64,000 bases of DNA. Source: a virus. Below, piece by piece: positions 1 to 64,000 of the stretch. Where the stretch lies: IMG/VR virus record IMGVR_UViG_3300044625_001067, positions 33,473 to 97,472 of that record. The stretch is one strand, 5' to 3'. The notes under the pieces were generated by a model. That model did not search any database and was not told the origin of the DNA. It saw only the letters and a list, made by a program, of their open reading frames with translations. Within the stretch, counting starts at the first letter, position 1. Every line of letters starts with the position of its first letter. The translations under genes and the position numbers were made by a program.

Positions 1-1
1 G

Positions 2-376
2 ATTCGTGCTCGAAAGGTAGCACCGGAACCTTGGGAGAGTTGGGAGTCTGTTCGAAACCGATTCGACTCCCTTGACGATGCGCGAGAGTTTTACCACGGT
101 CAAAATGCCGTTAAAGCTTTGACTCGTGAGCAATTTTGGGACAGAAAGGACCAGTTTCTAACTGATCACGGCACCTACATCGAAGACGCACGAAACGCCG
201 CACTGTCAACTTTTGCAATCATCTACCAAGGAACCTGGTACGAGCGTGGAGAAATGGGATGGTTTGGGTGTGTCTCCGACGAGAAAGAAAGGGATGTTTG
301 GTTAGAAACCGTTGAGGAAATTCTGAGCAAGCTAACGCCCACCGATTTAGTCACAATTGTTGACTGCCACATTTAA
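2..376 (+). CDS. hypothetical protein, 5' partial (reading frame open from window edge)
   Basis: Frame 2 is open from nt 2 to the stop at 376, with no in-frame stop before the listed ORF 119..376. No recognisable motif. Confidence 0.4.
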   Translation: MRARKVAPEPWESWESVRNRFDSLDDAREFYHGQNAVKALTREQFWDRKDQFLTDHGTYIEDARNAALSTFAIIYQGTWYERGEMGWFGCVSDEKERDVWLETVEEILSKLTPTDLVTIVDCHI

Positions 377-397
377 CCCCGCGTCTACCCTATAAAA

Positions 398-476
398 CAT
401 AAGCAGGGCGGTTTCCCGAACATAAGCAGGGCGGTTTCCCGGCTTGTTTCTGCTCAGCAGAAACGGTATAGTAAGT
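398..476 (+). promoter_or_regulatory. conserved intergenic element (promoter/operator-like), with an internal 23-bp duplication
   Basis: aacataagcagggcggtttcccg occurs twice, followed by cttgtttctgctcagcagaaa (hairpin 2) and cggtatagtaa. The start codon is 3 nt after the element. Confidence 0.55.
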
Positions 477-478
477 TC

Positions 479-883
479 ATGAAAAGCAAAGCCCCGATGA
501 TCTACGCCACCGCCGCTCGCTCCCCAATCGCGCACATCCTGGGCGGGTCCCAGTTCACCGCAGAACCTTGCGACTCTCCCGCAAAACAGCGGAGGCAGTG
601 GTGGGACGTGTGTGAGCGCCCAGACCAAGACATTTGCCTTGAGGACGGCGAGTTTCAGCTTTCCGGACCGCACGGCTTCCGCAGAATCGCACGGTTTACA
701 GGGCGAATGCGCTGGGTCAACTCCCACACCTGCGCCCCCACAGTCGAAGTCTTCGATGTGGAAACGGTAGTTGCAATGGTTGGTGACCTGCCTGTGATCC
801 TGGGGTGCCGAGGCGAGCGCATCAAGGGAACCTGGTGGACTCACTGGAATGCTGTGAACCACGATGTTGTTGCCTTGCAGTGA
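479..883 (+). CDS. hypothetical protein (134 aa)
   Basis: ORF 479..883 begins 3 nt after a copy of the intergenic element (398..476). No motif recognised. Confidence 0.5.
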   Translation: MKSKAPMIYATAARSPIAHILGGSQFTAEPCDSPAKQRRQWWDVCERPDQDICLEDGEFQLSGPHGFRRIARFTGRMRWVNSHTCAPTVEVFDVETVVAMVGDLPVILGCRGERIKGTWWTHWNAVNHDVVALQ

Positions 884-1344
884 AGAACGTGAAAGTTTTC
901 CTTGACGATGAAAGGCCCACGCCAGACGGCTGGGTCCGTGCCTTCACAGCTCCTGAAGCCATCGATCTTCTTAAAACCGGAAAGGTTACACAACTTTCCC
1001 TTGACCACGACCTTGGGCCGGAAGACGCAGGAACTGGATACGACGTTTGCCTGTGGGTGGAAGAGAAAGTCTTCTCTCAAGACTTTTGTACTGAGGACCC
1101 TTTTACACCTCCAATCATGAGTGTGCATTCCGCCAACCCTGTTGGCCGGCAACGAATGGAATTTGCTATTCAAATGATTTACCATCACTTCAAGGTTACT
1201 CAGCCTGTGGTGTGGGACTCCTTTAAGGAAACCCTCCAAGAGAAGCGACGTAGCGGGTCCAGAGAAGCCTTAGATGCCCTTGCAAAGCTTGGCCAGGAGT
1301 CTAATGATTACGGTGATGATTACGGACCAACGACGCGAGACTGA
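883..1344 (+). CDS. hypothetical protein (GTG start inferred)
   Basis: The frame is open to 805 but no ATG precedes the conserved part. GTG at 883/892 lies right at the stop of the upstream gene. Residues KVFLDDERPTPDGW...LSLDHDLG are present. Start uncertain. Confidence 0.4.
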   Translation, partial: KNVKVFLDDERPTPDGWVRAFTAPEAIDLLKTGKVTQLSLDHDLGPEDAGTGYDVCLWVEEKVFSQDFCTEDPFTPPIMSVHSANPVGRQRMEFAIQMIYHHFKVTQPVVWDSFKETLQEKRRSGSREALDALAKLGQESNDYGDDYGPTTRD

Positions 1345-1380
1345 ACTCGCTTCAGATTCCAACACGAGGACAGACCGTTG

Positions 1381-1435
1381 CCGGTACGGTTTTCCGCCCC
1401 CTTATTCCCTCCACAAAAGGGGCTATAGTTAGGGG
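1381..1435 (+). promoter_or_regulatory. degenerate copy of the intergenic element
   Basis: cggttttccgccc, the hairpin cccc-tccacaaaa-gggg and ctatagtta. Confidence 0.35.
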
Positions 1436-1453
1436 GTAAGAAACACGAACAAA

Positions 1454-1651
1454 ATGGGCGTCATTGCCGACTCACTCCGCTCCACACTTCGAGAGCTGGC
1501 TCAGGCCGATGCCCGGCTCTACCGGGGCCTGGCCGACGAGCTTGGGTCTCATGCTCCAGCGCTCCCTAGCGCCGTGACTGAGGCGGAACTGGCCGCTGCT
1601 GTCGCGCTGCTCAAGGCTAACGGGTACCGGGTCACGCCGCCCAAAACCTGA
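1454..1651 (+). CDS. hypothetical small protein (65 aa, Ala-rich)
   Basis: ORF preceded by a degenerate element copy (1381..1435). Confidence 0.4.
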   Translation: MGVIADSLRSTLRELAQADARLYRGLADELGSHAPALPSAVTEAELAAAVALLKANGYRVTPPKT

Positions 1652-1679
1652 GATTCCCTGCCCCCCGCACTCTATCCTC

Positions 1680-1913
1680 ATGGAAAACCCCACCGACGCA
1701 GAAATCGAAGCTCTCCTGCAGGAGGTAGATGCGGTTATCGCCGCATCGAACGCGCTAGACGAACGCACCGAGCGGCTCCTGCGGGGTGGCAGCGTGGCGG
1801 TCCGCATGGCCGATCTGGCCCTTCAGATGGACCAGGGCCGGCAGGAGCTGGATGAGATCGAGCGGCAGCAGGCCGCCATCGAAGACGAGATCGAGGCAAT
1901 GGAAGCAGAGTAG
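1680..1913 (+). CDS. hypothetical acidic coiled-coil protein (77 aa)
   Basis: ORF 1680..1913 is E/D/Q-rich with an ATG start. Confidence 0.4.
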   Translation: MENPTDAEIEALLQEVDAVIAASNALDERTERLLRGGSVAVRMADLALQMDQGRQELDEIERQQAAIEDEIEAMEAE

Positions 1914-1976
1914 CGGCGCAAAATGATACCTGAATTCCTACGCCTGCGAACACAGGAAGACACTTAAATCATCCCA

Positions 1977-2456
1977 ATGAAAACCCTTAGATACACAACT
2001 ATTAACCGACAAGCCTTGGGTTGGCCATCTGGCCCGTGGGACAATGAGCCCGACAAGGTCCAGTGGCCTGACATGGCGACCGGACTCCCTTGCTTAGCAG
2101 TTCGCAACCCTCTCTCAGGGCACTGGTGTGGCTACGTTGGCGTTGCCGACGAGCACCCTTGCTTCGGCAAGTACTGGGATGACGTTCCGGGTATAGATGT
2201 CCACGGCGGGCTCACTTTCTCCGACCACTGTCAACCAGACTCCGAAGAGACAGGGATATGCCACATTCCGGGTGAGGGACAACCCGACCACGTTTGGTGG
2301 TTCGGCTTCGACTGCGCCCACTACGGTGATTCTTCACCGCAACTACAAGTTTACTTAGGTACGGAACGCCACCAAGAATACAGAACTCTTGAGTACGTGA
2401 AAGAAGAGTGCGGTTTTCTTGCACGCCAACTTTCTCACCCTATCCGACTCGCGTAA
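1977..2456 (+). CDS. hypothetical protein (159 aa, Cys/His/Trp-rich core GHWCGYVGVADEHPCFG)
   Basis: ORF 1977..2456. Conserved-looking Cys/His cluster. No family assigned. Confidence 0.5.
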   Translation: MKTLRYTTINRQALGWPSGPWDNEPDKVQWPDMATGLPCLAVRNPLSGHWCGYVGVADEHPCFGKYWDDVPGIDVHGGLTFSDHCQPDSEETGICHIPGEGQPDHVWWFGFDCAHYGDSSPQLQVYLGTERHQEYRTLEYVKEECGFLARQLSHPIRLA

Positions 2457-2457
2457 A

Positions 2458-2823
2458 GTGGAAAAGAATCTTCTCGACGCTTTTAACCTTGAAGAGTACG
2501 ACTACGAAGTCGCCTTTGAGTTTCGCGACTCTAGCTTCTTTCGCCGACTTTTCACTCGCAAAAAAGATTTCTTGGTGTATTACATTCGCCGAGTGCCGAA
2601 GATTGCGTCTGACCCGGCGAAAGAGAGTCAGGGGGAGAAGGTTCTATCGCACAGGTACAGTTCTCAGGATGGCGAGAAGATCTATGCCTTTGGCTCAGTA
2701 AATGACAAATGGGATTTTATGTACTGGGACACATCAGACGAACCTCAACAGTTACTCATGAGAGTATGCCTGAAGCTTCGGCTCTCAAGCGACAACGTTA
2801 CATTTTCTACCGCGACTCACTAG
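2458..2823 (+). CDS. hypothetical protein, tandem paralog A
   Basis: GTG at 2458 immediately follows the upstream stop (ORF track frame opens at 2419). Clear paralogy to 2850..3230 (YxVAFEFR(D/N)SxF(F/L)RRL(F/L)TRKxDxLxYYIRR...NVTFST). Confidence 0.5.
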   Translation: MEKNLLDAFNLEEYDYEVAFEFRDSSFFRRLFTRKKDFLVYYIRRVPKIASDPAKESQGEKVLSHRYSSQDGEKIYAFGSVNDKWDFMYWDTSDEPQQLLMRVCLKLRLSSDNVTFSTATH

Positions 2824-2849
2824 AGTTTGCAGCACACTGAATTAAAACT

Positions 2850-3230
2850 TTGACAATGGTAAACGTACCACTCAGTAATTTTGATTTCGACCGCTACAAC
2901 TATGTGGTAGCATTTGAGTTTCGCAATTCGGGGTTTCTTCGTAGGCTTCTCACTCGAAAGAGTGATCACCTGTTGTACTACATTCGACGGGAATGCAAGC
3001 TGAAATCTCAAAACCAAGACGGAGAGGAAATCCTGTCCAGCTACTTCACTCTTGAGTATCTTGAGAGATACGTTTGTTTCCTGTCGCGAGAGGAGGACAA
3101 CTACAAACCCCTATACTGGAACAATCCCACTGAACCTCAGGAGTTTCTCACTCGACTGTACATGAAACTCAAACCTTCTCAAGACAACGTTACTTTTTCA
3201 ACCTCAAGCCTCAGTTTCACGGAACAATAA
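2850..3230 (+). CDS. hypothetical protein, tandem paralog B
   Basis: ORF 2850..3230 shares about 40% identity by eye with 2458..2823. Confidence 0.5.
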   Translation: MTMVNVPLSNFDFDRYNYVVAFEFRNSGFLRRLLTRKSDHLLYYIRRECKLKSQNQDGEEILSSYFTLEYLERYVCFLSREEDNYKPLYWNNPTEPQEFLTRLYMKLKPSQDNVTFSTSSLSFTEQ

Positions 3231-3242
3231 TAGCATAGCAGT

Positions 3243-4025
3243 ATGGCACACACTGACACCCTTGGAGACCTTCTTAAGGCTCAAGAACAGGCGGAAGCGG
3301 GGCGAAAAGCCGACCCGTTACTCCCCCTTATGGCACGTATCGACGGTAGCTGCTTCAGTGCTTTCACCAAGGGGCTAGAGCGACCATTTGACGAGCGATT
3401 TGTGCAGTTAATGATTGAAACCACCAAGTTTCTCGTTGACAAGAGTGAAGCCCAACTCGGTTACTGCCAAAGTGATGAAATTACATTGTTCTGGTACCTC
3501 GACAAGGAAAATTACTCGAACAGAGAGCTGTGGTTCGGTGGCAAGTTTCAAAAGCTGACCTCGATCCTGGCCGGCTCCGCATCGTCATACTTTAGTGCGA
3601 ACATTCCAAAAGTTCTGCATGAAAAGCAAGGGTGCTATCCCGTGTTTGACGCGAGAGTGTGGAATGTCCCGGACTTAGAACACGCATACCTAAACTTTGT
3701 CTGGAGACAACAAGATGCGCAGAAGAACTCCGTATCCATGTACGCTCGCCACTTCTTCTCCCACAAGTCTCTTCAGGGCAAAACCTGCCGAGAAATGAAG
3801 GGAATGCTTGCCGAAGTCGGAAAGCCATGGGAAGAACTCCCTAAGTTTTTCACTCACGGAACGTTCGTGCGAAGGCAGCGCCGTCTTGTCAACCCCGAGG
3901 ATCTTGTTGGCATTCCCGAGAAGTACCGCCCGACCAAGGCAATCGTTCGCACTGTTGTTGAAAAGTGGGAGCCTTATGGGGAACTTTCCTTGAGCGACTT
4001 TGCTCCTTGGGCTTTTGCTCGGTAA
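3243..4025 (+). CDS. tRNA(His) guanylyltransferase-like protein (Thg1-like 3'-5' nucleotidyltransferase)
   Basis: Three motifs align with the human Thg1 sequence recalled from memory: MARIDGSCF vs VRLDGRNFH, CQSDEITLF vs GQSDEYSFVF, and FDARVWNVP...VWRQQDAQKNS vs FDGRVVVYP...SWRQADCHINN. The 260 aa length is typical of Thg1 and Thg1-like proteins. Confidence 0.7.
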   Translation: MAHTDTLGDLLKAQEQAEAGRKADPLLPLMARIDGSCFSAFTKGLERPFDERFVQLMIETTKFLVDKSEAQLGYCQSDEITLFWYLDKENYSNRELWFGGKFQKLTSILAGSASSYFSANIPKVLHEKQGCYPVFDARVWNVPDLEHAYLNFVWRQQDAQKNSVSMYARHFFSHKSLQGKTCREMKGMLAEVGKPWEELPKFFTHGTFVRRQRRLVNPEDLVGIPEKYRPTKAIVRTVVEKWEPYGELSLSDFAPWAFAR

Positions 4026-4190
4026 CGGACTCATATGGGAAATCACCCTGAGCGACTTTGCTCCTTGTGCCATTGCGCTGTAACGGATTCACCCATGAAA
4101 TGTCCCTAAGCCACTTTACTTCCTGAGTCCCTTGCGCTATACTGATTTCACCTGGGAATTTACTCCTGAGTCCCTTGCGCTGTAGCGGAG
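3985..4190. repeat. ~58-bp imperfect tandem repeat array (about 3.5 units)
   Basis: The unit ccttgagcgactttgctccttg...gctcggtaacggactca recurs at 3991, 4049 and 4107 (period 58), with a partial unit of period ~43 at 4166. The array spans the 3' end of the Thg1-like gene and the spacer before tRNA-Gly. Confidence 0.7.
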
Positions 4191-4206
4191 GCACCGGCAA
4201 ACCAAT

Positions 4207-4278
4207 GCGAGTGTAGTTCAGCGGTAGAACGTTAGCTTCCCAAGCTAAATGTCGCCGGTTCAAGTCCGGTCACTCGCT
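4207..4278 (+). tRNA. tRNA-Gly (anticodon CCC)
   Basis: A cloverleaf folds by hand. Acceptor stem gcgagtg/cactcgc. D-arm gttc-agcggta-gaac. Anticodon arm ttagc-ttCCCaa-gctaa. T-arm gccgg-ttcaagt-ccggt. Confidence 0.85.
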
Positions 4279-4304
4279 CTCTTTCCCGCACAGCAAATAT
4301 CTTT

Positions 4305-4736
4305 ATGCAACCTTCAAACGAAGACCCCAGCTCAGTGGAAAAGATTGAAAAGGAAGTTATTGAGTTCTTGAACACAAAGGGAGGACGTGCAAAGCTTCGT
4401 GAAGTTCAAACTAGGTTTGAGCAGGAAACAGTGAAGTCCATTCAAAACCTCACAGTCGCACCGGGGTCTGTAGTTCTCGACATGATTGCAAACAACAAGC
4501 TTTGTCTCAATTCCGATTGGGAAGTTGGTGTTAGACCCACTATTCCCATAAGCACGGCATCACCCAGGTACGTAACAACTGGGAGTTTTTCCGTGCGCAA
4601 CGATATAAACTGCCCACGCTGCGATCTTCAGCATGTCGACCGGGGCGACTGGGCCAAGAGACTGCACAGGAAGCACCTCTGCGAACGGTGCGGCTGCATC
4701 TGGCAGCCTGAGGACGGGTATAGCTTCGGAATCTGA
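4305..4736 (+). CDS. hypothetical protein with C-terminal Cys4 zinc ribbon (CPRCD...CERCGC)
   Basis: ORF 4305..4736. Two CxxC pairs near the C-terminus. Confidence 0.5.
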   Translation: MQPSNEDPSSVEKIEKEVIEFLNTKGGRAKLREVQTRFEQETVKSIQNLTVAPGSVVLDMIANNKLCLNSDWEVGVRPTIPISTASPRYVTTGSFSVRNDINCPRCDLQHVDRGDWAKRLHRKHLCERCGCIWQPEDGYSFGI

Positions 4737-4760
4737 CCCTAAGTGTTCAATTCAGTGAGC

Positions 4761-4812
4761 AGGGCGGTTACCCGCCTTTACCTTTCCGGGAGAAGGCGGT
4801 ATGATTATAAGG
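4761..4812 (+). promoter_or_regulatory. intergenic element copy
   Basis: agggcggttacccgcc, cctttccgggagaagg and cggtatgattataagg. Confidence 0.5.
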
Positions 4813-4834
4813 TAACCAGTTTCGGTCCGGTCTG

Positions 4835-5536
4835 ATGGCTTCTTCCTCAAAAGTTCTTGACCTTGTTCGTTACGTTGGGCAGACCTTGTCGGTTAAACGA
4901 AGGAATGGCAGCATCGTCTCCTTAAGAATTTCAGCTTCAACTAGTAACCCCCTTTACCCCTTCCAAGACTCCTCCGGAGGATTTTACACCCCTGAAGGGT
5001 GCACCTTCTTTGGCCAAAGGTCTCCCGACGATATTGTGAAGATTCTCGGTATCAGGAAACCGGGAATGGGTAGGACTGAGCTTAGAGATTTTATTTCCCA
5101 GACCGAAGAGTATGCGAGACAACTTAAATTGGAATTGTCTCGCCGGGAGTCTTGCCCAACTTTACAGGAAGCCTCAGAAGGTGATGTACTTGAAGATGAC
5201 TCCATTGTTCTCCTCAAGTGTGCTAACAACGCAATACTCGTATCCCCCTCATATACAGAAACCGAAGCCACATGGAGTGATACTTTTCTGGAGCTGAATG
5301 ATTCCCTAAAGGAGGGTGGATTTAATCCTTCTGAGTGGTTTGTACCCTCCAAGAGCCTTCTTCACTTGGCTATGGCGACCCATAGAAGGTTTTTTGAAGA
5401 ATCATGGTATTGGAGTTCCACTGAGTATGACGACACCAGGGCAGAGGCTGTGGACTTTAGGGATGACGGAAGCTACGAGCTTCACCCAAAGACCTATAAA
5501 GGTTCCGTTCGTGCCTTTCGCTCCGTCTACTTTTAA
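4835..5536 (+). CDS. hypothetical protein (233 aa)
   Basis: ORF preceded by an element copy at 4761..4812. Confidence 0.5.
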   Translation: MASSSKVLDLVRYVGQTLSVKRRNGSIVSLRISASTSNPLYPFQDSSGGFYTPEGCTFFGQRSPDDIVKILGIRKPGMGRTELRDFISQTEEYARQLKLELSRRESCPTLQEASEGDVLEDDSIVLLKCANNAILVSPSYTETEATWSDTFLELNDSLKEGGFNPSEWFVPSKSLLHLAMATHRRFFEESWYWSSTEYDDTRAEAVDFRDDGSYELHPKTYKGSVRAFRSVYF

Positions 5537-5556
5537 CCCCCGAAAGCCCTAAACCA

Positions 5557-6219
5557 ATGGTAGACCCTGCACAAACTGACTTGTTTACTGCCCCGGTGAC
5601 TTCAGACTATCAAGTAAAGACCCGCTGGGGTTTCATGGGGTTCGAGAATCAGTATTGGGATAAGACAAAAATAGGGGAGATAATCACACTTTCCGGACCG
5701 CGAGTTGATGTAGATCACAAGAGAAAGAATACGTTTAGTGGGTATATTCTTGACCTAGAGTTTCTTACTTGCGAGGATTATAGCAGGGTTCAAGGGGAGT
5801 GGACAGCGCCGAAACACATGGATTGCGCTATTGCAACTATGTGGACTTTTAAGGGAACCGCCGCTAGACGTAAAATGACGACACTACTTAAAAGTGGGCT
5901 TGGCATTGGCGTCTCAATTGAGCATGGCGGTAGAAAGCCTAAAAGAACCATAGGTCCTTGCATAACAGTCACCCATTGCCCCCAAAACCACGATGCATGG
6001 GTTATAACTGGAGCCATCGCAGGAAAGTTCTACAGCAATTTGTATCCAAAGAACAAAACACTTCCGGACTCAGTTTTGAACTGTGCACGGGAGCAATACG
6101 AGAAGCACGCTAAACAAGTGTTTCATACACGTGGGAATAGAGATTTCATTCGTGCCCAGCTAGAGTGGGAACCTGGCGGGTCTTACTACAAGTTGTTAAA
6201 TCCACCCTGTCGAGGGTGA
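5557..6219 (+). CDS. hypothetical protein (220 aa)
   Basis: ORF 5557..6219. No motif recognised. Confidence 0.5.
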   Translation: MVDPAQTDLFTAPVTSDYQVKTRWGFMGFENQYWDKTKIGEIITLSGPRVDVDHKRKNTFSGYILDLEFLTCEDYSRVQGEWTAPKHMDCAIATMWTFKGTAARRKMTTLLKSGLGIGVSIEHGGRKPKRTIGPCITVTHCPQNHDAWVITGAIAGKFYSNLYPKNKTLPDSVLNCAREQYEKHAKQVFHTRGNRDFIRAQLEWEPGGSYYKLLNPPCRG

Positions 6220-6250
6220 GGTTAGTCGGGTACGGTCAACCGCACCCCTG

Positions 6251-6298
6251 AAGGCGGTTACCCGCCTTGCCTTTTCCAGGAAAGTAAGGCATAATTAA
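6251..6298 (+). promoter_or_regulatory. intergenic element copy
   Basis: aaggcggttacccgcc, cttttccaggaaag and gcataattaa. Confidence 0.5.
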
Positions 6299-6326
6299 CG
6301 AGAAACTGAACGATGGCCCTCGAACA

Positions 6327-6590
6327 ATGAAGTCCACATTTTACGTGAAGAACGAAAAGGTTGAGAGCACAAAAGCTCTCGTTCGCCAACACGCAACTCT
6401 AAGATTTCTACAAAACCCTTTACAGGTGGGTTCCTCAACCGAATTCTGCTTAGAAGGCGATGTCAAAGACTTTAATTCTCTCAACGTTATGCTGGAGGAG
6501 CTAAACGTCGAAGAAAAACCAGAACCAGGGAGCTTTGTTGAACATTTCTGGTCAGTTGTAAGGGGTTCCCCTCGCAATCGCAACCTGTGA
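6327..6590 (+). CDS. hypothetical protein (87 aa)
   Basis: ORF preceded by an element copy at 6251..6298. Confidence 0.4.
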   Translation: MKSTFYVKNEKVESTKALVRQHATLRFLQNPLQVGSSTEFCLEGDVKDFNSLNVMLEELNVEEKPEPGSFVEHFWSVVRGSPRNRNL

Positions 6591-6669
6591 TTGCCGCAGA
6601 AACGGTTAGCCGGCCCCATCCGTTAGGTCCTTTTTCGGCCTTTGCAAGTAAACACGTCATTCTACTAGC

Positions 6670-6933
6670 ATGGACATTAAGTCACCCTTGACTGACATAG
6701 GCTTGCGTAACTTGGCTCACGCACCCCGTCCCACTGCGGCAAGGGCTCGAAAGCAGATTAGAGAGATTAAAAAAGGGTCCGGCGTGTCTGTGAACGATTG
6801 GACGTTTAGAGGTAACATGAAGTACTCTATAAACTGCGGAAGTCTAGAAGACACTTCTACAGCCGTATCTTGGCTGAAAGAGAAGAGTATTGCTGTTCTT
6901 GAGTGCCCTAAGATACTTGACGCCACAGCATAG
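6670..6933 (+). CDS. hypothetical protein (87 aa)
   Basis: ORF 6670..6933. Confidence 0.4.
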   Translation: MDIKSPLTDIGLRNLAHAPRPTAARARKQIREIKKGSGVSVNDWTFRGNMKYSINCGSLEDTSTAVSWLKEKSIAVLECPKILDATA

Positions 6934-7054
6934 GGCGACGGATGGATTGCTTATTTGGTTAGACCTATAGCGTGAAGGCGGTTTCCTGGCTTGTTTGCTT
7001 GGGGGACTCCCTCTGACAACCCTGCGGCACTCAAGTCGAATTCTCCCGCCCAAC

Positions 7055-7135
7055 GGGGCGGTTACCCGCCCTTTTGCCCCTCGGCGAAACGGGCTATAGT
7101 AAAGGAGTGGTTGAGAGCTTCGCTCCTCGCCCCCC
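7055..7135 (+). promoter_or_regulatory. intergenic element copy plus a conserved downstream leader (aaaggRgtggttgagag..cttcgctcctc)
   Basis: ggggcggttacccgccc, ttttgcccctcggcgaaacgggc and tatagtaaaggagtggttgagagcttcgctcctcgcc. A partial copy also lies at 6973..6997. Confidence 0.55.
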
Positions 7136-7313
7136 TTGCGAAACGAACCTCGAAAAGATCGCGTCTTTGTAAAAGACCTAAGTAGCATACCCCACGAATG
7201 TACCTCGTTAGTCGTGCTTGGCGGGTTAAGCGTAAATGCTTCCGTAAGCTGGGGAAAGGGCTAGGACAAATTGCTACTACAATGACGCAATCTTCGAGAC
7301 TTCGCCAAGGGGC

Positions 7314-7395
7314 AAGGCGGGAAACCGCCCTTTACTCCCCTAGCCAAACAAGCTATAGTAAAGGGGTGGTTGAGAGAGCTTCGCTCCTCACTCTT
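7314..7395 (+). promoter_or_regulatory. intergenic element copy whose palindrome loop is inverted (gaaa rather than tttc/ttac) while TATAGT keeps the + orientation, followed by the conserved leader
   Basis: aaggcgggaaaccgccc...agctatagtaaaggggtggttgagagagcttcgctcctcac. Confidence 0.55.
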
Positions 7396-7747
7396 TCCCC
7401 GGTCTCTCCGGGGGCAACTTGAAAATTTAAGATTTACACACACTGGTGAGTACACAGGTTGGGGTACGACCAAGTGCTACCGTGGTCGGGCTTTTACCCT
7501 GGTAAGGGGTGAAAGAGTTGGTAGCAGCCAGTGTTAAGACCAAAAGGTTAACGAGAGAGAAAGATCACGGTTCGAGTCCGGATCCAGCAGTAATTGAGCC
7601 CGTCAAGGGCATTCCTAGCCATGGTTGCGGGGTAGTTTAAGTGGCCTAAAAACATTCTCTCTTTTACCCAGGGGACAATGGCGGTCGCGGCTAACGCCAA
7701 GTGCGACTAAGCCACGTCTCATGACCCCGGTTGATCCCGGGGTATAC

Positions 7748-7821
7748 GCTGCAGTAGGCGAATTGGTTAAGCCGCCAGACTTTCAATCTGGAAATTACGG
7801 GTTCAAACCCCGTCTGCAGTA
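7748..7821 (+). tRNA. tRNA-Glu (anticodon TTC)
   Basis: Acceptor stem gctgcag/ctgcagt. Anticodon arm ccaga-ctTTCaa-tctgg. T-arm acggg-ttcaaac-cccgt. Confidence 0.8.
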
Positions 7822-7829
7822 TGACCCTG

Positions 7830-7872
7830 TGGTTTAACCCATGGGGCACCCTGTGGTTCAACCCGTAGGGCA
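7830..7872. repeat. 22-bp tandem direct repeat (x2) immediately 3' of tRNA-Glu
   Basis: ccctgtggtttaacccatgggg is followed by ccctgtggttcaacccgtaggg. Confidence 0.7.
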
Positions 7873-7950
7873 AATCCACCTTGCCTCTACAGATCGGGAG
7901 ATAGCATCAAAACGAGTCATCGTGGAAGAGGGAAGAACTCGGTGGGTTCC

Positions 7951-8076
7951 TGACTAAGAGTGTTAGAGGTTAGCATGTTCCTTTGGGCGAAAACAGTAAG
8001 ATAGAACGAAGGCCAAGTTCCGTATCTGTGAGTAGTTTTGACAGAGGAGGTTGAGGTTCGAATCCTCGTTAGTCAC
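7951..8076 (+). tRNA. tRNA-like gene, non-canonical length (126 nt between perfectly complementary acceptor strands; possible insertion or intron)
   Basis: T-arm tgagg-ttcgaat-cctcg with the 3' acceptor strand ttagtca at 8069..8075. The only complementary 5' strand, tgactaa, lies at 7951..7957. The interior was not resolved by hand. Confidence 0.3.
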
Positions 8077-8222
8077 TTGCCCCTCGGCAACAGGGTGCTT
8101 CGTTATGCCCTGACCATCAAACATAACGCCGCTTCTCGTGACGGTAAGATCGAGACTCTGCATCCCTGAGTAACGGGACGCTTAATGTTTGTCGGACAAA
8201 CATCCTTGGCAACTCAACAGGT

Positions 8223-8319
8223 TAAGACGTTGCGAGTCACAGCTGGTAACTGTGACAGGGGACAAGTCTGGTTGACGTTCTGTGCACAAGAACCACGGGT
8301 TCGATTCCCGGCGTCTTCG
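8223..8319 (+). tRNA. tRNA-like element (T-arm cggg-ttcgatt-cccg). The 5' boundary is uncertain and the element contains a 7-bp hairpin gtcacag-ctggtaa-ctgtgac.
   Basis: The GGTTCGATTCC T-loop and the acceptor-like pairing taagacg/cgtcttc carry a 1–72 mismatch. No canonical D-arm was found. Confidence 0.3.
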
Positions 8320-8344
8320 TTGGTTTGCTTTCGCAAACCCTTAC

Positions 8345-8393
8345 TTCCGCTCTTCTGAGGCCGAAAGCCACGGGGTTCGAATCCCGGCGGAAA
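8345..8393 (+). ncRNA. tRNA-like minihelix (acceptor-like stem plus T-arm only, about 49 nt) preceded by a 7-bp hairpin ggtttgc-tttc-gcaaacc
   Basis: ttccgc(8345-50) pairs with gcggaa(8387-92) and flanks gggg-ttcgaat-cccg. No D-arm or anticodon arm fits. Confidence 0.25.
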
Positions 8394-16611: not shown

Positions 16612-17485
16612 CCTTGAGTGTTTTCAGAATCTTGCTCAACCGTGCTGGCTTCAAGTACGACTTGAACTCTAAACCCTCAAAGAGTGCTTCTACACTCTGT
16701 TCAGACGGCGGTGAAGACGCGTACCACGACAAATCGGGAACATCGTCCTCAAGAGTGACCAAGCGAAGGTTACTAAAGAATGTGGACGCAGTTGAAACCA
16801 CCTTAGGATGGAACGCGATTCGATCAGCGAGCGACAGCTCTGAGTTTGTACCGCTGGTGTGGCACTCTTGGATTATCTTCACAGCGGTCTTCGGGCCAAC
16901 GCCGGAGACACCTGATATGTTATCTGAGGAGTCCCCAGACAAAGCCTTGAAGAACTTGACGTCTGAGGGGGGAACACCGAAGTGCCCCTTAACACCCTCA
17001 ATGTCAACCAGCTCCATTTTCTTAGCTGAGTTGAAGAGAAGCACCTTTACTCTGTCGTTGACAAGCTGAAGCAGGTCCTTATCGCAAGTCAAAATGTGTA
17101 CTTCACTGTACCCAGGAGAGTTACGAGAAATATGAGCTACAACATCGTCCGCCTCAAAACCCTGGGCACCCACTGGCGAAAAACCAAGAGCTGGAAGGAC
17201 GTCTTCAACCAGGAGGGAAAGGTCGGAGTAGTGCTCAACGCTGGCTTTTTCTCGATTCGCCTTATAAGTACCGGATTCTTTCTTGCGAAAGTTTCCACCT
17301 TTATCTGTACAAGGAACTACGCAATCGTACTCGTACTGAGCCATCACGGCAAGTAAGGCGTTGCAAAACCCATAAGTCCCAGTTACTGGAGCTCCATAGC
17401 TCGTAACCATTTCACCCATAGCTCGACGGAGAGCTGAGCGCGAGCGAAAAAATAGCGCGGATGTGTCTACGAGAAGCAGTTTCAT
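16601..17485 (-). CDS. 5'-3' exonuclease / flap endonuclease (Pol I N-terminal domain, T4 RNase H / T5 D15 family)
   Basis: N-terminus MKLLLVDTSALFFRS. CTDKGGNFRKK. Acidic clusters GFEADDV...DKD are typical of the FEN/5'-exonuclease fold. Confidence 0.8.
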   Translation of the reverse strand: MKLLLVDTSALFFRSRSALRRAMGEMVTSYGAPVTGTYGFCNALLAVMAQYEYDCVVPCTDKGGNFRKKESGTYKANREKASVEHYSDLSLLVEDVLPALGFSPVGAQGFEADDVVAHISRNSPGYSEVHILTCDKDLLQLVNDRVKVLLFNSAKKMELVDIEGVKGHFGVPPSDVKFFKALSGDSSDNISGVSGVGPKTAVKIIQECHTSGTNSELSLADRIAFHPKVVSTASTFFSNLRLVTLEDDVPDLSWYASSPPSEQSVEALFEGLEFKSYLKPARLSKILKTLKVVS

Positions 17486-17530
17486 TGTTTAGGTTCTGGT
17501 GTGGTTTTAGTGTCGGAACTTGGCTCCAGA

Positions 17531-18253
17531 CTAGTCCTTGCGAGGTTGCCGTGAAAATTGGTGAAAAGTATTTTGAGTGACGTTGTAAGCGGTTAGGCGA
17601 CCCTTCGTCTTAATAAACGCACCCGTATCTATATTTACGCGTTGTCCCGTCACAACGGGAAGGTGGTCCTGAGGTGGTTCCTCGAAGTTGGTTGGTGTGT
17701 GACCATGAACGACTTTCTTCAGTCGTGGGTTCCACCCTTCGAACTCCGGCCCGTATCTCAGAAAAGGTTGTCGAATCCACAGGAGTGCCTCGCCTCTCCC
17801 ATCGACAATGAGCTTTGCAGGGTCGTGGCCAGGGTACACCCCTGCGTGAATGAAAAGGGTATCTCCAATTGTCATATACAAGGGTAGATTTCGAATCCAC
17901 TCCTTATGTTCCCTCTCCATGTCACCCACTTGGTCATAGTTTCCCCCGTTTCGAATCCACAGAACGTAACTACTTGGGTCGTCAAGGGCGTCAAGAAACA
18001 TCCTCTCGTGGTTCCCCATCAGGGCATAAAAGGCTTGAAGCCCCCAACTTTCCGGATCGTAGAGGAGCTTTTTCGTATACTCCAAAACTTTCAGGTCGCC
18101 CCTACCACGATCAATCATGTCACCTAAAAGTATGACGGTGGCTTGAGACCCTTTCACCCAATTTAGAAATTGTTCGAAAAGAGTCCAGGTCGCGTGAATG
18201 TCCCCCAGAGCAACTACGTCCCCCGGCTGTATTTTGTTGTCGTAAGTTATCAT
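17531..18253 (-). CDS. calcineurin-like metallophosphoesterase (Ser/Thr-phosphatase or ApaH-like)
   Basis: Motifs VVALGDIHA (GDxHG), LLGDMIDRG (GDxxDRG) and GNHE. Start placed at an internal Met (18253) abutting the kinase gene. Confidence 0.7.
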   Translation of the reverse strand: MITYDNKIQPGDVVALGDIHATWTLFEQFLNWVKGSQATVILLGDMIDRGRGDLKVLEYTKKLLYDPESWGLQAFYALMGNHERMFLDALDDPSSYVLWIRNGGNYDQVGDMEREHKEWIRNLPLYMTIGDTLFIHAGVYPGHDPAKLIVDGRGEALLWIRQPFLRYGPEFEGWNPRLKKVVHGHTPTNFEEPPQDHLPVVTGQRVNIDTGAFIKTKGRLTAYNVTQNTFHQFSRQPRKD

Positions 18254-18257
18254 CTTG

Positions 18258-18719
18258 TCAGTATATGAAGTCAATACGGTGGAAGGGTTCGTTGATATTC
18301 TTAAGGGAAGCTTGTAAGGAGGCGTGCATGCGCTCAATCACTTCTTCCGGAACCCTACGCTCGCGAGAAGCATTCTGGCGCAGGCAAACGGTGAGGGGCT
18401 TGTCAAGGACAACAGCGGTGATTTTGCAGTAACCGTACGAGTTTAGCATAGCAACTGCTTCCTTGCGGTAAGCTGCCTTGTAGTGGGTACCATCCATAAC
18501 TATAGTCCGACCTACACTCTCCTCCAGAATCTCAAGCATGCGGTCGTGGATTTCTACGTAATTTCCTTGAATGTCCGCGTTCCCGTAGAGCTCAGCGCGG
18601 ATTTCATCGCCGGAAATTACAACGGCATCTGGGTGAAGCTCTAGTAGCTTAGCCACATGGGTTGACTTTCCGGAGCCAGGGGCACCGACCATCACGTATG
18701 CTTCGAGGTTGTTTTCCAT
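18258..18719 (-). CDS. polynucleotide 5'-kinase (P-loop) homologous to the kinase domain of T4 Pnkp
   Basis: P-loop VMVGAPGSGKST vs T4 Pnkp LTIGCPGSGKST. ISGDEIR vs T4 INRDDYR, which holds the catalytic Asp. 153 aa, kinase domain only. Confidence 0.7.
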   Translation of the reverse strand: MENNLEAYVMVGAPGSGKSTHVAKLLELHPDAVVISGDEIRAELYGNADIQGNYVEIHDRMLEILEESVGRTIVMDGTHYKAAYRKEAVAMLNSYGYCKITAVVLDKPLTVCLRQNASRERRVPEEVIERMHASLQASLKNINEPFHRIDFIY

Positions 18720-18721
18720 AT

Positions 18722-18790
18722 TTATATTATACCGTTATTCCTCGTCAGGGCAAGGCGGGAAACCGCCCAAGGACAAGCGGTTTACCGGCC
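18722..18790 (-). promoter_or_regulatory. intergenic element copy upstream of the kinase-phosphatase-exonuclease operon
   Basis: tattataccgttattcctcgtcagggcaaggcgggaaaccgccc...aagcggtttaccggcc. Confidence 0.55.
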
Positions 18791-18794
18791 AACT

Positions 18795-19016
18795 TTAGCT
18801 TTTGGTCTCAGACCGGAAAAAGTTATACTCTTCAACCCACTCATGAAGAGGGTCCTCATTCACAACGTCCCCACTGTTGTTCACATAGTCTTGAACCACC
18901 CAGGCAATCTCTCTAAACTCCAGGTCGTTCCAGGGCCATGACGCACCCACTTTGACGCCAGGGCAGCCCTTAAGCAGACTCCTTAACTTTTCTTTGAGCT
19001 TTTCGGAACTTTTCAT
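18795..19016 (-). CDS. hypothetical protein (73 aa)
   Basis: ORF 18795..19016. Confidence 0.35.
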   Translation of the reverse strand: MKSSEKLKEKLRSLLKGCPGVKVGASWPWNDLEFREIAWVVQDYVNNSGDVVNEDPLHEWVEEYNFFRSETKS

Positions 19017-19473
19017 TGTTTCTCAAGAGTGTTGCAAGTTTTAAAGCGTACCTGTTCCCCTGAAAAGGTGCAGGGTTTTTGCCTTGGTCTAAAACCTTTC
19101 TCAGCGCCGTGCTCGAACCACTTCGTTCGTTCCCATGAAAAGAGACTCCGAAGGTGTGCGAAAGCTGCAATCCGAGTGAAGCTTGGTCGGACCCCAGAAC
19201 GAGAACCACCTCGCTTGGCTTCCTGCTTTTTAGAACATCTGACAACCCCGCATAGGGATCGATGGCCTTTAGAAATGATACCCTACTCAGGTCAATGCTC
19301 GCTTGGCGGCACAGCGTCCGCAGAAGTAAAACTCGAAGGTCCCAGTCGTTGTTCTGTCTCCCTAAGGACACATAAACTTTAGCGGTCGAACCAAGGGTGA
19401 GCAACTTTTTAACTAGCTCAACATGGCCGGGGTGGCCTATGTTAAACCTCCCGAACGTTACAGCGGTTTTCAC
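18970..19473 (-). CDS. cytidylyltransferase-fold nucleotidyltransferase (NMN adenylyltransferase / PPAT family)
   Basis: (H/T)xGH motif GRFNIGHPGHVELV. C-terminal SGSSTALRKV resembles the ISSTxIR motif of NadD/CoaD-type enzymes. Confidence 0.55.
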   Translation of the reverse strand: MKTAVTFGRFNIGHPGHVELVKKLLTLGSTAKVYVSLGRQNNDWDLRVLLLRTLCRQASIDLSRVSFLKAIDPYAGLSDVLKSRKPSEVVLVLGSDQASLGLQLSHTFGVSFHGNERSGSSTALRKVLDQGKNPAPFQGNRYALKLATLLRNNEKFRKAQRKVKESA

Positions 19474-19482
19474 AGATGTTTT

Positions 19483-20079
19483 CTAAGTGTCAGGTGTTTT
19501 AGGGTCCGGTTGTCCCGTCAGGTCGAGCAAAGGGGCGTCAGGGTCGTAGTGCACGTATCCCTTTCGAGAACCTTGCCACATTCGACTAGGGTCCATGCTA
19601 TGCTTGTCCGCCACCCCCTTCCCAGCTAACGCGGCAAGTGCTTTGATAAAGCCATGAGTTTCTTCGTAGGAAACATTTAGATTCACGTTAACTTTCCACA
19701 GGAGTCGGTATGAGCTTTTTCCGGGGTGTTGGCCGTCAGAAAACGTTCGGTAAGCGAGCCAAGGCTTGTAGCCTAGCTCAGTGTAAAGCTTGACCATTTT
19801 CTCGGGATGAACTTCGCACTTGTCAAAGTCCACTCCAATGAGAGTTTGCGTATGCCAGCACAAACGCTGATACTGAAGTTCCATGAGGTCGAGTCCTTTG
19901 AACAGGCAACCGTAAAAGGTGCAACCTTTCTCGGTAACTAGCTCAAGGAAGACCCCGTCACTGAGCGACTCCCAGGGCCTTTGAATCATGTAGTCCCGAA
20001 GCTTTCCGTACTCCTGAAGTGTTTCAGGTTTTTGTAGGCGCCCTCGGGGGTCAATTTGGCAGAGAATACTTTTCGGCAC
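19483..20079 (-). CDS. hypothetical protein (198 aa)
   Basis: ORF 19483..20079. It contains LIGVDFDK, a weak DxD-type motif. No confident family. Confidence 0.45.
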   Translation of the reverse strand: MPKSILCQIDPRGRLQKPETLQEYGKLRDYMIQRPWESLSDGVFLELVTEKGCTFYGCLFKGLDLMELQYQRLCWHTQTLIGVDFDKCEVHPEKMVKLYTELGYKPWLAYRTFSDGQHPGKSSYRLLWKVNVNLNVSYEETHGFIKALAALAGKGVADKHSMDPSRMWQGSRKGYVHYDPDAPLLDLTGQPDPKTPDT

Positions 20080-20097
20080 CTTTCACTTGTCGGTTGG

Positions 20098-20307
20098 TTA
20101 GTTGAAGATGAATCTTTCGTTAAACTCAGCTTTTATGTCCTGAAACTTTGCCCTAACCTTCCTTTCTAAATCAACTTCAGGCAAACCGTAGATAATCGCA
20201 GGCCAAAATAAGTCCGCAATTCTGCCGTCTCCGCCACCATCCCAGTTGTTAAAGGAATGTTGTGCAACTTGTTCGACGAAAGAATTAAGTGGGAGAAGTT
20301 TTGGCAT
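20098..20307 (-). CDS. hypothetical protein (start trimmed to an internal Met)
   Basis: ORF 20098..20385 trimmed to avoid overlap with 20309..20893. Confidence 0.35.
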   Translation of the reverse strand: MPKLLPLNSFVEQVAQHSFNNWDGGGDGRIADLFWPAIIYGLPEVDLERKVRAKFQDIKAEFNERFIFN

Positions 20308-20308
20308 A

Positions 20309-20893
20309 CTAAACTTTGTTGAGGGGGCTAACGATAAAGAACCAGCAGCCGTTGGCCATCCAAGAGTGCGTTTCCCTATCGTCAAAAACTAGCGCGTCCC
20401 CTGGCCTCATCAATGTCATTTTTCCGCCAGCGTAAAATTCGCCTTCAGATATGAGCTGGCTGCCGTAGGGTGCCTCGTCGTCAGGGGTGTGCCCCCCGAG
20501 AAAAACCAGGAGAGACAAACCAGTCATTTCGTAGTCTTCGTGCGAACCTACGGACCCTTTCCCGTACACAACCGTGGCGCCCTCGCGACGCATATTTTCA
20601 GTCGGGGATGGAAACCTGTATTGCTGTTCTGCACGATTTAGAAGCGAAAGTGCCTCTTGCAAAGTGGAGCGAAGCCAGTCCGGCACTGGCTTGGACCCGA
20701 CATCGCCGAGAGTCCACAACCGTGGGTCGGACCTACGAGTGCCCGCTGCGTCTTCTGACACCGACCGCAGGAGTTTTTCAATAGTGAAATTAGGGACAGT
20801 AACCTTGCCGTCAATTTTGATGGCACGCTTCATACTTGGAGAACTAAGCTCGCTTACACACCCATTATAGCCCCCCTTGATCCGGGAAGGCAA
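20309..20893 (-). CDS. 2OG-Fe(II) oxygenase-like protein (cupin / double-stranded beta-helix)
   Basis: HxD...H pattern: SHEDYEM ... MRPGDALVFDDRETHSW. Confidence 0.55.
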   Translation of the reverse strand: MPSRIKGGYNGCVSELSSPSMKRAIKIDGKVTVPNFTIEKLLRSVSEDAAGTRRSDPRLWTLGDVGSKPVPDWLRSTLQEALSLLNRAEQQYRFPSPTENMRREGATVVYGKGSVGSHEDYEMTGLSLLVFLGGHTPDDEAPYGSQLISEGEFYAGGKMTLMRPGDALVFDDRETHSWMANGCWFFIVSPLNKV

Positions 20894-20935
20894 GGGTGGA
20901 AACCGTCCCTTTTCACAGGGTTTTAAGTATAGTCC
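20888..20935. promoter_or_regulatory. element-like sequence with atypical arrangement (palindrome followed by a + oriented TATAGT)
   Basis: aaggcaagggtggaaaccgtccc...gttttaagtatagtcc, upstream of the – strand gene 20309..20893. Confidence 0.3.
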
Positions 20936-21091
20936 GCAGAATCTGCGATTCTTGTTCTTGGAGCTCTACTCTCCTCTGCCTCAGTTTCCGCTTAGTTCGC
21001 CTCAGTTCTCTTACGCGACTTTCCAAGGATAGTGCGCGCTTCTCTGCTAAAAAGGACGCTTGCCTCAGAGGCAAAAGCCAGTCAGTCTCGT

Positions 21092-21433
21092 CTAGGAAGG
21101 GGAACATTCGTCCGGGCACAGACCAACGTCAAGGTTAAGCTCGTCAAGAGCACTTTGAACTTCCGACCTTCCTTTGTTCTCGTAGACCACACTTCCCTCA
21201 CTACCCGAGAAACCCTCAACAAATTCGTCAAGGTCGTCTAAGTCAGCGTACTTTTCAATCAGGTCTGTGTACCCCGCGTTAAGCACGGCCTGAAAGAAGC
21301 CGTCGTCGTCAAGTTCGTCAATTGCCGCTTTCACGGAGAGAGAGTATACGCGGAGAACTTCGCTTATTGGTGCGTTGTTAATCACCCGTGAAATTACTTC
21401 ATTCACGAATTCCGGTTTGTCTTTAATTGTCAT
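21092..21433 (-). CDS. hypothetical acidic protein (113 aa)
   Basis: ORF 21092..21433. Confidence 0.45.
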   Translation of the reverse strand: MTIKDKPEFVNEVISRVINNAPISEVLRVYSLSVKAAIDELDDDGFFQAVLNAGYTDLIEKYADLDDLDEFVEGFSGSEGSVVYENKGRSEVQSALDELNLDVGLCPDECSPS

Positions 21434-21500
21434 TTTGCATGTGTATAACGGTTTCTTTAGCGCCGTTGAATCTCTATGTGTTCAAAGGGGAAACCGTAAA

Positions 21501-21585
21501 CGGAAGAGGGGGGATTTGAACCCCCGGAGGTTTAACCCTCTACAGTGTTCGAAGCTGCTGCTTTCGGCCGCTCAGCCACTCTTCC
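21501..21585 (-). tRNA. tRNA-Ser (anticodon CGA), type II
   Basis: Read as the reverse complement. Acceptor ggaagag/ctcttcc. Anticodon arm gcagc-ttCGAac-actgt (4 bp). Variable arm gagg-gttaaa-cctc. T-arm ggggg-ttcaaat-ccccc. Aligns with E. coli tRNA-Ser. Confidence 0.8.
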
Positions 21586-21675
21586 TTGTCACCGTGGTGG
21601 GCCACTCCTGTGTCGTTCACCGGATATGACCTGTGGGTGTGTTCTTTAACGAGTTTTCGAGGACTTGAAACTAAG

Positions 21676-21764
21676 TAGGCGTGTAGGGAGTCGAACCCTA
21701 ACTAGCCGGTAATCTGCCGGAGAGGACTGTATAAGGGTCCCTGTGCACCGTACACCACACGCCC
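21676..21764 (-). tRNA. type II tRNA (Leu/Ser/Tyr-class length, 89 nt; anticodon not resolved)
   Basis: Read as the reverse complement. Acceptor gggcgtg/cacgcct. T-arm taggg-ttcgact-cccta. Long variable hairpin ccgg-cagatta-ccgg. Confidence 0.55.
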
Positions 21765-22010
21765 AGGAAAGGGAACCACCGTGTGGGATGGAACCCAAGG
21801 TAAAGCTCAGACAGAGGGAGTTTGAACTCCGAATGCCAGGTCAAATTCGTCAAGGGCACTTTGAACTTCAGTGCCGGTGCTTGCCTCACTGAGCTTCAGA
21901 AGGAGCTTTGCTCCCCTGGGGCTTTTGCTGCTAATTCGTGCGGCACGATCAACTATAGAAAGATTTGCCATTTTGTATTGTTGTTGTTTAGTGTGGCTGC
22001 AAAGGCAACC

Positions 22011-22082
22011 GACGCCCTGAGAGGGATTCGAACCCACGACCGGTGTCTTAGAAGGACAGTGCTCTTCCACTGAGCTACCAGG
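22011..22082 (-). tRNA. tRNA-Arg (anticodon TCT)
   Basis: Read as the reverse complement. Acceptor gccctgg/tcagggc. D-arm gctc-agtggaa-gagc. Anticodon arm ctgtc-ctTCTaa-gacac. T-arm gtggg-ttcgaat-ccctc. Confidence 0.8.
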
Positions 22083-22146
22083 GCTTTCATAACTAGAATA
22101 GCGTCCCACAGAGGGTAGTAAACCTTATCTGCAAGGCACCCCTTAC

Positions 22147-22539
22147 TTAAGCCTTCTCTCCCGCGTCATTAGACTCCCCTCTCACCCACTCAACCCAGTA
22201 GTCTCGTGGGCACCGCATGTTTGCCATTGTTGTCTTAGCGGGAAGAAAGCATCCGCACTCGTCACAGGTTGAACTTTTTTCTTCAAAGGATCCGCACACA
22301 TTGCTCTCACAAAGTGCGAGTCGGTCCTTTGCCACTTGGCGAGGGGCAAACGACGGATCTTCCAGCATTCGTTTAGCTGTGTCAATCAAGGATGCGCCGA
22401 AACTTCTGCGGCAACATTCTGGCTCTTTATTCGTTTGTTCCAACGTTGCTCTCTGCGAAAGGTCTGTATAGTGTAATTTACCCGGATCAGTCCGTAAAGG
22501 TGCACAAGACCGAGAGATGCTTGTACAAAATACTCTCAT
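22147..22539 (-). CDS. hypothetical zinc-finger protein (CxxC...CxxC)
   Basis: ORF 22147..22539. Cysteine cluster CDECGC...C. Confidence 0.45.
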   Translation of the reverse strand: MRVFCTSISRSCAPLRTDPGKLHYTDLSQRATLEQTNKEPECCRRSFGASLIDTAKRMLEDPSFAPRQVAKDRLALCESNVCGSFEEKSSTCDECGCFLPAKTTMANMRCPRDYWVEWVRGESNDAGEKA

Positions 22540-22930
22540 CGAAAAACCGGTACTCCGACGAAAACTCTTCTCTCTGCTGAAAGTGTTCGAGCTCTTTTAA
22601 GGTGGCCCTAACGACCGGGCAGTCTGAAACGTAATCCTTGTACCAGAAAGTGTTGAACTTTGGAATGTACTTCCACCTATCTCCGTGCGGAATCCAAACT
22701 TTTTCAAATTCTATTTCGAATAGCGAGAACGGGTCGTCCCATTCTTCAGGATTTACGACGCTTAACTGCTGAACGATATCTTTCGTATCGTCGAGAAACC
22801 ACTGAAAGTGCGTGCTGTTGGGGGATACTTTCCATGTTAGGTTGACAATAAGATAGGGGATGTCGGGAAAGTCCCCTGACTGCACCGAAACCTTCTCGGC
22901 CACCCTTAAGCTAGTGATTGCCGTTTTCAT
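22487..22930 (-). CDS. hypothetical protein (147 aa)
   Basis: ORF 22487..22930. Confidence 0.45.
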   Translation of the reverse strand: MKTAITSLRVAEKVSVQSGDFPDIPYLIVNLTWKVSPNSTHFQWFLDDTKDIVQQLSVVNPEEWDDPFSLFEIEFEKVWIPHGDRWKYIPKFNTFWYKDYVSDCPVVRATLKELEHFQQREEFSSEYRFFDESILYKHLSVLCTFTD

Positions 22931-23204
22931 CTTCCTCCGAAATGTTTGAAACTTCCGGGGTTCCCCTCAAAAGAAGCGTCTCAAAGAATTCGACCACGTC
23001 TATGCGATTAGTCGTATCAACTCCCGCCGTGCGGCAGAACTCGATTGCTTCGTACTCAAAGGGGAAGAACGGGTTGGACAAGCCGAAAGATTTAAGTCTC
23101 TGCAGGAAACAGTCTCGGATTGCGCCATAAAGGGGCGGGAAATCGGACTCGTTAAGTTCGACGGTGCGTTCAACTTTCGACGGTGCGTTATACGTGATTT
23201 TCAT
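22911..23204 (-). CDS. hypothetical protein (start trimmed to MKITYNAPSK)
   Basis: ORF 22911..23549 overlaps the next gene by more than 340 nt in another frame. The internal Met at 23204 abuts the upstream stop. Confidence 0.4.
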   Translation of the reverse strand: MKITYNAPSKVERTVELNESDFPPLYGAIRDCFLQRLKSFGLSNPFFPFEYEAIEFCRTAGVDTTNRIDVVEFFETLLLRGTPEVSNISEEDENGNH

Positions 23205-23205
23205 A

Positions 23206-23826
23206 CTACTCAGTGGGGTGTACTGAATGGGAATTACGTTCAATAACTTGTTCCAGGAAAACAAGTGCTTGTTCGTCAGTGTCGAAGAAGTGGCCTGCTG
23301 CATTCGATCCGAGAAGCACCTCTCCCGCTTCTTTAGGTGTGAGAGTAAAAGCACCAACCCCTCCCATAACCTGCGCGAAGCCCGCCAGACAGTGAGTGGT
23401 CCCGCACGTGTGAAAACCTGCTTCGTTCGATGGTTCCTTCCAGAAGGACCAATCTTCGTAAGTTGTTCTGTCAGTGTCAAACCAGAGCTTGTGCCACCTC
23501 TCCATGTGGAGGTTTTTCCGGTCGCGCTCAACAATCCATAGTGCGACATGGAGGAGATTGGCTTCCTGTTGTTCGGGTGTCAACCCTCCCAAGTCTTCTA
23601 CGTTTCTGTACGTGCACTCCTCTAAGGCGTCAAGGGCGAGTAGGAAATTCGCCGGGATATGCGGGAGCGGAGGGAGCCCTTGTGATGTGCACATCCGGTG
23701 AGCAACCCGAGTGGCTTCAGCTGGCGTCAGTGCTTCGGTGCAAGTTGCTGTGGTCATTGTTTCGTTCGAAAATACGTTGGTTTGTTTGGAAAAGGTGAAC
23801 GGTGCGTGGTTTTCCTCGCCCAGCAA
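23206..23826 (-). CDS. hypothetical protein, member of a 3-copy paralog family (LLHVALW(I/V)VERD ... HC(L/I)AGF(A/S)QVM)
   Basis: Paralogous to 43551..43916 and 44196..44648. Confidence 0.5.
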   Translation of the reverse strand: MLGEENHAPFTFSKQTNVFSNETMTTATCTEALTPAEATRVAHRMCTSQGLPPLPHIPANFLLALDALEECTYRNVEDLGGLTPEQQEANLLHVALWIVERDRKNLHMERWHKLWFDTDRTTYEDWSFWKEPSNEAGFHTCGTTHCLAGFAQVMGGVGAFTLTPKEAGEVLLGSNAAGHFFDTDEQALVFLEQVIERNSHSVHPTE

Positions 23827-23828
23827 AC

Positions 23829-24119
23829 CTAGGGGAAAGGTTTACGCGTTACAAAGTAAGTTGAGACCCCTTGGTCGTTGCAAATGTGGAGGCTTAGGGG
23901 CCTCTCGGTTATGTACGGGTCTGCACGAACTGAGTTACTCACCAGCTTGCACTTTTCGGCTAAGACCTTCGCTTCTTCCCTCTCAATCTCAGCGGTGCTC
24001 TCTTCGAGTCTACGACTGGCCACGCTAACCGCACCGACCCCTAAAAGAAGTAGGCCGACTATGAAGGCTATGATCACAAAGCCAGCGACAATACCAATAT
24101 ACGGATTCTCAGTTTTCAT
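23829..24119 (-). CDS. hypothetical membrane-anchored protein (N-terminal TM helix)
   Basis: N-terminal hydrophobic stretch IGIVAGFVIIAFIVGLLLLGVGAV. Confidence 0.4.
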   Translation of the reverse strand: MKTENPYIGIVAGFVIIAFIVGLLLLGVGAVSVASRRLEESTAEIEREEAKVLAEKCKLVSNSVRADPYITERPLSLHICNDQGVSTYFVTRKPFP

Positions 24120-24274
24120 ACTTCGTGTCGAATGCGAAACTTCATTGAGAGGTTGGCGGTGGAAGGTAAGCTGATTAACTTTAGCGTGTGCCCGGTAAGG
24201 GATGGGGGCGGAAAACCGCCCATTCCCCTTGGTAAGATCTTGGGAGCGGGACCCTTGGGCCCGGTGCCCTAGGG

Positions 24275-25102
24275 CTAGACAGTAGCCATATCAAGGGCTA
24301 CTTCCATGGCCCGCTGGTTGATGGTTGCGCCTTGGCCGAAGTTTGCGTAGCCAAAGCGTCCGGTCTCGCTCTTTCGACTACGATTGGAACTAAAGTCCGT
24401 AACCGCATTCATGGCATCGTAAAAGGTGCGACCTTCGTTACCAGCGCCGTTGTAAAACAGGTCGTTGAGAACGTTGACATTGCGCATTTTGTCCGCTTCT
24501 TTCTTGTAAGTCGCCTCAAGGAAGGCACGGAATTGGGCGGAAGTGCAAGTTGCCGAGGCGATGACTTCAACTCTTTTAGAATACATCTTCATGGCGCTAT
24601 TCACAAAGTCAAGCACTGCGGTGCTCTCAAGAATGCGCTCGTTCACTCCGGAAGAGTGGCGGAATTTTTCTCCGATGTTAGAGTAAGCCATCGAAAAAGT
24701 GTTGCCGCAAATTACGCGAGTGGCAACCGGACCGATGGCCACGGAGGCGTTTCCCGTGTGCCCATTCAGAAGAGTAATGTAGGCGTTGTAGTCCTCGCCA
24801 ACTACACGAAACTCCTGGTTGATTTTCGCCTGTGCAAACACCTTGGCCCCGTGAGCCAAGTATCCCATGTTTTCCACTACCAGAAGCCCCTCTTCAACCA
24901 TAGGGTTGATCATCTGGAGAAGCTGGGCATTTTGCACCACCTCGTACCCGGTGGAAACATATCCGAGGCGTTCGTCGGTGTCGTCTCGGTGTATCGCTTT
25001 GCGGTCTGGGTCCGCAACCCAGACTCCCTGGGAGTTAAGCGATGCCGTGGGCCTTGGGGAGACGGTCCAGTTAAGGTCGTTGGTGATGGCGAAAGCGGGC
25101 AT
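24275..25102 (-). CDS. hypothetical protein (275 aa)
   Basis: ORF with an element copy (25131..25200) directly upstream. The antisense ORF 24332..25111 is judged a shadow. Confidence 0.5.
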   Translation of the reverse strand: MPAFAITNDLNWTVSPRPTASLNSQGVWVADPDRKAIHRDDTDERLGYVSTGYEVVQNAQLLQMINPMVEEGLLVVENMGYLAHGAKVFAQAKINQEFRVVGEDYNAYITLLNGHTGNASVAIGPVATRVICGNTFSMAYSNIGEKFRHSSGVNERILESTAVLDFVNSAMKMYSKRVEVIASATCTSAQFRAFLEATYKKEADKMRNVNVLNDLFYNGAGNEGRTFYDAMNAVTDFSSNRSRKSETGRFGYANFGQGATINQRAMEVALDMATV

Positions 25103-25130
25103 GGTTTGTGAGGGGTTGCTTGGACTGAAA

Positions 25131-25200
25131 TAACTATACCGCTTTCCTGTCGGAAAGGAAAGGGGGGTGAACCGCCCGAGGAAAACGGTTTACCGCTCTT
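25131..25200 (-). promoter_or_regulatory. intergenic element copy
   Basis: taactataccgctttcctgtcggaaaggaaaggggggtgaaccgccc...aaaacggtttaccgctc. Confidence 0.55.
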
Positions 25201-25468
25201 GGATCGAGCTAGTGAATCGACTCTCTAGCTCAGCGGCAATACCAAGGAGGGACTCACGGACGGAGTCGTTCCTTGCTTCTAGACCATTGTCCCACTCAAC
25301 GTGCCCGGTGAAAGACGCGTAGTCCTCGGGAACAATCGAGTCAGCAGCAGCGCGAAGAGTGGCTGCTACAATCAGGTCAATTTCGGTCGTAGCTCTGCTC
25401 CGATACGCATTGATGGCTTGAGCACGAATTGCTTGTGCTTTGGGGGAGAGATTTGTGAGCTGCTCCAT
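25190..25468 (-). CDS. hypothetical protein (92 aa)
   Basis: ORF with an element copy at 25487..25535 upstream. Confidence 0.45.
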   Translation of the reverse strand: MEQLTNLSPKAQAIRAQAINAYRSRATTEIDLIVAATLRAAADSIVPEDYASFTGHVEWDNGLEARNDSVRESLLGIAAELESRFTSSIQER

Positions 25469-25486
25469 TGGACTTTCTCGGCTACC

Positions 25487-25535
25487 CTATAATCATACCA
25501 CCTTTCTCTCAGACAGGCAAGGCGGTAAACCGCCC
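25487..25535 (-). promoter_or_regulatory. intergenic element copy
   Basis: ctataatcataccacctttctctcagacaggcaaggcggtaaaccgccc. Confidence 0.5.
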
Positions 25536-34622: not shown

Positions 34623-35132
34623 TCATCGCACGTACCGTACGAGAGTGACGTCCGCAATATCGTGGCAAGACAGAGAGAAACTTTCAAGCATTTTTACTAT
34701 CGTGTCTTCGTTACCGCCAGCGAGACCGCACCCAATGTATGGGAATCCTACCGCAAACTTCCCGTCTAGTGGCGCAGCTATGGCGCCGCTTCTCAAAAAA
34801 GTTTGAAAACTTTTGAGAAAGTCTCGGAAAAAGTTGTACTCGAAAATGTCTTTGCCCCTTCCGTACGAGTACTGAGTATATGCGTTGACAATGTGAAAAG
34901 TATGGTTACCGCTCCCTTGAACCTGTGCCATGGTAAAACGACCGAGTTTGCCCCGGTCCCCTTCCCGAGTGGAAAGGTCAACGCTCGCTGCTTCTGGGTG
35001 CTCACGACTTATTTGCCCTGCGATGCCTGACGCCATCTTATTAAAACAATTTGCCCCGTGGACAATAATGTCAAACTGGCCCTTGCGAGCCATTGACAAC
35101 AAGTCCCCGTTGGCCCGATGAAGTGTACTCAT
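34623..35132 (-). CDS. macro domain protein (ADP-ribose binding or hydrolysing)
   Basis: FDIIVHGANCFNKMASGIAGQI matches the macro domain signature (hhVNAAN...GGGV-like). G-rich loop GCGLAGG. 169 aa. Confidence 0.7.
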   Translation of the reverse strand: MSTLHRANGDLLSMARKGQFDIIVHGANCFNKMASGIAGQISREHPEAASVDLSTREGDRGKLGRFTMAQVQGSGNHTFHIVNAYTQYSYGRGKDIFEYNFFRDFLKSFQTFLRSGAIAAPLDGKFAVGFPYIGCGLAGGNEDTIVKMLESFSLSCHDIADVTLVRYVR

Positions 35133-35351
35133 ACGGTTAATTGGGTTTCAGACCCAAAAATATAAGGTTGCAAAGTGCTACTACGGTGGTCAAAAAATTA
35201 AAGGAAGCCCACCCTAGTTTATTTTCCCTGTAACGTACGAGACCCAAAAATATGGACACCCACATTATAAACATCCAAATGAGCGCGGAGAGTAGTGGAG
35301 ACATTTTGACGAGTGATGAGTTAGCTAGAGAGGTTGGGGCAGAGTTTTGTG

Positions 35352-35654
35352 TTAATGCGGATACTTAGGTGAACCACCAAAGTCCTCATCGTCGTACTCG
35401 ACGAAAAGGTTAACTTCCCAGAAGTCAAACTCTTCCTCGATTTTCTCTTTAGCCCTGCAGTACTCAGGCTTTGTCATGCAGCCAGGATTTTGGTAAAGGA
35501 CCTTGAGTTCTTCGAGCGCACTCTGGAGATTGCGAATGTACTCGAACTGGTGTTTCCTTCGTTGGTACTGGGCTATGGTTTCTTGAGTCCCGTTAGGATA
35601 CGTGAAAGTTTCGGTGAGAGGGTTAAACGAGACTTGGTCTTCTGGATTTATCAT
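35352..35654 (-). CDS. hypothetical protein (100 aa)
   Basis: ORF 35352..35654. Confidence 0.4.
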   Translation of the reverse strand: MINPEDQVSFNPLTETFTYPNGTQETIAQYQRRKHQFEYIRNLQSALEELKVLYQNPGCMTKPEYCRAKEKIEEEFDFWEVNLFVEYDDEDFGGSPKYPH

Positions 35655-35702
35655 TCAGGGTGGTTGTATCTATGGGGAGTTGAAATGGCTCGGTTTAGGG
35701 TG

Positions 35703-35915
35703 CTAGGAAACTTTCGAGTGGTCGACGGGATAAGAAATCCAAATGTAGTTGTCAGACCCGTCTTTGTATCCTCGGGAACCGTCGCTTGCGATGTCAAACT
35801 GAACCCATGGTTTACCGGAATCCCTGCAGAAGCCCCCGTTCCAGTCTCTTCGATCGCTTATATAGCCGAATGCACCGACAGCTACACTGAACAGGGCTAT
35901 GGCAAGTAGTTCCAT
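35703..35915 (-). CDS. small secreted or membrane-anchored protein (signal-peptide-like N-terminus)
   Basis: N-terminus MELLAIALFSVAVGAFG. Confidence 0.4.
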   Translation of the reverse strand: MELLAIALFSVAVGAFGYISDRRDWNGGFCRDSGKPWVQFDIASDGSRGYKDGSDNYIWISYPVDHSKVS

Positions 35916-36028
35916 TTTTGAGATTTGCGGTTTGGACCGGGGAGTGCAACCGTAGGGTGTACTGAGCCGTATGCGAATAACGTACAGCTACAACTAAGGT
36001 TGGGTCAGGAGAGTTCGGAATAGTAGCT

Positions 36029-36301
36029 TTATTGTCGTGTGTAGTCGCCGAACGAGTCGTAATTTGCGGTTGCGTTTCGGAATCGCTCCAGGTCCCCAAC
36101 CCTTTCATCCAAGTCGGAGAGATCGCGGGAAAGTTGCTCAAATATGGAAATCCGACCGGCAACAAACCCCTTCAGGAATATTTCAAAGACGGAGCCTAGG
36201 CGGACGTCGTCTTCAGGTGTTTGACACCACAAGGTGCGAAAGGCTTCAATCGCGTCGGGAGTTGTGCCCGTAGGGTATTCGTACGGGGTTGAAGCGGACA
36301 T
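36029..36301 (-). CDS. hypothetical protein (90 aa)
   Basis: ORF with an element copy at 36333..36401 upstream. Confidence 0.4.
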   Translation of the reverse strand: MSASTPYEYPTGTTPDAIEAFRTLWCQTPEDDVRLGSVFEIFLKGFVAGRISIFEQLSRDLSDLDERVGDLERFRNATANYDSFGDYTRQ

Positions 36302-36332
36302 TTGGGTTTAGTGCGGGGTGAACTGACTAAGT

Positions 36333-36401
36333 TAGTATAGCGTTTCTGCCGAGCAAAAACAAGCCGGGAAACCGTCCCGAAGCAAAAGGGAAACCGCCCC
36401 C
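36333..36401 (-). promoter_or_regulatory. intergenic element copy (double palindrome)
   Basis: tagtatagcgtttctgccgagcaaaaacaagccgggaaaccgtccc...agggaaaccgccccc. Confidence 0.5.
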
Positions 36402-36428
36402 AACCACTTTGGCTTTCACGAGGGAACA

Positions 36429-36671
36429 CTACCCCCGGATATCCGGCCTACCGGAATTTGGACGATGAACATACAACGTGAATGCAACACCGAGGAGTCC
36501 AAGTACCACACTCGTAACGGACAGAAAAGTTACAGGGACATGAACTCCGACAACTATCGCCAAGGACGAAATTAAGCATTGTATAGCAAAGACTGCCGCC
36601 ATTGCTACGGTTGGTGTGTTATCACGGTAGTTTCGAATTACTAGATTGAAGTCACGAAAGAACTTACGCAT
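36429..36671 (-). CDS. small membrane protein, tandem paralog 1 (2 TM)
   Basis: Paralogous to 36671..36898 (NxxIRxYRxxTxTxxxAxxFAxxCLxxxxxxxxG...YxHRPN). Confidence 0.45.
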   Translation of the reverse strand: MRKFFRDFNLVIRNYRDNTPTVAMAAVFAIQCLISSLAIVVGVHVPVTFLSVTSVVLGLLGVAFTLYVHRPNSGRPDIRG

Positions 36672-36898
36672 TAGGGGTCATTGTGTATGTTGGGACGATG
36701 AATGTAACATGTAATGGCAAGGAGTGAGATACCGTATGACACTAGTAAGTGGTTCACGGGAGTTGCCAAGATCCCTAGACTTAAGGTGAAGCAGGCTACC
36801 AAACAATGAAAAGCAAATATAAGTGCTAGGGTTAGGGTAGAAGTGCCTTGTCTATAGCGGCGAATGTGCCAATTTGCGTAGCGAATTAAAGAGAGCAT
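36671..36898 (-). CDS. small membrane protein, tandem paralog 2 (2 TM)
   Basis: See 36429..36671. Confidence 0.45.
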   Translation of the reverse strand: MLSLIRYANWHIRRYRQGTSTLTLALIFAFHCLVACFTLSLGILATPVNHLLVSYGISLLAITCYIHRPNIHNDP

Positions 36899-36900
36899 TT

Positions 36901-37107
36901 TTATTTTAGATTGGATAGACTCTTGAGTATTTGGTCAATCTTTCGCTTGAGGGCGTCTTGGTCTATTTTAACCTCGCTCAGTAACCTCCCTAGATTTTCG
37001 TCGTCTAAGATAGCTTGAGCAGCTTTCTGCTCAGATTCAATTAGTGAAGTCCAAGGGACTTCTAGATTCACTTCAGCCATCACTTCTCCTTCTTTTTCAT
37101 CGACCAT
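36901..37107 (-). CDS. hypothetical protein (68 aa)
   Basis: ORF 36901..37107. Confidence 0.35.
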   Translation of the reverse strand: MVDEKEGEVMAEVNLEVPWTSLIESEQKAAQAILDDENLGRLLSEVKIDQDALKRKIDQILKSLSNLK

Positions 37108-37307
37108 TCATTACTGATGGCCTTAAAAGTGAAACCATACTCATTGGATTTGAGGACAATCTCTTCTCGCTTAACCTTGGGGTTCAGAGACGGGCCATCG
37201 GCGTAAGCTAGCAGCTCCTCTAGGGAGCCGAACCGGTCGGTCAGCACCATGGAAAGGTCCAGGACGGGTGCGTGCTCCAGGGGGGCTTTAGCGTCCCCAG
37301 GCACCAA
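37080..37307 (-). CDS. hypothetical protein (75 aa)
   Basis: ORF 37080..37307. Confidence 0.35.
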   Translation of the reverse strand: MVPGDAKAPLEHAPVLDLSMVLTDRFGSLEELLAYADGPSLNPKVKREEIVLKSNEYGFTFKAISNEWSMKKKEK

Positions 37308-37373
37308 GGGCCGTCTAGTTTTTAACTAGGCGAAGTCATTCAGGGTAAACCTTAACAAGTCGTTCTGAAACCA

Positions 37374-38507
37374 ATGAGAAATTGCTACACATACAGAGTG
37401 GGTTGGTCCCGGTTCAATAAGTACTACTACGGAGTTAGATTCGCCAAAGGATGTCACCCTGCTGACCTTTGGGTTGCCTATTTCACCAGCTCCCGGCATG
37501 TAAAAGCATTTAGAAAAGTTCACGGGGAGCCAGATATCCTAGAAGTGAGAAAAACTTTTGGAGACGAACCTAAAAAGGCAGCCGAATGGGAACAAACTGT
37601 TTTACGAAGACTAAACATAGAGTTCAACGAACTATACTTAAACAGAAGCCGAAAGAACGCTTTCGGGGCCAAGGGGGCGCCATGGAATGTGGGTAGAACC
37701 AAGGAGAATTGCCCCGTGACACATTTAACTGCGGAGAAGATTAGCAAGACTAGAAAAGGTTTTAAAGCCTCAGAAGAAACTAAGAAGAAACTGTCTATGG
37801 CTGCAAAGGGAAGAGCCGAAGAAAATTCCTGGAAGCAGCTATTAAAAAGTCCAGCAATTAGAAACAGATTTCACTCCTATAAACATTTCTTAGTTGAGAT
37901 AGAAAACCTATACGAGTCTTGTTGGGGTATCGCGGAGGTCATTTCAAAAGCCCTGGGAGTAAACGTCAGAGGCGTTGCTAAAGCCCTAGAGCGCCTAAAT
38001 CTGACTTCTTTGAACGACCAGCAGAGAACTAAAGTGTATAATAAGTACGGGAACAGGTTCTCTAGTTACAGCGACTACTGCATAAGTATCTTGGTTTTAC
38101 ATCTCAAGGGCTACACTCCCAGTCAAATTGGTAGTCAGTTGGATGTGAATGAATGCGGAGTGGGGAACCTTCTTCTCAGGGTTGATTTAACCCCAAACAA
38201 GGCCAAAACGGGACCGTCAAAGCCCGCTTTTAAGAAGGTACTGATTGCTGATGCTCTTGAAGCTAAAAGCACCACATTCACTCTTGAAGACAATCCCCTC
38301 CCGGAGAGTCTTATTGTTAAGTTGAGAGAAACCGTCTGCCATACCGAGGATCTCTTCCACACCCATATCCTTTATAGAGAAGCTTCCCAACACAGGGACG
38401 TGGCCCAAACCAAATTGATCGCAAAAGTTTTTCCTTTCCAGGGGGGTCATGTACCTCCCCATATCCGTAAGGTAGACATCAAAAACAAAGAACTTGAAGT
38501 CATTTAG
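37374..38507 (+). CDS. GIY-YIG family homing endonuclease with NUMOD-like motifs. It lies on the opposite strand to its neighbours, and the C-terminal ~95 codons run antisense over the 3' end of the RNA ligase gene.
   Basis: N-terminus CYTYRVGWSRFNKYYYGVRFAKG resembles GIY-(~10 aa)-YIG. KASEETKKKLSMAAKGR resembles the NUMOD3 motif H(S/T)EETKxKIS. Confidence 0.55.
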   Translation: MRNCYTYRVGWSRFNKYYYGVRFAKGCHPADLWVAYFTSSRHVKAFRKVHGEPDILEVRKTFGDEPKKAAEWEQTVLRRLNIEFNELYLNRSRKNAFGAKGAPWNVGRTKENCPVTHLTAEKISKTRKGFKASEETKKKLSMAAKGRAEENSWKQLLKSPAIRNRFHSYKHFLVEIENLYESCWGIAEVISKALGVNVRGVAKALERLNLTSLNDQQRTKVYNKYGNRFSSYSDYCISILVLHLKGYTPSQIGSQLDVNECGVGNLLLRVDLTPNKAKTGPSKPAFKKVLIADALEAKSTTFTLEDNPLPESLIVKLRETVCHTEDLFHTHILYREASQHRDVAQTKLIAKVFPFQGGHVPPHIRKVDIKNKELEVI

Positions 38508-39296
38508 CTTGTAGATGTTTTGCTGGATTTTTGGGCCTACAACTTCTCCCTGTACAGCCACATTGTCAAACCCTGCAGTCTTCAGTTTTTCTTCTAGATT
38601 GACTTTTCTAGCGACGGACCAATAAGTGTTATTATTATCCTCTTTTAGGTCTAAGTTACGGGAGCAAACTCCGAACTCTCCGTTGTTAAGGTACATCGTA
38701 CAAGATGTACCCTCTAGTTTCTCCGTAACTTCGTATACAACATTCTTGTATTCCCCCAGTTTGTCGTATAGAGATTGAACTCTCGGCTGATCCGTTTTGG
38801 TAATGTAGCTCGGGAAGTTTCCACGAACTTGTCCCGCAAGGCAAGCGGGGACCGGAGCTTCCCACTTCTGAATGCCAAACTCTAGAGTGAAGTCTTCGCC
38901 TTCTTCCCACACACACTCGTCAACTCGGAGAGATCCCCTCCCCCCATAAGGTTCGGCTAGCGAAACAACGTAGAAGCTTGGAGAGATGTCTGAGAAGCGA
39001 AGTAGGAGACCCTGGGAGACTTGGCCACGGAGCCGGACGGTTTTCAACCTTTCCCCCTTCACTCCATTGTACTCCCTTGGTTCCTTCCCCTTGGACAAGA
39101 ACGGGGCAAGTTCATGGGGGATCCACGAGTCAATCTCGAAATAGATTGCAAGATCACCGGCTTGGAATTCCCCTCTCTTCACGACAACGGGCCAGCCACC
39201 ACCCACGATGGCGCACTCAATTGCGTCGGCGTCCGGGATTGGGCGAATCTCCGTTACTTGTCGGACGGAGGCGAGTTTGCGTTCGATGTTTGCCAT
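38217..39296 (-). CDS. ATP-dependent RNA ligase-like nucleotidyltransferase (N-terminal beta-rich domain followed by an adenylyltransferase domain; Rnl5/DraRnl-like or Rnl2-like)
   Basis: Covalent nucleotidyltransferase motif I-like EKLEGTS (KxDG-class lysine). 359 aa. Not resolved to family by eye. Confidence 0.5.
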   Translation of the reverse strand: MANIERKLASVRQVTEIRPIPDADAIECAIVGGGWPVVVKRGEFQAGDLAIYFEIDSWIPHELAPFLSKGKEPREYNGVKGERLKTVRLRGQVSQGLLLRFSDISPSFYVVSLAEPYGGRGSLRVDECVWEEGEDFTLEFGIQKWEAPVPACLAGQVRGNFPSYITKTDQPRVQSLYDKLGEYKNVVYEVTEKLEGTSCTMYLNNGEFGVCSRNLDLKEDNNNTYWSVARKVNLEEKLKTAGFDNVAVQGEVVGPKIQQNIYKLNDFKFFVFDVYLTDMGRYMTPLERKNFCDQFGLGHVPVLGSFSIKDMGVEEILGMADGFSQLNNKTLREGIVFKSECGAFSFKSISNQYLLKSGL

Positions 39297-39526
39297 TTTG
39301 CTTAGGTTGGTTGTTGAGAAAGTGATAAATTATTTGCGGCGGAACCTTCAGTTGGTCCGGAAACCAGAGACCCAGATGTTTTTCCAAAGGTGTAGTACCA
39401 AAACCCTACATAGAGAGATACAAGCGAAAAGTCGATGATCGATGGAAGGAGCACCAGAAGCCAGGGCCAGGACATATACCCTGTGAGTTTGAGGGCTAAA
39501 AGAGAAGAGTGAAAGGTGTCGTGAAG

Positions 39527-39742
39527 TCAAATGTTGTGAAGCTTACGCGATTGCTCAGCTAGCTTTTCTCTCTCCTTAGCTAACTTAACGATCAAAGTCA
39601 TCTGAAGATTACCGCTGAACTGCGAGAACGTGAAGATTTCAATTGCAGCGTCGATTAAAAGAGCATAGGGTACTAAAATCCTCATTACCCGACAGTTTAG
39701 GTTGGGTTCCTTCACAGGGTTTCTAGTAATTTTGAATTTCAC
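39527..39742 (-). CDS. hypothetical protein (71 aa)
   Basis: ORF 39527..39742. Confidence 0.35.
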   Translation of the reverse strand: MKFKITRNPVKEPNLNCRVMRILVPYALLIDAAIEIFTFSQFSGNLQMTLIVKLAKEREKLAEQSRKLHNI

Positions 39743-40165
39743 TTAAGCTCCTCCCACTGGGTCACCGCCTTCGGCTGCCTCTCTGGCGAATAGCTCCACA
39801 GCCCTTCTTATGACGTCGGCTTTACTTATACCGTCAGCCTTTGCAAGAAGGGTCACCACGTCATAAAAGTTTTGCGATACACGCAGCTCAATGGTATGTT
39901 GAGCTCCCCCTTCGGTAGGACTTTCAGTTTGTGCAGCGCCAGCAGAATCCCACTGGGTCACCGCCTTCGGCTTCACCGCCCAATCCGCCGGATCGCACTC
40001 GGTAGCAGCCGCAAAGTCAATTTCCATGACGGAGTTCCCACGGTTGATGCGGGGCACCCCATAACGTACCTCAGACCCGCTGGGGACAGGGAGATAGTTG
40101 TCGTGAACCCATTCCCATAACTCGGGAAGGTCGATCTCGATTGTTCCTTCGGATGTGAATGCCAT
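39743..40165 (-). CDS. hypothetical protein with a C-terminal ribbon-helix-helix-like segment (KADVIRRAVELFAREAA)
   Basis: ORF 39743..40408 trimmed to MAFTSEG (40165). The N-terminal 81 codons read through the intergenic element. Confidence 0.4.
   Translation of the reverse strand: MAFTSEGTIEIDLPELWEWVHDNYLPVPSGSEVRYGVPRINRGNSVMEIDFAAATECDPADWAVKPKAVTQWDSAGAAQTESPTEGGAQHTIELRVSQNFYDVVTLLAKADGISKADVIRRAVELFAREAAEGGDPVGGA
39751..39968. repeat. 22-bp direct repeat cccactgggtcaccgccttcgg (two copies 193 bp apart) inside the 39743..40165 gene, translated in two different frames
   Basis: Copies at 39754..39775 and 39947..39968. The reverse complement encodes PKAVTQW in one copy and AEGGDPVG in the other. 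Confidence 0.6.
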
Positions 40166-40205
40166 TTTCTGGGACAAGGTGGATTGCGGGTTTTCCCGTA
40201 TAAAC

Positions 40206-40272
40206 CTACTATACCGCTTTCCTGTCGGAAAGGCAAGGGTGGGACCGCCCCATGGTAACGGGGAAACCGCCC
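40206..40272 (-). promoter_or_regulatory. intergenic element copy (double palindrome)
   Basis: tactataccgctttcctgtcggaaaggcaagggtgggaccgcccc...ggggaaaccgccc. Confidence 0.55.
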
Positions 40273-40829
40273 TAAGGCAGTACAAAGGGTGAGTCAGGGT
40301 CGTCTGTGAAAGCAGTGAAATAGGTCTCTGTGGCCGGGTTACCCAGGTTAAGGACGGGAATGTTGTGAAACCTAGCGATGCGAATCGCCTGTGAGGTTCC
40401 ACCGACATCCTTACCGTTTTTTGTCCAGCAAATTACCACGTCTGTTGGGCTCTTGCAGTCTCTCCCTAGGACTTGCATCGCGTTCCTAGCCATTAACTTT
40501 CGCCCCTTGTCATAGAGCCGAGAGGGTGCGGGATGGAACCGCTCCACGCTTTCTTGAGCTAGTTCTCGCCCTGGGCACAAAAGGTAATCAAAGTGGGATT
40601 TACCGTCGTGGTACCGTCCGTTGAATCCGTTCCACGGCAAGAATATCTCCTTTCTCCTGGAGTTTGCTTCAAAAGCCGCATCGGCGCCATCAGCACCACC
40701 CGAGCGCAGTGTGAACCCTAAACGGTCCATCTTTGCCGAAATTCGGCCCATAAGTGCCAGGATCGAACCAGGTGTCTCTTGCCTCCCAATTCCTGTGTAC
40801 ACTTTCATTGCCCCTTTAGCCTCAGTCAT
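40272..40829 (-). CDS. SLOG / DprA-LOG-like Rossmann-fold protein (predicted nucleotide-binding)
   Basis: Glycine-rich signature LRSGGADGADAAFE resembles the SGxAxGxD core of the DprA/Smf and YpsA SLOG clade. 185 aa. Confidence 0.45.
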   Translation of the reverse strand: MTEAKGAMKVYTGIGRQETPGSILALMGRISAKMDRLGFTLRSGGADGADAAFEANSRRKEIFLPWNGFNGRYHDGKSHFDYLLCPGRELAQESVERFHPAPSRLYDKGRKLMARNAMQVLGRDCKSPTDVVICWTKNGKDVGGTSQAIRIARFHNIPVLNLGNPATETYFTAFTDDPDSPFVLP

Positions 40830-40835
40830 TGTTTC

Positions 40836-41099
40836 TCATTCAGCTTTTAGATCAATTTTCATAATGTCGTACTCGTGTTCGTCAATACTATCCCACCGAC
40901 CTGTGTCGGTCCAAGTGAGAGCTGGAGCTGAGCCTGAGTTCATGAAGTACGGAAATAACTTGCCCATCCAACGCCAGGGCATTAAACTACCTGAAGAAGG
41001 CGAGATAACACCGGTACGAACTGAGCCATCGCGTAGCACAACGGTGACTTCTTTGCCGAGAAACTCTGCAAGATTAAGAATTGGTGACTCAAGATTCAT
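40836..41099 (-). CDS. hypothetical protein (87 aa)
   Basis: ORF 40836..41099. Confidence 0.4.
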   Translation of the reverse strand: MNLESPILNLAEFLGKEVTVVLRDGSVRTGVISPSSGSLMPWRWMGKLFPYFMNSGSAPALTWTDTGRWDSIDEHEYDIMKIDLKAE

Positions 41100-41314
41100 G
41101 GCAAATACTTCATCACAATGAGTCCTTCCGGTGTAAACCGGACCCGCTTGTTTTCTTGATCCAACTCAGTTAGTTCTGGATGGCTTTGCTCCACCACCAG
41201 CTTCCAAAGGAGGCTAGATACTGAGCGCCATCCGTCCCCTGAGTCCGTGCTGCGTTCAATCAGCCGTAACATGTTTCTTTGCGCATCTGTTATCGGTGGC
41301 TTGGGGTTGGTCAT
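41096..41314 (-). CDS. hypothetical protein (72 aa)
   Basis: ORF 41096..41314. Confidence 0.4.
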   Translation of the reverse strand: MTNPKPPITDAQRNMLRLIERSTDSGDGWRSVSSLLWKLVVEQSHPELTELDQENKRVRFTPEGLIVMKYLP

Positions 41315-41371
41315 GGCTTTCCTTCAGTTTAAGGGCGTGGGTCGTTGACTCGTTGAAGTTGAGTGTGAGTG

Positions 41372-41647
41372 CTACGCACGAGCAATCATACCGAAGCCAG
41401 GCTCCAGAAAACTTTCCAAGTTGCTGTCGGGATGAACCTTCTCAGCCACAAGTAAAAGAGCCCTGTGGCAGTCCTGCCTGGATCTCCGAGCCCCGAGTTT
41501 GTAAGCAGAAAGTGCGTAGGAGTGGGCCAACTGCAGAAAAGAGTCTCGCAAACCTGCGGGCATCTTCTCAACCTTGCTTCGGGTTTCTTCGGGAAGCCCC
41601 AGCCAAAGTGCTTCGAGATCGGCTTCTACTTGAGGGTGGAAGGCCAT
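41372..41647 (-). CDS. hypothetical protein, paralog of 41741..41959 (shared N-terminus M(A/T)F(H/D)PQ(V/A)EA)
   Basis: The start region and upstream element are duplicated: atggttgcgtgcgtggRctgaagtaaStataccgctttc recurs at 41646 and 41956. Confidence 0.4.
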   Translation of the reverse strand: MAFHPQVEADLEALWLGLPEETRSKVEKMPAGLRDSFLQLAHSYALSAYKLGARRSRQDCHRALLLVAEKVHPDSNLESFLEPGFGMIARA

Positions 41648-41669
41648 GGTTGCGTGCGTGGACTGAAGT

Positions 41670-41714
41670 AAGTATACCGCTTTCTCTTCGAGAAAGAAAG
41701 GGGGTAAACCGCCC
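41670..41714 (-). promoter_or_regulatory. intergenic element copy
   Basis: aagtataccgctttctcttcgagaaagaaagggggtaaaccgcccc. Confidence 0.5.
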
Positions 41715-41740
41715 CAGGGAAAGGGATCGGTGGGTGTGCC

Positions 41741-41959
41741 TCAGCACGGGCTATGCGGGGCAGAGCAGTAGGCAGCAAGATACGCTTCGATCTGCTCACT
41801 GTTCCACCTGGGGTCCGGAAACTTTGGCCAGCCGTAGGCGCAGTGTGTAGCGCCATGCTCAGCGCAATCTCGAAGTGTTTTAGTGTGAGGTGGAATAACG
41901 TAGTACTTTTCCCAACAAAGCAGCATTGAGCGTGCTTCTGCTTGAGGGTCGAAGGTCAT
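41741..41959 (-). CDS. hypothetical protein, paralog of 41372..41647
   Basis: See 41372..41647. Confidence 0.4.
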   Translation of the reverse strand: MTFDPQAEARSMLLCWEKYYVIPPHTKTLRDCAEHGATHCAYGWPKFPDPRWNSEQIEAYLAAYCSAPHSPC

Positions 41960-41980
41960 GGTTGCGTGCGTGGGCTGAAG

Positions 41981-42027
41981 TAACTATACCGCTTTCCTGC
42001 CGGGAAGGCAAGGGGGGTGAACCGCCT
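41981..42027 (-). promoter_or_regulatory. intergenic element copy
   Basis: taactataccgctttcctgccgggaaggcaaggggggtgaaccgcc. Confidence 0.5.
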
Positions 42028-42920
42028 TAGTCCAATATCTCCCTACGAACTGAGGTCTGCAGCTTACTGATTGCGGCGAGTGCGGCAGTGTGATTGTCGC
42101 GAGAGGCTTTCATGGGTGTGGCTTTCTGTACCATGACCCAAATGGCGTCTAGATCTGATAGAACCTCCGCAGCGTTTTTCAGTGCGGGTTTCGTCCTATA
42201 CTTCGCAATGTATAGTTTGATAGTATTCGTCACCCTCTTGTAAAGAGACAACTTTTCTGCTTTGCACTGGTCGAGAGTACCAATGAAAGGGGGAGACTTG
42301 GAAAAGTCCATGTCGTCAAACCCGGCGTACTTCCCGTCGATCTTTGCAAATCGAATACCGCTGTGGGACGGGATATTGTAGTCTAAGCCATGAGCTTCGC
42401 AACAAGCTTTGAAGTCTCGGAGAGAAATCGCATTGCGGTCTAAGGTGTATAGGTGTGCCTTGGTTGCGCATTGCGGAGAGTTCCACATAGACTGAATGTC
42501 TGGGTCGCCGGAGTTGGTACGAACCTCCACCACCTCAAGTTTGACGGGATCCTTTTCCGTGCGAGACTCGCCGAACACCGGCTCCCACGTTTTGAGAAAA
42601 CGCTTGTAGGCGAATTCGTCGTCGAGATTCTCAAAGATGTAGCAGCTTGAGTACCCCTCTTCCGGGGTGCCTTTTGAAGCGAGATCGCTTTTCTGTTCCA
42701 TGTACGACTCGACTGACAAAGTGCTACCAGTCTCGTTCTCATAATGCGTAACTGCGGGTTGAAACACGCGAACACGTAGGATGGTCGTAGGGTCCGACAC
42801 AACGAAAGTGTTTGCCGTTACAGGGATTCCATCCACCTCAAGGCTGGCGGATGTGTGGCTTCTTTGAACAAGGTAGCTCCCCTCGTTCACAAGATGAGTG
42901 GCCTTCAGAGTGATTGACAC
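42027..42920 (-). CDS. hypothetical protein (297 aa)
   Basis: ORF with an element copy at 42951..42997 upstream. Confidence 0.5.
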   Translation of the reverse strand: MSITLKATHLVNEGSYLVQRSHTSASLEVDGIPVTANTFVVSDPTTILRVRVFQPAVTHYENETGSTLSVESYMEQKSDLASKGTPEEGYSSCYIFENLDDEFAYKRFLKTWEPVFGESRTEKDPVKLEVVEVRTNSGDPDIQSMWNSPQCATKAHLYTLDRNAISLRDFKACCEAHGLDYNIPSHSGIRFAKIDGKYAGFDDMDFSKSPPFIGTLDQCKAEKLSLYKRVTNTIKLYIAKYRTKPALKNAAEVLSDLDAIWVMVQKATPMKASRDNHTAALAAISKLQTSVRREILD

Positions 42921-42950
42921 TTTGGTAGGTTTCAGGTGTTTTGAACTAGT

Positions 42951-42997
42951 TTAGTTTACCGCTTTCCTCCCGGAAAGGCAAGGGGGAAAACCGCCCT
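42951..42997 (-). promoter_or_regulatory. intergenic element copy
   Basis: tagtttaccgctttcctcccggaaaggcaagggggaaaaccgccc. Confidence 0.5.
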
Positions 42998-43152
42998 GCC
43001 TCTACGCTACGGAGAGACGACCGATAAAACCTTGATAAGGGAGTGCCCGTCGATTTCAGGTTGATAGTTTTCACCAGTCTGCGGCAGCAGGGATCGCTTC
43101 TTCGACGGGGAGGTAAATTGTGTCGAATTTTCATGTGATTAACTGGGGGAAA

Positions 43153-43371
43153 TCAACCAAATAGATAAAGCACCGAAAGTAGCACGACGGGGACAAACCC
43201 TAATGAGACTTGTATTTCAATTGGCGTAACCTCTTCGGGGGAACCTCGCTCTTTGTCAAGTTTACGAATGAGTTTCTCATTCGGGGTTAGCCTCTGCCCG
43301 TCTTTCAACCCCACCCACCTCGACCCCTTTGGGTGACGGTGTTTTCGGCTTAAGGGGTAGTTTCGTTGCAT
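43153..43371 (-). CDS. small protein with a C-terminal TM helix
   Basis: C-terminus VSLGFVPVVLLSVLYLFG. Confidence 0.35.
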   Translation of the reverse strand: MQRNYPLSRKHRHPKGSRWVGLKDGQRLTPNEKLIRKLDKERGSPEEVTPIEIQVSLGFVPVVLLSVLYLFG

Positions 43372-43550
43372 ACTAACCGCGAGCGATCACTTCCTTCAAG
43401 AAGGCGAGACCGTCTTCGTTGGAGTCATAGAAGTGGAGTCTTGCTTCTGGCCCTAATAGCCTTCCACCCGCAGTTATAGGGTCAGTTGTGAAATCTAACT
43501 CTCCGCACATTAGTTGAGCAAACCCTGCGATACAGTGAACCGAGCCGCAG

Positions 43551-43916
43551 TTACTTGGGGGTTAAACCCCGGTAGGAGCTACGGTCTGCAGAACCTTCAA
43601 ACGAGCCCGCGTAGTCAGCTTTCAGGTGGAAAGCATACATATAAAAGTTCCCCAGGTCACGCTCTACAATCCAGAGTGCAACGTGCCGTAAGTTCTCTCC
43701 TTGTTGTTTAGATGTAAGCTCAATGTCCCAACTTTCAGGAATGTGCGGGAGTCTGGGAATACCAGGTGTGGTGGGTGCTATAAGATGGGAACTGGAACGT
43801 GTTTCAGTGAAGGTAGTCATTTTGTTTCGGGGTTTGGTGTTTTGAGGCGAGCGGGGTCTTACGGGTCGTAGTTTACACCCGTAGTTTAACGTGGGAGGGT
43901 TGTTGCCCTGTAGCAA
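43551..43916 (-). CDS. hypothetical protein, short member of the 23206/44196 paralog family
   Basis: Shares LRHVALWIVERDLGNFYM with the HVALW(I/V)VERD family motif. Confidence 0.4.
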   Translation of the reverse strand: MLQGNNPPTLNYGCKLRPVRPRSPQNTKPRNKMTTFTETRSSSHLIAPTTPGIPRLPHIPESWDIELTSKQQGENLRHVALWIVERDLGNFYMYAFHLKADYAGSFEGSADRSSYRGLTPK

Positions 43917-44188
43917 TCACCGTCGTCCTGGAGATTGATGCCGCACAGATAGTCGAAAAACGCATTCTTTGCCCTGCGAAGAAAGCCAACTTTCTTAGGA
44001 AAGTTGTCTCCTGGAGCAGGGTCCTCAGCCAGTGCTGCATCCACACGGCGGTCGAGGTCGTCGAGTGTTGGCTCCCAATTCTCAAGTACAAGGTGGCCCG
44101 TCTGTGATTTGCACATTGACCGCAGTACTGCCAGTGCAATTTGTTGCTTGCGACACAGAGACCGCAGGTTCAGGTTCTCGGTTTCCAT
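43886..44188 (-). CDS. hypothetical protein (start trimmed to METENLN)
   Basis: ORF 43886..44326 overlaps its neighbour. An internal Met abuts the upstream stop. Confidence 0.35.
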   Translation of the reverse strand: METENLNLRSLCRKQQIALAVLRSMCKSQTGHLVLENWEPTLDDLDRRVDAALAEDPAPGDNFPKKVGFLRRAKNAFFDYLCGINLQDDGDCYRATTLPR

Positions 44189-44195
44189 TCTTGCT

Positions 44196-44648
44196 TCATG
44201 CACTAGGGGAATTACGTGAAATGACACGCTGAAGGAAGGCAAGGCCATCTTCGTTGCTGTCCCGAAAGTGGCATGCGGCTTCTTCACCAAGCAACCGAGC
44301 CCCAGCGAGAGAGGGGGTAATCTCAAACCCCTTCTGACCAGCCATCACCTGGCTGAAACCGGCGATGCAGTGAACAGTTCCACATGCGTTGAGCATGTGC
44401 AGGGAACCCTTGCGAGATATCCCAAACAAGTGAACCCAGGCAGCATGCCACTGACCCATATCAAAGTTGTGCAAATCGCGTTCGACCACCCACAAGGCCA
44501 CATGTAACAGGTTAGCTTCCTGCTGAGCAGGAGAAAGCCGGTCAGCGGGGAGCCAAGTAACAGGAATGAAAGGTAAGGCGGGAAGGCCAGGGTTGGTATC
44601 TAACGCGATTTCCTGGGCGGTCCGAATCGCTTGTGCCGTGAGAGTCAT
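44196..44648 (-). CDS. hypothetical protein, member of the 3-copy paralog family
   Basis: Shares EANLLHVALWVVERD and HCIAGFSQVM. Paralogous to 23206..23826 over its full length. Confidence 0.5.
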   Translation of the reverse strand: MTLTAQAIRTAQEIALDTNPGLPALPFIPVTWLPADRLSPAQQEANLLHVALWVVERDLHNFDMGQWHAAWVHLFGISRKGSLHMLNACGTVHCIAGFSQVMAGQKGFEITPSLAGARLLGEEAACHFRDSNEDGLAFLQRVISRNSPSA

Positions 44649-44809
44649 TTTGTTTGGTATGACATGTAATTTGTAAAGGGAGTCAGGCTCGGGTTTGGGC
44701 TCGATTCAGAACTCGGACCAAGAGCACCAAACCAGTTACCGTGAAGAGAGTGCTGTGAAGGGCAGAAAGGTCGTTCAGAGGAAACATAGTTGCTCAATTG
44801 GACTGTAAT

Positions 44810-44857
44810 AACTATACCGCTTTCCTGTCGGAAAGGTAAGGGGGTAAACCGCCCCCT
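44810..44857 (-). promoter_or_regulatory. intergenic element copy
   Basis: aactataccgctttcctgtcggaaaggtaagggggtaaaccgccccc. A 35-codon small ORF (44681..44788) follows on the – strand. Confidence 0.5.
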
Positions 44858-44858
44858 T

Positions 44859-45098
44859 TCAGAGTCTTACAGGAACAAGAGTGGCAGCCTCAGAGCGAGT
44901 GCGAGCTATCTCGTTGCAGTCGGCCTCACTTAGGCCCGTCATACTCTGCAGTTCGTGGTCTTGCACTCCATCCAAAACGGTTACGAGTGCGCGAGCAAAA
45001 CGTTCGGCTTTCACCTCTGCTTCCCCTCGCTTCTCGTTCTCGTACAAGACACGGTTTTCAAGCGTTGTAAGGAAATCGGATGCGTTAGTGGAATCCAT
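44859..45098 (-). CDS. hypothetical protein (79 aa)
   Basis: ORF with an element copy at 45125..45189 upstream. Confidence 0.4.
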   Translation of the reverse strand: MDSTNASDFLTTLENRVLYENEKRGEAEVKAERFARALVTVLDGVQDHELQSMTGLSEADCNEIARTRSEAATLVPVRL

Positions 45099-45124
45099 TG
45101 TTTTTGGAGGAACTCAACTCATTT

Positions 45125-45189
45125 GGTATACCGTTTCTGCCCCGCAGAAACAAGACGGAAAACAGAACGTTTAGGGCGGTTAACCCCCT
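45125..45189 (-). promoter_or_regulatory. intergenic element copy (hairpin 1 degenerate, second palindrome intact)
   Basis: tggtataccgtttctgccccgcagaaacaagacggaaaacagaacg...agggcggttaaccccc. Confidence 0.45.
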
Positions 45190-45227
45190 GAGACTTTCCC
45201 CCTCGCCCCAACAACTCGAAAGGTCGC

Positions 45228-45803
45228 TTACCCTGCGAATGGCTTTTCGAGGGCATCCTCCAACTTTTGCAGTCTTAGCTCAATGCTCTGCAACCTGTCC
45301 TCCGCTTCCCTTTCCCTTTTTATCCTCCGCTCACGGCGCTGAATCTGCTCAAGGCGAACCTCCTCCCGCAGTCTTGAATTTTCTTCCTTAAGCCGTTCTG
45401 TTTCCTCCCGAAACTGGGCGGTCTCCTTTTCAATTATTGCTGTTTCCTCACGAATTCGAGCCGTTTCTTCTCTCGTATCTCTCGTCATTTGCTCTAGTCT
45501 CGAAATGTTATCTTCCATCACTCTGCTCAGACTTGTATTAAGGGGCAGCCCTTCCTCTCCCCGTCTAGTGAAAGGTGCGTCAAGCAGTGCCGTGTGCGGG
45601 GCTCCCGTGGCACTCAGAAAAACCCGGTGATGTTTAAGCCCATTAACACAGTGAATCGTTGACTCTCCCGTTTTCCACCAATGTAGTGTTTCTTCAATCC
45701 ACACGGATAAGCGAAAGGGTCGCCTTCCGCCACGGGCACTGTCCTCCCAGCCAACTCTTAATACCTTATCAGTAATTGATCTTAGTTTGTTCATTTGTTC
45801 CAC
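45228..45803 (-). CDS. hypothetical coiled-coil protein with REETxR(I/L)(R/K)EE heptad-like repeats
   Basis: Repeats RDTREETARIREETAIIEKETAQFREETERLKEENSRLREE. Confidence 0.45.
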   Translation of the reverse strand: MEQMNKLRSITDKVLRVGWEDSARGGRRPFRLSVWIEETLHWWKTGESTIHCVNGLKHHRVFLSATGAPHTALLDAPFTRRGEEGLPLNTSLSRVMEDNISRLEQMTRDTREETARIREETAIIEKETAQFREETERLKEENSRLREEVRLEQIQRRERRIKREREAEDRLQSIELRLQKLEDALEKPFAG

Positions 45804-45815
45804 TAAAGTAGTCGT

Positions 45816-46247
45816 CTAATCCGTTATTGTGCAAGTCTGCGCATAATAGTCAATTAGAGCAATTGACCTGGCTTGTTTTTCATCGTTCGCCCAACAGTGC
45901 GTCGTGCTTATGAGCTCCCCTTTAGAACTGATACGGAGTTCGCTCGGGGGTGGAATAGCGCCGCAACAAGCGCCCACAGAGTAACACTCTTTAACCTCAC
46001 CAGACACTACTTTCACAAACCAGAACTCTTGCCCAGGGGGGTTTTCCGTAAGAGGATCCAAGAAGTACTCTTTGATTTCCGAGTAGGGAAGTTCCTTTTT
46101 CAGGTCCTCAGCGAGTTTCATGGTTGAGAATAAGCCTATTACTTCAGCTTCTTCTGTCCCGTAGAAGTCTATAACAGCGTAGATGATTGTCATTTGATTG
46201 TTTTTTGAGTAGGTTGTGCTAGAACTTCTCGTAGCTTCCCGACCCAT
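45816..46247 (-). CDS. hypothetical protein (143 aa)
   Basis: ORF 45816..46247. Confidence 0.45.
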   Translation of the reverse strand: MGREATRSSSTTYSKNNQMTIIYAVIDFYGTEEAEVIGLFSTMKLAEDLKKELPYSEIKEYFLDPLTENPPGQEFWFVKVVSGEVKECYSVGACCGAIPPPSELRISSKGELISTTHCWANDEKQARSIALIDYYAQTCTITD

Positions 46248-46555
46248 TCCCGGTCCGCAGGGTCATCCAAATCAACGTAAAGATCAAAGTAACCTCCGGG
46301 AGAAGACGGGTCAATCATGTGAAACCATGCCTGCTGTTTTTTAGTTACAAAGTCAGGCTCGATATCGAGAGACGGGCACAGACCAAAGGTTAACCACTCA
46401 AGTTCAAGTCCGCCATCGAAGCTTGAGAAGGCACTCGGGTACGAATCGGGAGGAAAGTTCTTGTCGAAAAAATCAAACACCCAGCTTTCGAACCAGTCCA
46501 AGAGCTCCTTTGAAGGGGCTTTGCACTCTCCATCGAGCCAGCCGTCCTCCAGCAC
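46190..46555 (-). CDS. hypothetical protein (121 aa)
   Basis: ORF 46190..46555. Confidence 0.4.
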   Translation of the reverse strand: MLEDGWLDGECKAPSKELLDWFESWVFDFFDKNFPPDSYPSAFSSFDGGLELEWLTFGLCPSLDIEPDFVTKKQQAWFHMIDPSSPGGYFDLYVDLDDPADREWVGKLREVLAQPTQKTIK

Positions 46556-46652
46556 CCTGAGCTTACCTAGATTTTCACGGAATTGGGTCTAGGTTTGCAT
46601 GATTAGCGTGCTGAGGGATCAGGGGTAAGGGGGCCAGGGAACAACCACGTAG

Positions 46653-47012
46653 TTACGTGCAAAGTCCTAAGGCTCTTTTCTCCTCCTTAGTCAACTTGGC
46701 CAAGGCAATTTCCTTAACTACCTTCATTCGCTCAGCATCTCGTAACTTGTGATTGGCCCACCATTCCTGGTAAACAGGGAGAATAGTGTTTAAACTCCAC
46801 TTATCAAAGGCATCCCGTGCCAGTTCAAGCTCAGTGAACGCATAGCATGCAATTTCCATGAGCGCTCCCGGAAGTTCCGCGTCGCTTACGGACACACCGT
46901 ACAGGCGCAAGTTGTCCTTTGCTTGCTCGGTCGGAAGCAGATAACGAACTGGAGCTAGCACAGGATTCCCGGCACTCTCGCTCTTAGGAGAGCGGAAGTC
47001 GTGGTGAGGCAC
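46653..47012 (-). CDS. hypothetical protein (119 aa)
   Basis: ORF 46653..47012. Confidence 0.4.
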   Translation of the reverse strand: MPHHDFRSPKSESAGNPVLAPVRYLLPTEQAKDNLRLYGVSVSDAELPGALMEIACYAFTELELARDAFDKWSLNTILPVYQEWWANHKLRDAERMKVVKEIALAKLTKEEKRALGLCT

Positions 47013-47076
47013 ATCATAAAAAGGGTCTCGGCAGGGTATTTTACTCGGGGTGTGGTTAGGGTTGTAAGAGGTTGGG

Positions 47077-47448
47077 CTACTTGAAGTTTGACTCCGCAGT
47101 TATCTGCTCTACGGCGTCTTTCGCAAGAGCACGGCAGTTGCTTCGGCGATAGAGACCGACTACTGCCCAGTGGGGGAAGCCGTAAGCTCCTCCAGTATAG
47201 CTGTTGTCTCCGGTTTGGAAACCCCAAGAGAAGGAACCGTCATCGTTCAAATCGGCGCCAACCGTTACCAAAATCCCTGGAATGCTGTCTTCTTCGTAAG
47301 CACGATAGTCATTTTGAATGTCTTTTTTCAGAGATTTTAAGAGGGACTCAATTTTAGTCTGAAGAACTTTTTTGGGATTAGACGTCATTTGGATAACTTG
47401 GGGGGACTCTTTAGGTTGGCGACCGCGTTCGGGACTCCGAGGAGCCAA
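47077..47448 (-). CDS. hypothetical protein (123 aa)
   Basis: ORF 47077..47448. Confidence 0.4.
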   Translation of the reverse strand: MAPRSPERGRQPKESPQVIQMTSNPKKVLQTKIESLLKSLKKDIQNDYRAYEEDSIPGILVTVGADLNDDGSFSWGFQTGDNSYTGGAYGFPHWAVVGLYRRSNCRALAKDAVEQITAESNFK

Positions 47449-47708
47449 GTTAAGCGAAAAGCGCAGCCCCAGCGATCACAAATATACTCAAGGCTTGACT
47501 CGATGCTTTCCAGACTGGTGTAGCCATAGGTCTCCTCGCCGCTCCTTCTGTCTGGGTCGTACGAAAAGGAAAAAGACCGGAGCGCCTGAATGGCTCTCCT
47601 ATTCTTCTCAATTTTGCGTACCACTTTACCCAGGTCCAGAGGGTGCGAGAAGTCGAAAACTTCACGTTGGATGCGCGTCTGGATCCGCTTTTTAACTTTC
47701 TTTTTCAT
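47385..47708 (-). CDS. hypothetical protein (107 aa)
   Basis: ORF with a partial element copy (47727..47750) upstream. Confidence 0.4.
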   Translation of the reverse strand: MKKKVKKRIQTRIQREVFDFSHPLDLGKVVRKIEKNRRAIQALRSFSFSYDPDRRSGEETYGYTSLESIESSLEYICDRWGCAFRLTWLLGVPNAVANLKSPPKLSK

Positions 47709-48393
47709 GGGGTAAGTTTAGCTCGTTTGATCCACGGAGGCAAGGGGGGGAAACCGTCTGCCCCGGCACGGTTAACCGTTTTCTGCTTACCCAGTCTCCG
47801 TAGCTTCCTTCAAAGTCCAACGGGTAAGGCTTCAGCACACTAAATCGCGCAGCTTCGTCCAAAGCGTCAAGTGCTTCAGTCCTGGCTAGGAAGATGACTG
47901 TATTCCACCCAGGGGATGTAATTTTTCCCTCAATATACTTTGCTCTTTTGTACACCCCTCTGTGAACGACTCCCCAGCATCTTCCGGAGCCTTCGCAAAC
48001 TTTTGCATGAGACACCCACTTACGCCCCCGAAGACTAACCCCTCGTCTGGCGTCTGCAGGGACATCTAGTCCAATCAAGCCAGAGTCGGCTATCGTATAG
48101 GCCAGAAATGCGCCTTGGCTGGGAATACCCTCTAGCAGGTGAGGTAGGGTGGTACCCTCAAAAGAAGATTTGAGTGCCCCGAATCTACACCTATCAAACA
48201 AAGCACCTTTGAGTATAGCACCATTAAAGTTGCAACGGCGAATGAGGGAGTGCCTAAAGTCAGCACCAGTTAAGTCAGTGAAGCTGAAATCAACACGCCA
48301 GAGTTTGGACCCGAAGAAAGTGCTGTAAGGCATATCGGACCCCGAAAAGTCCTTAGAAACAAGGTGTTTCCGGTGGAAATTAGACTCCCTCAT
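47692..48393 (-). CDS. pentapeptide-repeat protein
   Basis: Consecutive A(D/N)LxG-like quintets: FSGSDMPYSTFFGSKLWRVDFSFTDLTGADFRHSLIRRCNFNGAILKGALFDRCRF. Confidence 0.6.
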   Translation of the reverse strand: MRESNFHRKHLVSKDFSGSDMPYSTFFGSKLWRVDFSFTDLTGADFRHSLIRRCNFNGAILKGALFDRCRFGALKSSFEGTTLPHLLEGIPSQGAFLAYTIADSGLIGLDVPADARRGVSLRGRKWVSHAKVCEGSGRCWGVVHRGVYKRAKYIEGKITSPGWNTVIFLARTEALDALDEAARFSVLKPYPLDFEGSYGDWVSRKRLTVPGQTVSPPCLRGSNELNLPHEKES

Positions 48394-48473
48394 CCTTCTC
48401 CCCTGGTAGCTGCTTGCTCAACTTGTTGCTGCAGCACGTCGGCGGCTCGGATGAGCGAGGTAGACAGGCGCGG

Positions 48474-49538
48474 TCACCGCGTGCCAAGGATTGAAGAAAC
48501 CTCGTTTAGGTCAATCACCAGCCCTTGCATTTCCTCAGACATCGGCGCTGGCAGGGGGGTGGTGCGGCTCCAACGGGCTAGGACGGCGCAAGCGAATGAC
48601 ACTGCTTCGCCATACAAAGCAAAGTACTCCGCCACTTTGTCCCAAAGGTCGTATAGCTGTTTACCGCTCGGTCCCTCTCCCTCCGGATAAACCTTCAGGG
48701 CAGCCAGCTCGGCTTCCTGCTGCTGGAGCAGGGTGACGACAGAACGCAGAACACCACGGTGCAAATAATCTGCGATGCCATCCCCGTAATACAGGCGTGT
48801 CCCGTATGGCTGTTGTTCCCAGAAAGCGTCTGCACTGAGTAATCCCTCAATTCCGTGAGATCCCTTGAATACACCGTTATTGGTGAGCAACTCCCCCACT
48901 TCCATCGGCTCCGGCGCTGGCGGGGCGCATTGCTGCTGGAGCAGGGTGGCTGGCGCTGGTGCTGGTACCGCAGCCGGCCATTCCGATGTTCGAATCCCGT
49001 GCTCCTTCATCACCGGGCGGATGGCGGCAAGGGCTTCGGTGCAGCGCAGCTCGGCCCATGTGACCTTTTCAGTGGCAGAGCACAAACGCCCAATTTCCCC
49101 CTCGGCAACATCCGCCAGGGCGGCCTCGGCCTGAAGCAAGGCATTGGCAACCGGGCTGTCCTTTACCGGGGCTTCTGGTGCTGGCGGGGTGGATTGGCCC
49201 CATCGGGCAAGAACAGCCAGCATCAGATCAGACAGCTCAAGGTGAGCCGATTCCAGGGAGCCGCCAGATTTCAGCCATGTTGCCCAGGGCTCACGGCCAC
49301 ATGCGAAAGCGAGCATGCTCGCATGGTTTGGAATTGGCACATTCTCACTAGGCTCGGCATCTAGTGCAGCGGTAGCCTCATCAATGGCTTCGTTCATTAA
49401 GCCGACACTGAAGGAGTCAGCTGTGGCTTCAGCCACCTCGGTTAGCCTAACTAGAGCAGTGCGAATGTCAGGTGCAGGATTAGTCATGTTCCGGAGTGAA
49501 GGTGAGATTGAGGGGGTTATAGGGATGCTCACACCCAT
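48474..49538 (-). CDS. hypothetical Ala/Pro-rich protein (354 aa) with short internal PAPEAP/PAPAPA repeats
   Basis: ORF with an element copy at 49540..49583 upstream. The high-GC antisense ORFs are judged shadows. Confidence 0.45.
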   Translation of the reverse strand: MGVSIPITPSISPSLRNMTNPAPDIRTALVRLTEVAEATADSFSVGLMNEAIDEATAALDAEPSENVPIPNHASMLAFACGREPWATWLKSGGSLESAHLELSDLMLAVLARWGQSTPPAPEAPVKDSPVANALLQAEAALADVAEGEIGRLCSATEKVTWAELRCTEALAAIRPVMKEHGIRTSEWPAAVPAPAPATLLQQQCAPPAPEPMEVGELLTNNGVFKGSHGIEGLLSADAFWEQQPYGTRLYYGDGIADYLHRGVLRSVVTLLQQQEAELAALKVYPEGEGPSGKQLYDLWDKVAEYFALYGEAVSFACAVLARWSRTTPLPAPMSEEMQGLVIDLNEVSSILGTR

Positions 49539-49539
49539 A

Positions 49540-49583
49540 CTATATCTTTTTATTACGAAAAGGGTAAGGGGGAAACCGCCCTA
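49540..49583 (-). promoter_or_regulatory. intergenic element copy
   Basis: ctatatctttttattacgaaaagggtaagggggaaaccgccc. Confidence 0.45.
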
Positions 49584-49829
49584 TAGGTCCTCAGGACCAT
49601 GCAAGGGGGCGGAGGAAAGCTCAAGTAGTCTCTTCACAGTGTCTCCGTGACAACGCTTTGGCGCACAAAAGCAAATTAGCTCCAGGGACTTCACGCTCGG
49701 ATCTTGAACAATCGCGAGAAACTCTTGAAACTGCGCAAGTTCGGCACCTTTCTGAAGTAGCCTTGGAGGCAACCACTCTTCGTAACCATCGCAGACGCGG
49801 TCTCTCTCGACCTGGCTAGAGTCCTTCAT
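49581..49829 (-). CDS. hypothetical protein (82 aa)
   Basis: ORF 49581..49829. Confidence 0.4.
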   Translation of the reverse strand: MKDSSQVERDRVCDGYEEWLPPRLLQKGAELAQFQEFLAIVQDPSVKSLELICFCAPKRCHGDTVKRLLELSSAPLHGPEDL

Positions 49830-49882
49830 CGGCAGCGGATTTCCAAGGGCAGTCCCTCGGTGAATAGCTCGGCGTACGACAC

Positions 49883-49893
49883 CCTCGGGGGGG
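49883..49893. repeat. homopolymeric G11 tract in an intergenic region
   Basis: tcgggggggggggcttcg lies between 49581..49829 and 49967..50647. Confidence 0.6.
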
Positions 49894-49966
49894 GGGCTTC
49901 GTCTCTCGCCCCAAGTGGTACTTGTTTACAACTTTGATTTTTGACACTTTTCTTGGGAGTTGGATA

Positions 49967-50647
49967 TTAAAGGAGAGGCCACTCGCACTTGGAGCGAGCT
50001 TCAAACCCTCCCGTTTTAAAAGGGTTTATGTAGAAAAAGGTGTTTTCAGGGCAGGGTTCTCCAGAGACTTTTTCTCTGAGTCGCAAGTATCTTGTGTACT
50101 GATTGTGCTGCTCATAGAAGTCATTCCAGGAAGCAAACTTTCCCTCGCTTACCGCAAAAACTGCCCCGTCTTTATACGCCTCCATTAACGCCCAACCGTA
50201 CCACAAGGGGAGGAATCGAAAAAGCCTGAAGTCGTCGCAGCGGTGCGTTAAACTTCTTAGCAGCCTCTTCGTTGCGGTTTTCATATCGAGTCTCCCTAAC
50301 TCTGCCTTAATGTTGTACAAGTCTAGATCATCATGGTCGCTACTAGAAAACTCATCGAAGTGGTTCTTGAGCCCCAGGTAAAGGTCCAACTGAGCTAGAG
50401 ACAAGAGCTTTCCACGTGAAAGGGCAAAAACAGCGCCAGCCTCAAACGCCTCCTTCAGCGCCCAGCTCCCGTACAGGAAGTACGGGACATAGTCAACTCT
50501 TTTGTCGCAGCGGCTTTTCAGAGTAGTCGTGTACTCTCTTGCAGCCGCAAAGAGGCCAAGACCCCATAAGCTGTTGACTTTGTTGGAAAGTTGCGGGTTC
50601 ATCTCGCTTTGGGCTTTCGGATGGCTAGGTGGAGGTGATCGCTTCAA
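49967..50647 (-). CDS. hypothetical protein with an internal two-fold repeat (WAL(K/M)EAxxxGAVFA(L/V)SxGK)
   Basis: Two ~100-aa halves are similar. Confidence 0.45.
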   Translation of the reverse strand: MKRSPPPSHPKAQSEMNPQLSNKVNSLWGLGLFAAAREYTTTLKSRCDKRVDYVPYFLYGSWALKEAFEAGAVFALSRGKLLSLAQLDLYLGLKNHFDEFSSSDHDDLDLYNIKAELGRLDMKTATKRLLRSLTHRCDDFRLFRFLPLWYGWALMEAYKDGAVFAVSEGKFASWNDFYEQHNQYTRYLRLREKVSGEPCPENTFFYINPFKTGGFEARSKCEWPLL

Positions 50648-50825
50648 TCTGCGAAAGATCTATGCTCTCAACAACAAGTTTTGGATGCGGTAGCAAGTTT
50701 GCTAGCCACCCCTTAGTAATACTCAGGTACGTGATCTTCCCGCCCGTAGTGCGAATCTTCCAGTCTTGGATGTGGGGAAGGCGCAGTTGGTTGCCGCTTC
50801 TCAGATAGATTGTTAGAGTCGTCAT
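50625..50825 (-). CDS. hypothetical protein (66 aa)
   Basis: ORF 50625..50825. Confidence 0.35.
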   Translation of the reverse strand: MTTLTIYLRSGNQLRLPHIQDWKIRTTGGKITYLSITKGWLANLLPHPKLVVESIDLSQIEAITST

Positions 50826-50847
50826 TTTTGTGGAAAGGGGGGGTTGT

Positions 50848-51003
50848 ACTAGTCAACAATTGCTAAGAAAAGCTTGCGTGAAACGAAGACTAACGCAGCT
50901 AACGGCCATACCAAGCCAACCCAAAGTGAGTCGTTGGATGGCCAGCCCTTAGCAAGGAGCGCACAGTAGGCTCCCGCGTAAATAGCGTTGTACGCTAGTG
51001 CAA
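50848..51003 (-). pseudogene. degenerate tandem copy of the small membrane-protein gene at 51046..51240 (no in-frame ATG; possible TTG start or pseudogene)
   Basis: The C-terminal ...LAALVFVSRKLFLAIVD* is identical to the downstream copy. The frame is closed upstream by TAA at 51007..51009, and the only ATG (51022) is out of frame. Confidence 0.3.
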
Positions 51004-51045
51004 AAGTTAGAACAGCAAGCATTGATTTGTGGTGAGTGAACTGTA

Positions 51046-51240
51046 CTAGTCAACAATTGCTAAGAAAAGCTTGCGTGAAACGAAGACCAATGCGGTTATC
51101 GGCCACACCCATGCTAACAAAGCTGAACTGCCGGATAGGTACTTCCTTTCAAGAAGCGCACAGTAGGCTCCACAGCAGGTGCTGGCGTATGCTGCGGTAA
51201 AGAGAAAGAACATTGAGCTGGGGTGGGTAGGGGTAGACAA
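51046..51240 (-). CDS. small membrane protein (64 aa)
   Basis: ORF. The C-terminal half is duplicated 198 bp downstream. Confidence 0.4.
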   Translation of the reverse strand: MSTPTHPSSMFFLFTAAYASTCCGAYCALLERKYLSGSSALLAWVWPITALVFVSRKLFLAIVD

Positions 51241-51253
51241 GGAAAGGGGGACC

Positions 51254-51550
51254 CTAGTAGCTGTTTTCGAAGCGGATTTTGTGCACCCCCTTTGGAATTT
51301 CGCTCACTACAACCTCGTATCCGTGTACACCCTCAATCGGATGAACTTGTCGAAACGGTACAAACGGTACTTCAACCTCCAAGGTTCTGTCGGGATCGAT
51401 ACACTCTAGTTTGTATGGCCCAAAGTACTCAGCGGTTTCTTCTGGTAGAGAAACTCCTACCTCGCGACAGACCCTCAAGACTTTAAGGTGCTTTTGGTGC
51501 TCAGGGTCTTCGGGACTCCGGTAGCCTTTAACGCTGGTTCGCATTGACAT
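51254..51550 (-). CDS. hypothetical protein (start trimmed to MSMRTS; the N-terminal 76 codons of the ORF read through the intergenic element)
   Basis: ORF 51254..51778 with an internal Met at 51550. Element at 51596..51660. Confidence 0.4.
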   Translation of the reverse strand: MSMRTSVKGYRSPEDPEHQKHLKVLRVCREVGVSLPEETAEYFGPYKLECIDPDRTLEVEVPFVPFRQVHPIEGVHGYEVVVSEIPKGVHKIRFENSY

Positions 51551-51595
51551 TTTGGATCGAGAAATGTTTGGAGAGGGTTTGCCCCTGTACGAACC

Positions 51596-51660
51596 TATTA
51601 TAGCGTTGTTTTCCGAAGAAAACAAGGGTGGAAACCGCCGTTTTCCGGGGCGGTTTCCCC
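51596..51660 (-). promoter_or_regulatory. intergenic element copy (double palindrome)
   Basis: tattatagcgttgttttccgaagaaaacaagggtggaaaccgccg...ggggcggtttcccc. Confidence 0.5.
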
Positions 51661-51711
51661 TCAACCCCCTGGAATGTGTTGAACTGAAGTGGGGGACACG
51701 ACCATAAGTCC

Positions 51712-52137
51712 CTAAAACTCGCGATTGGGTGGGCAATATCGCTTTGTCAAGTCTGTGGCCTTTCCTTCGTTGTAGCAAGTTATTTTATTTCCGTCATTAT
51801 CTAGAAGTTGTTCGAGAAAAACGTGACCATTGCGTACGCTCTGGATAAGGTAAACAGAGTGAGTTTGAATGAATACCTTCTTAAGGTTAGGAAAGCACAC
51901 TAGCATACGGTCAGGAAGGGCTCTTAGCTCCAGCAAGTTCGCCCATCGCTCAGGGTACTCAAGGTCAAATTCTTCTACGGAAGGGTCAACTTCGCACTTG
52001 TCAAACATCTGCTCAAGAATGGACTTTCCACGGTAGACGAACATAGTGCCGTCTCGGAGGTTTGGTCGGGTAGCGACTTGTACAGTGAAGTCGATTTCCT
52101 CTCCTTTAGAATTGACGTAGTTATGGGACTTTGCCAT
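51712..52137 (-). CDS. hypothetical protein (141 aa)
   Basis: ORF 51712..52137. Confidence 0.45.
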   Translation of the reverse strand: MAKSHNYVNSKGEEIDFTVQVATRPNLRDGTMFVYRGKSILEQMFDKCEVDPSVEEFDLEYPERWANLLELRALPDRMLVCFPNLKKVFIQTHSVYLIQSVRNGHVFLEQLLDNDGNKITCYNEGKATDLTKRYCPPNREF

Positions 52138-52197
52138 TTTGACTCAGGTTGGTTGGGGCGTAAACCCCACTTTCGGGGTGGGGGTAAGGGGGAATGC

Positions 52198-53310
52198 TCA
52201 GGCAATCCCGAGCAAAACGTCGAGCTTTTTCGGGGTTAAACCTTCGAGCCACTCTGCAAAGGATCCGACTTTGCCGGATCGAATCGCAAAGCATGCTCCA
52301 GAAAGTTCTTTTGACTCGGCAAGTACGGCTTGAGCGAAATCCTTCTGGTTAAGATGGTTGTGAGCCCTCATGTTCTCGCTCACCGCACTCTCCATCACTT
52401 CGATGGAACGCAGGTGAACGTCAAAACCCCCACGATACTCGGGAAAGTGAAGCAGAAACTCTTCCAAGTCGTCGTTCAGGAAAAGCTCGGAGAAATCCGG
52501 TTCGCCGTTTCCTTTAACCCTGTGCAACTGGCAATATACGTTGGACTTGTCTTTCTGCCGGTTTCCCTTCCCATCGACAATAATCACTCCTTCAGCGGTA
52601 CCACGAGAAGAGTCGTTTACAAACTGGGTTACAGCTTCATGTGAGCGCAGGTCGTAGGTCTGAGCGATATTGAATCGGTTCTCAAAGTACTTGAGATCCT
52701 TTTCGTTCAGGTCATCTATTACGCTACGGACCGTTAAGAGAGGTAAAAGGGGAGTCTCGTAGTCTACAACAATTTTGTTGTCTTTGTGGCACAACTCGTA
52801 GACGTAGACAAAATAAGGGTCGAGGTCAGCCCGGTCATATTCAACTTCATTAAAAACGTGCCAAAACAAGTCGGAGAAGGAGCGGCCCGTGGTCCCGACT
52901 TCTGAAGAACCAGCGACTGAACCTGATGTTGATACCAACCACTCTCCTTTATAGTTGAACAACTTGATCAGAGACCCGTCGTACTTCTCAGCTACACGGG
53001 CAGTGGACCAATCAATCTCTGCGGCGTAACCCTCCCCGACGTTGAAGAAACGGTCGAAGGCGTACGCAACCAGCCGAAAGTACGGGGAGCCCGTACCATC
53101 GTCAACGAGTTCGACTACGGCACCACGGCAGGCACGAACGATCGGCAGTGCCTTGTCCGCCATCACACTGCCGTACTTTAAGTTGTAGAGAGCAGGGTAA
53201 CGTTCGTCGCGAGCAACACGAATGTCGTGCTCGGCAAGTGCTTCAAAAGCAGTCTCGACCCGGTAGTTTAACCAGTCGATTAGAAAGTGGCGCAGGTTTA
53301 AAGGTTCCAT
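52198..53310 (-). CDS. RNA ligase 1 (T4 Rnl1 / gp63 family)
   Basis: Motif I EKYDGSLIKLFNYKGEWLVSTSGS vs T4 Rnl1 [24 protein letters not shown]. N-terminal RACRGAV vs T4 ECRGIMF. The T4 sequence is recalled from memory. Start placed at Met41 (53310), giving 370 aa against T4's 374. Confidence 0.75.
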   Translation of the reverse strand: MEPLNLRHFLIDWLNYRVETAFEALAEHDIRVARDERYPALYNLKYGSVMADKALPIVRACRGAVVELVDDGTGSPYFRLVAYAFDRFFNVGEGYAAEIDWSTARVAEKYDGSLIKLFNYKGEWLVSTSGSVAGSSEVGTTGRSFSDLFWHVFNEVEYDRADLDPYFVYVYELCHKDNKIVVDYETPLLPLLTVRSVIDDLNEKDLKYFENRFNIAQTYDLRSHEAVTQFVNDSSRGTAEGVIIVDGKGNRQKDKSNVYCQLHRVKGNGEPDFSELFLNDDLEEFLLHFPEYRGGFDVHLRSIEVMESAVSENMRAHNHLNQKDFAQAVLAESKELSGACFAIRSGKVGSFAEWLEGLTPKKLDVLLGIA

Positions 53311-53365
53311 GGCAGCTTTAGGTGGGTGGGACCGTTGAGTTTTGTTTATCTGGGCAAGGTTGGGA

Positions 53366-53995
53366 CTAGCGATTTCGTTTCCCACTGTCCCAGGCTGGCG
53401 CTGATCTCCGCTTTGGAAAGTCATGTCCAAGATCGCCTTTTACTTCCCCGTTAGCGAGGACAACAAGGTGGTCTGTGCCGTAATCGTCCCAGTCGTCGGA
53501 GAACTTCGTGTCTACTGACAGAGTAACCTTGTGCTTGTAAAGAACTTGGCCGAGATCCTTTCTAAACTCGTCCATGTCGAACTTTTCGCCAGGGGTGTAC
53601 GCGTAGGACGTAACTACTTGGTCTCGAAGGAGCTGGTCCCAGTCGAGGCAGTTGTACGGGAGTTTTGTCTCTGACATGTCTTCCGGGGAGAAGCAGCTTC
53701 GTAGTGTTCTGTGATTACGCCGTTCATTCGTCCAGGTTCGATCCTCACGGACTCTTACCAGAGTGTAGCAGTATGAGGATGGAACGTTCGGGTTCGTTGC
53801 TTTCGGGTGCATCCAGATGTCGGACACAACGTAGAGACCGTCTTTTACTGGACTCTTCCGAAAGTGAAGGTAAGGAACTTCAGTGCCCCAGGTTCGACCG
53901 TCGGGTGAATTTTTAAGTATTTTTCCAGGAACAAACACACTGTCCCCTGGCTTCAGCAAAAGTTTTCCTGTAACTGATTCAGGGGGAGACTTCAT
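53366..53995 (-). CDS. hypothetical protein (start trimmed to MKSPPES)
   Basis: ORF 53366..54046. The N-terminal 17 codons overlap the element at 54022..54084. Confidence 0.45.
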   Translation of the reverse strand: MKSPPESVTGKLLLKPGDSVFVPGKILKNSPDGRTWGTEVPYLHFRKSPVKDGLYVVSDIWMHPKATNPNVPSSYCYTLVRVREDRTWTNERRNHRTLRSCFSPEDMSETKLPYNCLDWDQLLRDQVVTSYAYTPGEKFDMDEFRKDLGQVLYKHKVTLSVDTKFSDDWDDYGTDHLVVLANGEVKGDLGHDFPKRRSAPAWDSGKRNR

Positions 53996-54021
53996 GGGTT
54001 GGGGTGCTTTGGTCACGAACC

Positions 54022-54084
54022 AACTATACCGGTTTTGCCTGAGCAAAACAAGCCGGGAAACCGGTCAAAGCAGGGCGGTTTCCC
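54022..54084 (-). promoter_or_regulatory. intergenic element copy (double palindrome)
   Basis: aactataccggttttgcctgagcaaaacaagccgggaaaccggtc...agggcggtttccc. Confidence 0.5.
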
Positions 54085-54092
54085 AAATGACC

Positions 54093-54437
54093 TCAGACAC
54101 AGGTCAGGGATGAAACAAGGGGAAACCGCAAAAGATGTGTTTCGTCTGCTTGTCTACGTGTTGAATTGAGTGCTTCGGTCCAAAAACTACAAGTCAATCC
54201 GGACCCCTTAACGTGGCATTCTGTGTCCCACTCACCTTTTCTCTTGCTGATCCAGCATTGGGCCTCAACTTCGTCTTCCGTTTTGTAGCACGCTATCGGG
54301 GGAACACCTCTTCCCCTCCAGTAAGCTGGGCAGTTCCGGCTTCCGTCATCCCCCATCTTAAACAGTTGGTGGTAGAAGAGAGACGGCATAAAATAAAAGT
54401 TTGGGCAGTGGGGAACTAACCACGCAAATTCATCCAT
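54093..54437 (-). CDS. hypothetical Cys/Trp-rich protein (114 aa)
   Basis: ORF 54093..54437. Confidence 0.4.
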   Translation of the reverse strand: MDEFAWLVPHCPNFYFMPSLFYHQLFKMGDDGSRNCPAYWRGRGVPPIACYKTEDEVEAQCWISKRKGEWDTECHVKGSGLTCSFWTEALNSTRRQADETHLLRFPLVSSLTCV

Positions 54438-54466
54438 AACACAATAATAAGGCGGCCTTGAAGGAA

Positions 54467-54700
54467 TTAGGTTAAACGATGTGTGGCCTTACGGGGCTTC
54501 GAGGCAACAACGTAGTAGTCGGGAACACGGTCTGTGGGGTTCCCCGCATTCACTTCTGTAAACCTGTCGTTTGCCTCGCCGTAAGTTGTGTAAAACTCGG
54601 ACCAGGACTCGCTTCCCCATCCTCGCTCAGACTCATGCAAGTCAACAATCCAAACATCTTGAGCTAAGCTTAAACCTTGTTCTTCGGTGATTCTTGCCAT
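54467..54700 (-). CDS. hypothetical protein (77 aa)
   Basis: ORF 54467..54700. Confidence 0.4.
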   Translation of the reverse strand: MARITEEQGLSLAQDVWIVDLHESERGWGSESWSEFYTTYGEANDRFTEVNAGNPTDRVPDYYVVASKPRKATHRLT

Positions 54701-54741
54701 TTTACACTAGTGGGATGAATGTGAAGTTTAGGGGTAACAGG

Positions 54742-54999
54742 TCAGTTGCGGGTCTTAGCCCGAGGGACATGCTCTCGACGTGCCAGCTCTTCCTTGATTG
54801 CGGCTTTTTGGTGCTCAAACCGCTTAGTTGCGGAACCCTCTTCGTCTTCGTCGTAGGCGAAGCTGGAAAAGTTTGCTCGAAAGTATGTTAGCAACCTGTG
54901 AGTTGGCAATTTGAGAAGGGTTTCGAGTGAGTTGCGATTCGGGTCCATGCGAGTCTCAGGGGTTGGGTGATTTAGGTTGGGGTTGGGAGTGCGGGGCAA
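54742..54999 (-). CDS. hypothetical protein (85 aa)
   Basis: ORF 54742..54999. Confidence 0.4.
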   Translation of the reverse strand: MPRTPNPNLNHPTPETRMDPNRNSLETLLKLPTHRLLTYFRANFSSFAYDEDEEGSATKRFEHQKAAIKEELARREHVPRAKTRN

Positions 55000-55147
55000 C
55001 TAATCATTCTCAAATTCCTTCCTTAACGTTTCATACCTTTGTCGCCGCACTTCCTTTGCGATTCCTTCCTTTTGCGCTTTTTTACTAATGGCACTTAGCC
55101 TTTTGTCCCGCTCTTCGTTTGTTTCTGGGCGGTGCTTGTAGAGATCT

Positions 55148-55312
55148 TACACATCAGACCCAAACCGACAAGTATACTCAATACCCTCCCAACCCTCTTT
55201 CTCGAGCTTGTCAAGGGCTCTCTTAATGTCGCTGAATTTCCCACAGAAAGCGGTCTCAGGGTCGAGATAAGAGGTCTCTTTAATTGTGATGTTCTTTGGG
55301 AGGTTTGTCATT
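55148..55312 (-). CDS. small hypothetical protein (~54 aa, below the ORF-track cutoff)
   Basis: Hand translation from ATG at 55312, MTNLPKNITIKETSYLDPETAF.... It lies directly downstream of an element copy at 55333..55378. Confidence 0.3.
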
Positions 55313-55332
55313 GCGGGGTCTATTCAACTCAT

Positions 55333-55378
55333 TTAGTATACCGTTTCTGCCGAGCAAAGACAAGGGTGGAAACCGCCC
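55333..55378 (-). promoter_or_regulatory. intergenic element copy
   Basis: ttagtataccgtttctgccgagcaaagacaagggtggaaaccgccc. Confidence 0.5.
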
Positions 55379-55394
55379 TTGGCGGCCCATAGTG

Positions 55395-55820
55395 TCAAAT
55401 CTTCGGGAAAAGCAGACTGTACGTGAGAATTCCATCCGTTATCTTGTCCACGGTGTGGCCAACGGCTGAAAGGGCGTCGAGCTTTGCGGAAAGCTGTTGA
55501 ATTGCCTCAATAAGTTGCTGAATTTGCTGCGGGTCTAGCGTGGGGGTTGCCATAGGCTTGCAAGTTTGTCTCTCTGGGTTAGTGGGAGATGCCCACTGTT
55601 GGTACGCTGTTTCTAGATCTTTGACTTTGTTTGGGTTGGCTACAGGGTAATACCCGTGGATAGTATGGCCTGTGGACTCGAGCCATTCTGGTGGTGTCTT
55701 GACCCGCTCTCGCCTTATCTCTCCCGGACTTACTCTGCGGTAAAAGTTTCCGTCGTCGAAGAGAAAGTCGTCTCTTAGTGGGTTCGAGTCGTGTCTTCTC
55801 TGGTGGGTTAGGAGTTTCAT
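55395..55820 (-). CDS. hypothetical protein (141 aa)
   Basis: ORF 55395..55820. Confidence 0.45.
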   Translation of the reverse strand: MKLLTHQRRHDSNPLRDDFLFDDGNFYRRVSPGEIRRERVKTPPEWLESTGHTIHGYYPVANPNKVKDLETAYQQWASPTNPERQTCKPMATPTLDPQQIQQLIEAIQQLSAKLDALSAVGHTVDKITDGILTYSLLFPKI

Positions 55821-55863
55821 TCGGTGGCTGTGTACCTTGGAGTCTCGTTGAAGGTTTCTCTAG

Positions 55864-56106
55864 CTATGTTGAACAATTTTGTGTGGGTTTAAGGTAACCG
55901 CCCTTGGATCGCCTTCTGCACTTCAATCGGTCGTTGGCATCAGACAGAGCTCGGGACTTTAGACGATTTTGTTCCTGGGCCATTGCCATTACGAGGGACA
56001 CTGTTCCTGAGCTCTCTTTGTAGGAATATCCGGTTAAACGTTCGGCGGCATCAAGGGGGTCGAAACTTAGGATCTTGTCGAAGGATTCGCTAGTTGGGTT
56101 GGGCAT
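55864..56106 (-). CDS. hypothetical protein (80 aa)
   Basis: ORF 55864..56106. Confidence 0.4.
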   Translation of the reverse strand: MPNPTSESFDKILSFDPLDAAERLTGYSYKESSGTVSLVMAMAQEQNRLKSRALSDANDRLKCRRRSKGGYLKPTQNCST

Positions 56107-56135
56107 TTTCTTGTAGTAGGTTACCAGAGCAAAGG

Positions 56136-56480
56136 TCAGACCTTAGGTTGTTTCGACGCCCATTCCAAAACTGCGTCTTTCTCCACTGAGGAAAGCTTAG
56201 ACAAGGCAAGTCCTACAAGTTGCTCTGCTTCTTTCTCACGAAGACGGTCCCCTTCGGTACGCTTGAGCCATTCGCCGCAGGTTTCGTGAACCCAAGTGCG
56301 GGATCTAGCATCGCACGGGTTCCATTTAAACCCCTCTTGTTCGGGAGACATCTCTGTGATCTCAGTCACAGTTTTTGTCGGGTCGCTGTCCCCGAACTCA
56401 AAGTCTCTGGCCTGTTTTGCGTCGTCCGCCAGCACAAAGTCAAATTCGTACCGCTCAACTTTGAAAAGTTTCTGTGCCAT
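56136..56480 (-). CDS. hypothetical protein (114 aa)
   Basis: ORF with an element copy at 56515..56583 upstream. Confidence 0.4.
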   Translation of the reverse strand: MAQKLFKVERYEFDFVLADDAKQARDFEFGDSDPTKTVTEITEMSPEQEGFKWNPCDARSRTWVHETCGEWLKRTEGDRLREKEAEQLVGLALSKLSSVEKDAVLEWASKQPKV

Positions 56481-56495
56481 TTGAAGAGTCTTTTG

Positions 56496-56506
56496 GGGGG
56501 GGGGGT
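56496..56506. repeat. homopolymeric G11 tract in the 5' leader of gene 56136..56480
   Basis: ttttgggggggggggtcaca lies between the element copy and the start codon. Confidence 0.6.
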
Positions 56507-56514
56507 CACAAGTT

Positions 56515-56583
56515 AAGTATACCGCTTTCCTCTCGGAAAGGCAAGGCGGGGAAACCGCCCCCAGAGCAAACGGTTAACCGCCT
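56515..56583 (-). promoter_or_regulatory. intergenic element copy (double palindrome)
   Basis: aagtataccgctttcctctcggaaaggcaaggcggggaaaccgcccc...aacggttaaccgcc. A G11 tract lies between the element and the start codon. Confidence 0.5.
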
Positions 56584-56901
56584 CAACGCGGAGCCCGAAG
56601 CTCTTAGAGTCTTTTTCTTCTCGTGGATCGTGGAATTCGACCTGGTACAACAAAGAGGGACCATCGCTCCGCCCAAATAACTCTCCCCCAAGGGCAAACC
56701 TTTGAGGAAGGGTTTGAGTTTACCCACCGAAAGTTCCCCAGCCCACCCGATCTCGAGTTGACGTGGATAAACCGGCAGTCAGCATGTGGCGGTAAGGCTG
56801 ACTCACTGTGATCATAATTGCTAGGAAGCTCTAAGACATCAAAAGAGTTTTTTACTAGGTAGTAAAAGCGAAGCCATGCGGTTCGAAAGTTCATGGTGAA
56901 G

Positions 56902-57165
56902 TCAGGAGTAGTATTCGTCAAGATCAAAGTCCTGAAGCAACCCGTCAAAAGGTTCTTTGCAGCCGGTGTAAGCGTAAAGCTTATCGTTCATGGCATACCA
57001 CGAAACATTCAGCAGGTACCAGAAAGTTGCGTGGTGGCCGTCGTGCCAGAAAAGACCTTCAGTGTCACAATCGAGGGCCCAAAAGGTAGTTTCCTGTGGT
57101 ACCGAAATCCAATTCTTCCAGTAGTTAAATGTTTTTAGTGTGAGTTGAAGAGAATTTGGTATCAT
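56902..57165 (-). CDS. hypothetical protein (87 aa)
   Basis: ORF 56902..57165. Confidence 0.4.
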   Translation of the reverse strand: MIPNSLQLTLKTFNYWKNWISVPQETTFWALDCDTEGLFWHDGHHATFWYLLNVSWYAMNDKLYAYTGCKEPFDGLLQDFDLDEYYS

Positions 57166-57283
57166 TCTGCTTTAGGTCTCCCGCTCGCGTCGTAAGGGCT
57201 AGACTTGTTTGAACGCACTACGGGTGGTGTCGGTAAAACTGGTTTCCGGGGTGTGTACGGTGACTGATTACCGTTATTACTGG

Positions 57284-57757
57284 TCATTTGGGGGCCTCGT
57301 GATTACCGGTCCTTAAGGTTGGGTTGATGAGTGTAACGTTCACCACACCATTGCCGATATCTTGCGGAGAGTTGTTTGAATCGTCGCAAAAAACTTTCCA
57401 GTTTAGTACTGGCACAGACGGTAGTGGGATGTACTTTACAATCACGTCTCGTAGAGAGTCCTTGGGGGTTTCCACGTTAGACGCGTCTAAGCATTTACCA
57501 TTAAAGGGCTCAAAAGCGTCTTTTAGATCGTTGCGAACTCTCTCCAAACACTTGCTTGCGTAAATTTTACGTGCGGACCCCTCAGCTTCTTTGAGGCTAC
57601 CCCAAAAACCCGAGTGTTCTTCCTCGTTCAACCAGCACCACTCACAGTGATCGTACTCGTATATTTCTACGTGATTGCATCCCTCCTCCTCTCCAGGTAG
57701 GGGTGGAAAGTCAATAAAGTAGCTACCACCGGATTTATACAGAGGGAAAGGTGTCAT
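57284..57757 (-). CDS. hypothetical protein (157 aa)
   Basis: ORF with an element copy at 57793..57857 upstream. Confidence 0.45.
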   Translation of the reverse strand: MTPFPLYKSGGSYFIDFPPLPGEEEGCNHVEIYEYDHCEWCWLNEEEHSGFWGSLKEAEGSARKIYASKCLERVRNDLKDAFEPFNGKCLDASNVETPKDSLRDVIVKYIPLPSVPVLNWKVFCDDSNNSPQDIGNGVVNVTLINPTLRTGNHEAPK

Positions 57758-57792
57758 TTTTGTATGGGTCTTGGCTACTTGGTTATTTTACC

Positions 57793-57857
57793 GCTTTTTC
57801 GGAGCATAAACAAGGCGGAGAACCGCCCCAAAGCAAGCGGTTAACCGAATAGGCGGG
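57793..57857 (-). promoter_or_regulatory. intergenic element copy
   Basis: ttattttaccgctttttcggagcataaacaaggcggagaaccgcccc...agcggttaaccg. Confidence 0.45.
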
Positions 57858-58049
57858 CTAGTGGCCATCTGCGTCTAAAACTAAGTAAGTCCAACCACCG
57901 GCAATTACTGACACCGCTAGAATTTCAGGGGGCCAGCCCTGTCTCAAGGCACCATAAGCTGATCCGCACGCCACGGCAAAGTACAGGGTGAGTTCAGCCA
58001 GCAACTTTAATCCCTTCCTCACCGATTTGACTTTTTCACTTGGTACGGG

Positions 58050-58412
58050 CTAACCCTCTAAAACTATGACTCTCTTCGTTACCATAGGAATTTCAAGGTT
58101 AACAAGTTCACCCTTAACTTCGTCTCTATACTCGCATTTAGTATTCACGAAGGAGTAGTGATCGATGTTACTCTGCCACTTTGTAGTGTAGTTACAATGA
58201 TTAACTTCCATGTTATCAATGGAGAACTCGTTCTCAAAGCAATAGCTGTGTTTTCTGCGAGTAACCAGAATAACCTCTGTGTCATCAGGGTACTGGCTTA
58301 AAAGTTCTTGTAGGCGTTTATTTAACATGGTGAGCTCAGTCGTAAAGGTCCCAAAGATTACTATAGGTGATATCTTGTGTTGTAGAATCCAGTCTAACCT
58401 GCCCTTCCCCAA
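58050..58412 (-). CDS. hypothetical protein (120 aa)
   Basis: ORF 58050..58412. Confidence 0.4.
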   Translation of the reverse strand: MGKGRLDWILQHKISPIVIFGTFTTELTMLNKRLQELLSQYPDDTEVILVTRRKHSYCFENEFSIDNMEVNHCNYTTKWQSNIDHYSFVNTKCEYRDEVKGELVNLEIPMVTKRVIVLEG

Positions 58413-58671
58413 TAAGGTCTACAATTCTCTGTAATTCTCCAAGTATTTTGTGCCCATGGGCGGAGTCGTCCAGTGAGGTTTGCAGTGTCTCGCTATTTGT
58501 CTGGTTTGGTAACCTGTAGTTCCCTTTCAGTGCATCTGTAGCCGTCTCTAGGCACCTTTTGCAAGGAACTTGGAAACTCTCGCCCATTTGAGCGCACGCA
58601 GCATGGTCTAAACTCTGAAACACCCAGTCAGAGCTACAAAGGGTTCTCCCGCACCAGGACGTTCCCTTCAT
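58336..58671 (-). CDS. hypothetical protein (111 aa; overlaps its neighbour by 77 nt)
   Basis: ORF 58336..58671. Confidence 0.35.
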   Translation of the reverse strand: MKGTSWCGRTLCSSDWVFQSLDHAACAQMGESFQVPCKRCLETATDALKGNYRLPNQTNSETLQTSLDDSAHGHKILGELQRIVDLIGEGQVRLDSTTQDITYSNLWDLYD

Positions 58672-58705
58672 GTCCTCGTGGGTGTGTCATATACACTGCC
58701 CAGAG

Positions 58706-59296
58706 TCAGACATAGACGTACTCACGCCACTCTTCAACTTCTGCTGTACTGATTGTAACAGACATCTTGCTATAGGGTGCCTTCGGCTTTGAGGCGAGAG
58801 TGGTGCCACGTCGAGTGACGCGGGTTTCCATCATCCCAATCTGAAAGCTGTCCCAGCTGAATGGTAGCGGAGAAACATTCGTGGTTTCCTTTGCAAACAC
58901 CTTCTTTAGGGCAACCGCCCACTCTTCCGGGGTGCGATTGTCCTTGCAGTTGTTGCACTCAAGGCAGCTGGTGACAAGGTTTTGCCAAGTGTCCTGCCCT
59001 CCTCTTGACTTCGGTATCACATGGTCCAAGGTTAGTTTCGGACCGGAGTACTCGCAATACTGGCAGGTGTGATTGTCCCGTTTTAGAATCAAGGTGCGAG
59101 AGGGCTTCGCCGCTGCCATCTTGGCTTGGGGAACCTTAACGTATGTCTTTAGGCGAATGGTGCGGCTGGACACGACATGGGCCTTGTCCTTCAATACAAG
59201 CACTCTAGCCCTCCGCCACGAGGTCTGGTTCAAGGGTTCGTACGTGGCATTTAAAACCAGAATGGTTTTCTTGTATGCGATTGTCTTGTAGTCCAT
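58706..59296 (-). CDS. HNH endonuclease (homing-endonuclease-like)
   Basis: HTCQYCEYSGPKLTLDHVIPKSRGGQDTWQNLVTSCLECN matches the HNH signature (C-x2-C ... DH ... N ... C-x2-C). Confidence 0.7.
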   Translation of the reverse strand: MDYKTIAYKKTILVLNATYEPLNQTSWRRARVLVLKDKAHVVSSRTIRLKTYVKVPQAKMAAAKPSRTLILKRDNHTCQYCEYSGPKLTLDHVIPKSRGGQDTWQNLVTSCLECNNCKDNRTPEEWAVALKKVFAKETTNVSPLPFSWDSFQIGMMETRVTRRGTTLASKPKAPYSKMSVTISTAEVEEWREYVYV

Positions 59297-59395
59297 GACC
59301 TTGGTGATTTAAGTGTTTCCCCATCGCACGAGGGAACGTCAGTTCTTTCAGAATTATACCCCGGAACAGGGGGTGTAAACCCCCTTGTACCAAGC

Positions 59396-60910
59396 CTAAG
59401 CTGCGGGGTTAAGAAGTCGAGTACGAATGTTAGGCAGTGAGTTTACATCCTCCCCGTAAACCACGCTGTTTAAGAACACGGTGCGAAGCTCGCCTCGCTG
59501 CTCTTGCTCACGAGTCTGCTGTTGATGAAGAACAAAGTTCTCCCCATCCTTTTCAACTCGCAGTAGACCCAACGCCGACTTTTTCGTGCCGCGATCCGTA
59601 ATGGGATCCTTCATGGTTTCGACGGCGAGACCGTTAATTTGCCCCCAGGTTGTTTTGTAAGCAATACCGAACGTGTCTCGTGTATGGTATTGGTAGGTGT
59701 AAGAACCGATACCAAACACAATGTTTTCGGACGCCCACCCAAGCTGCCTCATGTGCTCTAGGATGGCCCTGGCCCGTGGAAGAGTGATTGAGTCGCCGTA
59801 AATTAGGCCAACTCGAGGGTTCAGTACCTTGAAACCCTTCTCGTTTATCGTTCCTCCGAAGACCTCCCAGAGAAGCTCAAGCGAGCCTTTGTACTCTCGG
59901 CTACCTAGCTCAGCGTCAGCGTCACCGCAGATGATTTTCTCAGGGTTACCGCTGTCGGGACGGAAGACGACCTTAGCGATGCCCTGAGAATTCGGACAAC
60001 GATTTAAGATGTCTTCCTTAAGTGCGGGTGCAATAACAGTCAGTGCATCCCAGTAGTTCCAAGTGTCAAAAACTACACTGACCGGCCCAGTTGGGTATAC
60101 TTTTGTAATAATTCGACGAATTGTCTCTAATTCGTTTCTTTGACCGCCAAGGCAGGTCACACTGTGTTCCGTAGCGGGAATACTACCACCAATGAAATTG
60201 GACCCACAATCGTAGTAATCTTCCAAGTAGTCAATGGAAAGGATTGTATCCGTGCCCTTGAAAGAAAAAAGGTGTCCGATATTGTGTGCAGCGGCATCGT
60301 AAATGCCTCCGACTCCGCGAGCGGAGAAGTCGTGCCCCTGAAAGTCAACAAACTGCGGATTACTCCCTGTGATTTCAGCGTAGTGGTCGAGAAGACGGCG
60401 AAACTCGTAGGCGATGGTTGCCACGTTGATGGCCTTCCACAGCTCAGACGACTTGGCGGTTTCGACATAGTTGGTTAGCCACGGGGCCAGCCACTTGAAG
60501 TCATTGTGAGTGTTTTGCGCCGTCAAAAACGGCACTCCAATGTTAACACGGCTACCCTCGGGCAGTGCCTTCACATGTAGCGGCATGTAGCCCAGGTCGT
60601 GAAGCTCAGCAATGTGGTCAGTGCCGACAACACCTTCTCCGAGCGAGGAGTCCATTCGCCGCTTGTATTTGTCCAACACCTTGGCCTTGGGTTGCTGAAA
60701 AAAGGTCTCATTCCAAAGATCCCTCAGCATCCATTTCATTGTCCCCTGGATGTTGGCCACGACGATCTTGTGGTCGAAGTCAGCGGGCATGTTCGCCAGA
60801 CGGTCGGACCTTGCCGTCATGTTGGCGTAGATTACTTCGGTGCCTTCAGGGTTTTGCGAAGGGTGTCCTGTCTTGTAAAAGTCGGTTGCGTGGGGCGCAA
60901 AAATTTTCAT
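59396..60910 (-). CDS. nicotinamide phosphoribosyltransferase family protein (NAMPT/NadV, or NARP1 Namat-type nicotinamide ADP-ribose transferase)
   Basis: 504 aa ORF recognised as NAMPT-family from the translation. It is translationally coupled by a 4-nt overlap to the PRPP-synthetase-like gene. Confidence 0.75.
   Translation of the reverse strand: MKIFAPHATDFYKTGHPSQNPEGTEVIYANMTARSDRLANMPADFDHKIVVANIQGTMKWMLRDLWNETFFQQPKAKVLDKYKRRMDSSLGEGVVGTDHIAELHDLGYMPLHVKALPEGSRVNIGVPFLTAQNTHNDFKWLAPWLTNYVETAKSSELWKAINVATIAYEFRRLLDHYAEITGSNPQFVDFQGHDFSARGVGGIYDAAAHNIGHLFSFKGTDTILSIDYLEDYYDCGSNFIGGSIPATEHSVTCLGGQRNELETIRRIITKVYPTGPVSVVFDTWNYWDALTVIAPALKEDILNRCPNSQGIAKVVFRPDSGNPEKIICGDADAELGSREYKGSLELLWEVFGGTINEKGFKVLNPRVGLIYGDSITLPRARAILEHMRQLGWASENIVFGIGSYTYQYHTRDTFGIAYKTTWGQINGLAVETMKDPITDRGTKKSALGLLRVEKDGENFVLHQQQTREQEQRGELRTVFLNSVVYGEDVNSLPNIRTRLLNPAA

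Positions 60911-64000: not shown

Follow-up and report, generated by a model that had tools for sequence, protein, structure and literature searches.

The open reading frame (ORF) at positions 3243..4025 (+ strand) of the window, i.e. the whole stretch of 64,000 nucleotides of viral DNA analysed in this study, was confirmed to encode a genuine member of the superfamily of Thg1 and Thg1-like proteins (TLPs), belonging to an uncultured giant phage. With a probability of about 70%, we infer that this protein is a bacterial-type TLP, which would perform anticodon-independent, templated repair of tRNA 5′ ends as part of a tRNA-maintenance kit of the phage. Bacterial-type TLPs have no settled physiological role so far, and the locus offers a clean candidate for assays: it combines an intact active site with a natural Lys-to-Arg change at the ATP-positioning residue, and the genome contributes a nearly complete kit for healing and sealing tRNA ends as well as many odd tRNA-like genes.

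Family membership, predicted fold and active site

The TLP gene extends from an ATG to a stop codon and encodes 260 aa plus stop. In Pfam, residues 18-143 match the Thg1 profile PF04446 over profile positions 8-130 of 130 with E 3e-25 and 89.1 bits, well above the gathering cutoff of 29.2 bits. This strong profile match, together with the invariant metal-binding Asp residues described below, bears out the Thg1-like identity that a preliminary description of the window had proposed from the letters of the sequence. For PF14413, the Thg1 C-terminal domain, no Pfam match was obtained in the ORF; the C-terminal half of the protein aligns to BtTLP of Bacillus thuringiensis (PDB 4KGK/4KGM; PMC3701042) and to MaTLP of Methanosarcina acetivorans (PDB 5AXK-5AXN; PMC4820378) by sequence and by predicted fold. 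PHROG 4717, labelled 'tRNA-His guanylyltransferase', matches the ORF with E 2.3e-67, and no model naming the TLP was found in NCBIfam. Among solved structures, BtTLP (4kgk) is the top match by sequence (E 8e-30 over TLP residues 5-209), while the scores of archaeal MaTLP (E 3e-5) and of eukaryotic Thg1 (E 1.6e-8 to 3e-4) are weaker. Homologs of the TLP at E<=1e-5 number 3360, and the relatives at 65-98% identity retain all catalytic residues.

The AlphaFold (AF2) model of the TLP (pLDDT 90.4, pTM 0.88) contains the Thg1 palm fold and the C-terminal tRNA-binding part. In the Foldseek comparison of this model with the PDB, hits 1-32 are all Thg1/TLP entries, the best being BtTLP 4kgm (E 3e-18), to which the model aligns over 234-240 columns; MaTLP shares the fold with E about 1e-13. 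The next fold after Thg1/TLP follows at E 5e-3, and E<=1e-10 is reached by Thg1/TLP entries only.

All three Thg1 signature blocks that had been recognised before were found, namely RIDG (with D34), QSDE (with S77, D78 and E79) and WRQQDAQKNSVSM. In the RIDG motif (3336..3347, +), R32 corresponds to BtTLP R28 and is the ligand of the NTP phosphate, and the first of the metal-binding carboxylates is D34, which matches BtTLP D30 and hTHG1 D29. In the SDE motif within QSDE (3471..3479, +), S77, an activation-step residue, is followed by the second (D78) and the third carboxylate (E79), these three residues being equivalent to BtTLP S74, D75 and E76; the three conserved carboxylates of Thg1/TLP enzymes are D29, D76 and E77 in hTHG1 and D30, D75 and E76 in BtTLP (PMC3701042). 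The residues of both motifs, including the catalytic Asp residues D34 and D78, are invariant in 30 relatives and in a seven-way alignment including BtTLP, MaTLP and CaThg1. The same was observed for the larger set D34, D78, E79, E15, R32, S77, K104, R138 and R155, which corresponds to BtTLP D30, D75, E76, E12, R28, S74, K99, R131 and R147 with the roles described for that enzyme (PMC3701042): all are invariant in the 30 relatives and, wherever the aligned sequence covers them, in the seven-way alignment, E15 lying upstream of the MaTLP and CaThg1 fragments used there. R32, K104 and R138 are at the same time the residues of the nucleotidyl-transfer site (ScThg1 R27, K96 and R133). The active site is intact and, by homology, should be catalytically competent.

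At R47 (3381..3383, +), the position of the lysine that positions ATP in the activation step (BtTLP K43, ScThg1 K44), Arg is found in 29 of the 30 close relatives and also in the TLPs of phages RsoM2USA and 201phi2-1, and Lys in BtTLP, MaTLP, CaThg1 and phage CcrColossus. In BtTLP, the exchange K43A lowers adenylylation about 10-fold and leaves guanylylation unchanged (PMC3701042). Lys to Arg at this activation-step position is a conservative change, but might affect ATP-dependent activation.

The third block, WRQQDAQKNSVSM (3702..3740, +), is the TLP-type form of the Thg1 block WRQxDxHINNLYN in the alignment with BtTLP (WRQQDASKNSISM) and CaThg1 (WRQVDCHINNLY). HINNLYN is replaced by KNSVSM in the phage TLP, and M166, the equivalent of BtTLP M158, stands in place of ScThg1 N161 (residue mapping according to PMC3701042). 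On its sequence, the block is of the TLP (repair) type and not of the eukaryotic tRNA-His type. As BtTLP is closest by sequence and by predicted fold, the motif is of TLP type and HINNLYN is absent, the protein was assigned to the TLP subtype, which fits its earlier interpretation as a repair enzyme. At an identity of about 35%, the phage TLP has in common with BtTLP the carboxylate triad, the equivalents of R28, E12, R131, R147 and S74, the Met at 158 and the motif WRQQDAxKNSxSM; it differs in R47, in a longer β-hairpin and C-terminal region (260 aa vs 245) and in being encoded by a phage, with tRNA and RNA-repair genes around it. The Thg1 of eukaryotes (yeast, human, Candida; PDB 3OTB, 3WBZ, 5XOX, 7CV1) shares the palm fold, the two-metal site and the NTP-binding residues, but adds G-1 to tRNA-His in a non-templated manner, reads the GUG anticodon and carries the HINNLYN that is missing in the phage TLP.

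Judging by the name of the family and by the label in many phage records, which is that of most GenBank annotations, the protein would rather be a true tRNA-His guanylyltransferase, adding G-1 to the tRNA-His of the phage or of its host, and MaTLP does add G-1 to tRNA-His lacking it, using a second, anticodon-dependent binding mode (PMC4820378). We regard this function as unlikely, since HINNLYN is absent, BtTLP scores far above eukaryotic Thg1, the search of the 64-kb window for a tRNA-His gene was negative, and among 80 viral TLP loci only two (L072 and L073) have a tRNA-His within 10 kb. In L073, this gene precedes the TLP gene by about 300 nt, which would fit G-1 addition; however, the tRNA-His genes of L072 and L073 both encode G-1 opposite C73. 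Bacterial RNase P retains an encoded G-1 of tRNA-His, and therefore no enzyme would be needed for its addition.

tRNA genes, RNA-repair genes and other neighbours

As already noted in the preliminary description, the TLP gene lies beside a tRNA-Gly(CCC) gene (4207..4279, +; ARAGORN and Rfam, 71.3 bits), which is co-oriented and situated 181 nt downstream of the TLP stop codon. This tRNA has a normal G1-C72 acceptor stem, its CCA is not encoded, and no terminator-like site was found between the two genes. The larger tRNA cluster at 7748..11334 (+) exists as well, but the roughly 19 genes ascribed to it resolve into 10 canonical tRNAs and about 8 interspersed non-canonical tRNA-like genes; in total, the window contains about 20 tRNA or tRNA-like genes. 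The cluster tRNAs are candidate clients of the TLP enzyme. The nearby non-canonical tRNA-like genes are more unusual than the TLP gene itself, and three of them have a mismatch at 1:72, i.e. 8772-8838 (A.A), 10742-10815 (U.U) and 8223-8319 (U.C). Further non-canonical RNAs of the window are those at 7951-8076 and 8627-8704 and, on the - strand, at 26382-26493 and 27293-27414. The Rfam scan of the cluster yielded no convincing non-tRNA family, an HDV-like match with E 0.19 being set aside. A 17-mer metagenome scan for a conserved 109-nt RNA returned 38 loci, of which four are true relatives (L186, L204, L206 and L211) and the others were rejected as chance matches.

These odd genes bring up a different function, in which the TLP would mature or edit the phage's unusual tRNAs and tRNA-like RNAs and would rebuild a Watson-Crick 1:72 pair. 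Conceivably, though with low probability, a mismatched or missing 5′ nucleotide would be removed and then rebuilt, as by the TLPs in tRNA 5′ editing of protist mitochondria. Besides the about 8 non-canonical genes with their three 1:72 mismatches, recognition via acceptor stem and elbow would be compatible with this function, as it would accept RNAs with aberrant anticodon arms, and mitochondrial tRNA as a repair substrate of BtTLP offers a precedent (PMC3701042). G1.U72 was found in 42 of 160 tRNAs near phage TLP genes compared to 2 of 23 in phage T5, in which no Thg1-like gene is annotated in the 49 kb examined. This excess was not counted as evidence, because it is concentrated in the related loci L018, L020 and L027 and was compared with one control phage only, against which it is not significant. 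Furthermore, the mismatches concern position 1 only, with none confined to acceptor-stem positions 2 or 3, and many TLP-bearing phage loci have no nearby tRNA. A TLP acting beyond emergency repair, which routinely matures or edits the 5′ ends of the phage's non-canonical tRNAs and stable tRNA-like RNAs by rewriting them with the 3′ acceptor strand as guide, appears improbable to us. It is similarly doubtful that its clients would be the genes with A.A, U.U or U.C at 1:72, RNAs whose anticodon domains are aberrant and, possibly, the partners of a Ro-like protein. If true, such routine editing would give the tRNA 5′ editing of protist mitochondria a viral counterpart.

The claim that the genome also encodes RNA ligases and Pnkp activities holds and can be extended. 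A DraRnl-type RNA ligase (38217-39296; TIGR02306) and an Rnl1-like RNA ligase (52198-53430) are present, together with a Pnkp-like kinase (18258-18719) adjoined by a metallophosphatase (17531-18337), a second Pnkp-like phosphatase (33217-33954) and a cyclic-phosphate-processing receiver (cREC) domain protein (805..1344, +; PF20274, E 2.9e-26), for which a role in RNA repair was predicted (PMC7824862). The cREC gene is part of the same + strand block as the TLP gene. A Ro/TROVE-like protein is also encoded in the window. Directly upstream of the TLP gene, two tandem paralogous ORFs of 134 and 126 aa (2419..3230, +; 45% identical, paralogy E 2e-31) were detected, for which no match was found in Pfam, PHROG or PDB; their homologs adjoin the TLP gene on its upstream side in the relatives L172 and L001.

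The neighbourhood was surveyed by clustering the ORFs from the 80 viral TLP loci. No neighbour family occurs in more than 10 of the 80 loci, so that a conserved operon partner is lacking and a fixed multi-gene system was rejected; the top families are Acb1 (10/80 loci), the PF09414 ligase (5-6/80) and cREC (4/80). Among the relatives, L172 carries genes for a CCA-adding enzyme and cREC upstream, the latter about 2 kb from the TLP gene, and in L170 EF-Ts, an AlaX-like fragment and PTH2 are encoded near the TLP gene.

A tRNA within 10 kb was found in only 24 of the 80 TLP loci, and tRNAs are mildly enriched 1-6 kb downstream. Co-oriented tRNAs within 7 kb are present in five of the six closest IMG/VR loci, in four cases downstream of the TLP gene, and in the sixth the sequence ends about 200 nt past the TLP gene. 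The same arrangement of TLP gene followed by tRNA-Gly(CCC) is present in L001, whose TLP is 69% identical. In phage 201phi2-1, no tRNA gene is annotated within 4 kb on either side of the TLP gene. Adjacency to tRNAs is a modest trend that characterises this lineage and not the phage TLP family as a whole; the proximity described earlier is real at this locus, but was given too much weight.

A further alternative is a function away from tRNA acceptor ends, which could concern another structured RNA such as the partners of the Ro-like protein, cap-like App- or Gpp-RNA ends, or anti-defence nucleotide chemistry. Thg1 has its palm domain in common with GGDEF and Cas10/mCpol cyclases (PMC2904730, PMC12657218), no neighbour is more frequent than the anti-CBASS gene Acb1 (10/80 loci, as given above), and in L005 and L006 a Ro-like gene is found at 2-4 kb from the TLP gene. 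Nevertheless, these neighbour associations are weak, cyclase folds match the TLP model at E>=5e-3 only, and the conservation shared with repair TLPs spans the whole protein including its tRNA-binding C-terminal part, so that we consider any such function very improbable.

Proposed repair of tRNA 5′ ends

For the preferred function, templated tRNA 5′-end repair, the mechanism would follow that of related enzymes. First, a 5′-monophosphate RNA end would be activated with ATP or GTP, or a 5′-triphosphate end would be used directly. Subsequently, nucleotides would be added in 3′-to-5′ direction by two-metal catalysis, with the 3′ strand of the acceptor stem as Watson-Crick template, and addition would end once the acceptor stem has reached full length. 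Substrates would probably be chosen independently of the anticodon via the acceptor stem and the T-loop elbow, and with this kind of recognition the enzyme would therefore serve host tRNAs, the roughly 20 tRNAs of the phage itself and tRNA-like RNAs. It may act as a stand-alone tool beside the 5′ kinase, the enzymes removing 2′,3′-phosphates (metallophosphatases, cREC) and the two RNA ligases. In the kit of a close relative, a CCA-adding enzyme is present, too. The same RNA-repair role has already been proposed for jumbo phages (PMC7824862).

In MaTLP, templated 5′ repair involves recognition of the acceptor stem and the elbow, the latter being read by the β-hairpin R198-R215 with its conserved Arg (PMC4820378). 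A long β-hairpin is likewise predicted for the phage TLP (residues 207-242; 3861..3968, +), with strands at 207-216 and 234-242 in the AF2 model, and is a candidate tRNA-elbow reader that may be equivalent to the MaTLP hairpin. Its residues R211 and R236 do not vary among 30 relatives, and phmmer aligned R236 to MaTLP R216, one residue off the conserved R215. Compared to MaTLP, sequence similarity is weak (E 3e-5, as above) and the hairpin of the phage TLP is longer.

The source of the damage to be repaired during infection is less apparent. The host tRNA nucleases found in the literature attack the loops or stems of anticodon arms, D-loops, CCA tails or the 3′ strand of the acceptor, and among the described host tRNA-targeting defences no nuclease leaving 5′-truncated tRNAs was found. 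The suggestion in the preliminary description that the phage rebuilds 5′ ends cleaved by the host therefore went too far, as the host nucleases found in the literature act elsewhere than at 5′ ends. If phage TLPs do repair tRNA 5′ ends during infection, either hosts would damage these ends by undescribed means or the tRNA processing of the phages would be error-prone, and either outcome, if true, would open a new axis in the arms race around tRNAs.

Related proteins in phages and cells

TLPs were already described and discussed as RNA repair enzymes of jumbo phages in 2010 and 2021 (PMC2904730, PMC7824862). Among 157 GenBank phage records, many carry an annotation of the family, which is also present on at least 579 IMG/VR contigs. 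The phage homologs in PHROG 4717, among them Pseudomonas phage 201phi2-1 gp319, CcrColossus gp300, RsoM2USA gp183 and proteins of GAP32, CBB, BcepSaruman and others, mostly jumbo phages, form one family with the TLP described here (38-47% identical, with more than 80% of the length covered). The earlier statement that no characterised phage homolog is known stands insofar as no biochemical study of a phage TLP was found in the literature, but such homologs are neither rare nor unnoticed. Because well over a hundred large phages already have an annotated gene of the same family, this gene is one more member of a catalogued family and a sound but ordinary find. Compared to the annotated homologs, this copy comes from an uncultured lineage: a nucleotide search with positions 2000-12000 of the window against GenBank phages gave no match.

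The nearest cellular relatives in GTDB species genomes are the TLPs of Myxococcota and Planctomycetota, e.g. Nannocystis, Archangium and Gemmata, with 40-51% identity to the phage TLP over nearly the full length. The TLP of Myxococcus xanthus was reportedly characterised as a repair enzyme by Rao et al. in 2011. In a single-protein search of GTDB genomes, neither a close cellular relative nor a prophage was found, and the search with alignment gave cellular relatives of no more than 51% identity. Members of the clade with 65-98% identity were seen only in metagenomic, phage-like contigs, and a TLP protein identical to the one described here occurs on 14 metagenome contigs, one of which has a size of 0.2-1 Mb.

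Identity, active site and predicted structure of the Thg1-like protein

The open reading frame of the Thg1-like protein (TLP) starts with ATG at 3243 and ends with the stop codon at 4025 on the + strand, exactly as located in the preliminary description, and encodes 260 amino acids. The protein matched the Pfam Thg1 catalytic domain (PF04446) over nearly the full profile (E 3e-25; 89 bits; cutoff 29.2 bits) and the phage family ‘tRNA-His guanylyltransferase’ (PHROG 4717; E 2.3e-67). Among solved structures, the top sequence match was the TLP of Bacillus thuringiensis (BtTLP, 4kgk; E 8e-30, residues 5–209), while Candida Thg1 (CaThg1; 1.6e-8), the archaeal TLP of Methanosarcina acetivorans (MaTLP; 3e-5), and human and yeast Thg1 (~2e-4) ranked lower. 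These matches support the assignment to the Thg1/TLP family made from the sequence, and the observation is confirmed. The Pfam C-terminal model PF14413, also named in that description, did not match TLP; the C-terminal half could nonetheless be aligned to BtTLP and MaTLP.

Two alignments were used for the active site, one with TLP and 29 metagenomic relatives (47–88% identity), the other with TLP, three GenBank phage homologs and segments of BtTLP, MaTLP and CaThg1. In both, R32, D34, S77, D78, E79, K104, R138 and R155 were invariant, which includes the catalytic aspartates D34 and D78 whose conservation had been singled out as decisive; E15 was also invariant wherever the aligned sequences extend that far. 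In BtTLP, the corresponding residues R28, D30, S74, D75, E76, K99, R131, R147 and E12 form the metal-binding triad and hold the incoming NTP (PMC3701042). The WRQQDAQKNSVSM block of TLP resembles WRQQDASKNSISM of BtTLP, unlike the Thg1 block WRQVDCHINNLY, and M166 of TLP occupies the position of M158 in BtTLP and N161 in yeast Thg1. The single departure noted is R47, which replaces K43 of BtTLP, the ATP-positioning lysine of the activation step. Close relatives share this arginine (29 of 30), as do phages RsoM2USA and 201phi2-1, whereas CcrColossus, BtTLP, MaTLP and CaThg1 keep lysine. Since the K43A exchange in BtTLP lowered adenylylation about 10-fold but not guanylylation (PMC3701042), R47 may by analogy shift the nucleotide preference during activation.

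An AlphaFold2 model built from an alignment reached a mean pLDDT of 90.4 and a pTM of 0.88. With this model, the first 32 Foldseek matches in the PDB were all Thg1 or TLP structures (best: BtTLP 4kgm, E 3e-18), and the next fold was adenylyl cyclase (E 5e-3). Residues 207–242 are modeled as a long β-hairpin with invariant R211 and R236. The hairpin of MaTLP to which it may correspond touches the T-loop phosphates with its conserved R215 and allows tRNA binding via acceptor stem and elbow, leaving the anticodon unread (PMC4820378); in the phmmer alignment, R236 of the predicted hairpin falls one residue off R215.

Genomic context and distribution

The TLP gene lies within a + strand block (1–12.1 kb) interspersed with the promoter-like motif GCTATAGTAA, for which 12 sites were found in the window with one mismatch allowed (1.7 expected), including those at 465, 1422, 7093, 7352 and 10446 (+) and at 16240, 33959, 36332, 58358, 61869 and 62586 (−). 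A GGGCGG-TTTC-CCGCCC hairpin and a TTGCC −35-like box lie ahead of several copies, and the sites probably mark phage transcription units. Upstream of TLP, a protein with a cyclic-phosphate-processing receiver (cREC) domain is encoded at 805–1344 (+; PF20274, E 2.9e-26). Directly upstream are two tandem paralogous ORFs with 45% identity (2419–2823 and 2850–3230, both +), which had no match in Pfam, PHROG or PDB and have homologs in the same place in two related loci, L172 and L001. As described before, tRNA-Gly(CCC) is adjacent, starting 181 nt past the TLP stop codon with no terminator-like site in between, and a tRNA cluster follows from 7748. A tandem repeat of a ~58-nt unit (3991–4200, +; 2.2 copies scored, plus degenerate copies) begins in the last codons of TLP and extends up to tRNA-Gly; one unit contains a TTTACT-17-TATACT promoter-like site, and the repeat is absent from L001.

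Further genes on the − strand encode enzymes for end healing and sealing, namely a P-loop kinase with a match to the bacterial Pnkp kinase module (18258–18719), an adjoining metallophosphatase (17531–18337), another phosphatase, whose match is to the phosphatase module of Pnkp (33217–33954), a DraRnl-type RNA ligase (38217–39296; TIGR02306, 198 bits, above cutoff) and an Rnl1-like ligase (52198–53430). Also encoded on this strand are a Ro60/TROVE-like protein (28662–30140; DUF2828 and DUF7788; PHROG 850, E 3e-152), and a nicotinamide phosphoribosyltransferase with a ribose-phosphate pyrophosphokinase as NAD-salvage pair (59396–61848). With these genes and cREC, the earlier picture of a genome rich in RNA repair functions proved correct. 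A cytidylyltransferase-like ORF, possibly NMNAT-like, was seen at 18970–19473.

In relatives, the order TLP – tRNA-Gly(CCC) is kept in L001 (TLP 69% identical). In L172 (89%), cREC is ~2 kb upstream of TLP, and the gene of a CCA-adding enzyme is found at 6 kb on the same side; near TLP of L170 (80%), EF-Ts, peptidyl-tRNA hydrolase PTH2 and a fragment resembling AlaX are encoded, and in L005 and L006 Ro-like homologs (61% identity to the 28662–30140 protein) lie 2–4 kb from TLP. Across 80 viral loci, 24 had a tRNA within 10 kb of TLP, 146 of 148 tRNAs were co-oriented with it, and a mild tRNA excess occurred 1–6 kb downstream. The most frequent neighbour families were Acb1 (10 loci), PF09414 ligase (5–6), cREC (4) and Ro-like (2). 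As no family was shared by more than 10 of the 80 loci, membership in a fixed system was rejected. TLP therefore stands alone, as a mobile accessory gene that tends in this lineage to favour translation and RNA-repair neighbourhoods.

By tblastn, the family was detected in 157 GenBank phage records, mostly of jumbo phages, with up to 47% identity to TLP. Many already carry the annotation tRNA-His guanylyltransferase (e.g. 201phi2-1 gp319 and CcrColossus gp300), and the 201phi2-1 protein was covered by Anantharaman, Iyer and Aravind (2010; PMC2904730), so the novelty of a phage homolog had been overestimated. An RNA repair role for the jumbo-phage homologs was already proposed by Iyer et al. 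(2021; PMC7824862). In IMG/VR, relatives occur on at least 579 contigs, and 3360 proteins matched at E ≤ 1e-5; the nearest cellular relatives belong to Myxococcota and Planctomycetota (≤51% identity). The window phage is uncultured, and positions 2000–12000 had no nucleotide match among GenBank phages; an identical TLP was found on 14 metagenome contigs, which include one of 0.2–1 Mb. In agreement with the preliminary description, our literature searches found no biochemical study of a phage homolog. TLP thus joins a phage gene family that is already known and annotated, with a biochemical role in phages that is a predicted one.

Predicted role in tRNA 5′-end repair

Addition of G-1 to tRNA-His, the activity named in the annotations, is unlikely because the protein is of the TLP type, the window lacks tRNA-His, and tRNA-His was nearby in only 2 of the 80 loci, both of which encode G-1:C73. 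A non-tRNA or nucleotide-signalling role finds little support. For 5′-end repair, homology suggests that TLP would activate a 5′-monophosphate with ATP or GTP, or take a 5′-triphosphate end directly (PMC4820378, PMC3701042), then use the 3′ acceptor strand as template to add NTPs in 3′-5′ direction, and stop once the acceptor stem is complete. The kinase would convert 5′-OH to 5′-phosphate, phosphatases and cREC would strip 2′,3′-phosphates, and the ligases would join the ends. Together with these enzymes and the CCA-adding enzyme of relatives, we infer that TLP could complete a kit mending either tRNA end. The weak point is the damage source, because the host defences found described strike other sites, namely anticodon loops or stems and D-loops, the 3′ acceptor strand in the case of retron Eco2, and CCA tails in that of Cas12a3 and HEPN-MNT; none among them attacks tRNA 5′ ends.

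tRNA-like genes and other RNAs

The ORF-poor 4-kb tRNA block (7365–11400, +) contains about eight tRNA-like genes with good T-arm and acceptor stem and aberrant bodies (7951–8076, 8223–8319, 8327–8395, 8627–8704, 8772–8838, 9986–10059, 10577–10650 and 10742–10815), several of which are kept in L001 at 85–88%. They deviate, for example, in carrying a 53-nt insert, in having 9 bp in the ‘anticodon’ stem or 8 nt in the anticodon loop, or in showing A.A, U.U or U.C at 1:72. The gene at 9986–10059 resembles a real tRNA-Ala(UGC) with G3.U70 overlooked by standard tools. An HDV-like ribozyme (RF02682) matched weakly inside the block (9067–9132, +; 25.6 bits, E 0.19, under the gathering score).

That TLP matures or edits such odd tRNAs of the phage itself appears improbable. 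Three window tRNA-like genes have a 1:72 mismatch, and a G1.U72 wobble closes the acceptor stem in 4 of 12 window tRNAs. It is common near phage TLP genes (42 of 160 tRNAs in the 80 loci and the window, compared with 2 of 23 in T5), but this signal clusters in related loci (L018, L020, L027) and rests on T5 as the one control phage.

Two further tRNA-like genes (26382–26493 and 27293–27414, both −; scores with the Rfam tRNA model of 48.5 and 41.9 bits) have intact acceptor, D- and T-arms, inserts of 52 and 57 nt, respectively, in place of the anticodon loop, and the common motif UCAGCAAUUA. Both map to the strand of the Ro/TROVE-like gene, 1.2–2.3 kb downstream of it, and may therefore be Y-RNA-like partners of its product.

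A 109-nt non-coding element (7554–7662, +) with a T-loop-like hairpin within a closing stem matched no Rfam family. It is 94–96% identical in L001 and L204, even though TLP identity in L001 drops to 69%, and its closing stem shows one compensatory change. In this region, the conserved RNA and the non-canonical tRNA-like genes are more unusual than TLP, and they have a precedent in the similar ‘tRNA-like stable RNAs’ annotated in the tRNA cluster of phage T5 (T5 record).
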